Source of the DNA: an uncultured Gemmatimonadales bacterium
GTDB lineage: Bacteria > Gemmatimonadota > Gemmatimonadetes > Gemmatimonadales > GWC2-71-9
Reading direction: 5' to 3'
NCBI GenBank assembly: GCA_963842945.1
Contig: CAWJIM010000019.1
Location: 544,001 to 608,000 of the forward strand
DNA: 64,000 bases
Part shown: piece after piece, positions 1-64,000 of the stretch
Numbering within the stretch: position 1 is the stretch's first letter
Layout of the letters: every line of letters begins with the position of its first letter
The notes under the pieces: model-generated
Databases searched by the model: none
Seen by the model: the letters and a program-made list of their open reading frames with translations, nothing else
What the model was told of the DNA's origin: nothing
Translations under genes and position numbers: made by a program

Positions 1-983
1 TTCAGAGCCTTCGATTGGGAGACGTCACGGACGTAATGGAGCAGGGGAAAGTCGAACAGCTCGTTCGTGGTCTCGATGAACTGCTCAGTGCGATCGAAAA
101 CCTCGGGGTGCATCCGGAAGACGGTCGTGATGTCCACCGCCAAGGGACTGTCCAGGTAGATCGGTATTTGAGGGATCTGATTGGCGCGGAAGAGCCGGTG
201 CAGGCTGTAGATCAGCTCCTGGGCGCGGCCTACCGCAAAGGCCGGAATCAGCAGCTTGCCACCGCGGGACGCGACCCGGCGCACTGCCTCCGCCAGCCGG
301 GTCTCGGCCTGACCGAAGGACTCGTGTTGCCGATCGGCGTAGGTGGATTCGACGATCAGGGTGTCGATCGGCCCGGTGGGAGGCTCAGGATTCCGCACGA
401 TGGGGAGGCCACTGCGGCCAATGTCCCCGGAATACACCAGGCGATGGTTGCCGCCCTCGCTCACCCTCAGATCCACCGTGGCCGACCCGATGATGTGGCC
501 GGCATCGAGAAAGTCGAGTGCCAGGTGCTTGCGCACATGAAACACCCGCCGGTAGGGAACGCCGACCATGAGATCCTGCACGGCGACGGCATCGCGGAGC
601 GAGTAGAGGGGCTCGCTTTCGGGCCCTACCCTGCCCTTTCGTTCCAGGTACTCGTGGTCTTTCTCCTGGATATGGGCGGCATCGGCCAGCATGACTGCGC
701 TGAGGTCTCGGCTGGCCGGGGTGGCGTAGATCGGTCCGTGAAAGCCTTCCTTGACCAGGAGCGGGAGCCGCCCGCTGTGATCGATGTGGGCATGGCTGAG
801 CACCACGGCATCGATCCGGCGGGCATCGAACGGGAGCTGGACGTTCAACCGGTGGCTCTCGGACCGGTGACCCTGAAACAGGCCCCCGTCGAGCAGGATC
901 CTGGCGCCGGTGGCTTCGAGCAGGTGCATCGATCCGGTCACCTGTCCGGCAGCGCCCCAGAAAGTGAGTCGAAGGCTGTTCAT
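1..983 (-). CDS. MBL-fold metallo-hydrolase, beta-CASP/RNA-processing type (runs off window start)
   Basis: Not in the ORF track because it is truncated. Reverse strand from ATG at 983 reads MNSLRLTFWGAAGQVTGSMHLLE...SHAHIDHSGRLP (HxHxDH motif). Confidence 0.85.
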   Translation of the reverse strand, partial: MNSLRLTFWGAAGQVTGSMHLLEATGARILLDGGLFQGHRSESHRLNVQLPFDARRIDAVVLSHAHIDHSGRLPLLVKEGFHGPIYATPASRDLSAVMLADAAHIQEKDHEYLERKGRVGPESEPLYSLRDAVAVQDLMVGVPYRRVFHVRKHLALDFLDAGHIIGSATVDLRVSEGGNHRLVYSGDIGRSGLPIVRNPEPPTGPIDTLIVESTYADRQHESFGQAETRLAEAVRRVASRGGKLLIPAFAVGRAQELIYSLHRLFRANQIPQIPIYLDSPLAVDITTVFRMHPEVFDRTEQFIETTNELFDFPLLHYVRDVSQSKAL

Positions 984-992
984 AGGCGCTGG

Positions 993-1637
993 CTACCTGG
1001 TCCCAAACAGGCGGTCTCCGGCATCGCCCAACCCTGGGAGGATGTATCCCAATTGATTGAGCTCCCGGTCCAGCGCGGCGGCGAATATTGGCACGTCGGG
1101 ATGAGCCTCGAGCATTCGAGAGACGCCTTCAGGTGCCGCCACCAGACTGAGAAAGCGGATCCGGCGGGCTCCCGCCTTCTGGAGAGCGCTGACCGCGGCT
1201 ACCGCTGACCCGCCGGTCGCCAGCATGGGATCCAGCACGAAGAAATCGCGCTCCACCCGGTCGGCCGGGATCTTGAAGTAGTAGTCCACCGGCTGCAGCG
1301 TATCGTGGTCGCGGTAGAGGCCGATGTGCCCCACGCGAGCCGAGGGAATCAACTGGGTAATCCCGTCGACCATGCCCAGGCCCGCCCGGAGGATCGGCAC
1401 CAGCGTCAGCTTCTTCCCCGACACCTGGAGGCCGGTCATGTGCTCGAGAGGAGTCTCGATCTCGACCGGGGAGGTGGCAAGATCCTTGGTGACTTCGTAG
1501 GCCATCAAGGTCGCGATCTCGCTCACCAGCTGCTTGAAGTCGCGGGTGCTGGTGCGCTTGTCCCGAAGAATGGTGAGCTTGTGCTGAATGAGGGGGTGCG
1601 ACAGAACGGTGAGGTTGGGAAAGGATGGCGGCGGCAT
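993..1637 (-). CDS. upp: Uracil phosphoribosyltransferase
   Basis: [32 protein letters not shown] and [16 protein letters not shown] motifs. Start moved to ATG 1637. Confidence 0.95.
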
Positions 1638-1686
1638 GGCCGGGAAATATGATATTGGTCTGACCCTTGGGCCATAGGAGAGAGCG

Positions 1687-2661
1687 ATGGGTACCATGCG
1701 ACTGGTGGTAGAGGCGTGCGGTGGGGGGTTACCAGTGGAGACCGGCATCGACCAGCTCCGTCGCCTCCTTCCGGACCGGACCAAGCAGTTGTGGCTCGAT
1801 ATCAGCGACCCGGGCGCCGCGGAGGTGGAGCTCCTGCGCGAGGTGTTCGGGTTTCATGAGCTCGCCCTGGAAGACGTGACCCGGCCGCATGAGCGGCCCC
1901 GCTGCGACGCCTATGGCAACTACTACTTCATCGTGGTCTATGGGGCGGAGCACTCGGGGGACGCGTTTATACCCCGGGAGCTGAACCTGTTCTGGGGTGA
2001 GAACTACCTGGTGACCATCCATCGGGGCGCCGCGGCGGTGCTGGGCGTACTGGAGGAGTCTCGCCGCCGGTGGGAGCGCAACGAGCAGCGGCAGACCCAG
2101 GGCGTGTCCTGTCTGGCCTATACCTTCTTCGAGACGTTGGTCGACGGCTACTTCGTGGTTCAGGATCGAATCGCAGCCCGTATTGCCGCAATTGAAGAAT
2201 CGATCTTCGAAGGCCATGAGGCCGCCGCCGCCGATCTGTTCCGGCTGCGGAAGGAGCTGCTCCGGGTGCCGTCGCTGCTGGCTCCGACCAGCCACGTGCT
2301 GGCCGAGGTGCTGCGGCGCGATCGCATGATCCCGGACGGGCTCAAGCCGTATTTCGCCGATGTGCAGGACCACGCGGTCCATGTATTGGCCGAGCTGGAC
2401 AGCCAGCGCGACCTGCTGAGCGCCGCGCTGGATACCCAAGTGTTCTATGCTTTCAACCGGCTGGGCAAGATCATGCAACGATTGACCGCGATCACGCTGA
2501 TCATCCTGGTTCCAAACTTCGTGGCCAGCATTTACGGGATGAACTTCGACCGGATGTTCCCGCCCCGGGAGTGGAATTACAGCTTTCTGGCGGTCAACAT
2601 CTTCCTGCTGATCATGGTGGCGTGGGGGTTCATACATTCGCGGATATTGCGCTGGCTCTGA
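1687..2661 (+). CDS. corA: CorA-family Mg2+/Co2+ transporter
   Basis: [17 protein letters not shown] signature and two C-terminal TM helices. AGGAGA RBS upstream. Confidence 0.9.
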
Positions 2662-2706
2662 GCGGCTTGGCTGGCCCCACTCTTACCTTATATTTCCCGC
2701 CCCTGG

Positions 2707-2779
<73 letters not shown>

Positions 2780-3275
2780 TTGCAGTTAGCCCACCTCTCG
2801 ACCCCTCCACCTTTGACCAACCTTTGCCGTTCTGTTCGGATCGCCGGGCGGGGTGTGGATCTTGTGGACAAAGGTGCCTGTGAAGGGAGGAATCGAACCC
2901 CAGGGCTACCCCGCCGAGCCACCCCTCGGCCGGAGCTCGAGCCCCCAGCTGAGGAGCGGGGCAGACAGCTCCGGCCCGCTCACTGCCGGTCGTCCAGGAT
3001 AGCGTCGAGCTTGGCGAGGGCGCCATGCAGTGTTGGGCCGCCGCACAGCTCGCACGTCGGCGTCCCGGCGGTGTGTACTCAAGGCACAGCGAACCGTCAG
3101 ATCCGGAGTCCCGCCTGCGAGTGGTCGCCGCGGCCGACAACGAAAGATCTCGACTGCCATTCAGTGAGCCTGCGCACACTTGGTATCCGGCCACCCCGGC
3201 ATACTGAACCGTGAGCGGGAGCGCGCCCGACCGCAACGCCCCGCTGTAGGCGTAGCTTGGGGGAGGTGTCCGATC

Positions 3276-3767
3276 ATGGAAACGATGCCAACGAGAGATT
3301 CTCAAGGCTCGTGCCTACGATGCCAGGCGCCGCTGACCGAGGGCGCGCGCTACTGCCCCCTCTGCGGCGTGTCGGTGAGCGAGGCGGCGACCGGGGAGTA
3401 TACCCGCTACGACCTGGATCGGTTCTTCAACTATGCCCTGGACATGCTCTGCATCGCCGGGATCGACGGCTATTTCAAACTGGTCAATCCCTCCTTCGAG
3501 CGGGTCTTGGGCTACACCACGGTGGAACTGCTGAAAATCCCCTTCGTCGAGCTAATCCACCCCGAGGACCGGAGCGACACAATCGCGGAGGTGAGCAAGC
3601 TCGCCAACGGTCTCGAGACCATCTGTTTCCAGAATCGCTATCGCTGCAAGGACGGCAGCTACCGGCAGCTTGAGTGGACGTCGTACCCGGAGCCAGCCAC
3701 TGGGCTGATCTACGCGGTGGCCCGGGACGTCACCGAGCGGGACCGGGCGCACGCATACAGTGGCTGA
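3276..3767 (+). CDS. Zinc-ribbon + PAS domain protein
   Basis: CLRC...YCPLCG zinc ribbon, then PAS (DMLCIAGIDGYFKLVNPSFERVLGY...IHPED...YAVARDVTER). GGGAGG RBS. Confidence 0.8.
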   Translation: METMPTRDSQGSCLRCQAPLTEGARYCPLCGVSVSEAATGEYTRYDLDRFFNYALDMLCIAGIDGYFKLVNPSFERVLGYTTVELLKIPFVELIHPEDRSDTIAEVSKLANGLETICFQNRYRCKDGSYRQLEWTSYPEPATGLIYAVARDVTERDRAHAYSG

Positions 3768-3853
3768 GGGGCGGAAGAGCGCGCGTGCCCGAGCCAACCT
3801 GTGCCGAGCGGCCCCTCTGGCACATATTGTCGCTGGCCTCCAGTTTAGAGGGG

Positions 3854-4108
3854 ATGGGAAACGACACCTTCCGCTGCCCGCAGTGCCAGCGCGAGCTACC
3901 GTACGCGAATGACACCTACAACCCCGAGACGCAGACCTGCCGGGCCTGCGGTCGGGGCGAGACGCCAAGTGTGCAGGAGGCGCAAGCGGATGCCAAGAGC
4001 GCCGCTGAGGTGGTGGAGACGGACGCCGAGATCATGCCTGGTGATGTCGGCCGGGCTCGCTGGACTCAGCCCGCCCAAGAGGAAGTCCCAGCTCCCAAAG
4101 TGTCCTAA
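3854..4108 (+). CDS. Small CxxC/CxxC zinc-ribbon hypothetical protein
   Basis: MGNDTFRCPQC...TCRACG. GAGGGG RBS before ATG 3854. Confidence 0.55.
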   Translation: MGNDTFRCPQCQRELPYANDTYNPETQTCRACGRGETPSVQEAQADAKSAAEVVETDAEIMPGDVGRARWTQPAQEEVPAPKVS

Positions 4109-4799
4109 TCGATTACCCTCCGATCGGCCGCCGGGGCCATCTGTGGTTCTCCGTTCCCTGTTTATTCGCCGCGTCCCGCTAGGACGCGGCGGGACCAAGG
4201 TTGGTGCCAGTGGCAAAGCAGTAGGGCGCCGAAAGCTCACGAACGAGCACAGACGCCTCCTACCCCCCGCGGCGGAACGTGGTCCACCAGCGCTCTCGCA
4301 CGAACAGTCTGTCCGGTCAGCCACCAGCCAGGTGGGGACGACATTTCCCTCACGCCAGATTTTTATTTTTGGAACGGGGACTCCTGCCCGCATTTTGTCA
4401 GCGGACAAGCTCGCACCCTCATGACCCGGTCTTCTTCACAGCGACCGGCCGATTTTCGTGAAGGGGGGTCAAACCTCAGGGCGGGTGCCGCTGTGAACGG
4501 CGGTACTGGTGACCGGGATCGGGCGGTCTCCCTGCTTCGCGCCAGCCCTTTCTCCGAGGCGAGAGACTTGCTGACATTCCCCGATCCGGCACTCACGGCG
4601 CTGCGCGGCTACCCTCCCCTGCGAGGCGCTCCTGCGGCCGAGGGGTTGAGATCGCCCCCATCTTCTTTCCATACACCTCAGACCTCGCGCGGAGGCGAAA
4701 GGGTAATGCCGGTGGCGCTGGCCCGAGCACGCCAGCAGATTTCGGAGCCCTCCCATCCAGTAGGTCCACGCGGTGGACACGACAAAAATCGGTCGCCGT

Positions 4800-5140
4800 T
4801 CGGCGGTGCTGACCGACCGCTACGTCATCGAGCGCGAGCTCGGCCGGGGCCGGAATGGCCACCGTCTACCTCGCGCGTGACATGCGGCACGACCGACACG
4901 TCGCTCGCAGGTGCTGCTTCCCGAGCTCGGCGCGATCGTCGGCCCTGGTTCCTGAGCGAGATCAGAGCTGTTCGACGATCACTTCAAGGTCGGCGTCCTT
5001 CGCTCACGGTACGTGCTTCCGCACGGCGAAGGGTTCGTCGTGCTGCCACCGGAGGTCGAGTCCAGGAGGTGGTGGCGCTCAACTGGCTCGAGGTGCGGTC
5101 GCGGATGGATCCGCGCACTGCGGGCCGAACTCGTGACTGA
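4800..5140 (+). pseudogene. Internally deleted remnant of a Ser/Thr kinase + beta-propeller gene
   Basis: Frameshifted DRYVIERELGRG/MATVYLARDMRHDRHVA...FLSEIR is joined almost directly to VLPHGEGFVVL...EVVALNWLEVR, which resembles the C-terminal tail of the kinase at 6494-9164. Confidence 0.7.
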
Positions 5141-5162
5141 TGACGGTAAGGAGGGGGTAACC

Positions 5163-6095
5163 ATGACACCTGCCCAGGCGCGGACCGTCGCCGTCCCCCC
5201 GTCCACCAAGGCCAGTAAGGCCGGCCGCAAGCCTCGGGACGACCAGCTCGACCTGTTCGGTCTCACTCACCCAGGTCGGGTCCGTGCGGAGAATCAGGAT
5301 CACTTCCTCGTGTGTACCGTGCACCCGGAAGTCGTCATCCATGGGACGAGCCTGCCCGCGCCCGACCAGTTGCCGCTCCGGGGTGAGCGGCTGGCCACGC
5401 TACTGCTGGTGGCAGACGGGGTCGGGGGCGGCAGCGCCGGCGCCGAGGCGAGTCAGCTCGCGACCGAGGCGATCACCAAGTACGTCGCCTCGACCCTCCG
5501 ATGCTATCACACCGCCGGATCGGCCGCCGAGCACGAGTTCTTCGACGCGCTCCGCGCCGCGGCCCTGGAGGCCCACGACACAGTGCGCGCCGAAGCAGCC
5601 GCACAGGGCGCCGTCCCGGGGCCCGGCGGCGGCAGCGGGATGGCGACCACCCTCACGCTCGCGATCGCGGTGTGGCCGTGGCTCTACGTCGTCCAGGTCG
5701 GTGACAGCCGCTGCTATGAGTTTTCGCGCGGGATCCTGCGACAGGTCACCCGCGACCAGACGATGGCGCAGGAGCTGGTTGACCGCGGCGTCCTACAGCC
5801 CGAGCAGGCGGCGACGTCACCCCTCGGCTCCGTGCTGGCGAGCTCGATCGGCGGCAGGGAAGCCGTGCCCGAGGTGACGCGCCTGGATATCCGCCGGCGG
5901 GGGGCCGTGGTACTGCTCTGCAGCGATGGCTTGACGCGACACGTGTCGGACGAGGAGATCGGCCGGCAACTGAGGGCGATCGAATCCTCCGAGCAGGTGT
6001 GCCGTGCCCTGCTCGACCTGGCTCTCGAGCGCGGAGGCAGCGACAACATCACCGTCGTAGTGGGCCGGGCAAGGCCGGAAGAGCGAGGCACGTAG
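5163..6095 (+). CDS. PP2C-family Ser/Thr protein phosphatase
   Basis: THPGRVRAENQD, VADGVGG, GMATT, VGDSRCY, LLCSDGL and GGSDNITV motifs. Confidence 0.93.
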   Translation: MTPAQARTVAVPPSTKASKAGRKPRDDQLDLFGLTHPGRVRAENQDHFLVCTVHPEVVIHGTSLPAPDQLPLRGERLATLLLVADGVGGGSAGAEASQLATEAITKYVASTLRCYHTAGSAAEHEFFDALRAAALEAHDTVRAEAAAQGAVPGPGGGSGMATTLTLAIAVWPWLYVVQVGDSRCYEFSRGILRQVTRDQTMAQELVDRGVLQPEQAATSPLGSVLASSIGGREAVPEVTRLDIRRRGAVVLLCSDGLTRHVSDEEIGRQLRAIESSEQVCRALLDLALERGGSDNITVVVGRARPEERGT

Positions 6096-6109
6096 CCGGG
6101 CGGATGCCG

Positions 6110-6260
6110 ATGACCGACGACCTCGATCGACTGCAGGCCGCCCTGGCCGACCGCTACCTGCTCGAGCGCGAGCTCGGCCGCGGCGGCATGGCCACGGTCT
6201 ACCTCGCGCGGGACCTCCGGCACGAGCGGAAGGTCGCAAGCAAGGTGCTGCGCGTCGAGC
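6110..6260 (+). pseudogene. Ser/Thr kinase N-terminal fragment
   Basis: MTDDLDRLQAALADRYLLERELGRGGMATVYLARDLRHERKVASKVL, then kinase similarity stops. Confidence 0.8.
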
Positions 6261-6480
6261 GTGACGATCGCCAATCGCGAGGTCCTCATCGGCGGGGAGT
6301 GGGCGACTGAGCTTGCTACGTTCGAATGGGGTCTGGTACCGGTGGGGGGGTGGACCGGCCGTCGTCGACCGGGGCAGCTACGTTCAGGTCTGGCACCATG
6401 GGCCAGATGGACGATGGCTCTTCGCCCGCGAGATATGGAACAGCGCGACCCGGCCCATGACTGCGTCGAAGGAGCCGTGA
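6261..6480 (+). pseudogene. C-terminal fragment of an NTF2-like/DUF4440-type protein
   Basis: EVLIGGEWATELATFEW...(frameshift in a G run)...DRGSYVQVWHHGPDGRWLFAREIWNS, stop at 6478-6480. Confidence 0.55.
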
Positions 6481-6493
6481 GGTCGGGCCCCTC

Positions 6494-9164
6494 TCAGCGC
6501 CCGGGAGCCCGTTGCTGTAGCAGCCCGGTCCAGTGCTGCAGGTACACGAACTGCGACAGCCTACCCTGCCGCACCATGACGAAGCCCTTCCCGTCCGGCA
6601 TCACGTCGTAGTTCGCGTGCGGGACCGCGGGCTCGAAATCCGTCACGGCAAAGAGCGGCGTGCGTGAGATCACCCGGGGAGAGGGCGTGGTCTCGATCCG
6701 CGCCGCAATCAGCTGCGGCTCACCCGGGCCGAGGCTCCGGTAGAACAGCTCGCGTCCATCGCGAGACCAGAGCGGCTCGCTGCCGCCGTCCTGCGACACC
6801 AGCAGCTTGCCGGCTGTGCCATCGAGCGCCCTGAGGTAGACATCCGAGCGATTCGCCTCGTTGGAGACGTACGCCAGCCAGCGGCCGTTGGGCGACAGGG
6901 CAGGATAGCCCTCGTCATACGGCGTCGCCGCGAGCGGCTTCGGCTTCCCTCCGCCGCTCAGCGGCACCGTGACGATGTCACCCGGCCCGGTGATCGGGAG
7001 CACCACCGCGAGGCCGGTACGGCCATCGGGCGTCACGGCGTGCACAGTGATCTGTGCCCCCTCGAAGTACACCGAGTCGGCAGGGCGACTGCCGTCCACG
7101 GGTGCGCGCACGATGCCGGTATGTGCGCCATGAATCTCGGCATAGATCAGCTCCCTCCCGTTCGGGAGCCACGTCGGATCGTGGCCGGAGTTCTGGAAGG
7201 TGGCGCGGGACAGCGTGCGATCGGTCAGGTCGAGCACCCACACGTCGCGCGTCTCCGCCGCGAAGTCCAGGGCCACGCGGCGGCCGTCGGGCGAGACCCG
7301 CGGACTGTGATAGGAGCGCGGCTGGTCGAGCAGCGGCGTGACCCGTCCGTCCCGAGTCACGGTCACCAGGGTGAGCGGTTGCGCCGGCACATACGCCAGC
7401 GCTGTGCGTCCCGCCTGCGCAATCTTGGGACGTGATCCCCGAGTCTGCTGCACGGTGATGCCGAGGGACTGCACCGGGCCGGTGATGCGGGCCTTCCCCG
7501 GGTCGAAGGTGGCGGCATACACGACCCCGCCGGCCTGGCACCAGACGAGGTGGCCGTCGCTGTAGGCGGCCCAGGCGATAACGCCGAGGGGAAGAGGCAC
7601 CCGGCCGCCATTGCGAGGATCGACCGCGACGAGGTTTCCCTGAGCATAAGCCGTGGTCCCGATGGCAAGAATGCGCCCGCCCGGGAGCACCTGCATGACA
7701 TCGAGGCTTCCTTCTCCCTTGGTCGAGTCGGGCAGGGCGATGGGCTGCACCGTGCCGTCGTTCTTCAGCCGAGCCAGTGCGCCCGATTCGGTCGTCACCA
7801 CGAACTCGTCGTTTCCCGCCCAGCGCATCGCCGTCAGTCTGGGATCGCCCGGGATGGCGGTGGCGGCTCCGCCCGTGCTGGGAATGCGCTTCAGATGACC
7901 CTGCTGCAGAAATGCGAGGTACCCGCCGTCAGGAGAGAACACCGCGCAGCAACCGTTCTCGGTGCCGGCCAGCGGCACCGGCGTGAGCTGATCGAGCGCC
8001 CGCACGTACACCTGCGATACGCCGCCCGGACCCTCGGCGGTGTAGGCGAGGAGATCGCCGCTGGGCGAGACGGCGGCGAGGGGATCCACCAGCGCGAGCT
8101 GCTGCTCGGCAGGCAGCGTGATCCCCAAGCGGGCCGGCGGTACCGCCGGCGCCGCGGAGCGACCGAGGACGTAGGTCCCGGCGCCAACGAGCGCCAGCGC
8201 CAGGACTGACAGGACAACGCCGGTGAGGAGGCTCGTCGGCTTCGCGCGACGGGTGAGATGGTCCGGTCCCGCAGTCGTGGGACGAGGCACCGTCACCGCC
8301 CCACCACTCAGCGCAGACGCGAACTCCGCGGCCGTAGCAAAGCGGTCGGCAGGAAGCTTCTCCAGCGCCGTCAGCACCGCGGCCTCGACCTGCGGCGGGA
8401 TGGTGTGGCGCTGGGGAACGAGCGGGCCGCGGGGTCTCGGTAACCACCCGGGCCACGATCGCCTGCGCCGTGCTACCGGTGAAGGGCGGCTCGCCGGTGA
8501 GCATCTCGTAGAGCACGGCGCCGAGGGCGTAGACGTCGGAGCGGGCGGTGATCTCCCGCTCGCCCATCGCCTGCTCGGGACTCATGTAGTGCGGGGTGCC
8601 GAGCGACATACCGGTCTCGGTCATCCGGGTGTCGCTCGCCTTGCTCGCCGCCAGCGCGATTCCGAAGTCGGCCACCAGCGCCCGGCCGTCGTGCAGGAGG
8701 ATGTTCTCGGGCTTGATGTCCCGGTGAACGACCTCATGGCGATGCGCATAGTCGAGCGCCGAAGCCACCTCCGAGGCGATGCGGACCGCATCGGGCACGG
8801 GGAGCTGCTTCTCCCGGCGCAGGCGGTCGCGCAGTGACTCCCCCTCCACGAAGGGCATGACGTAGAAGAGGCAGCCGTCCGCCTCGCCCGAATCGAACAG
8901 CGGCAGGATATGCGGATGCTGGAGATTGGCGGTGAGCTTGATCTCGGCGAGGAACCGTTCTGCCCCGATGATGGCGGACAGCTCGGGCCGCATGAGCTTG
9001 AGGGCGACCCTGCGGTCGTGGCGGAGGTCGTGCGCGAGGTAGACCGTGGCCATTCCTCCGGCCCCGATCTCGCGCTCGATCCTATACCGATCCGCGAGCG
9101 CGCTCTGAAGGCGGCTGAGGAGTTCGGGCGTGGTTGTCTCCGGCTGTAGAGAAAGATGCACCAA
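6494..9164 (-). CDS. Ser/Thr protein kinase with TM helix and TolB/PD40-like beta-propeller (frameshift near 8430)
   Basis: ORF 7929-9164 has the kinase motifs GAGGMATVY, HRDIKPEN, DFG and GTPHYMSPEQ. ORF 6494-8377 continues with SPDG/SPNG propeller repeats. Start uncertain. Confidence 0.9.
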
Positions 9165-9726
9165 GATGGCCTGGATTACCGTGGCCAGCTAGCTCGTGGT
9201 ACGAGGGCCGGCCGGCTTCGGGTGTCATCGGAGCCTCCCTGGACTGCAGTGAGAGACTGGTCGATCACCGTGGGTATCGATGGCGGCTGAGTTCCGCGTG
9301 CGCGAGAAGCCGGTGCGTGACACTGAGCCCGGAGATAGCCCTCTCTTCACTCGGTGGTAGTCCCGGTGGAAGTTGGTGACCCAGGCATACGCCGTTCCCC
9401 TCTTCCCTGCTCTGCTCGAGCCACCGATTCCCACGCCCCCATGGTCGCTGCCCATGGCTCCTCGACCATCTTCCGTCGGGCCGTGACGAAGTTGTAGAGG
9501 TTTAGGCTCTTGAGGTGTGGGCCGAGCGGCGGCGATGGTGAGGGTATGGAACGCGGGCGCCGAACAGGGGTGTCAGCGGCGGCCCCCACGGTAGGCCTTG
9601 ACGTCCGACGTCACTGCGACGTCATTCGCCGTCCACCCGCGTCCGATGGTGACCGATAGACGAGTCGCGCAAACGCTTGCCGTCCAGCGCTGGACACTCG
9701 TGGAAAGCAAGCCGGCACGAATCTTC

Positions 9727-9774
9727 AGGATCCTGTCCCGCAAGGGGTCCGGGTTCGACTCCCGGCGTTCGCAT
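9727..9774 (+). repeat. tRNA-Leu 3'-half copy 1 (att-like site)
   Basis: AGGATCCTGTCCCGCAAGGGGTCCGGGTTCGACTCCCGGCGTTCGCAT: 3' anticodon stem, long variable arm, T-arm, acceptor strand and discriminator A. No 5' half upstream. Confidence 0.9.
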
Positions 9775-9783
9775 CCAACGACT

Positions 9784-9811
9784 TAGGGCCTCTCGATCGA
9801 GAGGCCCTTTT
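9784..9811 (+). terminator. Intrinsic terminator-like hairpin
   Basis: AGGGCCTCTCG-AT-CGAGAGGCCCT followed by TTT. Confidence 0.7.
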
Positions 9812-9954
9812 CTCGGGATGTCACTTCGGATGTCAGTCATTTCGGTAAGGAGTAATGCGGCGTATAGGTGTCATCGAGACGCTCAGGAGGCGTTCGTCGT
9901 TGGCGATCCATGCTCGGTCACCCCACATTGCAGTATTCCCATCCAGGCAGTGAC

Positions 9955-12900
9955 GTGACGTCAGTCGACTCGCACTTCGCCGACGCTCTCCGTGACCGCT
10001 ACGTGCTCGAGCGCGAGCTCGGCCGTGGCGGCATGGCCACGGTCTATCTCGCCCGCGATCTCCGGCACGACCGCCCCGTCGCCCTGAAGGTCCTCCATCC
10101 CGAGCTGGCGCACGCGCTGGGCCCCGAGCGGTTCATCCGGGAGATCAGGCTCGCCGCCCGGCTCGACCACCCGCACATCCTGTCGGTCCACGACTCCGGT
10201 GAAACGGCCGGCCGGCTCTGGTTCACCATGCCCTACGTGGAGGGCGAGTCGCTCCGGAACCGCCTGGCGCGCGAGCCCCAGCTCCCGCTGGCGGACGCGC
10301 TGCGGATCACCCGGGCGGTGGCCGACGCGCTGGGATACGCCCAGCGGCAGGGCATCATCCATCGCGACGTCAAGCCGGAGAACATCCTGCTCCAGGGCGA
10401 GCGATGCGTGCTCGCCGACTTCGGCGTCGCCCGAGCCGTGGACGCCGCCGGCGAGCGCCTGACGGAGACCGGCTTCGCGCTGGGCACGCCCGCCTACATG
10501 AGTCCGGAGCAGGGCGCGGCCGACCGCCATCTCGACCCTCGCAGCGACATCTACTCGCTCGGGTGCGTGGTGTACGAGATGCTCGCGGGCGAGCCGCCGT
10601 TCACCGGACGGACGGCCCAGGCCCTCATCGCCCGCCGGCTGGCGGATCCCGTGCCCGACCTCTGCACGGTGCGTGACGTCCCCCGGCAGGTCGAGCGAGC
10701 CGTCAGGCAGGCGCTGGCCCGCGCGCCGGCGGACCGGTTCGCGGACGCGCCGGCCTTCGCGCGGGCGCTGGAGGCCGCGGCAGGCGCGCCCCGCGCGGCC
10801 GCGAGCCCCGCCGTTCGACGAGGTCTGCTGGCCGCGGCGGCGGTGCTCCTGGTCGCTCTCGCCGGCGCCGGCGTCTGGCTGCGCGCTCGGCCTGCCGCCG
10901 AAGACGCCCGCGACGCCGACCTGCTCGCGGTCGCCCCGTTCGAGGTGCTGGAGCCGTCACTCCAGGTCTGGCGGGAGGGCATGGGCGACGTGCTCTCCCG
11001 CACGCTCGACGGGGCGGGCCCGATCCGCACGGTGTCGCCGAGCGTGGTGCTCCGGCGCTGGAGCGGCCGGGCCGATCGGACATCCGCCGAGGAGCTGGGG
11101 CGCCGCACCGGGCGCGGGGCTGGTCGTCTACGGTGCGGTGGTGCCGCGAGGGCGGGACTCGGTGACGCTCCGCGCCGCCCTGCTCGATCGCGCCGGCGGA
11201 ATGGGAAAGACGGACATCGAGGTGTCGGGCGAGGCGGCCCGCATCGGCGAGCTCGCCGACTCGCTCGGCATCCGGGCGCTGCGGGTGCTCTCGTCCGGCC
11301 GGGCGATCGGCTCGGTCCGCCGGACGTCGATCGGCTCGAAGTCGCTGCCCGCGCTGAAGGCGTTCCTCCAGGGCGAACAGTTCTACCGGCGAGGGCTGTG
11401 GGACTCGGCGCTCACGCGGTACGACCAGGCGATCGCGGCCGACAGCACGTTCGCGCTGGCGCTGGCACAGATGGCCATGGTGCTCGGCTGGAACCCGCCG
11501 ACGGCGGGCGCGTACCGGCCGCGCGAGGAGTACATGCGGCGTGCGACCCTCCACAACCACGGGCTTCCCCCGCGGGACAGTCTCTACATCGTCGCCGACT
11601 CCTTCAGACCTCGCGGCGGAGGAGGTGACCGATGCCGGAGGCGTATCGTCCGCCTGAAGTTCCGCGCGGTGACGGCGGTGGAGGAGGCGGTCCGACGCTA
11701 CCCCGAAGACCCCGATGGCCTGGTATGCGCTCGGCGAATGGCGCATGGCCACGAGCCGTGGCCCATTGCCGGGCCGCCGGCCGTGTCACTCGAGGCCTTC
11801 ACCCGCGCGATCGCGCTGGATCCGGGGTTCGGGCCAGCCTACGAGCACATGCCGGCACTGCTTCTGTCCCTGGGACGCCCGGAGGAGGCCCGGCGCTACG
11901 CAGCCACCTACCTGGCCTCTGGACCCGACCTCGCCCCACGGAGCCGGGACACGCCTGGCGGCGCTATTGCTGGACGGGGTGGCGGGCGAAGCGGGTGATG
12001 TTGACACGGCTTCGGTCTTCACTGTCTGGGCGCGTTCCGCGGCCACCTACCTGGCCCTCGACTCGACCGCTCGACCGTCCGAAATCCGCCTGGCGGCGCT
12101 GTTGCTGGACTCGAGTGCGACCGCCAGGGCCGAGGCGGAGCGGATGCTCGACACGGCGTCGGTCTACACCGTCTGGGGGCGGCGTCAACTCAGCATGTGG
12201 CCGCCCTGGCCCGACACGGCCGAGACCGCAATCCGGCTGCTGCGGCGCCTCGGCGAGCCGGGCCGAGGCGCCGGTGGAGCGCCTCCGTGGGTCCTCGACT
12301 CGGTCATGTGGCCGCAGTACCTGGCTCACGCGCTCGCGTTCCGCGGCCACCTGCGCGAGGCCTTCGCGGTGAATGAGCGCCTGCTGCGCCAGCCTTCCGC
12401 CTCGCCGTGGAGCTGGTTCCTCGACCCGTTCCTGGACCTCAGCCTGCTCGGGATCGTTCCGGACTCGCTGGCCCGCGCGACCTTCGGTCGCTGCCCTCGA
12501 GGCAGACGCTGGCTGGGGGGACTTCTTCACTCCACCGTCACTTGAGGGGGCTGCCCTGGTGGCTGTCGCGCGGCGACACGGCGGCCCTGGCACGCTTCGG
12601 CGCCCAGGCGGCTCGCACGGCGCGGGCACCCAGCGACCCCGCGCGCGGCCCTGCGGGCTCGGCTGCTCGGAGAGACGAGCGTCGCGTTCCTCGATCTGGC
12701 GCGGGGCGATTCCGTGGCGGCGATCCGGAAGCTGAGCGCGATCCCCGACACGCTCTGCCTGGCGGACAACTACGCCGCCAACTGCTTCCACCTGAACCTG
12801 ACGCTGGCGCGGCTCCTGGCGGCTCGCGGTGACGATCGGCGCGCCGGCGCGTTGCTGGAGCGCTGGCGGTGGAGCGGCGGCAGCACGCCGTCGTTCGTGC

Positions 12901-13064
12901 TCGCCACGCTCGAGCTCGGCCGTATCGCCGAACGGCTCGGGGACACGCGGAAGGCGGCCGAGTGCTATGGCTTCGTGATGGCGGCCTGGCGCCGGCCAGA
13001 TCGGGAGCTGCTGCCCTACGTGGCGGAAGCGCGGGAAGGGCTGGCGCGGCTCGGTGTGGAGTGA
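9955..13064 (+). CDS. Ser/Thr protein kinase with TM, TolB-N-like and TPR-like C-terminal region (several frameshifts)
   Basis: Kinase motifs (GRGGMATVY, HRDVKPEN, DFG, GTPAYMSPEQ) in ORF 9868-11628. Continues through ORFs 10673-11998, 11715-12545 and 12714-13064 (ALTRYDQAIAADSTFALA, FTRAIALDPGF). Confidence 0.8.
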
Positions 13065-13244
13065 GGCCGCCTGGGGCCTGGGCGGTGGGCCCGACCGTGC
13101 AGCGGCCGAGGCTGTGCCGGAACTGTGCCGGAACAGGAGACAACTGCGGACTACACGGGACAACAGGACCGAGGCACAAGTCCAACAGCCACAACACTCA
13201 CGTGGTCTGCTCTTGTCTGCTGTGTCACCCCGCCATTAGGACTT

Positions 13245-13292
13245 AGGATCCTGTCCCGCAAGGGGTCCGGGTTCGACTCCCGGCGTTCGCAT
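13245..13292 (+). repeat. tRNA-Leu 3'-half copy 2 (att-like site)
   Basis: Identical 48 bp to copy 1, preceded by TTAGGACTT. Confidence 0.9.
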
Positions 13293-14871
13293 CCCCCTCT
13301 GATCCAATCACTTAAACAATCGCCTTGGCAGCACTGAAGGATGTGCCGCCAAGGCGATGTCTTTTCGAATGTCTCTTCGACCTGTACTGGCCATTCGTGC
13401 AGCTCAGGTACGCGGGGGCGCGAGGGCCGGTGTAGGCGTCACCGATGCTCCACGGCGGTCTGATCCGCCCACGGCGCCCGCTCCAGTCGGCGATCCTCGA
13501 ACCCGAGACGCCTGGCTACGACCCGGTAGGAGAACTCGGCGTCCGGATCGCCCGCGCGAAGCTGCACCACAAAGCCGAGTGGCGTCCGTTCGCTCACGTA
13601 GAGCTCGGCGTTCCCATAGGGCTGCACAAAGACATGGTACGGCGTCGCCGGGTTGACGGTCTGGGCAAAGATGGGATCGAGGAGGATCCGTGCCCGGCCA
13701 TGATCCAGTCGTCCGAAGCCGTAATCGGTGAACCAGACCTCGCTGGATTCCTCGGTGTAGAGGGCTCGTGCGCCGGTGGTCGTCGCCACCACGGCATTCT
13801 TGCTCCCGCCCACGACCTGGAGACCGGCGCCGCCCCTGGTCTCGATGATCACGCCTTTGCCCGTCGCGGAGGCGGCCACGAAGTGCCCGGCCCAGCCGTG
13901 GCCGTCGGTGTAGATGTAGGCGGCGTCGCCAAAGTTGTTCGGATTGTTGATCACGAAGTTCGCCGCCCCCCCGATTCCGTAGGTGCGCCCGAACACCGCC
14001 GCCACGCCGTTGCTCGGGCTGGTATTCTCGAACGATCCGCCTCGACCGTTCCCTGTCGCCCTGCCCTGCACACCGCTTCCCGAACCCGGACTCGTGCCGA
14101 AGACCGCCGCGCTCCCATTGTTGGGGTTGGCGACGGTGAACAGTCCAGCCGGACCGGTCCCGGTGTTCACGGCACTGATCGCGTTGCCCGAGCCTGCGGT
14201 GAAGGCGTACACTGCATTGCCGCCGTTGGCGGCACTGGTATTCTCGAACTTGGCCGCCGAGCCGGTCCCGCTCGCCACCGCATGCACCGCGTTCCCGGTC
14301 CCGTTGGTCTTGGCCAGCAGCGCGTCCTGACCGCTCGCGGCGTTGGTGATTTCGAACAGCCCCGCCCGGCCGGCGCCGGTGGAGAGTCCGCGTACCGCGT
14401 TGCCGGTGCCGTTGGTCTGCCCCAGCAACGCGGTCTGGCTGTTGCCGGCGTTCGCGATCTTGAAGAACCCGGTCGGCCCGGTACCGGTCTGGGTCAGTCC
14501 GAAGATGATGGCGCTGCTGCTGGAGCTCTGGTTGACCGGGAGCACGATGGCCGCGTTGGCCACCAAATCGGCGGACGACTCGACCGAGGCGAGGGTGGGC
14601 TCGGCGGTTGCCGCGGCCGGGATGTCCGGATCGGTGGGCGGGCCGCCCTGGTCGCAAGCCAGCAGAGCGAGCGACAGGGCGAGGGGCAAGCGAATGCGAC
14701 GGGGCGAGGGCATACGTCCTTCCTTGTTGGGGAGTCCACGAAAGACGCCCGGTTTGCCCCAGGAGCCCCTCATCCCTCCCCCCGGGTACGACCTCCCCCC
14801 AGAAGGCCCCCTGAGTGACTCGGCCCGACGTCAGGGGCATTTTGTCTGCGTCCATCCGGCCGTTAGGACCT
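13293..14871. mobile_element. Putative non-autonomous integrated cassette C (one lipoprotein gene, no integrase)
   Basis: Flanked by identical 48-bp repeats. Ends resemble those of cassette B. Confidence 0.55.
13439..14713 (-). CDS. Lipoprotein with Gly/Asn/Ala-rich repeats and a tail-fibre-chaperone-like C-terminal domain
   Basis: LALLAC lipobox. Repeats such as AGLFxxxNxxxGxxAVxGxTxGTGNA. C-terminus GGSKNAVV...LYTEESSEVWFTDYG...FSYRVVARR. AAGGA RBS. Confidence 0.75.
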   Translation of the reverse strand: MPSPRRIRLPLALSLALLACDQGGPPTDPDIPAAATAEPTLASVESSADLVANAAIVLPVNQSSSSSAIIFGLTQTGTGPTGFFKIANAGNSQTALLGQTNGTGNAVRGLSTGAGRAGLFEITNAASGQDALLAKTNGTGNAVHAVASGTGSAAKFENTSAANGGNAVYAFTAGSGNAISAVNTGTGPAGLFTVANPNNGSAAVFGTSPGSGSGVQGRATGNGRGGSFENTSPSNGVAAVFGRTYGIGGAANFVINNPNNFGDAAYIYTDGHGWAGHFVAASATGKGVIIETRGGAGLQVVGGSKNAVVATTTGARALYTEESSEVWFTDYGFGRLDHGRARILLDPIFAQTVNPATPYHVFVQPYGNAELYVSERTPLGFVVQLRAGDPDAEFSYRVVARRLGFEDRRLERAPWADQTAVEHR

Positions 14872-14919
14872 AGGATCCTGTCCCGCAAGGGGTCCGGGTT
14901 CGACTCCCGGCGTTCGCAT
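14872..14919 (+). repeat. tRNA-Leu 3'-half copy 3 (att-like site)
   Basis: Identical 48 bp, preceded by TTAGGACCT. Confidence 0.9.
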
Positions 14920-14983
14920 TCCCGTTCCTGGGCGCCCGATGGTTGCGCGAGCTAATTCTGTCACTTCTTTGAGTGAGGCTCAT

Positions 14984-15982
14984 ATGAGCATCGCTTTGAT
15001 CGCCCTCCTCACGTTTCCGCGTGCAGCGTACGCACACGAGAAATGGTTCGCCGACGCCAGCGCGTATCCCACGCAGTGGGAGCAGGTGTTCAGGTTTCCG
15101 CAGATTGTCGGCGTATCGCTCGCGCTGGCCGCCACCATCATGCTCGCAATCGTGTGGCGCAGGAACAAAGGTCGCGCGCTGCTGCCGGGACCGGAGGCCC
15201 TCGGCGCGACGCGCGACGGACGCGCACGCTTTTATGCGCTGGTGCCGCTCATCCTCGGGATTCATGTCGGATTGCCGCTGCTCGTGCTGGGGATCATGGG
15301 ACAGTTGTTCTCGCCGAACAACCAGCTCGCAGGACCGTGGCTGTACTGGCTGGGCGTCGTGGAGATCGGAATCGCCCTGAGCTTGCTCTACGGCGGTCTG
15401 GCCCGGGTGGGCGGGGCAGCATTGTGCCTGCTCTGGCTGATCGGCGCCGGCGTCGTCGGGCTGGAGTCGATGCTCGAGAACGCCCACTATCTCGGGTTCG
15501 GCGCGTTCTTCATGCTGACGGGGCGAGGCCCCTACGCGGTCGACCGGTTGCTGTTTCCCGCCCTCGAGCCGACGCCGCGGCTGTCGCGTCTCGCGATGCC
15601 GTGCCTGCGGATAGGGACGGGGCTGGGCCTGACGATTGTCGCGTTCACCGAGAAACTCGCCAACCCTGAATTGGCTCGGGCATTCCTGCAACACCATCCG
15701 CTGAACTTCACCGCCTGGCTGCACATCCCGATGTCAGACGACCTCTTCGTGTTGTGCGCGGGCAGCACAGAACTGCTGATCGGGCTCTGCCTGATCTTCG
15801 GTATCTTCCCCCGGCTCATCGTGGCGACTGCCTGGCTCCTCATCAACATGTCGCTGACGGTGTTCAATTGGGTGGAGCTCGTCGGGCATCTCCCTCTGTA
15901 TGGCGTGATGGCGATGCTGCTGGTGTGGACGCCGCGAGAGGAAGACCAGCGGCTGTGGGCCGAAGGTATCCTCCAGAGATGA
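14984..15982 (+). CDS. DoxX-like multi-pass membrane protein
   Basis: AHEKWF N-terminus, many TM segments, FTEKLANP and ELVGHLPLYG motifs. Confidence 0.7.
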   Translation: MSIALIALLTFPRAAYAHEKWFADASAYPTQWEQVFRFPQIVGVSLALAATIMLAIVWRRNKGRALLPGPEALGATRDGRARFYALVPLILGIHVGLPLLVLGIMGQLFSPNNQLAGPWLYWLGVVEIGIALSLLYGGLARVGGAALCLLWLIGAGVVGLESMLENAHYLGFGAFFMLTGRGPYAVDRLLFPALEPTPRLSRLAMPCLRIGTGLGLTIVAFTEKLANPELARAFLQHHPLNFTAWLHIPMSDDLFVLCAGSTELLIGLCLIFGIFPRLIVATAWLLINMSLTVFNWVELVGHLPLYGVMAMLLVWTPREEDQRLWAEGILQR

Positions 15983-16104
15983 ATCGGGCGAATCGGTGTG
16001 TTCACCGGCGTATGACGGCCTCGGCACATGCGATCCATGGCCGCCGCGGCCTACAGCTCATCGCGGCGGCGGTGTAACTTCCCCATCCCTACGACCCCAA
16101 CCTT

Positions 16105-16986
16105 ATGACGGCTTCAGCCAATCCCGTGACCGCCTCGTTGCGGCAGCCCGCGCTCCGGTCGCCCGAATTCGGACTGGCCCTCGGGCTCGTCGTCGGGCGC
16201 TTCGCGCTCGACATGCAGGACCTTCATTACGGCTACTGGACCGACGACCTCGAGCTGACGCCGCAGAACATTCCGCGGGCCCAGGCCCGCTACACTGACG
16301 AGCTGATGGCCGACATCCCCGCGGGCGTGCGCTCGATTCTCGACGTGGGCTGCGGGGCGGGGAACACGGCGCACAAGCTGCTCGAGCGGGGCTACGAGGT
16401 CGACTGCGTCTCGCCCAACGCCTGGCTCACCGCGGAAGCCCGCAGGGTGCTGGGGACCCGGGCCCGGGTCTTCGCGTCCAAGTTCGAGGACCTCACCCTG
16501 GACCGGACCTACGACCTGATCCTCTTCAGCGAAAGCTTCCTCTTCATGAAGGCGGAGCAGGCGCTGGCGAAGGCGGAATCCGCGCTCCAGCCCGGCGGTT
16601 ACATCCTGATCTCCGACATCTTCAAGCTCCCCGCCGACGAGAAGAGCCCGATCGGCGGCGGCCAGGACCTGCGCCGCTATCGCGCGCTGCTCGCCGCCTC
16701 GCACTTCACCCAGCTCAAGGACACCGACATGACGGCGAATATCGCGCCGACGTTCGATCTCCTGAGCCGGGCCTACGTCGAGGCGATCGGCCCCGCCTAC
16801 GGGCTCATCCTCGCCAAGCTCGACGCGTCGTATCCCCGGCTGATGAAGTTCGTGCGCTGGAAGTGGAGGGCCAGGATCGCCCGCTACGAGGAGAAGCACT
16901 TCAGCGGCAAGCGCGACGGTGCGCACTTCATGAGGCACAAGTCGTATCGGAGGATGCTGTATCAACTCAGGATTGGGGGCTCGTGA
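16105..16986 (+). CDS. Class I SAM-dependent methyltransferase
   Basis: LHYGYW, ILDVGCGAG, YDLILFSES and LQPGGYILISD motifs. Confidence 0.85.
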   Translation: MTASANPVTASLRQPALRSPEFGLALGLVVGRFALDMQDLHYGYWTDDLELTPQNIPRAQARYTDELMADIPAGVRSILDVGCGAGNTAHKLLERGYEVDCVSPNAWLTAEARRVLGTRARVFASKFEDLTLDRTYDLILFSESFLFMKAEQALAKAESALQPGGYILISDIFKLPADEKSPIGGGQDLRRYRALLAASHFTQLKDTDMTANIAPTFDLLSRAYVEAIGPAYGLILAKLDASYPRLMKFVRWKWRARIARYEEKHFSGKRDGAHFMRHKSYRRMLYQLRIGGS

Positions 16987-17221
16987 AGTCCACGGGGAAG
17001 TACTACCCCTGGTATCTCCCATCTGCAGCCGCAATACGCCCCTGCCCGCTCGCCAGACGATAGCAGCAGGCCGTCTCCTACGAGCCGGATGGTGCATCGG
17101 GTCCAGACGCAGCATAATGTTTCGGGCCAACCGAAGAACCACGCCGGAGCCTGCGACGTTCCTTTGGCGACACTGAAGCCGCCCGGCGTCCGGCTCCTCG
17201 CCCGATCGGTAGGAGAATTGG

Positions 17222-17890
17222 ATGGAGCGTCGCACCGGCCGGCATGCCGGAGCGCCCGCCGACACGAGCCCGGAGAGCAAGGGTCCTTCCGACACCGCTG
17301 CGCCGGGTCGGCGCCTGCTCGAGACCGGGCGGGAGACGTCGCTGCGCAAGCGGCTCGTCGCCCGGGACGAGCGCGCGCTCGCGGAGCTGGTGGAGGTCGC
17401 CACGCCCTGGCTGCTCAACGTCGCGCGGGCCATGCTCCGGGACGAGGACGAGGCGGAAGAGATCGTGACGGAGGCGTTTCGCCAACTCTGGCAGAACCTC
17501 CCGTCGGCCGCTGGAGAGCACGCCGGGCTGATGCCCTACCTCATGCGGCTCACGCGACATCGGGCGATCGATCGCCTGCGAGCCCGCCGACGGCGCCAGC
17601 GCCTGCTGAGCGCGGCGGCCTTGGCTGGCGAGCCTCCGGTCGTCCCGCCCTCCGAGCCGGATGAGGCCGGACAGCCGGGATATCAGGTGCATGCGCAGGT
17701 CCATGCGGCGCTCAAGGCGCTGCCGGCTGATGAGCAGGCAGTGGTGCAGCTCGCCTATTTCCAGGGCCTGTCGCAATCGGAGGTCGCCGCCGCGCTGGGA
17801 ATTCCGCTCGGGACGGTGAAGTCACGTCTCCGGCGCGCGTTCGGCCGGCTGCGCGAGTCGCTCGCTGGACTCGAGGACTGGGTGGTATGA
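17222..17890 (+). CDS. ECF RNA polymerase sigma factor (SigK-like)
   Basis: Region 2 RHRAIDRLR. Region 4 LAYFQGLSQSEVAAALGIPLGTVKSRLRR. Confidence 0.9.
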   Translation: MERRTGRHAGAPADTSPESKGPSDTAAPGRRLLETGRETSLRKRLVARDERALAELVEVATPWLLNVARAMLRDEDEAEEIVTEAFRQLWQNLPSAAGEHAGLMPYLMRLTRHRAIDRLRARRRRQRLLSAAALAGEPPVVPPSEPDEAGQPGYQVHAQVHAALKALPADEQAVVQLAYFQGLSQSEVAAALGIPLGTVKSRLRRAFGRLRESLAGLEDWVV

Positions 17891-18627
17891 ATCCGCATGA
17901 CTGGTTCGCCGAGCGCGCGGTCGAATACGCGACCCGCACGCTGGACGCCGAGGAGGCGACAGCGTTCGAGACGCATCTCGGCCAGTGCGACGCATGCCGG
18001 ACGCGAGGTCGCGGAGATCGAGCGCGACCTCGCGTGGCTGCCGATGGCCCTGCCTCCGGTCACGCCGAGGCCGGGATTTCGCGAGCGGATCGTCGCCGGC
18101 GCTCTGGGCAAGCGGCGTCCGACTCGCCGCGTGAGCTGGGCGCTGCCGACCGCGCTCGCGGCCTCACTCCTCCTCGCGGTGGGCGGCTGGTACCTGGGTG
18201 GCGCACGCTCCCGCGCCCTCGCAGCGCGAGCTCGAGGCCCAACGGGCCGCGGTGGCGGCACTCCAGGACACGCTCTCGATCATGCGGCAAGCGGGCCGCA
18301 TCCTCCAGGCGACCTTCGAGGACGGCCGCACCAGCGGCGGCGTGCTCATCTTCGCGGACGAGGTCACCCACCGCTGGAACGTGGTGATCCATGGGCTGCC
18401 ACCGGCGCCCCGAGGTTACCAGTACCAGTTCTGGTTCATCTGCGACGACGGCATGGTGCGAGGCACGGAAGTGGCCGCCGATACCAAGCAGGCCCACCAT
18501 GTTCACGACCGGCATGCCGCAGCCCGCGTCGTGCCCCGTGGTGAAGGGTGCGGCGCTCACCGAGGAGCCGGTCGCCGACGGACAGGGGCCGCCGCGTGGA
18601 AAGTCGCTCGCCCATCTGATGCTTTGA
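17887..18627 (+). CDS. Anti-sigma factor (zf-HC2 + RskA-like), frameshifted
   Basis: FETHLGQCDAC (HxxxCxxC), TM helix, GLPPAPRGYQYQFWFI and ALTEEP pieces spread over three frames. ATGA overlap with the sigma gene. Confidence 0.8.
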
Positions 18628-18810
18628 GCGGTCGTTGGCTGCCCCCCGTTCGCGCTTCTTGACGTCCGCTTGATCCCGCTCCCGAAAGTTGATCCGCACC
18701 TCACACAGTGGTGAGGACAACCTTCGCTGGAGCTGCAGATGAGACACGCGTGTTTCAACTCTCCGAATCGCTCACGGCGTGTTTCCCGCGCTCCGCTTCC
18801 GGCATCGCCG

Positions 18811-20475
18811 ATGAGACTGAGGCACGTCGCACGACTGTGGATACTCGGGCTCCTGCTGGCCGGCTGCGGAGACCGGGACGAGAGCCCGCTGGGCCCGCCT
18901 GATGCCACGACTGCCGCCCCGACCACGGCGATGGGCGATGTCGTCGCTCGAGCCGACAAGCTGCGCCATGCCGTCGACTTGGGCGCCCCGACAACGTCGA
19001 CTGCCGCGCCTGCAGCGCTGTCGGCAGATCTGGAATCCGCCGGGGCGACTTCGATCCCGTTTGCACCGAAACCAGGGCCCTTCGCGCATGCCGTGCCCGA
19101 CTGCGACGACTGCATGTTCGATGGGTTCCCGATCGGCTTCACCTTCGCCTTCTTCGGCAACAACTACACGACCTTCAGCCTCTCCACCAACGGCTTCATC
19201 ACGTTCACCCCCGGCCAGACCGCCGGCTGCTGCAGCGGCCAGCCTGTTCCCTGGATCGACTTTCCCAATAACATCATCGCGGCAGCCTGGACCGACCTGT
19301 ACTCGCCCGGAGGTGGAGGAATCTTCTACGAGACCCGCGGTCAGGCCCCGAACCGCTTCCTGGTGGTCGCGTTCCAGAACCTCCCCTGGTTCCCCGAGGT
19401 GGGAATCAACCGGGTCACCACACAGATCGTGCTCTACGAGGGCAGCAACACCATCGAGATCCACACCGCCAACCAGTCGGCGGGCCACATCTACACGCAG
19501 GGCGTCGAGGATGGGAACGGCTTCCGGGCCGCGTCGCTGCCCGGCCGGTCGGACGCCAACTACGGCCTCACCAACGATGCGGTCCGGTTCACCACGTTCG
19601 GCAACTTCTGGTCATCGCGAAGCGCCGTGCCGACCGCGCGCCAGCGCCCGGCCGTCGCGGCCGCCGGAGGCAGCCTCTACGCAGTGGGCGGACTCAATGG
19701 CGCGGGCACCGCGCTCACGAGCGTGGTTGCCTACAGCTCGGGGAGCAACAGCTGGAGCAGCAGGGCGGCGCTTCCGGCCGCCCGTTACGGCAGCGGTGCC
19801 GCGGGCATCAGCGGCAAGCTGTACGTCGCCGGCGGCTTCAATTCCGCCGGGACGCTCACCCGATCGCTGTACGTCTACACCCCGAGCACCAACCGCTGGG
19901 TCGCCAGAGCCGGCATGCCGGCGGCGAGCGGCTGCGGGGGCTCCGGGATGATCAACGGGATGCTGTACGTCTTCACCGGCTGCACGCTCCTGAGCACCGG
20001 GAGCCAGGTCGGCGCGGGGCTGCTGCACCGCTACGATCCGAGCACCGACACATGGACCACGCTTACCGCGGCGCCGGCGGCGCACGTGTATCCGGCGGTC
20101 GGTGTCCTGGACGGCAAGCTCTATGTGGCGGGAGGAAGCAACAACTCCGGGCAGACCACGGGGCGACTCGATGTCTACGACCCGGCGACCAACACCTGGA
20201 CCACCCGGAGTCCGATGCCCACGGCGCGGCTCTCCGCGGCCGGTGCGGGGGTCGGCGGGCTGTTCTACGTGGTGGGCGGACGGAGCGGGACGGCCTACCT
20301 GAACACGGTCCAGGCCTACAATCCCGCGACCGAGTCGTGGGGCTCGATGAAGCCCGTCACCACCGCCCGTGCGGGGCTCGGGCTCGCTCTGGTCAACAGT
20401 GAAGGACGGTTCTACGCCGTCGGGGGTCGGAACGCAAGCAATGTGCTGGGGACCAACGAGCGCTATACGCCCTGA
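18811..20475 (+). CDS. Lipoprotein with NIDO-like domain and Kelch beta-propeller
   Basis: LLAGC lipobox. IGFTFAFFG...STNGFITF...IIAAAWTDL. About six Kelch repeats (LYVAGG...YDPxTxxW). Confidence 0.85.
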   Translation: MRLRHVARLWILGLLLAGCGDRDESPLGPPDATTAAPTTAMGDVVARADKLRHAVDLGAPTTSTAAPAALSADLESAGATSIPFAPKPGPFAHAVPDCDDCMFDGFPIGFTFAFFGNNYTTFSLSTNGFITFTPGQTAGCCSGQPVPWIDFPNNIIAAAWTDLYSPGGGGIFYETRGQAPNRFLVVAFQNLPWFPEVGINRVTTQIVLYEGSNTIEIHTANQSAGHIYTQGVEDGNGFRAASLPGRSDANYGLTNDAVRFTTFGNFWSSRSAVPTARQRPAVAAAGGSLYAVGGLNGAGTALTSVVAYSSGSNSWSSRAALPAARYGSGAAGISGKLYVAGGFNSAGTLTRSLYVYTPSTNRWVARAGMPAASGCGGSGMINGMLYVFTGCTLLSTGSQVGAGLLHRYDPSTDTWTTLTAAPAAHVYPAVGVLDGKLYVAGGSNNSGQTTGRLDVYDPATNTWTTRSPMPTARLSAAGAGVGGLFYVVGGRSGTAYLNTVQAYNPATESWGSMKPVTTARAGLGLALVNSEGRFYAVGGRNASNVLGTNERYTP

Positions 20476-20481
20476 CCCGAT

Positions 20482-21330
20482 CTAAGACCCCGCGGCGCCC
20501 GCGAGCGCCGCGGCCGGGGCCGGCACCAGCACCGCCCAGACGGGGTGATGGTCGCTGGCCCCTCGCACCTCCCGGACCACGCCCACGCTCCCCGGCTGGG
20601 CGGATACCAGCCCCCGAGTCAGGATGTGATCCATCGAGAAGATGGTGTGGGTCGCTCCCACCCATTCCGTGAGCCAGGTGTAACCCTGGTGGTGGATGGT
20701 AGCCGCCATCCCGTAGTCGTTGAAATCACCCGCAATCACGACCGGTCCCGAGAAGCCCTTCGCGTCCTCGGTGACCGCAAGCGCCTGCTCGGCGCGCTTC
20801 GCCGGCGACATTTTCACCACGGTCTCCAGGTGCACGGCATAGACCAGGATCCGGAGGCCGTTCGCCCGCACCACGGCGGCGGTCGCCGTTCGGCGCTGAC
20901 CCCGGTCCCAGCTCCCGTACGGCAGCTGCACCTTCCAGCTCCGCTCGATCGGCCAGCGCGAGAGGATCGCCGGGCCGTAGTAGCCGCCGGTGCGGTGGTG
21001 AATGACCGCGGGGTAGTAGGCGTAGTTGAGGTGCAGGGATCGAGCGATCCGGTCTACGCCGCTGTCGCTCATCTCCTGGAGCGCCACGACATCGGCGTCG
21101 CGAACGCTGTCGCTCCGGAGCACCTCGATCGCCCGGTCGATCTCCCGCGACTCCCTGATGTTGAACGTGACCACGCGCAGCGCCGCGCTCGACGGGGTCG
21201 AGGGAGGCGCGTAGCTGCCCAGGAACCTGGGCTGGTCCGCGCTCAGCAGATTGGTGGTCGGGGCGCAGCCGCTCGTGAGGCAGGCTCCCGCCAGGAGAGC
21301 GATGTCAAGGACCGCCGGTCGATTGATCAT
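20482..21330 (-). CDS. Endonuclease/exonuclease/phosphatase family protein
   Basis: VVTFNI, DVVALQE, ILSRWPI, VIAGDFN, DHI and ASDHHPV motifs. Confidence 0.88.
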   Translation of the reverse strand: MINRPAVLDIALLAGACLTSGCAPTTNLLSADQPRFLGSYAPPSTPSSAALRVVTFNIRESREIDRAIEVLRSDSVRDADVVALQEMSDSGVDRIARSLHLNYAYYPAVIHHRTGGYYGPAILSRWPIERSWKVQLPYGSWDRGQRRTATAAVVRANGLRILVYAVHLETVVKMSPAKRAEQALAVTEDAKGFSGPVVIAGDFNDYGMAATIHHQGYTWLTEWVGATHTIFSMDHILTRGLVSAQPGSVGVVREVRGASDHHPVWAVLVPAPAAALAGAAGS

Positions 21331-21515
21331 GATGGTCGGTAATCTAACCTTGCTTGGCAATCTAACCTTGTGGCGCGGAGCGCCCGGCCTGGCCGTTTGG
21401 CAATGGCCGATAGCGCTCATCTCCCGGATTTGTAACATCGTCCGCTCGAGGTCTGGCGATGTCGCCCCGCAGGACACAGCTTCGCTGCAGCCATTGGTGA
21501 ACCCGGGAGGCGGGG

Positions 21516-21782
21516 ATGAGCGAAGAGCGGCGGCGACGGCCCAGGCCCACGGACTCGGTTGCTCCGACCATAGGCCGGGCTCGCCTCCTTCCGCGGGTGT
21601 CCTACCACTACCCATCCCTCAGGCCGAACGGCTGGTACAAGGTCATCGGTCAGAACCCCACGGCCCTCGAGCCGCGCGCGCGCGCAGGCTTCCTCTGGAT
21701 CGACGTGGATGGACGGCCGAGGGAAGTCTGGGCCGGGCACTTCGAGTTGGACTTGCATGGGGCCTCCGTGACCAGATCGTGA
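21516..21782 (+). CDS. Small hypothetical protein
   Basis: GGAGG RBS. Globular-looking YPSLRPNGWYKV...FLWIDVDGRPREVWAGHFE. Confidence 0.5.
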   Translation: MSEERRRRPRPTDSVAPTIGRARLLPRVSYHYPSLRPNGWYKVIGQNPTALEPRARAGFLWIDVDGRPREVWAGHFELDLHGASVTRS

Positions 21783-21829
21783 CGGAAGCTCGGCAATCTC
21801 CGGCTCCCTGTCTCGCCCGGAAGTCAGCC

Positions 21830-22264
21830 ATGCAGCGTTCCGCCTCGATCCTACTCGCGTGTGTCGGTCTCGCCTCGATGTCCGGCGCGTGCACCGGCCT
21901 CATCGCCGGACCCGAGGTCGCCTCCTCCGCGTCCATTCCTGTCTCCCGCGATTCCGCCTACGTCAGGGCCAGGCGGGGCCTCACCGGCGAGACCTTCACG
22001 ATGGACGTCGTCGACTCCAGCCGCGGCCATCTGACGGGCACCCGCTATCCCAGTCGCAACGCCCCGCTTGGCACGTCGGCCAGCTGCCGGGTCGTCCTCT
22101 CGATGGACGTGGCGGGTGATGCCGGTGAGTCCACCGTCAGCACGACCAGTCGGTGGGTGGCCCCGGACGACATGTCCGACAAGGCCCCCCAAGTCTGCGA
22201 GCAGGAGCGGCAGCAGGTGCTGGAGCGAGTGAGCCAGACGCTCACCCCGCCGGTTTCACCCTAG
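21830..22264 (+). CDS. Hypothetical lipoprotein
   Basis: Signal peptide ending SGAC within ORF 21251-22264. Confidence 0.6.
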   Translation: MQRSASILLACVGLASMSGACTGLIAGPEVASSASIPVSRDSAYVRARRGLTGETFTMDVVDSSRGHLTGTRYPSRNAPLGTSASCRVVLSMDVAGDAGESTVSTTSRWVAPDDMSDKAPQVCEQERQQVLERVSQTLTPPVSP

Positions 22265-22281
22265 CCGCTGTCACAATCCTG

Positions 22282-22830
22282 TCACGAGGCGCTGGGGACC
22301 TTCTTCTCCAGCTCCTGCGCCATCTGCATGTGCGCCTGAAACGCGGGCGCCACCTTCTCGACCAGCGCCTTCAGCTCCGCGTTGTCGATCGCGGGCAGCA
22401 GCGTCCCCTGCACCGCGTCGATGACGGCCTTGTGGAATCCGGCCTCGTGCTGCAGGAAGGCCCGGTCGAACTCGGCACCCTTCAACGAACGGAGTCGCGC
22501 CATCGCGGCGGCGTGGTCCTTGGCGCTCTGATCGTCCTTCGGCGGAGTGGGGGTGACGCCGAGCTTGGCCGCGAGGTCCCGCCCCTGCTGCCGGACCGCG
22601 CGATGATCGCGGACCAGCATGGCGCCGAAGTCCCGCACCTCCTTGCTCGAGCCGCGCTCCTCGGCGAGAGCACCGGTCTCCATATCGGCGGTATTGGCGG
22701 CGTCGAAGATGGCCACGATCGTTGGGTCATCGGGCCCCTCGGACTGGGCGCGCAGGGTGGCGCCCGGCAGGGCGGCGGCGGCCGCCGAGGCGGCCATGAG
22801 GAGCGCGGCGGCGGTCAGGTTTGCGGACAT
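22282..22830 (-). CDS. DUF4142-family secreted protein
   Basis: Signal peptide. EVRDFGAMLVRDH and LKGAEFDRAFLQHE motifs. AAGGAGG RBS. Confidence 0.85.
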   Translation of the reverse strand: MSANLTAAALLMAASAAAAALPGATLRAQSEGPDDPTIVAIFDAANTADMETGALAEERGSSKEVRDFGAMLVRDHRAVRQQGRDLAAKLGVTPTPPKDDQSAKDHAAAMARLRSLKGAEFDRAFLQHEAGFHKAVIDAVQGTLLPAIDNAELKALVEKVAPAFQAHMQMAQELEKKVPSAS

Positions 22831-22884
22831 GCAATCCTCCTTGATGGGGCGTTTTGAGCACGATCTGAAACGGTCCATGCCCAT

Positions 22885-22959
22885 AATCTGCAGAGGATTG
22901 AGTAATTTGTCAATATTTTCATTGACTTATTTGACAGACCGCGACTTGCGCTCTATGGT
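22885..22959. promoter_or_regulatory. Divergent sigma70 promoters with overlapping TTGA-N8-TCAA operator-like sites
   Basis: Plus strand: TTGACA(22931)-17-TATGGT(22954). Minus strand: TTGACA(22913-22908)-17-CAGATT. Near-palindrome TTGAGTAATTTGTCAA at 22898-22913. Confidence 0.7.
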
Positions 22960-22986
22960 TGGAGGGAACCTCAGCGGAGCGAACTC

Positions 22987-23622
22987 GTGAGTGCTGACCT
23001 CTCCCGTCGGTTTTTCGAGACCACCCGCGGGCGGGTTCTCGCGCACCTCCGGCGGGGCCCTGCCACCGTCGAGGAGCTCGCCGCAGCCCTCGACCTGACC
23101 GACAACGCCATCCGCGCCCACCTGACGACTCTGGACCGCGACGGCCTGGTGCGACAGACCGGCGTCCGGCGGGGGCCGGGGGCCGGCAAGCCCGCCGCTT
23201 TGTACGAGCTCGCCGCCGAGGCGGAAACCAGGTTCTCCCGGGCCTATGCACCCGTGTTGACCGCGCTCGTGGAGGAGCTCAGCAGCACGCTGCCGGTGCC
23301 GGAGGCGGAGGCCCTCATGCGAAAGGCAGGGAGCCGTCTCGGCGCGGCCTTGCCGGCCCGTTCGGCCGGCCTCGAGGAGCGGATCCGGGAGGCGGCGGCA
23401 CTGCTCAACGAGTTGGGCGGCGACATGACGATCGAACAGGAGCCGGGCGGGATGCGGCTCCGCGGCAGCGGCTGCCCCCTGGCCGCGACGGTCTCCCGGC
23501 GTCCGGAGGCCTGCCGCGCGCTGCAGGGGTTGTTGGCCGAGGTAATCGGTGCGCCGGTGGTGCTGTGTTGCGAGCGGGAGCCCAGGCCGAGGTGCTGCTT
23601 CACGGTTCCCAGCGCCGCCTGA
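22987..23622 (+). CDS. ArsR-like HTH transcriptional regulator with Cys-rich C-terminus
   Basis: TVEELAAALDLTDNAIRAHLTTLDRDGLV HTH, GKPAALYEL, GCPL...C...CC...CCF. Confidence 0.85.
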   Translation: MSADLSRRFFETTRGRVLAHLRRGPATVEELAAALDLTDNAIRAHLTTLDRDGLVRQTGVRRGPGAGKPAALYELAAEAETRFSRAYAPVLTALVEELSSTLPVPEAEALMRKAGSRLGAALPARSAGLEERIREAAALLNELGGDMTIEQEPGGMRLRGSGCPLAATVSRRPEACRALQGLLAEVIGAPVVLCCEREPRPRCCFTVPSAA

Positions 23623-23635
23623 CGAGCCTCCGCCG

Positions 23636-24563
23636 CTATCGGCTCGAGGGCGAGCTCAGGCGCACTCGCCGCACCGCCTCCACGATCGCGTCGGGCTGCT
23701 CCTCGTACACGTGAAGGCCCGCCCCCGGGACGCTGTCCACCGCGAAGATCGGTGAGCCCGCTCTGCAGCGCCTCGAGCTGGCGCTCGGGGATGCCGCCCT
23801 CGTGCGGCGCCGTCCCGACCACGAGGCGAACCGGACAGCGCACCGCTCCGAGGTTCGGCACCAGTCGCTCCGGCTCCTTCGACTCGGCCATCCGCAGGTA
23901 GGCTTTCAACGTGCCGTCGAGGTCCTGCCTGGCGCCGGCGGTGTAGCCGTCGACCACCTCCTCGGTGACCCAGGTCGTGTCCCCGGAGCTCTCCACCAGG
24001 CCTTCCCGGATCTTGGCCCGCACGCGCTTCACGCCGCCCATCCACTTGATCCACGGCACATACTGCATGGCCCGGCGGAAGCCGCGGCTCGTCGCGCGCT
24101 CGGCCGGGCCCCCGTCGAGCGACACGATCGCGGAGACGAGCGCGGGTTGCCGATAGGCGAGCCTAAGCGCCATGGACGCCCCCGTGGAGTGCGCCACGAC
24201 GGTGGCGGGGCCGGTGTGCAGCTCCCGGAGCACCGTGGCGATGCGATCCGCCTGACGGGTCAGGGAATAGTCGGCCTTCTCCGGCCGCGCCGAGGTCCCG
24301 ATGCCGAGCGGTTCGATGACGATGGCCCGGTAGCCCGCCGCGGGGAGCTGCTCCAGCAGATGCCGGAAGGCGTAGGCCGACCCGAAGAGACCCGGGATCA
24401 GGACGACCGGCTCGCCCTCGCCCGCCATCGTGACCTGAAGGGACTCCGCGCCCTCGACGCGAACGAAGAACCGGTGAGGGGAGACCGGACCACGCGGGCC
24501 CACCCGTATGGGAGACAGGATCGAGCCGGCAATGGCGAGGAGGAGCAGTGTGGTGGCGGTCAT
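23636..24563 (-). CDS. Alpha/beta hydrolase (frameshift near 23745)
   Basis: VVLIPGLFG and AHSTG nucleophile elbow. Shifted frame gives GAGLHVYEEQPD. Confidence 0.8.
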
Positions 24564-26174
24564 GGGGAGGGTCTCAATTTACTGCCGACGGATCCTCCTG
24601 CCGGAGCGGCGAAATAGAGCACCCGGGCGTTCAGCATCTGGAAGCCGCCGACCGAGGTGGCGTGCGCCTGAAGCCAGCCCTCCTCCGGTACCGCCGCGCC
24701 CGAGTGAATCACGACCAACGCCACTCGCTCCCGTCCGTGCAGGAGTCGGATGACGTCCTCCGGCACTCGGCGGCCGCCGAGTTGCTCGACCCATGAGGCG
24801 ACTGGTGTGTCGGAGGTGACATAGCGCGCGATGCCGACGACCCCCGAGGGAATCGAGTGAACGATCACTAGATCGGATGGCCCGGCCCACTCGGCTACCC
24901 TGACGGCCACCTGGCGGTACACGTCCCACGACCTGGAGCCGTTCAGGAAGACCACTCGAATGCCTGGCAGCCACGCGACCACGACCAAGGCCAGGAAGAT
25001 CGTGCTGAGCGGCGGACCGAGGCGATTCAGGGCCATCCCGGCCAAGAGCATGGCCGCGGGCACGGCTGGGAGAGCGTAGCGGGATATCTGCGAGGCATGG
25101 GTGCCCCGCAGCAGATCGAAGATGAGCGGGCCGGCGCACGCGAACAGCAGCCAGAGCCAGACCAGCCGGCTGTTGCGGCTCAACAGTGCGCGAGGGGACT
25201 TCCTGCCCACGGCGAGAATGAGGATGAGTAGAGAGCCCGATCCCGACCCGGTCCACCCACACGTTTCCGCCCCACGGACCGCGGACGGAGAAAAGACTCC
25301 AAGCGAGGGTGAGCGGGGCGGTGACCGCCTGCCCCAGGGACAGGCCGCCCTCCAGCCAGCGACCGGTGATCCGCCACCGAGCGAGACTTTCCGGAACTTG
25401 CAGGTACCATGGCAGTACCAGCAGTCCCGTGAGCACCGCGGTCGCGGCCAGCCAGGCACGCGAGATTCGGCCTGGATACAGCCAGAGCCACACCAGGCAG
25501 GCAGCCCAGACGAAGACGAAGAAGTAGTGAGCCAACAGTCCGGCCGCGCCGGTAAGCGTCAGCAGCAGGATGCTCACCGGCCTCGGGCCTCGATCGTGAA
25601 GCCGCAGGCTGAGCCATGCGGCGGCGAGGCCGAGGAACCAGAGCAGGGAATACATCCGCCCTTCGACCGAGTAGTACAGGCTGATGGGAGCGATGCTGTA
25701 GAGCAGAACGGCGACGAGGGCGGCTCGCCGTCCGCTGAGGCGCCGACCCAGCAGATAGAGCAGCGGGAAGGCCGCAAGCGAGCAGACCACGGAGAACAGT
25801 CGCAAGTCCAGGTCCGTCGTCCCGAAGGCACGGGTCCAGCCGTAGAGGAGCAGGTAATAGAGCGGGGGGCTGGTGTCGGAGAGCAGAACGGCACGGACCA
25901 CACGGGCTGCGGACGCTGGTGGGTCCTCGTGCTCGAGATAGCGGCGCCAGTGGGTTGCCGGCTCCGCGCCGGGAGACTCGACGAAGTCGCCCAGCGCCGG
26001 CACGGCTTCGACAGCCGGATGCTCCAGGCTGTGCCCGGTGGCCATGGCCAGTGAGAAAAACTCGTCCGCCCACAGGCCGTGCCGATCGGCCATGGTGATC
26101 CGGACAAGCGCGGCGAGACCGAAGAGAAGAACCATGGGCAGCAGGTGCCCGCGACGAGCCTTCACCGGTGGCAA
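24560..26174 (-). CDS. GT39/PMT-like membrane glycosyltransferase (frameshift near 25230)
   Basis: LWADEFFS, DTSPPLYYLLL, EGRMYSL and AHYF motifs. C-terminal half in ORF 24560-25459. Confidence 0.8.
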
Positions 26175-26348
26175 CCTTCGAGTATGGCCGGCAGCAAAGT
26201 TACCGGCGGCCCGCGATTCGGCACAGGCTGCTGCAGCCGCGCCCGGCGGACCGGCGCTCCTGATGCCGGTTTACCCCGGCGGTGATCGTGGAGATCGGGT
26301 CCGACGATCGTGACTCGACCTCTCCGTTCTCGAGTGAGTGGCGTCAGA

Positions 26349-26956
26349 TCACCCGACCAGCGCGGCGTAGAACTTGGGGTCACCGGTCTTGAAGAGTCCG
26401 TACCAGGCCTCGAGAACCTTCTCCTCGTAGACATCCAGTCGCGCGAAGATCTCCCGGGCAAACTCCAGAGACTTCATCGCGCTGGCGGTGGTGACGCCTC
26501 CATCGCTCACCACGTCCGCTGCCTGATACAGGTGCGCGCCTCGGTAGCCCGTCGCCGCGAGATACTCGGGCGCGTTGCTGGTGTGCTTTCGGGTGTCGAG
26601 GACTCCGCCCCGGGCGAGCCCCGCGGTCGCGCCGCAGATGGCCGCCACCGGGGTACCCGCGGCGAGAAACCCCTTGGCCTTCTCCACCGCCTCGACGTTC
26701 CGCCCTGGTCCCAGGACTCGCCGCCCGGCAGAATGAGCATGGCGCTCGCCTCCGGCTTGACCTGGTCGAGGGACAAGTCGGGCTGGATCCTGACGCCGCC
26801 GACCGTCGTGATGGGCTCGCGCGTCGCGGCGACCGTGCAAACCCGGTAACGGCCGGGGACCTTCTGTCCCTCCGGATTGTTGAGGCCGGCCACGACGAAG
26901 CCGGGCTCCCAGTCGGCAAGGCTGTCGAAGACGAAGAGATGGACGGTTTGAGGCAT
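26349..26956 (-). CDS. DJ-1/PfpI family protein (frameshift near 26700)
   Basis: FDSLADWE and LILPGG (ORF 26507-26956). VAAICGAT and HTSN (ORF 26349-27062). Confidence 0.85.
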
Positions 26957-27094
26957 AGGTACCTCTCGATGAGCTCGGCCCGTGACTGAGGCCGGTTGAG
27001 ACGCGTGGAGCAGTCTGCCGCCGGCTCATGATACCGGCCGCGCGTCGGCCGGACCAGAACAACGGCCTCCCTTGGTCTGAGGCCGCTCCGTCAT

Positions 27095-27123
27095 TTGTCC
27101 CCCCGGGAAGCCCCGGCTAGATT
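27095..27123 (+). promoter_or_regulatory. Sigma70 promoter of tig, probably leaderless
   Basis: TTGTCC-17-TAGATT, 8 nt before ATG 27132, no SD. Confidence 0.6.
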
Positions 27124-27131
27124 CCCCGGCA

Positions 27132-28385
27132 ATGAGCCAGATCACCGTAGAGAAGACCGCCGAGGATTCCGCCTCCAAATCGCTCCGGGTGACCGTCCCG
27201 GTGGACCGCGTCCGCGAGGCCGAGGCCAAGGCCGTGAAGTACTACGCCAAGCGCGCCCGGCTGCCCGGGTTCCGCCCCGGGAAGGCGCCCGAGGCCGTGG
27301 TCCGCAAGCGGTTCAACGACGCCATCCGGCAGACCATGCTGGAGGAGCTGCTCCGCGAGAGCTGGGAGACCGCCAAGACCTCGGAGTCGCTCAAGCCGAT
27401 CGCCGACCCCTCCGTCCGCAATCTCAAGTTCGAAGAGGGCAGCCCCATCGAGTTCGACCTGCTGGTCGAGGTCCGGCCCGAGATCAAGCTCGAGCGCACG
27501 GGCGGCTTCCGGGTGGAGCGGCGGGCCGCGGCGGTGCCCGACAGCGCCGTGACCGAGCGACTCGCCTCGTTCCAGGAGGCCAAGGCCGCCTGGATCCCGG
27601 TGACCGGGGAGAAGCCCGCCCCGGGCCAGATGGTGCGGCTCGAGGTGGCGCCCATCGAGGACGGCACCGCCGGCGCCGCGCAGCCGTACGACCTGGTGCT
27701 GGGCCAGAACCAGGCGATCCCGGAGGTCGAGGAGCGGATCATGGAGATGCTCCCCGGCGAGACCCGGGAGACCGAGGTGCGCTTCCCCGAGGATCACCCG
27801 GACGAGAGCCGCCGGGGCCAGAGCCGCCGGGTGCGGATCGCGCTCCACGAGGTGAAGCGGCAGGAGCTGCCCCCGCTCGACGACGCCTTCGCCCGTGAGA
27901 TGGGCGACTTCGAGAACCTCGACGCCCTGCGCGCGGCCGTCCGCCGCGACCTCGAGCGCGAGGCCGAGCGGGACGCCGACGCTCAGGTGCGCCAGGCGCT
28001 GCTCGCGCAGGTGGTCGAGGCCAACAACATCACGGCGCCCGAGTCTCTGGTGCACCGGCTGATGCACGGCTACGCCGAGATCTACCGGATCCCGCCGGAC
28101 CAGCTCCCCGCCTTCGAGGGGCAGTTCCACGAGATCGCCGAGTCGCAGGTGAAGCGGGACCTGGTGCTGGACGCGATCGTGGAACAGCAGGGGCTCCGCG
28201 CCACCGAGTCCGAGATCGACGCCCGGGTGCAGGCGATGGCCGAAGGGCGCGGCGTGTCGGCGGGCGAGCTCTACGGCTCGCTCCAGAAGTCCAACCGGCT
28301 GGCGGAGCTGGAGCGCGGACTCACCGAGGAGAAGGCGTACCAGTACCTGCTCGGGCAATCCACTGTGGAAGAGGCGACGATCTGA
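27132..28385 (+). CDS. tig: Trigger factor
   Basis: PGFRPGKAP ribosome-binding motif. Upstream of clpP-clpX. Confidence 0.95.
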
Positions 28386-28387
28386 CG

Positions 28388-29014
28388 ATGGCTACGCTCT
28401 ACCCTCCGTACATCATCGAGCGCTCCAGCCGGGGCGAGCGGACGTACGATATCTTCTCGCGGCTCCTCATGGACCGGATCGTGTTCCTGGGAGCCCCGAT
28501 CAACGACGACGTCTCCAACATCATCATCGCCCAGCTGCTGTTCCTCGAGGCGGACAACCCCGACAAGGACATCTACCTCTACCTCAACTCGCCGGGCGGG
28601 GTGGTGTCGGCGGGGATGGCGATCTACGACACGATGCAGCACCTGCGGGCGCCGGTGAACACGATCTGCATGGGCATGGCCGCGTCCATGGGCTCGTTCC
28701 TGCTGGCCGCCGGCACCAAGGGGAAGCGCAGCGCGCTGCCGCACTCCCGGATCATGATCCACCAGCCCTCGGGCGGCGCCCAGGGCACCGCGGCGGACAT
28801 CGAGATCCAGGCTCGGGAGATCCTCTATCTGCGGTCCAAGATGAACGCACTCTACGCCCTGCACACCGGGCAGCCGATCGAGACCATCGAGCGCGACATG
28901 GATCGCGACCGGTTCATGAGCGCCGAGGAGGCCAAGGCGTACGGGCTGATCGACAGCGTCTTTACGCCCCGCAAGGATCTGGTGCCGCACAGCGACGGGA
29001 AAAAGGAGACTTGA
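28388..29014 (+). CDS. clpP: ATP-dependent Clp protease proteolytic subunit
   Basis: [25 protein letters not shown] and [11 protein letters not shown] motifs. Confidence 0.98.
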
Positions 29015-29075
29015 CGCTCCGGGAGCCGGGGTTCACTATTCCGGCACCCCTCCATCACCAGGCGAAGTGGGTTCC

Positions 29076-30322
<1,247 letters not shown>

Positions 30323-30323
<1 letters not shown>

Positions 30324-30495
30324 GGCGGTACAGGCGGGAAGGCGGTAAGGCGGTAAAGCAGCGGGGCGAGTGCCTGTCATCCCGAAGAAGCGAACGCGAC
30401 TGAGGGATCTTCTCACCCGGGATCGACGACCGTGGAGAAGATCCCTCGCTTCGCTTCACCGCCCTACCGCCTTACCGCCCTACCGCCTTACCGCC
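30323..30495. repeat. Inverted octamer arrays (AGGCGGTA)n / (TACCGCCY)n enclosing a REP-like palindrome
   Basis: About 4 units at 30323-30356 and about 5 complementary units at 30457-30495. Inner TGTCATCCCGA...GAGGGATCTTCTC...GAGAAGATCCCTC. Confidence 0.85.
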
Positions 30496-30506
30496 GGGGG
30501 GTGGCG

Positions 30507-31121
30507 ATGACGGAAGCGGTCCCGCCGAACCCCCTCCAGGGGATGGGGGTCGAGTTCGTCGGCTCCTTCCCTGACCCGCTGGTGCGGCTGGAGCCGCCGC
30601 TGCCGGAGATCGCCTTGATCGGCCGGTCCAACGTGGGCAAGTCGAGCCTGCTCAACGCCTTGATGGGGCGGCCGGGGCTGGCGCGGGTCAGCGCCACGCC
30701 GGGCAAGACCACGCTGCTGAACGCCTTCCGGCTGCCGGCCTTCTACATCGTGGACCTACCGGGCTACGGATTCGCCCGCGCGGGCAAGGCCGCCCGGGCC
30801 GGGTACCGGCGACTGGTCACCCGCTATCTGGGTGAGCGCCAGTCGCTCGCGGGTGTGGTGTGGCTGCTCGATGTGCGACACGACCCCTCGAAGGACGACC
30901 TGGAGATCCAGCGCCTCCTGGTCGCGAGCGGGCGGCCGGTCCTCGCCGCGCTCACCAAGGGCGACAAGCTGGGTCGCGCCGCCAGGATGGCCCGCGCCCG
31001 CGACCTGGCCGCGGCGCTGGAGCTCCCGGAGGACCAGGTGCAGCTCACCAGCACCAAGTCCCACGAGGGCATCGCCGAGCTGGGGCAGAGCATACTCGCC
31101 ACCGTAGGAGGAGACCGATGA
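30507..31121 (+). CDS. engB: Ribosome biogenesis GTPase YihA/EngB
   Basis: GRSNVGKSSLLN, DLPGYG and TKGDK motifs. Follows clpX. Confidence 0.93.
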   Translation: MTEAVPPNPLQGMGVEFVGSFPDPLVRLEPPLPEIALIGRSNVGKSSLLNALMGRPGLARVSATPGKTTLLNAFRLPAFYIVDLPGYGFARAGKAARAGYRRLVTRYLGERQSLAGVVWLLDVRHDPSKDDLEIQRLLVASGRPVLAALTKGDKLGRAARMARARDLAAALELPEDQVQLTSTKSHEGIAELGQSILATVGGDR

Positions 31122-31756
31122 GGACGATCGCCGTGCTGGGCTGTGCCTGGACCCTCCTGGCGGTGATGCCGGCCTGCGGCGCCGGCCAGGCCGGAGGAGG
31201 CGGCGCCGTGGACGCCCTGCCGCCGCCGGGCTACGGCTCGCTCAAGCAGAGCGATCTGGCGCTCGGCATGCGCAACGACGAGCTGGAGATCCGGCTGGTG
31301 CCGCTCGATCAGCGGGTCACCCGGCTGCTGACCCGCGACGCCTACGAGTCCCTGGAGAGCCTGGTGCACTCGCGCCGCGCCTCGATCGATTCGGTGGCCC
31401 GGATGTATGGCATCAGCTCGCCCGGTCTCGCGCTGGTCAGCTTCTTCGGGCAGCGCGAGGGGGCGCGCTTCGATCCCAATTCCCTCACCCTCGGCATCCG
31501 GAACCAGGTGCTTCGCGTCCGCGGGGTCGTGCCGTTCAGCCCGCGCTTCTCCAACCACCAGCTCGGGGTGCGGGAGCAGGCGAGCGGGATCTACGTCTTC
31601 GACGAGCTGCTGCCGGTGAACGACGACTTCAACTTCGCCTACCAGGGTCGGACCTCGGAGAGCTGGGGCAACAAGCAGCCCATGCTGGACCGCGAGCGGG
31701 GTCGTGTCGCCGCGCGCGCCAGGGTGACGCAGCCCGACAGCGCCGCGGCGCCCTGA
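31118..31756 (+). CDS. Hypothetical lipoprotein
   Basis: ATGA overlap with engB. Signal peptide ending MPAC. Confidence 0.7.
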   Translation: MRTIAVLGCAWTLLAVMPACGAGQAGGGGAVDALPPPGYGSLKQSDLALGMRNDELEIRLVPLDQRVTRLLTRDAYESLESLVHSRRASIDSVARMYGISSPGLALVSFFGQREGARFDPNSLTLGIRNQVLRVRGVVPFSPRFSNHQLGVREQASGIYVFDELLPVNDDFNFAYQGRTSESWGNKQPMLDRERGRVAARARVTQPDSAAAP

Positions 31757-31765
31757 GGAGTCTGT

Positions 31766-32611
31766 ATGCCCCACCTGCCCCTCCGCACCATCGCGCTGCC
31801 CGATGCCACCAACCGGGTGTACGACGCCTGGCTCGAGGAAATCGGAGGGCGGATCGCCGAGCGGGGCGCCGACTGGCCGCGCCTGACGCGCGAGGTCCTC
31901 TACCAGCTCTACTATCCCGGCTTCGGCGACTACGACGAGCGGCTCGCGGATTCCCGGACGCCGCCGGCCGCGCGCATCGCCCTCATGTCGCTCGACCCCC
32001 GCAACATCACGCTGGAGCCCGAGTACTACGCGGACGTGGACCAGGAGCGCTTCGCCCGGGTGAAGCCCCTGCTCTGGCTCTGGTACGGCTTCGACCGCTC
32101 GACCGTCGGCGGACAGAACGTGCACCTGGGGGTGCGGTTCCGGCGGATGCTCGCGAGCCATCTCTTCGCCCGTTGCGGCCGCAACTTCAAGTGCTTCCAG
32201 CACACCGAATTCACCTACGGCTACAACCTCGAGGTGGGTGACGACGTGGTGGTGCACCGCCACGTGCTGCTCGACGACCGTGGGGGGATCACGCTGGGGG
32301 ACCGGGTGAGCATCTCCGACTACGCCAACATCTACAGCCATACCCACAGCATCGTGGAGCAGAAGGACGTCACCAACGCGCGCACGGTGCTGGAGGACGA
32401 CGTCCGCATCACCTATCACGCGACGGTGCTCGCCGGGGTGCGGGTGGGCCGCAACGGGATGGTGGGCGCGGTGGCGGTCGCCACCAAGGACGTGCGGCCC
32501 TACCACGTGAACGTCGGCATCCCCGCGAAGTCCATCCGGATCAAGCCCAACGCGCCGCCCGAGGCGTACGTCACCGAGCGGGTCGCCAGGCGCGAGCCGA
32601 CGGAGTCCTAG
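31766..32611 (+). CDS. Hexapeptide-repeat acyltransferase
   Basis: LEVGDDVVV, ITLGDRVSI, VLAGVRVG and GIPAK left-handed beta-helix repeats. Confidence 0.88.
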   Translation: MPHLPLRTIALPDATNRVYDAWLEEIGGRIAERGADWPRLTREVLYQLYYPGFGDYDERLADSRTPPAARIALMSLDPRNITLEPEYYADVDQERFARVKPLLWLWYGFDRSTVGGQNVHLGVRFRRMLASHLFARCGRNFKCFQHTEFTYGYNLEVGDDVVVHRHVLLDDRGGITLGDRVSISDYANIYSHTHSIVEQKDVTNARTVLEDDVRITYHATVLAGVRVGRNGMVGAVAVATKDVRPYHVNVGIPAKSIRIKPNAPPEAYVTERVARREPTES

Positions 32612-32612
32612 C

Positions 32613-34983
32613 CTGCCCCGCCGCCGGGAGCGCTGGTACCTCTCCCCTTCCGCCATCGCCGCGTGGGCGCTCCTCGCCAGCGCCTTCATCGCGACGGCGC
32701 TCGGCGGCCTCCCCGCCGTCCTGAGCGTCGTCGCGGGACTCGCAGGAGCACTGATCGTGCTGCTGGCCGCGTGGCGCCGCGAGTGGGAGGTCCCGCTCCA
32801 TGCGGTGGCGGTGACGCTCCTCGGCGTGGTGGTGTGGTACGCCAACGAGCGGATCTGGTGGCTCGCGCTGGCCGCGGTGCTGACGGTGTCCGCCAGCTTC
32901 TGGGTGGCGATCGCGCGCGGGCGGCGGAAGGTGCGCGAGACGGAGAGCAAGAGCGAGGCGCTCGCCAGCCAGCTCGACCGCCGGATCAGCGAGCTGTTCT
33001 CGCTCCAGGAGCTGAGCTACGTGCTCTCGGAATCCATCCAGCTCGACCGGATCGTGGACCAGGTGGTCCGCTACGCCGGCCGCTTCCTCCAGACCGACGG
33101 GGCCATCGTCGTGCTGGCGGACGATGAGCGCAGTCAGCGTCTCCGCGTGGTCGCCGCGTCAGGAACGCTGGAGGCACTCCAGGGGCAGCGGGCGGAAGAG
33201 GACGACGCGGGCGCTGGTTCGATTCGCCATCAGCCGGGAGCGGATCGAGGTCGCCCAGGGCGCGCCCGAAGGCACGGTGAAGCTCATCGCGGGGGTCACG
33301 GTGCGCTCCGCGGCCGTGGCGCCGCTCCGGTCCCAGGGCGTCACCATGGGCGCGCTGGCGGTGGCGGACCGCCAGGGCGGCCCGTTCACCACCGAGGATC
33401 TCTGGCTCCTCTCCACCGTCGCCACCAATGCCTCGGTGGTGCTGGCGAACAGCCGGCTCTACGAGATCGTGCGGCAGAGCAAGGAGGAGTGGGAGACCGC
33501 GTTCGACGCGCTGACCGAGGGCATCGCCGTGGTCGGCCCCCATGGCGCCGTGCTCCGCGCCAACCGCGCGCTCGCGGCGCTCGCCGAGGTGAGCGAGGCC
33601 GAGCTGGTCGGCCTCAACTTCTGCGAGACGCTCTTCGGCAGCTCCGAGGCGGTCGAGGACCTGATCCGCGGCGCCTATCGCGGGCACCGGACCGCGCCGC
33701 TCGTGGTCCGCATGGAGCGGAACCAGCGCGTGCTCCGGCTCACCGCCGCTCCGTTCGCCGACCAGCCGGGACGAGCCCAGGCCGGCAGCCGGCCCGTGGT
33801 CATCCTGGTCGAGGATGTGACCGAGCAGCGCATCCTCGAGGCGCAGCTGATCCAGAACGACAAGATGGCCTCCATCGGCCAGCTGGTCTCGGGCGTGGCG
33901 CACGAGCTGAACAATCCCCTCACCTCCATCGCCGGCCTGACGGAGCTGCTGCTGGAGCGGGCGCCCGAGCCCAGCCTCCCCCACGAGCACCTGCGGGTGA
34001 TCCACGACCAGGCGGAGCGGGCCGGCCGGATCGTGCGCAACCTCCTCACCTTCGCCCGCAAGGGCGTGGCGGAGAAGGCAGCCGTGGACCTGAACGACGT
34101 CGCCTCCCGCACCTCGCTGCTGATCATGTACGAGCTCCAGCTCCACGGCATCGAGCTGGAGCCGGACTTCAGCGCCGAGCCCGTGGTCGTGCTGGGCGAC
34201 CGCTACGAGCTGCAGCAGGTGCTGCTCAACCTGGTGAACAACGCGGTGCACGCGGTCAGCCAGCTGGAGGCCGGACGGCCGCGCCGCATCCGGCTCGAGA
34301 CCAGGCTCCAGGGTGGGACGGCGATCCTGCGCGTGTGCGACTCGGGGCCCGGCGTTCCGCCACACCTGGTGAGCTATCTCTTCACGCCGTTCTTCACCAC
34401 CAAGGCGCCGGGCGAGGGAACCGGGCTCGGGCTCTCGCTCAGCTACGGGCTGGTGAAGGCGCACGGTGGCGAGCTGGTTTACGAGGTGCCGCCCGAGGGT
34501 GGGGCGGAGTTCCGCATCTCCCTGCCGGCCTACCGGACATCCGATCAGCAACCGGCCGCGGAGCAGCAGCCGGGGGCGCGGCCGGCCCTTCGTCGCATCC
34601 TCGTGATCGACGACGATCCCGCGGTACACCGTATGGTCAGCGCGCTGTTCACCCCGCAGGGCGCGGTGGTGGAGGCGGTCCGGTCCGGCACCCAGGGCAT
34701 CCGGATGCTGAAGGAGCGCGACTTCGATCTGGTCGTGGTGGACGCGATGGCGGCGGTGGACCCGTCCAGGCCGTTCCTGCAGGCGGTGGCGGCGGAATGT
34801 CCCGACCTCTGCGGCCGGCTGGTCGTGGGAGTGGCGGGCAACGGCGAGCTGCACGAGGCCGCGGTGCAGGCGGGGGCGCGGGGCGCGCGGAAGCCGTTCA
34901 ACCTCCGCGAGCTCAACGCCGTGGCGCAGGAGATCTTCGCTAGTACCCCGCCGCGCTCGCCGGCCGCCACGGAAGGACGCTGA
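32613..34983 (+). CDS. Membrane sensor histidine kinase (GAF-PAS-HisKA-HATPase-REC-like), frameshift near 33205
   Basis: N-terminal TM helices. AHELNNPL, LNLVNNA, DSGPG, PFFTTK, GTGLGL and ILVIDDD motifs. Start uncertain. Confidence 0.85.
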
Positions 34984-36350
34984 CGCGTCCTCGCACCCGC
35001 GCGGACGCCGCGGCGGCGTCCGCGGTCGCCCAGTAGTTCCCGCCCGCGGCCAGGTCCGGCGCGTCGATGAACCACCCGGTGGCGTGCAGGAAGACGTTGC
35101 CGGTGACTTCGGTGCCGTGCCCCACGTTGTCGATCACCAGCCCGTCCACCAGCCCGTCCAGCATGTTCCCCCGCACCCGGCTTCCGGTGGTGCCCTGCAG
35201 CAGGATCCCCTGCTCCACCCCGCCCACCACGTTGTCGTCGATCCGCTGGCCGCGACTGGCGGCGCCGCCGCGGTCCGGGGCCGTCACCATGATGCCGACC
35301 CGCCCGCCGAGCAGCACGTTGGCCTCGATCGTGTTGTCGCTGCCGTGCTCCAGGGTGATGCCCGCGATGCGCGAGCCGATCACCGTGTTCCCGCGAACCA
35401 CGCTCCCGTTCAGATGGTCCAGGCGGAAGCCGATGGTGGCGCTGTCGCCCCGGTTCTCCAGGAAGGTCAGGTTCCAGGTGTGGCCCGCGGCGAAGGCCAC
35501 CCCGCTCCCCGAGGCGTCGTTCCGCAGGACCAGGTTGCCGACCGAGGCCCGGGTGAGCGGCGATTGACCGGTGATCCGGAGCCCCGTGCTCGAGCCGCTG
35601 AGATCGTTCTCGGTGATCGTGTTCGAGTCGCTCCCCTCGCGGAGCAGGATCGCGGCGGCGTTGCAATCCACCGTCGTGGGCGCGCACCGCACGGTGCGCT
35701 GCAGCTGGTTGCGGATGACCACGTTCCGCGAGGAGCGCCAGAGGCTGATGCCCCATCCGGTGTTGCCGCGGATCTCGTTGTCCGCGACGTAGCTTCCCCG
35801 GGCGTCGATCAGGCCGATGCCGTTCTGCGCCTCCTTCGCGGTCACCCCCGTGACGCTGGCGTCGGTGGTTCGCACGAGCACCAGCCCGGCCCCCGCCTCG
35901 ATGAATGGAGCCAGCCGGAAGGGATTGAGCCGGTCGGCGGTGTCCGGCCGGGTAGGGGAGCGAAGCGGCGTCGTCCGGCTCCCGGACAGCTCGGTCCCGC
36001 GCACCTGGTGTCCCGCGCCACCCTCCAGCCGGAGACCGATGCGGTAGCCGCGGATCGTCCCGCCCAGGACGGAGACACGGTCCACGTCCTTGCTGGTGAT
36101 GCCGATCCCGGTGAAGCGCGACGGCACCGAGTCACCGCTCTCCAGCACCACGCCGGTGAGGTCGATGCGGGTGCCGGAGGCCGCCGCGACGATCACGCCG
36201 CGCTCGGAAGGGTCGGCGATCCGATAGCGGCCGGGGCACACTCGCACCTCGCCCTGCACCTGGGTGCCGGCCCGCGACGGCCGGAGACACGGCGCGCACG
36301 ATGGAGGCACCGGCGAGCATCGTGAGGGCGAGCGAGAGGGTCAGCATCAT
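34940..36350 (-). CDS. Secreted right-handed parallel beta-helix (NosD-like) protein, frameshift near 36290
   Basis: Repeated NxIxGN/GIxL units. Signal peptide [12 protein letters not shown] in an adjacent frame. Confidence 0.75.
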
Positions 36351-37099
36351 GGCCGCACCGGGTAGCCGCGCTCCCGGAGGAACGCGCGAGCCTCGGGGAG
36401 CGAGGAGCCGCGGAAGTGAAAGATGGTCGCGGCGAGCACGCCGTGCGCCCCGGCCTCGAGCGCCTCCGCCAGGTGCGCCAGCGTGCCTGCGCCGCCCGAG
36501 GCGATGATGGGGATGCCCACCGCCCCCGCCGCGTCGCGCAACAGCGCCAGATCATAGCCGGTGCCGGTGCCGTCTCGATCCATCGACGTGAGCAGGATCT
36601 CGCCCGCGCCGCGCGACTCGAGCTCACGCATCCAGGTCACCGCCTCGAGCGGGGTCTCTTCCCGACCTCCGTTCACCATCACGGCGAGCCGGCCGTTCAC
36701 CCGCCGCGCATCCACCGCGGCGACGATGCACTGGCTCCCGAAGCTGTCCGCCAGCCGGGAGACCAGCGATGGGTCGCGCACGGCGGCGGTGTTCACCGAC
36801 ACCTTGTCGGCGCCCGCGCGCAGCGCGCCGCCGGCATCCGCCACGGAGCGGATGCCTCCACCCACCGTGAACGGGATGAAGATCGAGTCGGCGACCCGCG
36901 CCACCATCTCCAGGGTGGTGCGGCGCTCGTCGGGGCTGGCGGAGATGTCGAGGAACACCAGCTCGTCGGCGCCTTCGGCGTCGTAGCGGGCGGCCTGTTC
37001 CACCGGATCGCCGGCGTCGCGGAGGGACTCGAAGTGCACGCCCTTCACCACGCGGCCTCCCGCCACGTCGAGGCAGGGAATGATCCGCCGGGCTAGCAT
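36347..37099 (-). CDS. hisF: Imidazole glycerol phosphate synthase cyclase subunit
   Basis: [35 protein letters not shown] and IASGGAG motifs. Confidence 0.97.
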
Positions 37100-37560
37100 A
37101 TCCGGAGCACGTCCTCCACCGCCCCGCCGTCGCCCGAGCCGAGCAGCTGCACGGCGTCCTCGAGGGCGCGCCGCTCGCGCGGCCAGGCGAATCGGGCCCC
37201 CGCCTCCGCCGGCGTCAGCCACTCGTGCGCGTTGTGCTCCGGGCCGAGCCGCACCGCGATCTCCGGAGGGACGAAGGCGACGAAGACCGGCACCAGTGCC
37301 ACCTCGTCCTTGCGGTGCTGGTAGAAGGTCTCGACCCGGCTCAGGTTGTAGAGCCGCTCCGGCACCAGTCCCGTCTCCTCCTGCAGCTCTCGCGCGGCCG
37401 CGTCGGCCGGGTGCTCGCCTTCCTCGATGTGCCCGTGCACCGTCTCCCACGAGCCCGGACACCGGCCCCCCGGGGCCCGGCGAAGGACCAGGCACCGCAG
37501 CCCCGCTCCATCCCGACGGAGGACGTATACGTCCACCAGTGAGACACGCACCGAGGTCAT
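37093..37560 (-). CDS. NUDIX hydrolase (NudB-like)
   Basis: GHIEEGE...[12 protein letters not shown]udix box and EHNAHEWL. Confidence 0.88.
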
Positions 37561-38180
37561 GGGGCCCAGCGCGCGAATGCGTCCAGCAGCTCGATGCCTG
37601 CCCGCTGGGATTTCTCGGGGTGGAACTGCGCCCCGATCACCGGTCCCCGCCCCACGATGGTGGGGAAGGTCGCCCCGTATTCCCCGGTGCCGAGCACCGA
37701 CTCGGGGGGAAGGTCGCTGGGGTGGTAGCTGTGCACGTGGTAGAAGAACCGCGGCTCTCCGGCGAAGAGCGGCCCCAGCATCGGATGGACTCGCCCCCAC
37801 TCCGTGAGGTCCACTTGCGCCCAACCCACGTGCGGCACGTGGAGCGAGGTCACGAAGCGCCGCACTCGGCCGGCGAGGAGCCCGATGCCCCGCGCCTCGG
37901 GCGCCTCCTCGCTGGTCTCGAACAGCAGCTGGAGTCCCAGGCAGATCCCCATCACCGGCCGGCCCGCCGCGGCGACTTCGCGGACCGCCTCGCCCAGGCC
38001 GGTGGTGGAGAGGTTCCGGGTGCCCTGGCCGAAGTTGCCGACGCCCGGCACCAGCACCCGGTCCGCCGCACGCACTTCATCGGGATCGGCGGTGAGCGTG
38101 CCCTCGTGGCCGCCGGCCTCGAGCGCGCGGACCACGCTCTTCAGGTTGTTCACCCCATAGTCCACTACCGCGATCGTCAC
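37557..38180 (-). CDS. hisH: Imidazole glycerol phosphate synthase glutaminase subunit
   Basis: VVDYG, PGVG, GICLGLQ, PHVGW, VHSY and QFHPEKS motifs. Confidence 0.96.
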
Positions 38181-38770
38181 AGCGCCCCCTTGGTGGACGG
38201 CACGCCCGCCACCCGCGGATCGAGGGACGTGGCCGCGTCGAGCGCCCGGGCGAACGCCTTGAACGCCGCCTCCACGATGTGATGCGGGTTGTCGCCGCGC
38301 ACCAGGTCGAGGTGCGCGGTGAGCCCCGCGTTGAGCACCAGCGCCCGGAAGAATTCGGGCGTGAGGAAGACGTCGTAGTCCCCCAGCATCTGCCACTTGG
38401 GGATCTCGATGTCGTAGTGGATGTAAGGGCGGCCCGAGACGTCCACCACCGCTCGCACCAGCGCGTCGTCCAGCGGGACGAGAGCGTCGCCGTACCGCCT
38501 GATCCCGGCCCGGTCGCCCAGCGCCCGGGCGATCGCGGTGCCGAGTGCGATCCCGGTGTCCTCGACCGTATGGTGCCCGTCCACGTGGAGATCGCCCTGC
38601 GCCTCCACCGTGAGATCGAGCAGCCCGTGCCGCGCGAGCGCCTCCAGCATGTGGTCGAAGAAGCCGATGCCGGTCTTCACCCGGGCCTCGCCTCGGCCGT
38701 CGAGGCCGACCCGCACGAAGAGATCGGTCTCCTTGGTCGTGCGACGGATCTCCGCCACTCGCTCGCTCAC
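38177..38770 (-). CDS. hisB: Imidazoleglycerol-phosphate dehydratase
   Basis: RTTKET, TGIGFFDHML, DGHHTVED, NPHHIVEAAFKA and PSTKG motifs. Confidence 0.97.
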   Translation of the reverse strand: MSERVAEIRRTTKETDLFVRVGLDGRGEARVKTGIGFFDHMLEALARHGLLDLTVEAQGDLHVDGHHTVEDTGIALGTAIARALGDRAGIRRYGDALVPLDDALVRAVVDVSGRPYIHYDIEIPKWQMLGDYDVFLTPEFFRALVLNAGLTAHLDLVRGDNPHHIVEAAFKAFARALDAATSLDPRVAGVPSTKGAL

Positions 38771-39942
38771 CGCGCCTCCCGGCCGAGGATCCGCGACAAC
38801 CCGTCGAGCACCGCGTCCATGTCCTCCTCCGTGCCGATCGAGATCCGCAGGCACTCCGCCAGCTCGACGGAGCCGGAGACGTCTCGCACCAGGATGCCGT
38901 GCTCCTCGTGCAGCCGGCGGAACACCTCCCCCGCGGGACGCGCCCGGCAGCGGATCAGCACGAAGTTGGCCGCGGTGGGGAAAACGTCGATCCCCGGGAT
39001 CGCGGCGAGGCGAGGAAGGAATCGGTCGCGGGTCTCGGCGATCGCCCGGGTCCGCGCGCCGAGCAGCTCGGCGTGGTCGAGCGCGACTTCGGCGGCGGCC
39101 AGCGTGATCAGGTTCACGTTGTAGGGAAGCTTCCCCTTGGCCAGCTCCCCCGCCACCGCGGGGTGTGCCAGCGCCAGCCCGAACCGCAGCCCCGCCATGC
39201 CCATCGCCTTGGAGAACGTGCGCAGCACCACCACCCGCGAGGTGCGGCGCAGCAGTGGAATCGCCGTGGGCCCGCCGAAGTCCTGGTACGCCTCGTCGCA
39301 CACGACCAGCGCGCCGGTCTCGGCGAGGATGCGCTCCACCGCGCCCTCGGCCAGGGCGGAGCCGGTCGGGTTGTTGGGCGAGTTGAGCACGACCACCCGT
39401 GCCCGCTCCCGGACGGCGGTCTCCACGATCCGGTCCACGTCGAACTCGAACTGCTGGCCCAGGGGCACCGGGACGTAGCGGCCGCCGAGGACGCCGGTGA
39501 GCAAGCGGTAGAGCGAGAAAGTCGGCGAAGGCGCCACGACCGCGTCGCCGGAGGCCAGGACGACCGCGAGCGTCGCCTGGATCAGCTCGTTGGACCCGTT
39601 GCCGGCCACCACACCGTCGGGGATCCAGCCGTAGTGCGCCGCGAGACGCTCGACCAGCCCCGTGGGCACGAACTCGGGATAACGCTGCCACGGCGCGGCG
39701 GCGGCCCGCTCGAGCACCGCCTGCTTCAGCTCGGGCGGGAAGTCGTAGGGGCACTCGTTCTGGTTGAGCTTTCGGCGGGTGGGCAGCGCTCGGAGCGTGT
39801 ATCCCGCCTGCGACCGAACGCCGGGCTTCACCAGCGCGAGGCCGTCCACTGGGTCAGGAAGCGCTTCCCCCGGGCCGGTGGAGTCGCGAGTGATCGGTCG
39901 GACGGGGGTGGAGGAGGTGGCGGTGAGCGGCGGCCTGGTCAA
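38767..39942 (-). CDS. hisC: Histidinol-phosphate aminotransferase (start uncertain)
   Basis: KLNQNE, GNGSNELI, SPNNPTG, DEAY and RTFSKAMGMAGLR motifs. Confidence 0.93.
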   Translation of the reverse strand: MTRPPLTATSSTPVRPITRDSTGPGEALPDPVDGLALVKPGVRSQAGYTLRALPTRRKLNQNECPYDFPPELKQAVLERAAAAPWQRYPEFVPTGLVERLAAHYGWIPDGVVAGNGSNELIQATLAVVLASGDAVVAPSPTFSLYRLLTGVLGGRYVPVPLGQQFEFDVDRIVETAVRERARVVVLNSPNNPTGSALAEGAVERILAETGALVVCDEAYQDFGGPTAIPLLRRTSRVVVLRTFSKAMGMAGLRFGLALAHPAVAGELAKGKLPYNVNLITLAAAEVALDHAELLGARTRAIAETRDRFLPRLAAIPGIDVFPTAANFVLIRCRARPAGEVFRRLHEEHGILVRDVSGSVELAECLRISIGTEEDMDAVLDGLSRILGREAR

Positions 39943-42176
39943 GCGCGGTGGCGGCCGAGGACCGCCTCGAGCCGTGCCGACAGGGCCTTGGCCCGGAACG
40001 GCTTGGTGATGAAGTCGTCGGCGCCGAGCTCGAACACCCGCACCTCGTTGTCCTCGTCGCCCTTGGCGGTGAGGACCACGACCGGAATCGCCCGGGTGGC
40101 GGGCCGGGAGCGGAGTTGGGTGAGCACGCTGTAGCCGTCGATGCCGGGCAGGTTGAGATCGAGGATGATCACGTCCGGCGCCAACCGATCCACCTGGTCC
40201 AGCGCCTGGACGCCGTCGCGCGCCTCGGCGACGGTGTAGCCCTCGCGCTCCAGCAGGTCCTTCATCACCCGGCGGAGCTGTTCCTCGTCCTCCACCAGGA
40301 GCACGCAGGTTCCCGCGCCCCGCGCGGCGGCCGGCGCGGCCCCGTCCGAGGGATCGTCCACCAGCTCCAGCTCTTCCGCGAAGTCGAGCGCGAGCGACGA
40401 ATCCGTCTTCGCCGGCGCGGGAGGCGCCGCCGCTGCGGCGGCAGGCGGAGCGGCGGTCCGAGCGCGGGGAGCTGGCGCACGGCGGGGCTCCTCCTCGACG
40501 GGCACGTCCGCGACCCGCAGCAGCTCCTCCAGCGTCGAGTCTCCGGCGAGCACGTGCCGCAGCCCGCTGTCGAACAGCGAGCGCATGCCGTTGGCCCGCG
40601 CCGCCTCCGCGATCAGGTCGGCGGTGGACCCCTGGCCGATCCGCCGTTCCAGCTCGGAGTTCATGGTCAGCACTTCCATGATGCTGAAGCGGCCGCGGTA
40701 CCCGGTCGTGGCGCACTCGGGGCAGCCGACGGCACGGAGCAGCTTCGCCCCCGGCGGGATGAACCGGGCGAGCTGCTCCGGCACAGGCGCTTCCCGTGGC
40801 TCGAAGCAGGCCTTGCAGAGCCGCCGCATCAGCCGCTGGGCGACCACGCCGCGAAGGGCGGAGGCGATCTTGTAGGGCTCCATGCCCATGTCCACCAGTC
40901 GCGTCACGACATTGGGCGCATCGTTGGTATGGAGCGTGGAGAGCACCAGGTGGCCGGTGAGCGAGGCCTGGAGCGCGATCTGCGCCGTCTCCTTGTCGCG
41001 GATCTCGCCCACCAGCACGACGTCGGGGTCCTGCCGCAGAATCGACCGCAGCGCCGAGGCGAAGGTGAGCCCGGCTTTGTCGTGCACCTGGACCTGGACG
41101 ATGTTCTGCCCCAGGCGGTACTCGACCGGGTCTTCCACCGTCACGATGTTGACGCCCTCGTTCTGGACCAGGCTCAACGCGGAGTACAGGGTGGTGGTCT
41201 TGCCCGAGCCGGTGGGCCCGGTGACCAGGATGATCCCTTCCTTGTGTGTGAGCAGTCGCTTGACCGCCTCCTGCTCGTCCGGGTGCATTCCCAGCGACTC
41301 CAGGTTCAGCACCGTGGTCCGCTGGCTCAGGATCCGGATGACCACCTTCTCGCCCAGGGAGGCCGGCAGGGTGGAAACCCGGAGGTCCACCGGCTCGCCG
41401 TTCACCGAGACCCGGGCGCGTCCGTCCTGCGGCCGCAGGCGGTCCGCGATGTCGAGCCCGGACATGATCTTGATCCGGGAGATGAGAGGGAGCCCGGCGT
41501 TGCGTGGCACCTTCATGACCTGGCGCAGCACCCCGTCGATGCGATAGCGCACTACCACCCCGCCCTCGATCGGCTCCACGTGGATGTCGCTGGCCCGGCT
41601 CACGACGCCGTCGGCCAGCATCATGTCCACCAGGCGGATGATGGGCCGCTGGCTCGCCTCCTCCGCGGTGGCGTACTCCGCCTCCTCTTCGGAGAGCTCC
41701 TTGACCTCCATCTCCTCGTCGATGCCGGCCAGGAGGCGGGAGACGATCTCCTCGCCGCTGCGATAGATCTCGTCCAGCTTCGCCCTGAGTCTGCCGGGCG
41801 ACGCGAGCAGCATCCGCACTTCTCGCCCGGTGGCGAAGGCCAGCATTTTCTCGGCGTCGATGTCGAACGGATTGGCGGTGGCCACCTCGAGGTAGGAGTC
41901 GGTCTGGCCCACCGGGACGACGGTGAACCGCCGGGCGAGCTGCTCGGGGATGACGCCGGTGACCCGGGCATCGACTTGGGAGAGGTCGGCGACCGGGAGG
42001 CGGAACCGGGCGGCGATGGCGCTGAGCACCTGGTCGTCGGTCACCATCCGCCGTTGCACCGCGGTCTCCCACAGCGACACCGGCGCCGGCGCGACCTCCT
42101 GGCGCAGTGCGGCCAGCGCGTCAGCGGGGAGCAACGGCTCGACGGTGGGGACCAGCCATTCGTCCAGAAACTGCAT
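39939..42176 (-). CDS. GspE/PilB-family ATPase with C-terminal receiver domain
   Basis: ASDIHVEP, GPTGSGKTTTLY, LRQDPDVVLVGEIRD, STLHTN and CxxC...CPEC, then REC (LLVEDE, LDLNLP, ADDFITKPF). Confidence 0.92.
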   Translation of the reverse strand: MQFLDEWLVPTVEPLLPADALAALRQEVAPAPVSLWETAVQRRMVTDDQVLSAIAARFRLPVADLSQVDARVTGVIPEQLARRFTVVPVGQTDSYLEVATANPFDIDAEKMLAFATGREVRMLLASPGRLRAKLDEIYRSGEEIVSRLLAGIDEEMEVKELSEEEAEYATAEEASQRPIIRLVDMMLADGVVSRASDIHVEPIEGGVVVRYRIDGVLRQVMKVPRNAGLPLISRIKIMSGLDIADRLRPQDGRARVSVNGEPVDLRVSTLPASLGEKVVIRILSQRTTVLNLESLGMHPDEQEAVKRLLTHKEGIILVTGPTGSGKTTTLYSALSLVQNEGVNIVTVEDPVEYRLGQNIVQVQVHDKAGLTFASALRSILRQDPDVVLVGEIRDKETAQIALQASLTGHLVLSTLHTNDAPNVVTRLVDMGMEPYKIASALRGVVAQRLMRRLCKACFEPREAPVPEQLARFIPPGAKLLRAVGCPECATTGYRGRFSIMEVLTMNSELERRIGQGSTADLIAEAARANGMRSLFDSGLRHVLAGDSTLEELLRVADVPVEEEPRRAPAPRARTAAPPAAAAAAPPAPAKTDSSLALDFAEELELVDDPSDGAAPAAARGAGTCVLLVEDEEQLRRVMKDLLEREGYTVAEARDGVQALDQVDRLAPDVIILDLNLPGIDGYSVLTQLRSRPATRAIPVVVLTAKGDEDNEVRVFELGADDFITKPFRAKALSARLEAVLGRHRA

Positions 42177-42237
42177 CAAGCGGCTCGGGGAAGTTGCGGA
42201 GCGTGGAAATGTAGCCGGGACCACTGGTTGGGCGCCA

Positions 42238-44296
42238 TCACAATATCCCCCACCAGTCCCGATTCACGTCGAGACTGATCCCCACGTCGCCGCTCCGGAG
42301 ACCCACGCCGACCTCGAGCCGAAGCAGGCCCATGAGCCACTCCGCGGCCAGACCGGCGACCGGCCGGACACCGTCCGTCTCCACGTACGGCAGTCCCTGG
42401 AGGGGGCGCTCCGACCAGCCGGCCGCCAGGAACGGCGCGAGGATCAGATGTCTCCCCGTGCTGGTGAAGGATCCCAGCGGAAGGGCCGGCACCGGCACCT
42501 CCAGCCGCCATTCGGTTTGCGCCACCGCCATGGATCTGCCGCCGTACGCCCGGAAGGGCTCACCCAACAGCGTCCCCCTGCCGCCGAGGGCGAAGCTCCG
42601 GTAGGCGGGGAGCCCACTCGTGCCGGCTCCGGCGTACGCTCGAGTGAGCAGACGGCCGGGACCGGCGCCGGTGAGCCAGCGGCCCTCGGCGGCGGCCCGG
42701 AAGTACGCGTCGCCGCCCTCCCCGTCCCCGTCCCCCGCCTCGAGGGAGAGCCGTCCCTGGAGGTCGCCCTCCACGGCCATGCCGCCACTCGCCCGCTCGA
42801 GCGACGCTCGCACGACGCGGACGGTGCCGGCGCCGAGCGGAGGGTTCGGCCGGTAGGTGCCGTTGGCCGGCGTCGCCTCGACGCCGAGGCTGTGGCTCTC
42901 CTCCACCCCGAGCTGAAGCTCGACCGACGTGCGGCCGTCGAGCCGGTGACGGACGCCCGCGGTCGCCGCATCGAGCAGGACGTAGTCGCCGTAGTCGTCG
43001 CCCGCTTCCTGGGCGAGCAGGGAGTTGAGGATCGGCGAGATCACCGGGAAGTCGGCGAAGTCGCGGATCTGCCGCTCGGCGCCGAGGGAGAGCTGAGTGG
43101 CGCCCGTCCCGGCGAGCAGCGTGAGGCCGCCGGTGACGCGCTCGTCCGAGGTGCCGTAGCCGATCCGCGGCCGGAGACTGAACCGCCCCCCGATGCCGAT
43201 CGTGCCACCGAAGCCGAGCGCGAGGCCCTGCACCCGGTTCACCCGAACGAGGTCGCTCAGCGAGCCGGTCGCGAGCCGGGTCGAGGGAAGGCCGCCCAGG
43301 GCCCGAGCGCCGGCGATTCGCTCGACCTCGACCCGGAGCGCGTCCATGTCCTGTTCGGTTGATCGGCGCGGCGACACCCGCGATCGCGTCCGAGAGCGGC
43401 CGGTCCCAACCCGAGTCGCCGGGCTGGGGTCGCACCAGTCCGCCGATGGCCGGGCCTGCCAGCACCTCCGGCGGAATCTCCACGTTCAGGTCGTAGTCCT
43501 CGATCTCCCAGCGGCCCCGGATGATGCCGCGCGCCGGAAAGTCGAGGAAGCTGGCCCGACGCCGGATCTCGATCTCCTGCCGGTACGGAAGCCACCAGCG
43601 CCCCTCGAAGCGGGCGTTCTCCAGCGCGATGGTGATGTCCTCGAGCTGCCGGTCGAGGTACGCCGACGGGGTGAAGCTGAAGCGGAAGCGGACCAGCTCG
43701 GCGGTCTCGATGTCGATGAACATCGTCCCCACGATGAGGGGACGCTCGAAGGAGCGGGGCCGGACCTGCACCTCGCGCACCGTGACCTCGCCGCCGCCGG
43801 TGCGAATAGTGAGCGAGTCGCCGAGCGCGTAGTCATACAGCGCCAGGCCGGCCCGCGAGAGCGGATGGATCGCGTCGCGCACCTCGTCGCCCTCGCCGAT
43901 CCGGATCACGTCGCCGAAGTTGTTGGTGACGATGCCGAGGTGGTCGCGGTGGTACTCGATGTCGGTCGGAAGGAAGGCGCCGTCGCGCCACCCGAGCACC
44001 ACCTGCTTGCTGTGGTTGGGGGCCTGCCAATACACTTCCACGTCCAGCTCGTCCGCCTTGACCAGCCGGGGCGGCTCGGTCAGCCCCTCGCCGACCTGCG
44101 CCAGGAAAAAAACGAACCCGTGGGCGCGGGTTCGATAGCTCAGCAGCATCGAGTCGGCCTGCACCGCGGCTCGCTGGTCCACCGCCCGGCGCACCAGCGC
44201 GACCGCCTCGGGCGCGTCCCAGCCCTGCGCCGCGAGCGGCGGCGCGCAGGCCGGCAGCAGCGCGCCGATCGCGCGAAGGCACCGCAACACTCTCAC
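42238..44296 (-). CDS. Secreted/outer-membrane protein with C-terminal beta-barrel-like region (frameshift near 43355)
   Basis: Signal peptide ending LAAQ, alternating beta-strand pattern, C-terminal DWWGIL. Confidence 0.65.
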
Positions 44297-44323
44297 CGTG
44301 AACCTCTCACTACCAGGGAGTCG

Positions 44324-44917
44324 ATGGCCGGAATATTCCGGGGGCTCTGGGGACGAGCAAGCTGGCTCTGTCTCGCGGTCGCCGCCTGCGGCGGAGCGCG
44401 CTCGCCGGCCGGCAAGGACAAGACGCCCGCCGCCGAGACCCGGACGATCCCCCTGGCCGAGGCCATCGTGCTGGAGACATCGGGTCCCCCGCCCTCCGAC
44501 ACCGTGGTGACGTTCACGGCCGGCGAGCCCCGCGTCATCGTCGTCCGCCACGGGCCGCCGGAGTCCATCGCCTTCGCCGAGCTCAGCTTCCCCGCCGCGG
44601 CCTTCGCGGAGCGGGGGCGCGAGGTGCGGGTGGAGGTGCGGCCGCGCCCAGGCGTGTACGGGCTGGACGTCGCCACCAGCCTCCCGGTTCGCGACAGCGC
44701 CACCATCGCGTTCAAGTATGCCCGGTACTTCGCCGCCCCGAGCCGGGCGCGCACGGCGTACGGCTCCGACCTCGCCTACGAGCGTGCGCTCGCGGTCGGC
44801 CGGGTGCGGCGGCCTGAAGGCCTGGTGGCCCTGCTCCCCTCGACGCGTCCCTTCCCGGACGTGCTCCAGGCGCCGTTGCCCGCGGCCGGGACCTACCTGG
44901 TGGCGGCGCCACAATGA
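44324..44917 (+). CDS. Hypothetical lipoprotein
   Basis: LAVAACGG lipobox, GGGAG RBS, ATGA overlap with trpE. Confidence 0.65.
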   Translation: MAGIFRGLWGRASWLCLAVAACGGARSPAGKDKTPAAETRTIPLAEAIVLETSGPPPSDTVVTFTAGEPRVIVVRHGPPESIAFAELSFPAAAFAERGREVRVEVRPRPGVYGLDVATSLPVRDSATIAFKYARYFAAPSRARTAYGSDLAYERALAVGRVRRPEGLVALLPSTRPFPDVLQAPLPAAGTYLVAAPQ

Positions 44918-46425
44918 GCCCGGGCTTCGACCGCTTCGTCGAGCAGGCCCGGCTCGCCGGCGGGATCGTGCCGGTGACCCGCCAGGTCGTGCTCGACGGC
45001 GATACCCCGGTGACGGCCTTCACCAAGCTCCACCGCGGACGCTGGGGCTTTCTCCTGGAGTCGCTGGAGGGAGGAGAGCGCTGGGCGCGCTACACCTTCC
45101 TCGCGACCGAGCCCCGGGAGGTGTTCCGCTACCGGGGTCGCGAGTGCGCGCGTTGGACGCCGGGCGACCAGTGGCGCGTGGTCGAGACCGACCTCCCGCC
45201 GCTCGAGCACCTCGGGCGCACCATGCGGCGCCACCCGCCGGTGGTGGTGCCCGGGCTCCCGCGTTTCACCGGTGGCGCGGTGGGCTTCTGGGGCTACGAC
45301 GTCGTCCGCACCATCGAGTCCCTGCCCGACGCCCCGCCCGATGACCGGGATCTGCCCGACGCCATCGTCATGGTGGCGGACACCCTCCTGGTGCTCGACA
45401 ACCTGTTCAATCGCGCCACCGTCATCGCGAGCGTGGAGGTGCCGCCGGCTGCGGAAGAGGACGAGCTGCACCGGCTGTACGCCGGGGCGGAGGCGCGGAT
45501 CGAGCGCTGGCTGGAGCGCCTCGCTTCACCCGGCACGATGCGGCCGCTCGACATCGTCGGGGATCCGCCGCTCCCGCAGGCCGGCTCCCCGTACCCGGAC
45601 GAGCGCTTCCAGCAGGACGTGCGACGGATCAAGGAGTACATCGCCGCGGGCGACACCTTCCAGACGGTGCTGAGCCGCCGTATCGACGTCGCGGCGCCGG
45701 ACCCGTTCCTGAGCTACCGCTATCTCCGGGCGCTCAATCCGGCGCCGTACCTCTACTACCTGCACTGCGACGACATCCACGTCATCGGCAGCTCGCCGGA
45801 GATCCTGGTCCGGGTGGAGGACGGCGAGGTGACCGTGCGTCCGATCGCAGGCACCCGCCCGCGCGGAGCCGACGCCGCACAGGACGTCGCTCTCGCCGAC
45901 GAGCTGACCGCCGACCCCAAGGAGCGGGCCGAGCACCTGATGCTGGTGGACCTCGGCCGGAACGATGTCGGGAGGGTGGCGGAGTTCGGCTCGGTACGGC
46001 TCACGGCCTTCATGACCATCGAGCGGTACTCGCACGTGATGCACCTGGTGAGCGAGGTCCGGGGACGCCTCCGGCCAGAGCTCGACGCGGTCGCCGCGCT
46101 GGCGGCCTGCTTTCCGGCGGGAACGGTGTCGGGGGCGCCCAAGGTGCGTGCGATGCAGATCATCGACGAGCTGGAGCCGGTCCGGCGGGGTCCCTACGCC
46201 GGGGCGGTGGGCTACGTCGGCTGGGGCGCGCGCACGCTCGACACCGCCATCGCCATCCGCACCTGTGTCATCCGCGGAGACCGGGCGTGGGTGCAGGCGG
46301 GGGCGGGAATCGTCGCGGACTCCGATCCGGCCGGGGAGTGGCGGGAGACGGAGGCGAAAGCCCGGGCCGTGCTGCTCGCGCTGGCGTTGGCGGGCAGCGG
46401 AGGAAAAGGGACTATGTCACCCTGA
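44914..46425 (+). CDS. trpE: Anthranilate synthase component I
   Basis: FLLES, ARYTF, NPAPY, SSPE, PIAGTRPRG, EHLMLVDLGRND, GTVSGAPKVRAM and QAGAGIVADS motifs. Confidence 0.93.
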   Translation: MSPGFDRFVEQARLAGGIVPVTRQVVLDGDTPVTAFTKLHRGRWGFLLESLEGGERWARYTFLATEPREVFRYRGRECARWTPGDQWRVVETDLPPLEHLGRTMRRHPPVVVPGLPRFTGGAVGFWGYDVVRTIESLPDAPPDDRDLPDAIVMVADTLLVLDNLFNRATVIASVEVPPAAEEDELHRLYAGAEARIERWLERLASPGTMRPLDIVGDPPLPQAGSPYPDERFQQDVRRIKEYIAAGDTFQTVLSRRIDVAAPDPFLSYRYLRALNPAPYLYYLHCDDIHVIGSSPEILVRVEDGEVTVRPIAGTRPRGADAAQDVALADELTADPKERAEHLMLVDLGRNDVGRVAEFGSVRLTAFMTIERYSHVMHLVSEVRGRLRPELDAVAALAACFPAGTVSGAPKVRAMQIIDELEPVRRGPYAGAVGYVGWGARTLDTAIAIRTCVIRGDRAWVQAGAGIVADSDPAGEWRETEAKARAVLLALALAGSGGKGTMSP

Positions 46426-46470
46426 GCGTAGCGAAGGGGCATGGTCCCCTCACTGCGTTCAGGGTGACAT
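46414..46470. repeat. REP-like palindrome (TGTCACCCTGA family)
   Basis: ATGTCACCCTGA...TCAGGGTGACAT. Contains the trpE stop codon. Confidence 0.85.
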
Positions 46471-46508
46471 CCGACACACCCTCCCCTACCCCCCGCTATT
46501 TTCTCCGC

Positions 46509-48106
46509 ATGCCCACCTTCCGACTCGTCAGCACCGCCGGCGACCAGAGCTTCGAGCTCCCCCCGGGCGGAGTGTGGTCGTCGGACGGGGTGTCGCGACG
46601 GACATCGCCATCTACGACCCCACCATCTCCCGGCGCCACGCCGAGCTGACGGCGCGGGGCGACGCGGTCGAGGTGCGGGACCTCGGCAGCTCCAACGGCA
46701 CCTGCATCAACGGCAGCCGGGTGACCACCGGCCGGCTCACAGTCAACGACTCGGTCACCTTCGGTAAGGTCACCTACAGGATCCAGGGCCGGCCCTCGCT
46801 TCCCGAGCCGGTCTCCCCGGAGCCGAGCGAGCCCTCGGACACCATCGTCCGCAAGCTCATGGTGAGCGCGGGTGGCTCCGCCGGCATCACGAGCCGCGAC
46901 GGGCCGCTCAACCGTGGGCAGCTCCGGGTGGCGGCCGCCACCGCTGAGGAGCGGCAGGCCAAGAAGCTTTCCATGCTGCTCGAGGTGGCTCAGAAGCTCA
47001 CCGGCGAGCTCGAGCTGGACCGGCTGCTCCGCGCGGTGGTGGACATGACGTTCCAGGTCATGGAAGTGGACCGGGTCACCATCCTGCTGCGCCAGGAGGA
47101 CACCGGCGAGCTGGTGCCCACCATCTCCAAGAGCCGCCTGGGCGACACCCAGGTCCAGGCGGTCCCCCGGTCCATCGTGGACAAGGTGGTGGAGGAGCGG
47201 GTGGCGGTGGTGTCCCACAACGCGCCGGCCGACACCCGGTTCAAGGGGCGATCGATCGTGACCCAGAGCGTCCGGAGCGCGATGTGCTCGCCCCTCCTGG
47301 ACGTGAAGGACGAGATCCTCGGCCTCCTGTACGTGGACAACCTGAGTGCGCCCGGCACCTTCAGCGACGAGGACCTCCAGTTCCTCGTGGCCTTCAGCGG
47401 GCTCGCCGCCCTCGGCATCAAGAACAGCCGCTTCGCCGAGCGGATTCGGCGGGAGTCCCTGGTCCGCTCCAACTTCGAGCGCTACTTCGCGCCCAACGTC
47501 GCGGCGGCGATCGCGCGCCAGGACGGCGACATCCGGCTCGGCGGCGAGCGCCGGCCGATCACGATTCTCTTCAGCGACATCCGCGGCTTCACCGCGATCG
47601 CGGAGTCCATGGGACCCGACGCGGTGGCCCAGCTCCTGAGCGAGTATTTCAGCGAGATGGTCGAGGTGATCTTCGAGCACGGCGGCACGCTCGACAAGTT
47701 CATCGGCGACGCCGTGATGGCATTGTGGGGCGCCCCGATCGCCCACAGCGACGACCCCGACCGCGCGCTCGAGGCCGCGGTCGCGATGCAGCGGACGATC
47801 GAGGAGCTCAACCGAAGCTGGCTGGCCTCCGGCCGGCCGGAGATCGGCGTCGGCATCGGGATCAGTCACGGCGAGGTGTTCGCCGGGAACATCGGCAGCC
47901 ACCGGCGGCTCGAGTACACCGTGCTCGGCGATGCCGTGAACGTGGCGGCCCGCCTCTGCGCCGAGGCGGGACCGGGCGAGATCCTGGTGAGTGAGGCCCT
48001 GCTGCGTGTGGTGAAGGCTCCGGTGGATCACGAGTACCTGCCGGAGCTGGGGCTGAAGGGCAAGTCGCAGGTCGTGCAGGTCTACCGGATCAAACAGGCG
48101 CGCTGA
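46509..48106 (+). CDS. FHA-GAF class III adenylate/guanylate cyclase (frameshift near 46570)
   Basis: FHA (VGR...ISRRHA...DLGSSNGT), GAF (SAMCSPL, LYVD) and cyclase (FSDIRGFT, DKFIGDAVM, YTVLGDAVNVAARL). Confidence 0.9.
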
Positions 48107-48674
48107 CGCCGAACTCGTACTTCTCCCCCGCCTCCTCCATCAGTCGAAGGACCAGCCGGATCGGCAAGCCCATCACGCTGAAGAAGTCCCCTTCGATCCG
48201 CTCCACCAGGGCCGCGCCGTAGCCCTGGATCCCGTACGCCCCTGCCTTGTCCATCGGCTCTCCCGTCGCCACGTACGCGCGCAGGAAATCTTCGGACATC
48301 CTGCGGAACCTCACGTTGGTGACGTCCGTCGCCTGGTGGATCCGGCCGCCCGAGGCCAGCGCCACGGAGGTCACCACCTGATGGGTGCGGCCCTGGAGCT
48401 TGCCCAGCATGCGGAGGGCGTCGGCTTCGTCCGCCGGCTTCTCCAGCACCTCGTCCCGCACGATCACGGTCGTGTCCGCGCCCAGGACGAGCCGCCCTCG
48501 CACGCCCAGCGCCTTCTCCCGCGCGAGTCGCTCCACGTAGTCGAGCGGGGTCTCCGCGGGCTGCCGGACCTCTGGAACGTTGGAGGGGACCACTCGAACG
48601 GGGATGCCGAGCATCTCCAGCAGCTGCCGGCGGCGCGGCGAGCCGGAGGCGAGCGTGAGAGGCTCCCGCGTCAT
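48090..48674 (-). CDS. maf: Maf nucleotide pyrophosphatase
   Basis: [20 protein letters not shown] and [10 protein letters not shown] motifs. Confidence 0.93.
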
Positions 48675-49114
48675 GCGTTCCGCTCGAGGATCAAGGTGAC
48701 CGGCCCGTCGTTATGGATCTCCACCATCATGTGCGCTCCGAACTCCCCGGTCCCCACCTCGAGGCCGCGGTCGCGCAGCGCGGCGACGAACCGCTCGTAC
48801 AGCGGGATCGCCTGCTCCGGCCGCGCCGCGTCCACGAACGAGGGCCGCCTGCCCTTGGCCGCGTCCCCGTAGAGCGTGAATTGGGAGACCACCAGCACGG
48901 CGCCGCCGACTTCATCGAGGCCGAGGTTCATCTTCCCCTCGGAATCGGAGAAAAGACGCAGTCCGGCGACCTTCTCGGCCATCCAATCTACCGTCGCTTC
49001 CGTGTCCCCGTGGGTGAAGCCGACGAGCAGGCAAAAGCCCCGCTCGATGGCTCCGGCGGTCTTGCCCTCGATCGTTACCGACGCTCGCGAGACCCGCTGC
49101 AGCACCACGCGCAT
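48671..49114 (-). CDS. dtd: D-aminoacyl-tRNA deacylase
   Basis: [20 protein letters not shown] and NDGPVT motifs. Confidence 0.96.
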
Positions 49115-49159
49115 GATGGGGAGTAAATTTCGCTCGTCTCTGGAAGGGCTGATACTCGG

Positions 49160-50017
49160 ATGGTGAAGATAAGCGCGATTCCAGCGGCGCCGCATCGGCC
49201 GGAGCCGCTCTCCTGGCCCGACGACCGTCTCACCGCCGCCTGGCTCGGCCACGCGACGGTGCTGCTGAACTTGTACGGCGTCAGGATCATCACCGATCCG
49301 GTGCTCGAGAGTCGCGTGGGCATCGGCCGCGGACCAGCGAAGCTCGGCCCGCGCCGGCTGGTGCGTCCCGCGCTCCGCGCGCGCGAGCTGCCCCGGCTCG
49401 ATCTCATACTGCTCTCCCATGCCCACATGGACCACACCGACCTGGGCACGCTCTGCTCGCTCCGTCGCGATGTGCCGGTCGTGGTGCAGCGCGGCAATCG
49501 CGACCTCGTGCGCCGGTTCCGCCGCGTCGAAGAGCTGGACTGGGGAGAGTCCGCCGAGATCGCCGGGACGAGAGTCGAGTCGGTGGAAGTCCGACATTGG
49601 GGTGCTCGGATGGTGACCGATCGGCACCGCGGGTACGGCGGGTACCTGTTGACTCGGAACGGCGCCACGGTGCTCTTCGCCGGCGATACCGCCTACACCG
49701 ACGCGTTCGACCGGCTGGGCCGCACGGTGAAGGTGGAGCTCGCCATCCTGCCGATCGGCGCCTACGACCCATGGATCGCCAATCACGCCTCGCCCGAGCA
49801 GGCCTGGCGCATGTTCCAGGGGCTGGGCGCCCGGTACCTCCTGCCGGTGCATCACTCGACGTTCCGGCTCAGCCGCGAGCCGGTGGAGGAGCCGCTGGAG
49901 CGCCTGCGAGCCGCGGCCGGCCGGGAGAGCTGGCGCATCGTATCGCCGGAGATCGGCTCGACCTGGACGGTGCAACGTCCGGATGCCTCGCCGCGGCGCA
50001 ACGGAGCGCCCCGCTGA
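49160..50017 (+). CDS. MBL-fold metallo-hydrolase (RomA/NAPE-PLD-like)
   Basis: [25 protein letters not shown] and LPIGAY motifs. Confidence 0.88.
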
Positions 50018-50565
50018 CGGGCCCGGTCACCGAGCCCGCGATCGTTCGCCTCCTCGGCGCCCGGGAGGCAGGCGAGCGGATCGCCGAGCTGTCGGCGGTG
50101 TTGATGGACTGCGTCGAGGGCGGGGCGTCGGTCAGCTTCATGGCCCCACTCACCCACGAGCGGGCGGACACCTTCTGGCGCGGAGTCGCGGACGGCGTGG
50201 CCTCGGGCGACCGACTCCTGCTCGTCGCGGAAGATCGCGCGAAGCGGCAGATCGTCGGCACGGTGCAGGTGGTGTTCGCCGGTCCGGAGAATCAGCCGCA
50301 TCGTGGTGACGTCGCGAAGATGCTGGTCCACCGCTCCGCGCGCCGACAGGGACTGGGCGCCCTCCTGATGCGAGCGGCCGAGGAGGCCGCGCTCGCGGCG
50401 GGGCGGACGCTGCTCGTGCTGGACACGGTCACCGGCGGCGAGGCCGAGCGGCTTTATGCCCGACTGGGCTGGACGAGGGTCGGGGTCGTGCCGGACTACG
50501 CGCTCTGGCCCGATGGCCGGCTCTGCGACACGACGTTCTTCTACAAGCGATTGTCGAGAAGTTGA
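50014..50565 (+). CDS. GNAT N-acetyltransferase (start uncertain)
   Basis: [32 protein letters not shown] and LLVLDT motifs. Confidence 0.88.
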
Positions 50566-50825
50566 AAGGCCCCCCAGCGAGGGGGGCCGATGCCAAGCAC
50601 GGCGCGGGGAGGCGGCGTTATCGTTTCGCCGGCGACTCCACCATCACCGCCTTGGCGGGTGGCTGACAGGAAGAATATATCGCAGTGGCGGAGTTCCCTT
50701 CGGATCACCACGCGGTAACGACCCTGTGAAGGCCCCCAGCGAACCGGGCCCTCGAACGCTCGAGGGCCCGGCCGGCCAACAGTTGCCAAGCGCGGTGTGG
50801 CGAGGCGGCGTTATCGTTTCGCCGG

Positions 50826-50849
<24 letters not shown>
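50566..50849. repeat. Degenerate direct duplication of the glmS 3' end and downstream region
   Basis: GAGGCGGCGTTATCGTTTCGCCGGC is identical at 50609 and 50802. The flanks are also similar. Confidence 0.8.
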
Positions 50850-52655
<1,806 letters not shown>

Positions 52656-52668
52656 CGCGCCATGTTCC

Positions 52669-54045
52669 TCACTTCAGGAGTTCCCGCCCGGCGGCCACCA
52701 GTGCTTCCGCTTCCGCTTGCGTGGGTGCCTCGGCGATCAGTCGGACGATTGGCTCGGTGCCGGAAGGCCGGATGTGGAGCCAGCGATCCGCCCAGGAGAG
52801 CCGGAGTCCGTCCCGGTCGTCGGTGGCGGCATCGGCAAAGCGCCTCCGCAGCCGCTCGTACAGCGGACCCAGCTGCGACGACCTGGGACCCTTGGCCTTC
52901 ACGATGGTGTAGCGGGGCGACGACTCCACCAGCTGAGATACCGTTACCCCAGACGTGGCAAGGAGATGCAAGATCAAGGCCACCCCCAGCGGTGCATCGC
53001 GTCCGATGTGCAGAGCAGGGTACATCACCCCGCCGTTCCCCTCGCCGCCGATCACCGCGCCGCGCTCCCGTATCGCCCGGGCGACGTTGGCCTCGCCGAC
53101 CGGCGCGCGCTCCAGGGTGGCCCCGACTGCGCGTGCCGCATCCTCAACCACCAAGCTGGTCGAAAGGTTCACGACCACGGTCGGCGGCGCAGCGGGTTTG
53201 CTGCGTCCGTCCAACACCGCGCGGACCGCGAACGCCAGCGTGTAGTCCTCGCCGATCGCCCTGCCGTTCCCATCCACGACCGCCAGGCGGTCCACGTCGG
53301 GGTCCACGGCGAAACCGAGGTCGGCGCCGCTCTCCCGGACCAGCCGGCCGAGGTCGCCGAGATTCTCCGGCACCGGCTCGGGCGCCCGCGGAAAGCGCCC
53401 GTCGGGCTCCAGGTTGATGCCGCTCACCCGGCAGCCGAGCCGCTCGAGCAGGGGCAGGATGGCGACCGCGCCCGCGCCTCGAACGCAGTCGAGCGCAACA
53501 TGGAAGCGCCGGCCGCGGATGGCGGCGACGTCGATCACCGGGAGGCCGAGGACGGCGTCGAGGTGCCGGGACACGGCCTCCGGGTCCTCCCGCAGCTCCC
53601 CGATCCCGTCCCACCCCGCTCGCTCGGGCCCCTGCTCCGCGAGGGCTCGCACCCGCTCGCCCGCGGCCGCGTCGAGAAAGATCCCGTCCGGGCCGACGAA
53701 CTTGAGCGCGTTCCACTCGATAGGGTTGTGACTCGCCGTCAGGATGAGGCCGGCGCCGGCGTGGTGGTGCTCCACCGCGAGCTGCACCGTCGGCGTCGGC
53801 ACGACGCCGAGGTCCACGACGTCCACCCCCACGGACATGAGACCTGCCGCGGCGGCGCGGGCGAACATCGGCCCGCTGGTCCTCGCGTCACGGCCGAGCA
53901 CGACGGCAGGACGGCTCCCGCCGGTCCCCCCCGACCGGGCCCAGGCGCCGAGAGCCGCGGCATGACGCGCCACCAGCTCCGGCGTAAGGTCGGTCCCCAC
54001 GTGTCCCCGCATCCCGGAGACGCTGATCATGAGGGTGTCGGACAT
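52669..54045 (-). CDS. glmM: Phosphoglucosamine mutase
   Basis: TASHNP, DPDVDR and RPSGTEP motifs. Adjacent to glmS. Confidence 0.88.
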   Translation of the reverse strand: MSDTLMISVSGMRGHVGTDLTPELVARHAAALGAWARSGGTGGSRPAVVLGRDARTSGPMFARAAAAGLMSVGVDVVDLGVVPTPTVQLAVEHHHAGAGLILTASHNPIEWNALKFVGPDGIFLDAAAGERVRALAEQGPERAGWDGIGELREDPEAVSRHLDAVLGLPVIDVAAIRGRRFHVALDCVRGAGAVAILPLLERLGCRVSGINLEPDGRFPRAPEPVPENLGDLGRLVRESGADLGFAVDPDVDRLAVVDGNGRAIGEDYTLAFAVRAVLDGRSKPAAPPTVVVNLSTSLVVEDAARAVGATLERAPVGEANVARAIRERGAVIGGEGNGGVMYPALHIGRDAPLGVALILHLLATSGVTVSQLVESSPRYTIVKAKGPRSSQLGPLYERLRRRFADAATDDRDGLRLSWADRWLHIRPSGTEPIVRLIAEAPTQAEAEALVAAGRELLK

Positions 54046-54060
54046 GATGGCGAGTGCCGC

Positions 54061-55107
54061 TCAGCGGCCGATGGGGAGCGGGGTGACGTCGCGAAACGCG
54101 GTGGTGAACGCGTCCACGACCTCGGGATCGAAGTGCGCGCCCGCGCAGCGGTGCAGCTCGTCGAAGGCCTCGGTCGGGGTCCGAGGGAGCCTGTACGCGC
54201 GGCTCGTGGTCATCGCATCGAAGGCATCCACCACCGCGACGATGCGGGCCTCCCGCGGGATCCGGTCGCCGCTGAGACCGTCCGGAAAACCGCACCCGTC
54301 CAGCCGCTCGTGATGGGAGCGCACGATGCGGAGCACCATGGGTGACTCGTTCAGGAAGGGCGACAGGATCTTCTCCCCGAGGGCGGTGTGCTCCTTGACG
54401 TGCTCGAACTCCGCGGGCGTGAGCGCGCCCGGCTTGTTCAGGATGGCCTCGCGGGTGCCGATCTTGCCGATGTCGTGCAGCTCCGCGCCGAGTCGGATGT
54501 ACTCGAGGAGCTCGCCCACGTAGCCGAGGTGCACCGCGGTCTTCTGGGCGTATCGGGCCACCCGCGACGAGTGCCCGCTGGTGTATGCGTCCTTGGCCTC
54601 GAGGGCGTGCACCAGCGTCTGCACGCCGTTGATCAGCGATTCCTTGTTCCGGCGGTCCAGCTCCCGGACCCGGCCCTCGAGGTTCTTCTGGTAGAACCGG
54701 TTCTGGAGCACGAGCTGGCGCTTCTCCAGCGCCTTGTCCACCCGCGCCCGGACCTCCTCCATGACCACCGGCTTCGAGATGTAATCCAGCGCGCCGATCT
54801 GCAGGCACTCGACCGCCGTGGTCACGTCGGCCACGCCGGTGAGCATGATGACGGCCATGTCGGGATACCGCCGGAGGGCTTCCCGCAGGAAGGTGACCCC
54901 GTCCATCTCCGCCATGTGCACGTCGGAGATGCAAAGCGGGATCTCGCCCTCGCGCTCGAGAATGGCGAGAGCCTCCGCGCCGGAGCCCGCTTCGATGGTC
55001 GCGAGGCCGTGGCCCTGGATGACCCGAGTCAGCGCATGGCGCACCGTCCCGTCATCGTCCACGACCAGACAGCGGGCGGTCGCTCCCGCGCTTCCGGGTT
55101 GGTTCAC
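54061..55107 (-). CDS. Response regulator with HD-GYP-type phosphodiesterase domain
   Basis: REC (VVDDD, SDVHM, YISKP), then YTSGHSSRV, LHDIGK and HHERLDGCGFP. Confidence 0.92.
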   Translation of the reverse strand: MNQPGSAGATARCLVVDDDGTVRHALTRVIQGHGLATIEAGSGAEALAILEREGEIPLCISDVHMAEMDGVTFLREALRRYPDMAVIMLTGVADVTTAVECLQIGALDYISKPVVMEEVRARVDKALEKRQLVLQNRFYQKNLEGRVRELDRRNKESLINGVQTLVHALEAKDAYTSGHSSRVARYAQKTAVHLGYVGELLEYIRLGAELHDIGKIGTREAILNKPGALTPAEFEHVKEHTALGEKILSPFLNESPMVLRIVRSHHERLDGCGFPDGLSGDRIPREARIVAVVDAFDAMTTSRAYRLPRTPTEAFDELHRCAGAHFDPEVVDAFTTAFRDVTPLPIGR

Positions 55108-55113
55108 GCCGGG

Positions 55114-55142
55114 AAAGTAAGGCGTCCTCCACGGCGCTTCAA
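55114..55142 (-). promoter_or_regulatory. Sigma70 promoter, probably leaderless
   Basis: TTGAAG-17-TACTTT, 6 nt before the GTG start at 55107. Confidence 0.6.
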
Positions 55143-55215
55143 CCGAGCGGAACGCCTTGCCGCCCCCCTGCGCTGGCCGTTACGCTTCTGCTCTTCCTCC
55201 TTCGGCCGGCCTTCC

Positions 55216-56382
55216 ATGACCCGGATTCTCCCCGACGACGACCAGCATGGCTTCGCGACCCGCGCGGTGCACGCCGGGCAGGTGGTCGAGCCCCTGGCCG
55301 GCGCGGTGATGACGCCCATCTACCAGACCTCCACCTACGTGCAGGAGGGACTCGGCCGCCACCGCGGCTACGAGTACGCGCGGACCCAGAACCCCACCCG
55401 CGAGGCCCTCGAGCGCAACGTGGCCAGCCTCGAGGATGGGCGGCACGGCTTCGCCTTCGGCTCCGGGCTGGCCTCGCTGGACGCGGTGCTGAAGCTCCTT
55501 CGCGCGGGCGACCACGTCGTCTGCGGCGACAACGTCTACGGCGGCACCCAGCGGCTGATGGAGCAGATCTACGCCGGACTCGGGCTGACGTTCACCTTCG
55601 TGGACATGCGCGAGGTGGCCAACGTCGAGCGTGCCCTCACGCCCGCGACCCGCGTGGTGTACTGCGAGACGCCCACCAACCCGATGATGAACCTGGTGGA
55701 CCTCGCCGCGCTCGGCGACCTGACCCAGGCGCACGGCTACCTCTTCGTGGTGGACAACACCTTCGCCACACCGTTCTTCCAGCGTCCGTTGGAGTACGGC
55801 GCGGACATCGTGCTCCACTCCACCACCAAGTATCTCAACGGTCATAGCGACATGGTGGGCGGCCTGCTGGTGACGTCGCGCGACGACCTCGCGGAGCGTC
55901 TCGGTTTCATCCAGAACGCCGCCGGCGCGGTGCCGGGGCCGATGGACTGCTGGCTGGCGCTGCGCGGTATCAAGACCCTGCCCCTCCGCATGCGTCAGCA
56001 CGACGCCAACGGCCGTCGGATCGCGGAGTGGCTCGCCACGCGGAAGGACGTTCCCAAGGTCTACTACCCCGGACTCCCCTCGCATCCGCAGCACGAGCTC
56101 GCCTGCCGGCAGATGGGCGGCTTCGGCGGAATGATCTCGATCGAGCTCGGCGATCCGGCACGCGCCCGCCGGGTGGTCGAGCGGACGAAGGTCTTCGCCC
56201 TCGCCGAGTCGCTGGGGGGCGTGGAGAGCCTGATCGGCCATCCGGCGACCATGACCCACGCCGCGGTCCCGGTCGCCATGCGGCAGGCGATGGGGCTCTC
56301 CGACAGCCTGGTCCGGCTGAGCTGCGGCATCGAGGACGCGGAAGACCTGATCGCGGACCTGGACCAGGCGCTGGCGGGGTAG
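55216..56382 (+). CDS. Cystathionine gamma-synthase/gamma-lyase family PLP enzyme
   Basis: PIYQTSTY, YARTQNPT, ETPTNP, VDNTF, HSTTKYLNGHSD and AESLGGVES motifs. Confidence 0.93.
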   Translation: MTRILPDDDQHGFATRAVHAGQVVEPLAGAVMTPIYQTSTYVQEGLGRHRGYEYARTQNPTREALERNVASLEDGRHGFAFGSGLASLDAVLKLLRAGDHVVCGDNVYGGTQRLMEQIYAGLGLTFTFVDMREVANVERALTPATRVVYCETPTNPMMNLVDLAALGDLTQAHGYLFVVDNTFATPFFQRPLEYGADIVLHSTTKYLNGHSDMVGGLLVTSRDDLAERLGFIQNAAGAVPGPMDCWLALRGIKTLPLRMRQHDANGRRIAEWLATRKDVPKVYYPGLPSHPQHELACRQMGGFGGMISIELGDPARARRVVERTKVFALAESLGGVESLIGHPATMTHAAVPVAMRQAMGLSDSLVRLSCGIEDAEDLIADLDQALAG

Positions 56383-56390
56383 GGCACAAG

Positions 56391-56459
56391 CTGTCACCCT
56401 GAACGAAGTGAAGGGGGCCATGCCGGCTATCGGCCCCTTCGCTCCACTCAGGGTGACAG
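56391..56459. repeat. REP-like palindrome (TGTCACCCTGA family)
   Basis: CTGTCACCCTGAACGAAGTGAAGGGG...CCCCTTCGCTCCACTCAGGGTGACAG. Confidence 0.88.
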
Positions 56460-56523
56460 GTTCCAACTTGAAACATGCGGGCCGAAGTCCCGTAAATGCA
56501 GCATCCCCAACCCCGAGCGACCC

Positions 56524-57537
56524 ATGACGTCCCTCCCAGCTCCCCGTTCCCGCCGCACCTTCCCGGAGATCTCCGCGGTCTCCTGGGAGCACCCGGCCGA
56601 TCGCGCCGCCCTCCAGGCGCTCCGCGCCGTGCCCGGGGTGGACGAGGTGATCCGCAAGGTCCTCGCGCTGCTCGGCGGCGAGCGCGGCGTGCGGCTCCTC
56701 TTCCAGGGCAACGCGATCCGGATTGGGCCGACGCAGTTCCCCCGGCTCTGGCACCTCCACACCGAGGTCACCACCACGTTCGACTGGCCCGACGTGCCCG
56801 AGGTGTACGTCTCCCAGACGCCCTTCTTCAACGCCGGCGCCTACGGGCTCGACAAGCCGTTCATCGTCGTCCATTCGGCGGCGATCGAGCTGCTCGACGA
56901 CGACGAGCTGCGGGTCCTCATGGCCCACGAGCTGGGCCACGTGATGAGCGGTCACGCGCTCTACCGCACCATCGCCGCCGTGCTCGCACTGATCAGTCTC
57001 GGCGCGCTGCCGATGCTCGCGAGTCTCGTCGTGCTCCCGGTCCGGCTGGCGTTTCTCGAGTGGTCCCGCAAGTCCGAGCTCTCGGCCGACCGCGCCGGGC
57101 TCCTCGGCGGGCAGGACGTGGCGGTCGCGCAGCGGGTGGACATGAAGATGGCCGGCGGCGGCCGGGGCGAGGCGTTCGCGGGACAGCTCAACGTGGAAGC
57201 CTTCATGCAGCAGGCCCACGAGTACGCGGCGAGCGGCGAGGGGCTGGACGTGGTGTACAAGGTGCTGAGCACGCTCGCGCTCACCCATCCGATGCACACC
57301 GTGCGCGCCGCCGAGCTCCAGCGATGGGTTGCTTCGGGCGACTACGATCGCATCCTCCGCGGCGAGTACGTGCGCCGGGGCCCGGAGACCGCCCAGCGTC
57401 CGATAGCCGACGACTTCGCCGCCGCCAGCGACTACTACTCGGCCGAGGCCCGGGCAGTAGCCAACCAGGTGGCGGAGGCCGCGCGGCGGGCGGCGGAGCG
57501 GGCGCGCGACGCCTTCCGGAAGGCGCAGAAGTCGTGA
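56524..57537 (+). CDS. M48-family zinc metallopeptidase
   Basis: NAGAYG, AHELGH, ELSADRAG and THP motifs. Confidence 0.9.
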   Translation: MTSLPAPRSRRTFPEISAVSWEHPADRAALQALRAVPGVDEVIRKVLALLGGERGVRLLFQGNAIRIGPTQFPRLWHLHTEVTTTFDWPDVPEVYVSQTPFFNAGAYGLDKPFIVVHSAAIELLDDDELRVLMAHELGHVMSGHALYRTIAAVLALISLGALPMLASLVVLPVRLAFLEWSRKSELSADRAGLLGGQDVAVAQRVDMKMAGGGRGEAFAGQLNVEAFMQQAHEYAASGEGLDVVYKVLSTLALTHPMHTVRAAELQRWVASGDYDRILRGEYVRRGPETAQRPIADDFAAASDYYSAEARAVANQVAEAARRAAERARDAFRKAQKS

Positions 57538-58823
57538 GGCTGCTGGTCGTCGGCTCGGGCGGGCGGGAGCACGCGCTCTGCTGGACACTCCGGCGCGAAG
57601 ACCCGGGCGCGGACCTCTACTGTGCGCCGGGCAATCCCGGTACCGCGGAGCTCGCCACCAACCTCTCCATTCCCGCCGACGATCTGGACCGACTCGCCGA
57701 CGCGGCCGACATGCACGGCATCGATCTCACCGTCATCGGTCCCGAAGTGCCGCTCGCGCGCGGCCTCGCCGACCGGCTTCGGGCCGAGGGTCGCGCGGTC
57801 TTCGGACCCGGCGCCGCCGCGGCACAGATCGAGGCGTCGAAGGCGTTCGCCAAGGAAGTGATGGCCGCCGCGGGTATCCCTACCGCATCGAGCCGCACCT
57901 TCGACGAGCTCGGGGCGGCCATGGCCTACGTGGCGGATCATCCCGAGCCCCTCGTGGTGAAGGCGTCGGGCCTGGCCGCCGGGAAGGGTGCGGTAGTCTG
58001 CGAGACACGAGCGGAGGCCGCGTCCACGCTGCAGGCGATGCTCGGCGACGGCAGGTTCGGAGACGCGGGCCGCACCGTGGTCGTGGAGTCATTCCTGCGG
58101 GGCGAGGAAGTGTCCGTCCTCGCGATCACCGACGGGACCGAAGTCGAGCTCCTGCCGGCCTCCCAGGACCACAAGCGGCTGCTCGAGGGAGACGCCGGGC
58201 CCAACACCGGCGGGATGGGTGCGTACAGTCCGGTGTCGGTGGCTACCGCGGACTTGCTGGAGCGCACGCGAGCCGAGGTGCTCCTTCCCGCCCTGGGCGA
58301 GCTGCGTCGCCGGGGCGCGCCGTTCACCGGCGTGCTGTACGCCGGTCTGATGGTGGACGACGAGGGCGCGCCGTGGGTCGTGGAGTTCAACTGCCGGCTG
58401 GGCGACCCGGAGACGCAGGTCGTCCTGCCATTGGTTGCCGGCGGGCTCACGCGCTCGTTGTGGGCGGTGGCGCGAGGCGAGGCGCCGACGCCGCTGGACC
58501 TTCTGCCCGGCGCGGCCTCGGTGACCACGGTGCTCGCCAGCCGCGGCTACCCCGATGCGCCCGCGAAGGGCGCGGCCATCACCCTGCCCCGCCAGCTTCC
58601 TGAGGGCGTCACGATCTTCCACGCGGGAACGGCCCGCGGCGCGGACGGCGTGCTCCGGGTGCACGGGGGTCGGGTGCTGAATGTGACCGCCGTCGCCTCC
58701 AGCTTCGCCGAGGCGCAGCGGCTCAGCCGTGAGACGGCGGAGGCGATCCGGTACGAGGGCAAGATCTACCGCCGCGACATCGGCTGGCGCGAGGCGGCGA
58801 GGCTCGCCGGAGTTCCCCGCTAG
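57534..58823 (+). CDS. purD: Phosphoribosylamine--glycine ligase
   Basis: GSGGREHAL, APGNPG, GPEVPL, KASGLAAGKG, QDHKRL, NTGGMGAY and EFNCRLGDPETQ motifs. Confidence 0.97.
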   Translation: MRLLVVGSGGREHALCWTLRREDPGADLYCAPGNPGTAELATNLSIPADDLDRLADAADMHGIDLTVIGPEVPLARGLADRLRAEGRAVFGPGAAAAQIEASKAFAKEVMAAAGIPTASSRTFDELGAAMAYVADHPEPLVVKASGLAAGKGAVVCETRAEAASTLQAMLGDGRFGDAGRTVVVESFLRGEEVSVLAITDGTEVELLPASQDHKRLLEGDAGPNTGGMGAYSPVSVATADLLERTRAEVLLPALGELRRRGAPFTGVLYAGLMVDDEGAPWVVEFNCRLGDPETQVVLPLVAGGLTRSLWAVARGEAPTPLDLLPGAASVTTVLASRGYPDAPAKGAAITLPRQLPEGVTIFHAGTARGADGVLRVHGGRVLNVTAVASSFAEAQRLSRETAEAIRYEGKIYRRDIGWREAARLAGVPR

Positions 58824-58853
58824 GGCGCACCGGCCGTTTACATTCCGGGCGCA

Positions 58854-59678
58854 ATGCCCGAGCTCCCCGAAGTCGAAACCATCGTCCGCGACATCCGCCC
58901 CGCCCTGCTCGGCCGCCGCTTCGACCACGTCTCTCTGAGCCACGAGGACGTGCTGCGCGGCGTCACCCGGCGCCGTCTGGTGCGCGGGCTCACCGGGGCG
59001 ACCGTGCACGAAGTGTCCCGGCGCGCCAAGCACGCGGTGCTCGACCTCGGCACGAAGCGGCTCGTGGTGCAGCCGGGAATGACGGGTTCGCTCGTCGTAC
59101 ACCCTCGCCCACTGGCCGGCGACGATCGTCGGTATGCCGTCCTGCGCGCGCAGCTCGACGACGGTCGCGAGCTGGTGTATCGCGACGTCCGCCGGCTGGG
59201 CACGCTGCTCCTCCTCGACGCTCGCGGGTGGGAGCGCTACGACCGCGCGATCGGCCCCGAGCCGCTCGACCCCGGCTTCACCCCCGAGCGCCTGGGTACG
59301 GCCCTGGGCCGCTCACGCCAGGCGGTGAAGAAGGTGATCATGGATCAGAAGCACCTGGCCGGCGTCGGGAACATCTACGCCAACGAGGCGCTCTACGCGG
59401 CAGGGATCGACCCCTCCAAGGCGGCGCGCAAGCTCACGCCGGAGGATCACCGCCGGCTGCATGCGGAGATCCGGCGCATCCTTCAGGCGGCGATCCGCTC
59501 CAACGGTACCACGGTGCGCGACTATCGCACCGGCACCGGCGAGGAGGGGAACTTTCAGCTCGAGCTCCTGGCCTATGGCCGCGAGGGTGAGCCCTGTCGC
59601 CGGTGCGGCACCCGGCTCACGGGCACGCACACCATCGACGCCCGCATCACCGTCTTCTGCCATCGCTGTCAATCGTGA
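58854..59678 (+). CDS. mutM: Formamidopyrimidine-DNA glycosylase
   Basis: MPELPEVET, GMTG, GVGNIYANE and C-terminal CxxC...CxxCQ zinc finger. Confidence 0.96.
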   Translation: MPELPEVETIVRDIRPALLGRRFDHVSLSHEDVLRGVTRRRLVRGLTGATVHEVSRRAKHAVLDLGTKRLVVQPGMTGSLVVHPRPLAGDDRRYAVLRAQLDDGRELVYRDVRRLGTLLLLDARGWERYDRAIGPEPLDPGFTPERLGTALGRSRQAVKKVIMDQKHLAGVGNIYANEALYAAGIDPSKAARKLTPEDHRRLHAEIRRILQAAIRSNGTTVRDYRTGTGEEGNFQLELLAYGREGEPCRRCGTRLTGTHTIDARITVFCHRCQS

Positions 59679-60780
59679 GCCCACGCCGTCTTCGAAGACC
59701 CGCGCCCACCCCGGTCACCGACCTCCAGGCTCTCCGCCGCCGCTTGGGCGAGCGGGTCGAGAACCGCCCCGCGGTCTACCGGATGCTCGATCCCGAGGGC
59801 CGGATCATCTACGTCGGCAAGGCCAAGCGGCTTCGCACCAGGCTGCTCACCTACTTCCGCGCCGTCTATCCGGACGACAAGGCGGCGCGGATTCTGTATG
59901 CCACCCATGACATCGCCTGGGACTACACGCCCAGCGAGTTCTCCGCCTATCTCGGCGAGCTGCGGGCCATCAAGCGGTATCGGCCTCAGTTCAATTACCG
60001 CGGCAACCTGACCCGCCGGGCCGTGTTCATCAAAGTCTCCCGCGGGCCCGCGCCACGGGTCTCCGCCGGCGAGACCATCGGCCGTGACGACGCCCGGTGC
60101 TACGGACCCTTCCGTTCGCTGGCTCGCACCGGCGAGGCGGTACGGACCCTGAACGACCTGTTGGGTCTCCGCGACTGCGCGGCAACCACGCCGATGCTGT
60201 TCAGCGGCCAAGGCGACCTCTTCGGCTCGACCCGCCAGGCCGGGTGCATGCGCCATGAGTTCGGGTTCTGTACCGGGCCGTGCGCGGGATTCGTGGCGGA
60301 GCTGGAGTACCATCGCAGGCTGGAGACCGCGCTCGCGTTCCTGGAGGGGCGTACCATCCAGCCGATTGACCGGGTGGTGAGCGCGATGCAGGAGGCGTCC
60401 CTCACCGACCGTTTCGAGGTGGCGGCGCGCTGGCGGGAGAAGTTCGAGCACCTGGAGTGGCTGCTCGCCGCCACCAGTCGGGCGCGCACGGCGGTGGACA
60501 TGCTGACGTTCGTCTATCGCGATCCAGGCACCTATGGCGACGACAGGATCTACCTCGTTCGCCAGGGCGTGGTCCGAGCGTCCTTTCCCGATCCCACCAC
60601 GCCTATCGAAATGGAGGCTTTCCGCGCGGTGGTCGCGGCGGAGACGGCCCGTCCCGACCCGCAGCCCGGGCCGCTCCCGCTCGAATCGGTGGACGAGATC
60701 CTCCTGCTCATGTCATGGTTCCGCGCCCACCCCGATGCGCTCCGCCACACCGCACCGCTCGCTGATTGGCTGCCGGACCA
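59675..60780 (+). CDS. UvrC/Cho-like GIY-YIG nuclease with UVR domain (no stop before the next gene)
   Basis: PAVYRM...IYVGKAKRLRTRL, YGPF, LRDC...C...CTGPC and MQEAS...FEVAARWR. End approximate. Confidence 0.8.
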
Positions 60781-60846
60781 ATCGTCCTCGGGAGGGGACA
60801 CCTCCGAGGCCGGCGACGACGGCCATGCTCGCTTCAAAAGACCTTC

Positions 60847-60889
60847 TCACAACGATTTAGATAACTGCAGGACCTGGCACCCTGCGTGC
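60847..60889 (+). promoter_or_regulatory. Putative sigma54 promoter with upstream IHF-like site
   Basis: TGGCAC-N5-GTGC at 60875-60889. CACAACGATTTAG about 15 bp upstream. Confidence 0.55.
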
Positions 60890-60940
60890 CTGCCTCCACC
60901 TGGTCCGTCGGCGCCACCCCGGCGTCGGCGCGAGAAACAC

Positions 60941-61567
60941 ATGGAGGCGATCATGATTCGACTGCTCTGTGCCGGCGCCGTCGCCGGCCTCCTTCTCGCC
61001 GCGCCGCTCGAGGCACAGAGCGGCCGGCCAGGCTCGTTCGGTATCACTCCCTATGCTGGCTACATGAGGTTCGGCACCCTGGTGGACGGTCCGCTCGGCA
61101 CCAGCGTGCGGGGCGCAGGGAGCCCCGTCTACGGCGCCGAGGCGACTCTTGGTATCACGCCCGGACTGGCGCTGGTCGGCAACGTGGCCTACGCCAGCTC
61201 GGACCTCGAGGTCGGCGTGCCTGTAGTAGGCGGTCTCTCGCTCGGCAAGAGCTCCGCGCTGCTCTATGACGCCGCGCTCCGGCTCAGCGTGCCGGTCTCT
61301 GCCGGTGGGATCCGGCCGTTCGTGCAGGGCGGCGCCGGTGCGATGCGACAGGAGGTGGATGTCGCCGGCGTCGGAACCCACTCCACCAACTTCGCCTACA
61401 ACCTTGGCGCCGGCGTCGAGGTGCCCGTCGGTTCGCGGCTCGGACTGCAGCTGATGGCGAAGGACTACATCGGAAAGTTCGATGCCCGGGAGGCGACGTC
61501 GGTGAACGTGAACACCGAGACGGCGCACAACTGGACGTTGAGCGCGGGGGTGAGGCTGGGACTCTAG
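60941..61567 (+). CDS. Outer-membrane beta-barrel protein
   Basis: Signal peptide ending LEAQ. ITPYAGY, RPFVQGGAG, FAYNLGAG and terminal AGVRLGL. True start may be ATG 60953. Confidence 0.8.
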   Translation: MEAIMIRLLCAGAVAGLLLAAPLEAQSGRPGSFGITPYAGYMRFGTLVDGPLGTSVRGAGSPVYGAEATLGITPGLALVGNVAYASSDLEVGVPVVGGLSLGKSSALLYDAALRLSVPVSAGGIRPFVQGGAGAMRQEVDVAGVGTHSTNFAYNLGAGVEVPVGSRLGLQLMAKDYIGKFDAREATSVNVNTETAHNWTLSAGVRLGL

Positions 61568-61575
61568 GATAGCGA

Positions 61576-61642
61576 TGTCACCCTGAACGAAGTGAAGGGG
61601 ACCATGCTCGATATGGCCCCCTTCGCTGCGCTCAGGGTGACA
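61576..61642. repeat. REP-like palindrome (TGTCACCCTGA family)
   Basis: TGTCACCCTGAACGAAGTGAAGGGG...CCCCTTCGCTGCGCTCAGGGTGACA, between convergent genes. Confidence 0.88.
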
Positions 61643-61649
61643 ATGTCGC

Positions 61650-62141
61650 TCACTCCTCGTCGAACGGCGCCAGCGGCACCAGCCGGCCGCGAGGCGGAAT
61701 GCCCGGCTCCAGCTCCAGAATCCCCACCGACGGCGGCAGCCGGAAGCGCCTTGGTCCCGCCCCGCCGGGGTTCATCACCGTCACCACTTCGTCCACCAGC
61801 GTCAGCACCGGCCGGTGGGTGTGCCCGAAGACGATGATCTCCGCCCGTGGAAAGGCCGCCTGCACCTTCTCCGGGGTCGGGACCCCGAACTGGTCGCCGT
61901 GAGTGACGACGACTTCGAACCCGTCGAGCTCGACGGTCGCCACCTGCGGCAGCTGCGAGCGGATGTCCCAGCCGTCGGTGTTGCCGTAGACGGCCGTGAC
62001 CGGCGCGATCGCGCCGAGCTCGGTGAGAATGTCCGGCGGCCCCACGTCCCCGCCATGAAGGATGTGGTCCACCTCGCGAAACACCTCGAAGACCTCGGGC
62101 CGGAGCAGACCGTGGGTATCGGAAATCACGCCGAGTCGCAT
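61650..62141 (-). CDS. YfcE-like metallophosphoesterase
   Basis: ISDTHG, HGGDVG, GNTD, THG, GHTH and NPG motifs. Confidence 0.9.
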   Translation of the reverse strand: MRLGVISDTHGLLRPEVFEVFREVDHILHGGDVGPPDILTELGAIAPVTAVYGNTDGWDIRSQLPQVATVELDGFEVVVTHGDQFGVPTPEKVQAAFPRAEIIVFGHTHRPVLTLVDEVVTVMNPGGAGPRRFRLPPSVGILELEPGIPPRGRLVPLAPFDEE

Positions 62142-62144
62142 GCG

Positions 62145-63282
62145 CTACTGCGGCAGCTCGCCGAAGGCGGCGAGGATCTCGGTCGAGGTGAAGGCACAGT
62201 GGCCGAATCGCTCGACGTCCCGCCGTGCGACCCGGCCGTCGGCCCCTGCCGCGATCGCCTTCGCTTCGTAGAGCGGCTGATGGAAGAAGGGCACGATCGG
62301 ATCGCCGGTCGTGTGGAGCAGCGAGAGCGGCACCCCGGGATCGCCGGTCGTCTCGAAGCGCTGGAGCGCGGCTCGCGCGGGCGGATCCGCGGAGATGCGC
62401 TCGACGCCGGCGTTCAACGCCTCGTCGTCCTGCGAGCCCGCGTACACGCGATCGGCATTGTCGTACGGCTGGCCACCCAGCCGCGCTTGCGCGTCGGCAC
62501 TGCCGAGGACGTTGTATCGCAGCAAGCCGACGACGGTCTCCGCGAGCGTCGCGTCGTCGACCCCTTCGGCGGGGATGCCCGTGACGGCCGCGAGCTCCGC
62601 ACCGCGCTCGGGGTCGGCTTGAATCGCCGCGGCGACGGCCGGCGCGTAGGTGGAAGTCCAGCCCTCCACCAACTCGGCGGGCGGATCGCTCGCACTCCCG
62701 GGGAGGACTCCGGAGAAGAGGTGGTCGAACACCACGCGGACGTCGTTGAGGTAATCGATCTGGCGCGCGAAGTCGCCGATGGGACCGCACGCCGCGAGCG
62801 CGCCGGTGAAGCGCTCGGGCTCCCGCTCGACCGTCAGCGTCGCGACGAGGCCGCCCTCCGAGACTCCGACGATGTACACCCGGGCGGGGTCGGGCCGCAC
62901 GGTCCGTCGCACCAGGTCCACCAGCTCGAGCACGTCGTCCACCGCTGCGTCGGCCACCAGGCCGTTGGCACGGTAGCTCGTCGCGGCGTAGGCATAGCCC
63001 AGGGCATTGATCAGGTCTTCCACCGGTGCGCCGCCGAGCTCGTTCTCGGGCACGGCGAGCGGTGCCTGGGGCTCGACGTAGCCATGCGCGTAGACGATCA
63101 GGTCACCGTTCCAGTCCGCGGGGAAGCACACCCGGGTGAGCGCGCCTTCCGCGCGTGCCGTCGGTGCAGCCGACCACCGGCGGCTCGCCCTCGTCCACCG
63201 GGGACTGTCCGTCGTCGCCGTCGCCGCATCCCGCGAGCGCGACCGCGGCCACCACCGCCGCCCACCCGACGCGCCTCGTCAC
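62145..63282 (-). CDS. Alpha/beta-hydrolase-fold lipoprotein (frameshift near 63150)
   Basis: LAGC lipobox from GTG 63282. WNGDLIVYAHGY, GVSEGG, DPIVP and GHC motifs. Confidence 0.75.
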
Positions 63283-63878
63283 CGGGGGACGTCGCCGGTC
63301 CAGCGGCGCGCGATCTCGATCTCCAGCTCGAGCTGATCGAGCACCCGCTGCACGATGAAGTCCACCAGCTCGCCGACGCTCGACGGGCGGTGATAGAAGC
63401 CCGGCGCCGCCGGGATGACCACCGCGCCGGCTTCGGTCACCGTCACCAGGTTCCTGAGGTGGACCAGCGAGAGCGGCGTCTCCCTCGGCACGAGGACCAG
63501 CTTGCGCCGCTCCTTCAGCGTCACGTCCGCGGCCCGCTCCACCAACGAGCGCGAGGTGCCGGCGGCGACCGCCGCGACGGTGCCCATGGAGCAGGGACAG
63601 ATCACCATGCCCCGGGTCTGTTGCGAGCCGGAGGCGGGAAGCGCCCCGCGATCACCGTCGGAGAACGGCACCACCGAAGACCAGTCTCCGCCGGTGGCCT
63701 CCCGGAGCGTCTCCAGCGAGCCGATGCCGCATTCGGCATCGAGCAGGCGCATCCCGTGGGACGAGACGATCAGCCAGACCGGCACCCGGTGCCGCGCCAG
63801 CACTTCGAGCAGCCGCACGCCGTACGGCGCGCCGGAAGCGCCGGTGATCGCGAGGACGACGGGGCGCGCCGCGCTCAC
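63279..63878 (-). CDS. ubiX: Flavin prenyltransferase
   Basis: ITGASGA, ASGS, PCSMGT, RAADVTLKE, PRETP and PGFY motifs. Confidence 0.95.
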   Translation of the reverse strand: MSAARPVVLAITGASGAPYGVRLLEVLARHRVPVWLIVSSHGMRLLDAECGIGSLETLREATGGDWSSVVPFSDGDRGALPASGSQQTRGMVICPCSMGTVAAVAAGTSRSLVERAADVTLKERRKLVLVPRETPLSLVHLRNLVTVTEAGAVVIPAAPGFYHRPSSVGELVDFIVQRVLDQLELEIEIARRWTGDVPR

Positions 63879-63882
63879 CGGG

Positions 63883-64000
63883 TCAGCGCACCAGGCGGTC
63901 GAGCAGGGCGAACCCGAACACCGTGACGCTCATGATGCCGTTCATGGTGAAGAATGCCGCGTCGAGCCGCGAGAGGTCGCCCGGACGCACCAGGCTGTGC
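63883..64000 (-). CDS. mqnP: UbiA-family prenyltransferase, C-terminal end only (MqnP-like)
   Basis: HSLVRPGDLSRLDAAFFTMNGIMS...DRLVR*, directly upstream of ubiX as in futalosine-pathway clusters. Confidence 0.7.
   Translation of the reverse strand, partial: HSLVRPGDLSRLDAAFFTMNGIMSVTVFGFALLDRLVR

What the first reader, a model, noticed from the sequence alone, without database searches (positions are those of the whole stretch)
9727..14919. Array of integrase-free single-gene cassettes delimited by identical tRNA-Leu 3' halves
Seen: three identical 48-bp direct repeats (9727, 13245, 14872) that fold as the 3' half of a long-variable-arm tRNA. Identity begins inside the anticodon loop. The two intervals (3470 and 1579 bp) each hold one gene, a Ser/Thr kinase and a repeat lipoprotein, and I see no integrase in the window. 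Known: tyrosine-recombinase elements often cross over in the anticodon loop, duplicate the tRNA 3' part and can accumulate in tandem. Inference: these units are far smaller than typical islands, yet their cores are unmutated. They could be minimal non-autonomous cassettes moved by a trans-acting integrase, forming an integron-like array built on tRNA-half sites that swaps signalling and surface genes.
Basis: partly seen in the sequence, partly recalled or inferred. Interest (0 to 1): 0.85.

Follow-up and report, generated by a model that had tools for sequence, protein, structure and literature searches.

The report
Integrase-less gene stack at tRNA-Leu
Three identical copies of the 3' half of a leucine tRNA gene mark the seams of small gene units without an integrase, which were likely stacked by repeated site-specific insertions at a tRNA hot spot of a soil bacterium; this is a known way of building genomic islands.

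Summary
Three identical 48-nt repeats (9727, 13245, 14872) are the 3' half of tRNA-Leu(UAG). None belongs to an intact tRNA. No integrase gene lies in the window.

The repeats are attachment-site seams. Each is flanked by element arms that recur in relatives. In the same genus, 13 other genomes carry an intact tRNA-Leu(UAG), then 1.2-10 kb of variable cargo, then a partial copy. None of these intervals holds an integrase. One relative holds the same kinase in an equally small unit. Another shows a filled and an empty site.

Five broken integrases sit beside this tRNA in relatives and one metagenome contig. Intact paralogues sit beside tRNA-Phe, tRNA-Leu(UAA) and tRNA-Leu(CAA). Their arms carry the repeat motif also found in the window's 133-nt cassette end.

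So this is a CIME-like or tycheposon-like stack, not an integron. It lies inside a roughly 24-kb mosaic island between tRNA-Phe and tig-clpP-clpX. The kinase here is a pseudogene. Movement by an integrase acting in trans is possible but untested.

The scan has already noted this kind of array in other phyla. I score it as a new member of a known kind, of moderate interest.

The parts
9727..9774 (+). Copy 1 of the tRNA-Leu(UAG) 3' half. It is an attP-like seam with a type-B right end on its left and a type-1 left end on its right.
13245..13292 (+). Copy 2 of the 3' half. tRNA identity extends back to 13238.
14872..14919 (+). Copy 3 of the 3' half. tRNA identity extends back to 14865, with one mismatch in the anticodon loop.
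   Evidence: A 180-nt contig of run X1 bridges 14808-14988.
9607..9726 (+). Type-B cassette right end, read as an inferred P arm. It holds GACGTCACT/GACGTCATT direct repeats and resembles the right end of the G103 kinase cassette.
   Evidence: (78% to L029 3463-3628)
9775..9845 (+). Type-1 left end. It consists of AACGACTTAGGGCC, a hairpin terminator (9787-9815), and the repeats GATGTCACTTCG and GATGTCAGTC.
   Evidence: 84-92% to 6 relatives' left ends
10003..13064 (+). Ser/Thr kinase-TPR pseudogene, the cargo of unit 1. The first 370 aa are 96% identical to the intact 973-aa G113 gene. After that the match moves through frames 1, 2 and 3, with further breaks.
13112..13244 (+). Type-A right-end module. 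It holds CTGTGCCGGAA twice, GACAAC repeats and GGTCTGCTCTTGTC, and is read as an inferred P arm with integrase arm sites.
13293..13384 (+). Left end of unit 2. It has a type-2-like start, a hairpin (about 13319-13359), and the repeats GATGTCTTTTCG and AATGTCTCTTCG.
   Evidence: 79-87% in G020, L099, L163, L165
13439..14773 (-). Lipoprotein gene with a lipobox (LLAC) and 36-aa Gly/Asn-rich repeats. It is the cargo of unit 2.
   Evidence: (108-nt repeats). It has no Pfam family.
14831..14871 (+). Truncated remnant of a type-A right end before copy 3.
   Evidence: 29 of 43 aligned columns identical to the end of the module
14939..15982 (+). Membrane-protein ORF with no Pfam family. It lies between copy 3 and the methyltransferase that directly follows the tRNA in two relatives.
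16047..16986 (+). Methyltransferase gene and its leader. In G106 and in metagenome contig L157 this is the first sequence after the tRNA or its last half.
2707..2880 (+). tRNA-Phe followed by an integrase-type P' arm (CCTTTGACCAACCTTTGCC ... GGACAAAGG) with no integrase behind it.
6494..9164 (-). Kinase-PD40 gene split over two frames near 8380. It is the cargo left of copy 1.
27132..30323 (+). tig-clpP-clpX, the native right flank of tRNA-Leu(UAG) in relatives.

Best explanation
The three repeats are attachment-site seams of a tandem stack of small gene units that likely arose by successive tyrosine-integrase insertions into the tRNA-Leu(UAG) gene and then lost their integrase genes. Each seam is a tRNA-Leu(UAG) 3' half flanked by conserved element arms. 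Shown directly: the repeats are tRNA 3' halves, each is bordered by element ends that recur in other genomes around different cargo, and the native neighbour of this tRNA is tig-clpP-clpX. In the window that operon lies 12 kb beyond copy 3. Inferred: each incoming element carried its own copy of the tRNA 3' half, a terminator hairpin and arm sites. It recombined in the anticodon stem-loop and pushed older units away from the tRNA. Deletions then removed the integrase and the arm repeats next to it. Later rearrangement removed the intact tRNA head and erased other seams. The result is a roughly 24-kb mosaic of signalling and envelope genes between tRNA-Phe and tig. Whether the units can still move with an integrase supplied in trans is open.
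For: (1) The repeats are the tRNA-Leu(UAG) 3' half.
(2) Thirteen other genomes of the genus carry an intact tRNA, 1.2-10.2 kb of cargo and a partial copy on one contig. G102 instead has two intact tRNAs.
(3) The cargo differs between genomes. It includes kinase-TPR, FadL-like OMP, lipoproteins, Nramp+PxpABC, glycosyltransferases, ECF sigma, Kelch, PP2C and a TonB-type OMP.
(4) No integrase lies in any of the 16 intervals, by Pfam on the main ORFs and by a six-frame HMM that recovers 6 of 6 control integrases. In G020, G106, G113, G086 and G103 the nearest PF00589 hit on the tRNA's contig is at least 67 kb away.
(5) In G094, G064, G091, G052 and G082 the intact tRNA's 3' half differs from the displaced half, as expected if the element supplies a new half.
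(6) In G103 a 3.53-kb kinase unit sits exactly between the tRNA and the half in contig C21 and is absent from C20. The flanks are 94-98% identical.
(7) Broken integrases lie directly after this tRNA in G117, G014, G044, G110 and metagenome contig L143.
(8) Intact 407-418-aa paralogues lie about 200 nt after tRNA-Phe, tRNA-Leu(UAA) and tRNA-Leu(CAA). Their arm has two direct CCTKTGNCS repeats and one inverted copy, the motif of the window's type-A module.
(9) The 133-nt type-A module is 80-92% identical between the window and 11 genomes. A 79-nt part is 99% identical in G103. The tig gene of the same genomes is 75-81% identical in the 5 of 5 cases where both could be measured.
(10) In empty sites the tRNA ends 59-81 nt before tig.
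Against: No intact integrase specific for tRNA-Leu(UAG) was found. It was absent from the 103 genomes of the genus, from 78 metagenome loci and from the viral contigs searched. Units with the type-1 left end show no integrase trace in any of about 17 cases, so their recombinase is unknown. The array has no intact tRNA at its head, and the tRNA's 5' half occurs in the MAG only on contig C21, in a variant gene. Copy 3 does not abut the native flank. The MAG is mixed: it has 6% contamination, two tmRNAs, two tRNA-Sec genes and a second tRNA-Leu/tig locus. The junction left of copy 1 has no independent read support. The three halves are identical although the model derives them from different elements. 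That identity needs donors with the same tRNA variant, or gene conversion.
Confidence: 0.7

Rival explanations
1. The units are live, non-autonomous cassettes. An integrase encoded elsewhere, in the genome or on an incoming element, would excise and re-insert them through their conserved arms. The locus would then work as a cassette exchanger for sensor kinases and envelope proteins.
For: The cassette ends are more conserved than the housekeeping gene tig, and one 79-nt part is 99% identical across species. The same kinase occurs in different array positions with different left ends in the window and in G113. G103 has filled and empty alleles. None of the 16 intervals holds an integrase, although integrases of this family stay intact at other tRNAs. 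The arm motif is shared by integrases with four different tRNA targets.
Against: No candidate helper was found for this tRNA. G000 has only two Xer-like genes, one integrase beside tRNA-Leu(UAA) and one fragment beside tRNA-Leu(CAA). Most integrase-less units lack the P' direct repeats seen in integrase-bearing elements. The window's kinase is a pseudogene. No excision or circle junction was seen, though the data could not have shown one.
Confidence: 0.25
2. The array, or at least the join left of copy 1, is a mis-assembly of a mixed MAG. Contigs of two related strains, or of two tRNA islands, would have been joined through repeats.
For: The MAG shows 6% contamination, duplicated tmRNA and tRNA-Sec genes, a second tRNA-Leu/tig locus on C21, and a tRNA-Leu(UAG) variant on C16 found in 0 of 102 genus genomes. 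In G020 and G106, tRNA-Phe and tRNA-Leu(UAG) lie 736-787 kb apart, against 7 kb here. No public contig covers the flanks of copy 1 at 97% identity or more.
Against: The same seam types occur in other assemblies. Type B | half | type 1 occurs in L165 and L122, type A | half | hairpin end occurs in L165, and tandem pairs occur in 13 genomes. A 180-nt contig of another data set bridges copy 3. A 48-nt repeat is too short to mislead a long-contig assembly.
Confidence: 0.07
3. No site-specific recombinase is involved. The tRNA gene was duplicated in tandem, as in G102, and the 5' halves decayed. Alternatively, cargo is exchanged by RecA-type recombination using the tRNA halves as portable homology.
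For: G102 has two intact tRNA-Leu(UAG) genes 2 kb apart. The identical halves would allow homologous exchange.
Against: The identity boundaries are sharp and fall at two fixed points, tRNA position 27 and position 32, each tied to its own conserved non-tRNA arm. The halves of some pairs differ by compensated changes, which indicates import from other lineages. Integrase remnants and integrase-type arms sit at the site.
Confidence: 0.05

Closest known systems
CIMEs (cis-mobilizable elements) and tandem accretion at att sites of ICE/IME families. The definition is in PMC5704250 (passages read), which cites Pavlovic et al. 2004 and Bellanger et al. 2011 (reference list only).
   Same: The units are flanked by attL/attR-type repeats of the target gene's 3' end, they lack integration and transfer genes, and they lie in tandem at one site.
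   Different: The units here are mostly one to a few genes (1.2-6.5 kb). No conjugative relative was seen, and the one intact relative examined, at tRNA-Phe in G103, is an integrase plus cargo only. Mobilization in cis or in trans has not been tested.
Tycheposon islands of Prochlorococcus (bioRxiv 10.1101/2020.12.28.424599, passages read)
   Same: tRNA genes serve as hot spots. Successive integrations push older elements inward, partial tRNA copies separate the elements, fragmented integrases and stray partial tRNAs lie in the islands, and most island material is not an intact element.
   Different: The phylum, habitat and cargo differ: here a probable Gemmatimonadota soil organism carrying sensor kinases and envelope proteins. 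No replication module was seen, and no intact element was found at this tRNA. Kinship of the integrases with tycheposon integrases was not tested.
Classical tRNA-integrated genomic islands and prophages (P4- and lambda-type tyrosine integrases with arm-type sites). This comparison is from recalled textbook knowledge.
   Same: The crossover lies in the anticodon stem-loop, the tRNA 3' part is duplicated, the element supplies a new 3' half and a terminator, and repeated arm motifs lie on both sides.
   Different: No integrase lies in the window or in any of the 16 intervals, and the units are far smaller than typical islands.
Integrons (recalled knowledge)
   Same: They are arrays of small units of variable cargo separated by recombination sites.
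   Different: There is no intI, attI, Pc or attC here. The seams are tRNA halves with arms, the genes lie in both orientations, and they presumably have their own promoters.

Membership tests
tRNA-integrated genomic island (tyrosine-integrase type) | Direct repeat of the tRNA 3' part bounding the insert | tested here: met
tRNA-integrated genomic island (tyrosine-integrase type) | Intact target tRNA at one end | tested here: not met
   ARAGORN finds none at any copy. The 5' half is absent from the MAG except on C21. The feature is met in 13 relatives.
tRNA-integrated genomic island (tyrosine-integrase type) | Integrase gene inside the element | tested here: not met
   Only broken integrases lie at this tRNA in G117, G014, G044, G110 and L143.
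CIME / accretion array | att sites on both sides with no integration or transfer genes | tested here: met
CIME / accretion array | Derived from an integrase-bearing element of the same att family | tested here: inconclusive
   The type-A end shares its repeat motif with the arms of integrase-bearing elements, and L143 pairs a truncated integrase with a type-A-like end. Nothing comparable was found for units with the type-1 left end.
CIME / accretion array | Excision or transfer when a related integrase is supplied | not testable with these tools
   The only evidence is the filled/empty polymorphism in G103.
Integron | intI next to attI and Pc, with cassettes ending in attC | tested here: not met
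   No PF00589 match lies in the window. The seams are tRNA halves, and the genes lie on both strands.
Tycheposon | Integrase plus replication module with cargo, at a tRNA hot spot | tested here: inconclusive
   The hot-spot architecture is met. No replication genes were seen in the intact G103 tRNA-Phe element. Integrase kinship was not tested.

The most novel reading that the evidence does not exclude
A soil genus, probably of the Gemmatimonadota, runs a tRNA-anchored cassette exchanger. One- to few-gene units, above all sensor Ser/Thr kinases and envelope proteins, carry conserved bipartite ends. They are shuffled between species at tRNA-Leu(UAG), and likewise at tRNA-Phe, by integrases supplied in trans from sister elements parked at other tRNA genes. 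In function this would be an integron-like system built on tRNA halves.
Probability: 0.25. Interest if true: 0.65.

Novelty: new member of a known kind. Interest (0 to 1): 0.35.

Why it matters
The locus shows how an uncultured soil lineage turns over sensor kinases and surface proteins. Two tRNA genes act as landing pads, and most of what accumulates there has no recombinase of its own. The unit ends are better conserved than a housekeeping gene. The locus therefore offers a concrete test of whether integrase-less units are dead scars or are still moved in trans, an open point for CIMEs and for tycheposon-type islands. As a kind of structure it is already described, and this scan has met it in several other phyla.

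Tried and rejected
- Rfam over 8000-17000 at E<=1 gave only a weak suhB-like hit on the terminator after copy 1 (E 0.16). It gave no tRNA or other family.
- In viral contigs the tRNA half had 0 matches. A degenerate form of the arm repeat hit 4 contigs. Three are overlapping pieces of an unrelated phage of 51% G+C with CTTTGCCGGAA in tandem, and the fourth is a 68% G+C contig with nothing related nearby. None has a tRNA half at the match, so all were set aside. The truncated integrase P0004 had no relative in viral contigs.
- Serine recombinase PF00239 has no match in the MAG.
- The GATGTCNCTT repeat pair in the genus gave only tRNA-Leu-linked copies, one further partial copy (G110:C1) and chance coding matches. 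It gave no integrase.
- Base composition shows no contrast. The units are 67-72% G+C and the window is 69%.
- Reads were available only as short Logan contigs. The joints 9775->14988 (X3) and 13293->14988 (X6) are contigs in which a tRNA half is followed by a divergent 68 nt and then 14988 onward. They are relatives' versions of the copy-3 seam and are not excision products. No contig of X1, X2, X4 or X6 covers the flanks of copy 1 at 97% identity or more. These results therefore give no verdict on excision or on that junction.
- Earlier scan notes by place and by sequence returned nothing.
- One literature search for Gemmatimonad + genomic island + integrase + tRNA listed 12 papers. By title and abstract start, none of the 8 shown describes this locus.
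Full report
OBSERVATION

The window holds three identical direct repeats at 9727-9774, 13245-13292 and 14872-14919 on the + strand. Shuffles give no chance expectation for the last 23 nt. The whole MAG (4.3 Mb, 24 contigs, 86.9% complete, 6% contaminated) holds no further copy with up to 3 mismatches.

In relatives of the same genus the 47-mer forms positions 35-76 of a tRNA-Leu(UAG) gene. Of the 14 loci fetched from relatives, ARAGORN intact. The one exception is G020's second copy.

The identity shared by all three window copies begins at the second anticodon base. Copies 2 and 3 follow the tRNA 7 nt further, into the 5' strand of the anticodon stem.

None of the three copies belongs to an intact tRNA. 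The matching 5' half occurs in the MAG only on contig C21, in a gene whose 3' half differs at 4 positions.

No tyrosine recombinase lies in the window. The MAG has no serine recombinase.

WHAT THE INTERVALS HOLD

Interval 1 (3470 bp) holds a Ser/Thr kinase-TPR gene that is broken. Against the intact 973-aa orthologue of G113, residues 1-370 match in one frame at 96%. The rest matches in two other frames at 77% and 59%, with a further frame excursion.

Interval 2 (1579 bp) holds a minus-strand lipoprotein gene with 36-aa repeats. Its nearest relatives, at 40-50% identity, are in Gemmatimonadota MAGs. This suggests the phylum but does not prove it.

THE SEAMS HAVE ARMS

Every copy is flanked by non-tRNA sequence that recurs in other genomes around different cargo.

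- To the right of copy 1 lies a type-1 left end: AACGACTTAGGGCC, a terminator hairpin and two GATGTCNCTT repeats. The intact tRNA of G020, G051, G009, G086, G103 and G106 is followed by the same end.
- To the left of copy 1 lies a type-B right end with GACGTCACT repeats, as at the right end of the G103 kinase unit. So a further unit lies to the left of the finding.
- To the left of copy 2 lies a 133-nt type-A module: CTGTGCCGGAA twice, GACAAC repeats and GGTCTGCTCTTGTC. It is found in 12 of 102 other genomes of the genus. Where the adjoining sequence was read, it lies just before a tRNA-Leu half.
- Copy 3 is preceded by a truncated remnant of the same module.
- To the right of copy 2 lies a type-2-like start, a hairpin and two repeats. 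G020 and three metagenome contigs carry the same end.

THE GENUS

- Of 103 genomes, 82 match the tRNA 3' pattern.
- Ten others have an intact tRNA plus a partial copy on one contig, and G102 has two intact genes.
- G094, G064 and G091 add three more pairs, in which the intact tRNA carries a different variable arm.
- The spacings run from 1.2 to 10.2 kb.
- Cargo varies:
  - single intact kinase-TPR genes in G103, G106 and G113;
  - kinase remnants in G086;
  - a FadL-like OMP, a lipoprotein, Nramp+PxpABC, glycosyltransferases and a beta-helix protein in other genomes;
  - in the two largest intervals, ECF sigma, TPR, kinases, Kelch, PP2C and a TonB-type OMP.
- None of the 16 intervals, the window's included, has an integrase. 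That HMM recovers all six control loci.
- In five long-contig genomes the nearest PF00589 hit on the tRNA's contig is at least 67 kb away.
- G047, one of the 103 genomes in these tallies, is flagged as unpublished. No specific claim rests on it.

EVIDENCE FOR SITE-SPECIFIC INSERTION

- In several pairs the intact tRNA's 3' half differs from the displaced half, partly by compensated changes. This fits an element that brings its own half.
- In G103, contig C21 has a 3.53-kb kinase unit exactly between the tRNA and the half. Contig C20 lacks it, and the flanks are 94-98% identical.
- In empty sites the tRNA ends 59-81 nt before tig.
- In the window, tig-clpP-clpX starts at 27132, so at least 9727-27090 is inserted material.
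- No tRNA half lies at the edge next to tig. The methyltransferase at 16047 onward directly follows the tRNA in G106 and in contig L157. Some seams have therefore been erased.

THE INTEGRASE

Broken integrases lie directly after tRNA-Leu(UAG) in five places:

- G117, an 84-aa C-terminal piece;
- G014, a C-terminal piece;
- G044, two frames, with the contig ending inside the gene;
- G110, a 52-aa piece;
- metagenome contig L143, 292 aa, covering only PF00589 positions 3-86.

L143 reads: tRNA, an arm with CCTGTGCC/CCTTTGCC repeats, the truncated integrase, 9.1 kb, a type-A-like end, and a half.

Homologues of this protein with ORFs of 407-418 aa lie about 200 nt after tRNA-Phe, tRNA-Leu(UAA) and tRNA-Leu(CAA) in relatives. 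All have two direct CCTKTGNCS repeats and one inverted copy between the tRNA and the integrase start. That motif is the direct repeat of the type-A module. I read these as arm-type integrase sites, which is an inference.

Most integrase-less units keep only the first 25-45 nt of this left arm and lack the repeats (read by eye). This fits deletion of the integrase together with the arm repeats next to it.

Units with the type-1 left end never showed an integrase trace, in about 17 cases across.

The one intact relative I examined, at tRNA-Phe in G103, is an integrase followed by assorted cargo. It has no phage, conjugation or replication genes in 10 kb.

DEAD SCARS OR LIVE UNITS?

Evidence for activity or constraint:

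- The type-A module is 80-92% identical between the window and 11 genomes, and 99% over 79 nt in G103.
- tig is 75-81% identical in the five genomes where both could be compared.
- The same kinase occupies different array positions with different left ends in the window and in G113.

Evidence against:

- The window's kinase is a pseudogene.
- Kinase fragments litter 4800-4960 and 6144-6292.
- The kinase-PD40 gene left of copy 1 is split over two frames.
- No helper integrase is known.
- G000 itself has only two Xer-like genes, an integrase beside tRNA-Leu(UAA) and a fragment beside tRNA-Leu(CAA).

I put trans mobilization at about one in four.

CAVEATS

- The MAG is mixed.
- tRNA-Phe lies 7 kb left of copy 1 here, but 736-787 kb from tRNA-Leu(UAG) in G020 and G106.
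- tRNA-Phe is followed by an integrase-type arm without an integrase.
- The left part of the locus may therefore be a fusion of two tRNA islands or a mis-join.
- Public runs gave only short contigs. One bridges copy 3, and none covers the flanks of copy 1.
- Pieces with 0-3 differences over 150-470 nt in soil and rhizosphere runs show that the organism, or a close relative, lives there.

COMPARISON WITH WHAT IS KNOWN

The structure fits the definition of CIMEs and accretion arrays (PMC5704250, passages read).

It also fits the island architecture described for tycheposons: successive integrations separated by partial tRNAs, fragmented integrases, and most island material outside intact elements (10.1101/2020.12.28.424599, passages read).

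It is not an integron.

Earlier notes of this scan report the same kind of integrase-less tRNA-Leu arrays in actinobacteria, archaea and SAR11. I did not test those claims.

One literature search found no description of this locus type in Gemmatimonadota.

VERDICT

This is a new member of a known kind, of moderate interest.

Noticed in passing
window 2707-2880: tRNA-Phe is followed by the same kind of integrase arm (CCTTTGACCAACCTTTGCC ... GGACAAAGG) that precedes intact integrases after tRNA-Phe in G103 and G044. Here no integrase follows. Relatives show several extra matches restricted to the tRNA-Phe 3' part: 3 more in G103:C4, 4 more in G106:C5, and 1 each in G020 and G004. tRNA-Phe is therefore a second hot spot of the genus.
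   Followed up: partly
window 4800-4960 and 6144-6292: Two short fragments of kinase N-termini carry indels. The segment 4577-4969 is 78-81% identical to the leader plus start of the kinase units of G086 and G106. These look like debris of further kinase units.
   Followed up: partly
G000 contigs C16, C21, C1/C15, C10/C16: The MAG looks mixed. It has two tmRNAs, two tRNA-Sec genes and a second tRNA-Leu(UAG)+tig locus on C21, 81% identical to the window's. The tRNA-Leu(UAG) variant on C16 occurs in 0 of 102 other genomes of the genus.
   Followed up: partly
loci L085, L129, L149, L115, L097, L089, L074 and others: Many intact tRNA-Leu(UAG) genes of relatives are followed by a mini unit of about 55 nt. 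It reads GAGTGACGTCTAGTAGATCCGTTGGCC... and ends in a second copy of the last 17-22 nt of the tRNA. This is a third, T-loop-proximal duplication with almost nothing between the copies.
   Followed up: no
window 13990-14330 (minus-strand gene): The lipoprotein gene holds 108-nt (36-aa) Gly/Asn-rich repeats. The C-terminal roughly 150 aa are the most widely conserved part, at 50-70% identity in Chloroflexota and other phyla.
   Followed up: no
L027 (G086) inter-copy interval: The 6.5-kb interval holds two copies of the kinase unit in inverted orientation. One is 93% and the other 74% identical to the G106 unit. Both are broken.
   Followed up: no
L044, L045, L047 (viral contigs, 51% G+C): An unrelated phage carries CTTTGCCGGAA three to four times in tandem, the same 11-mer type as the cassette-end repeat. 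This is probably a coincidence.
   Followed up: no
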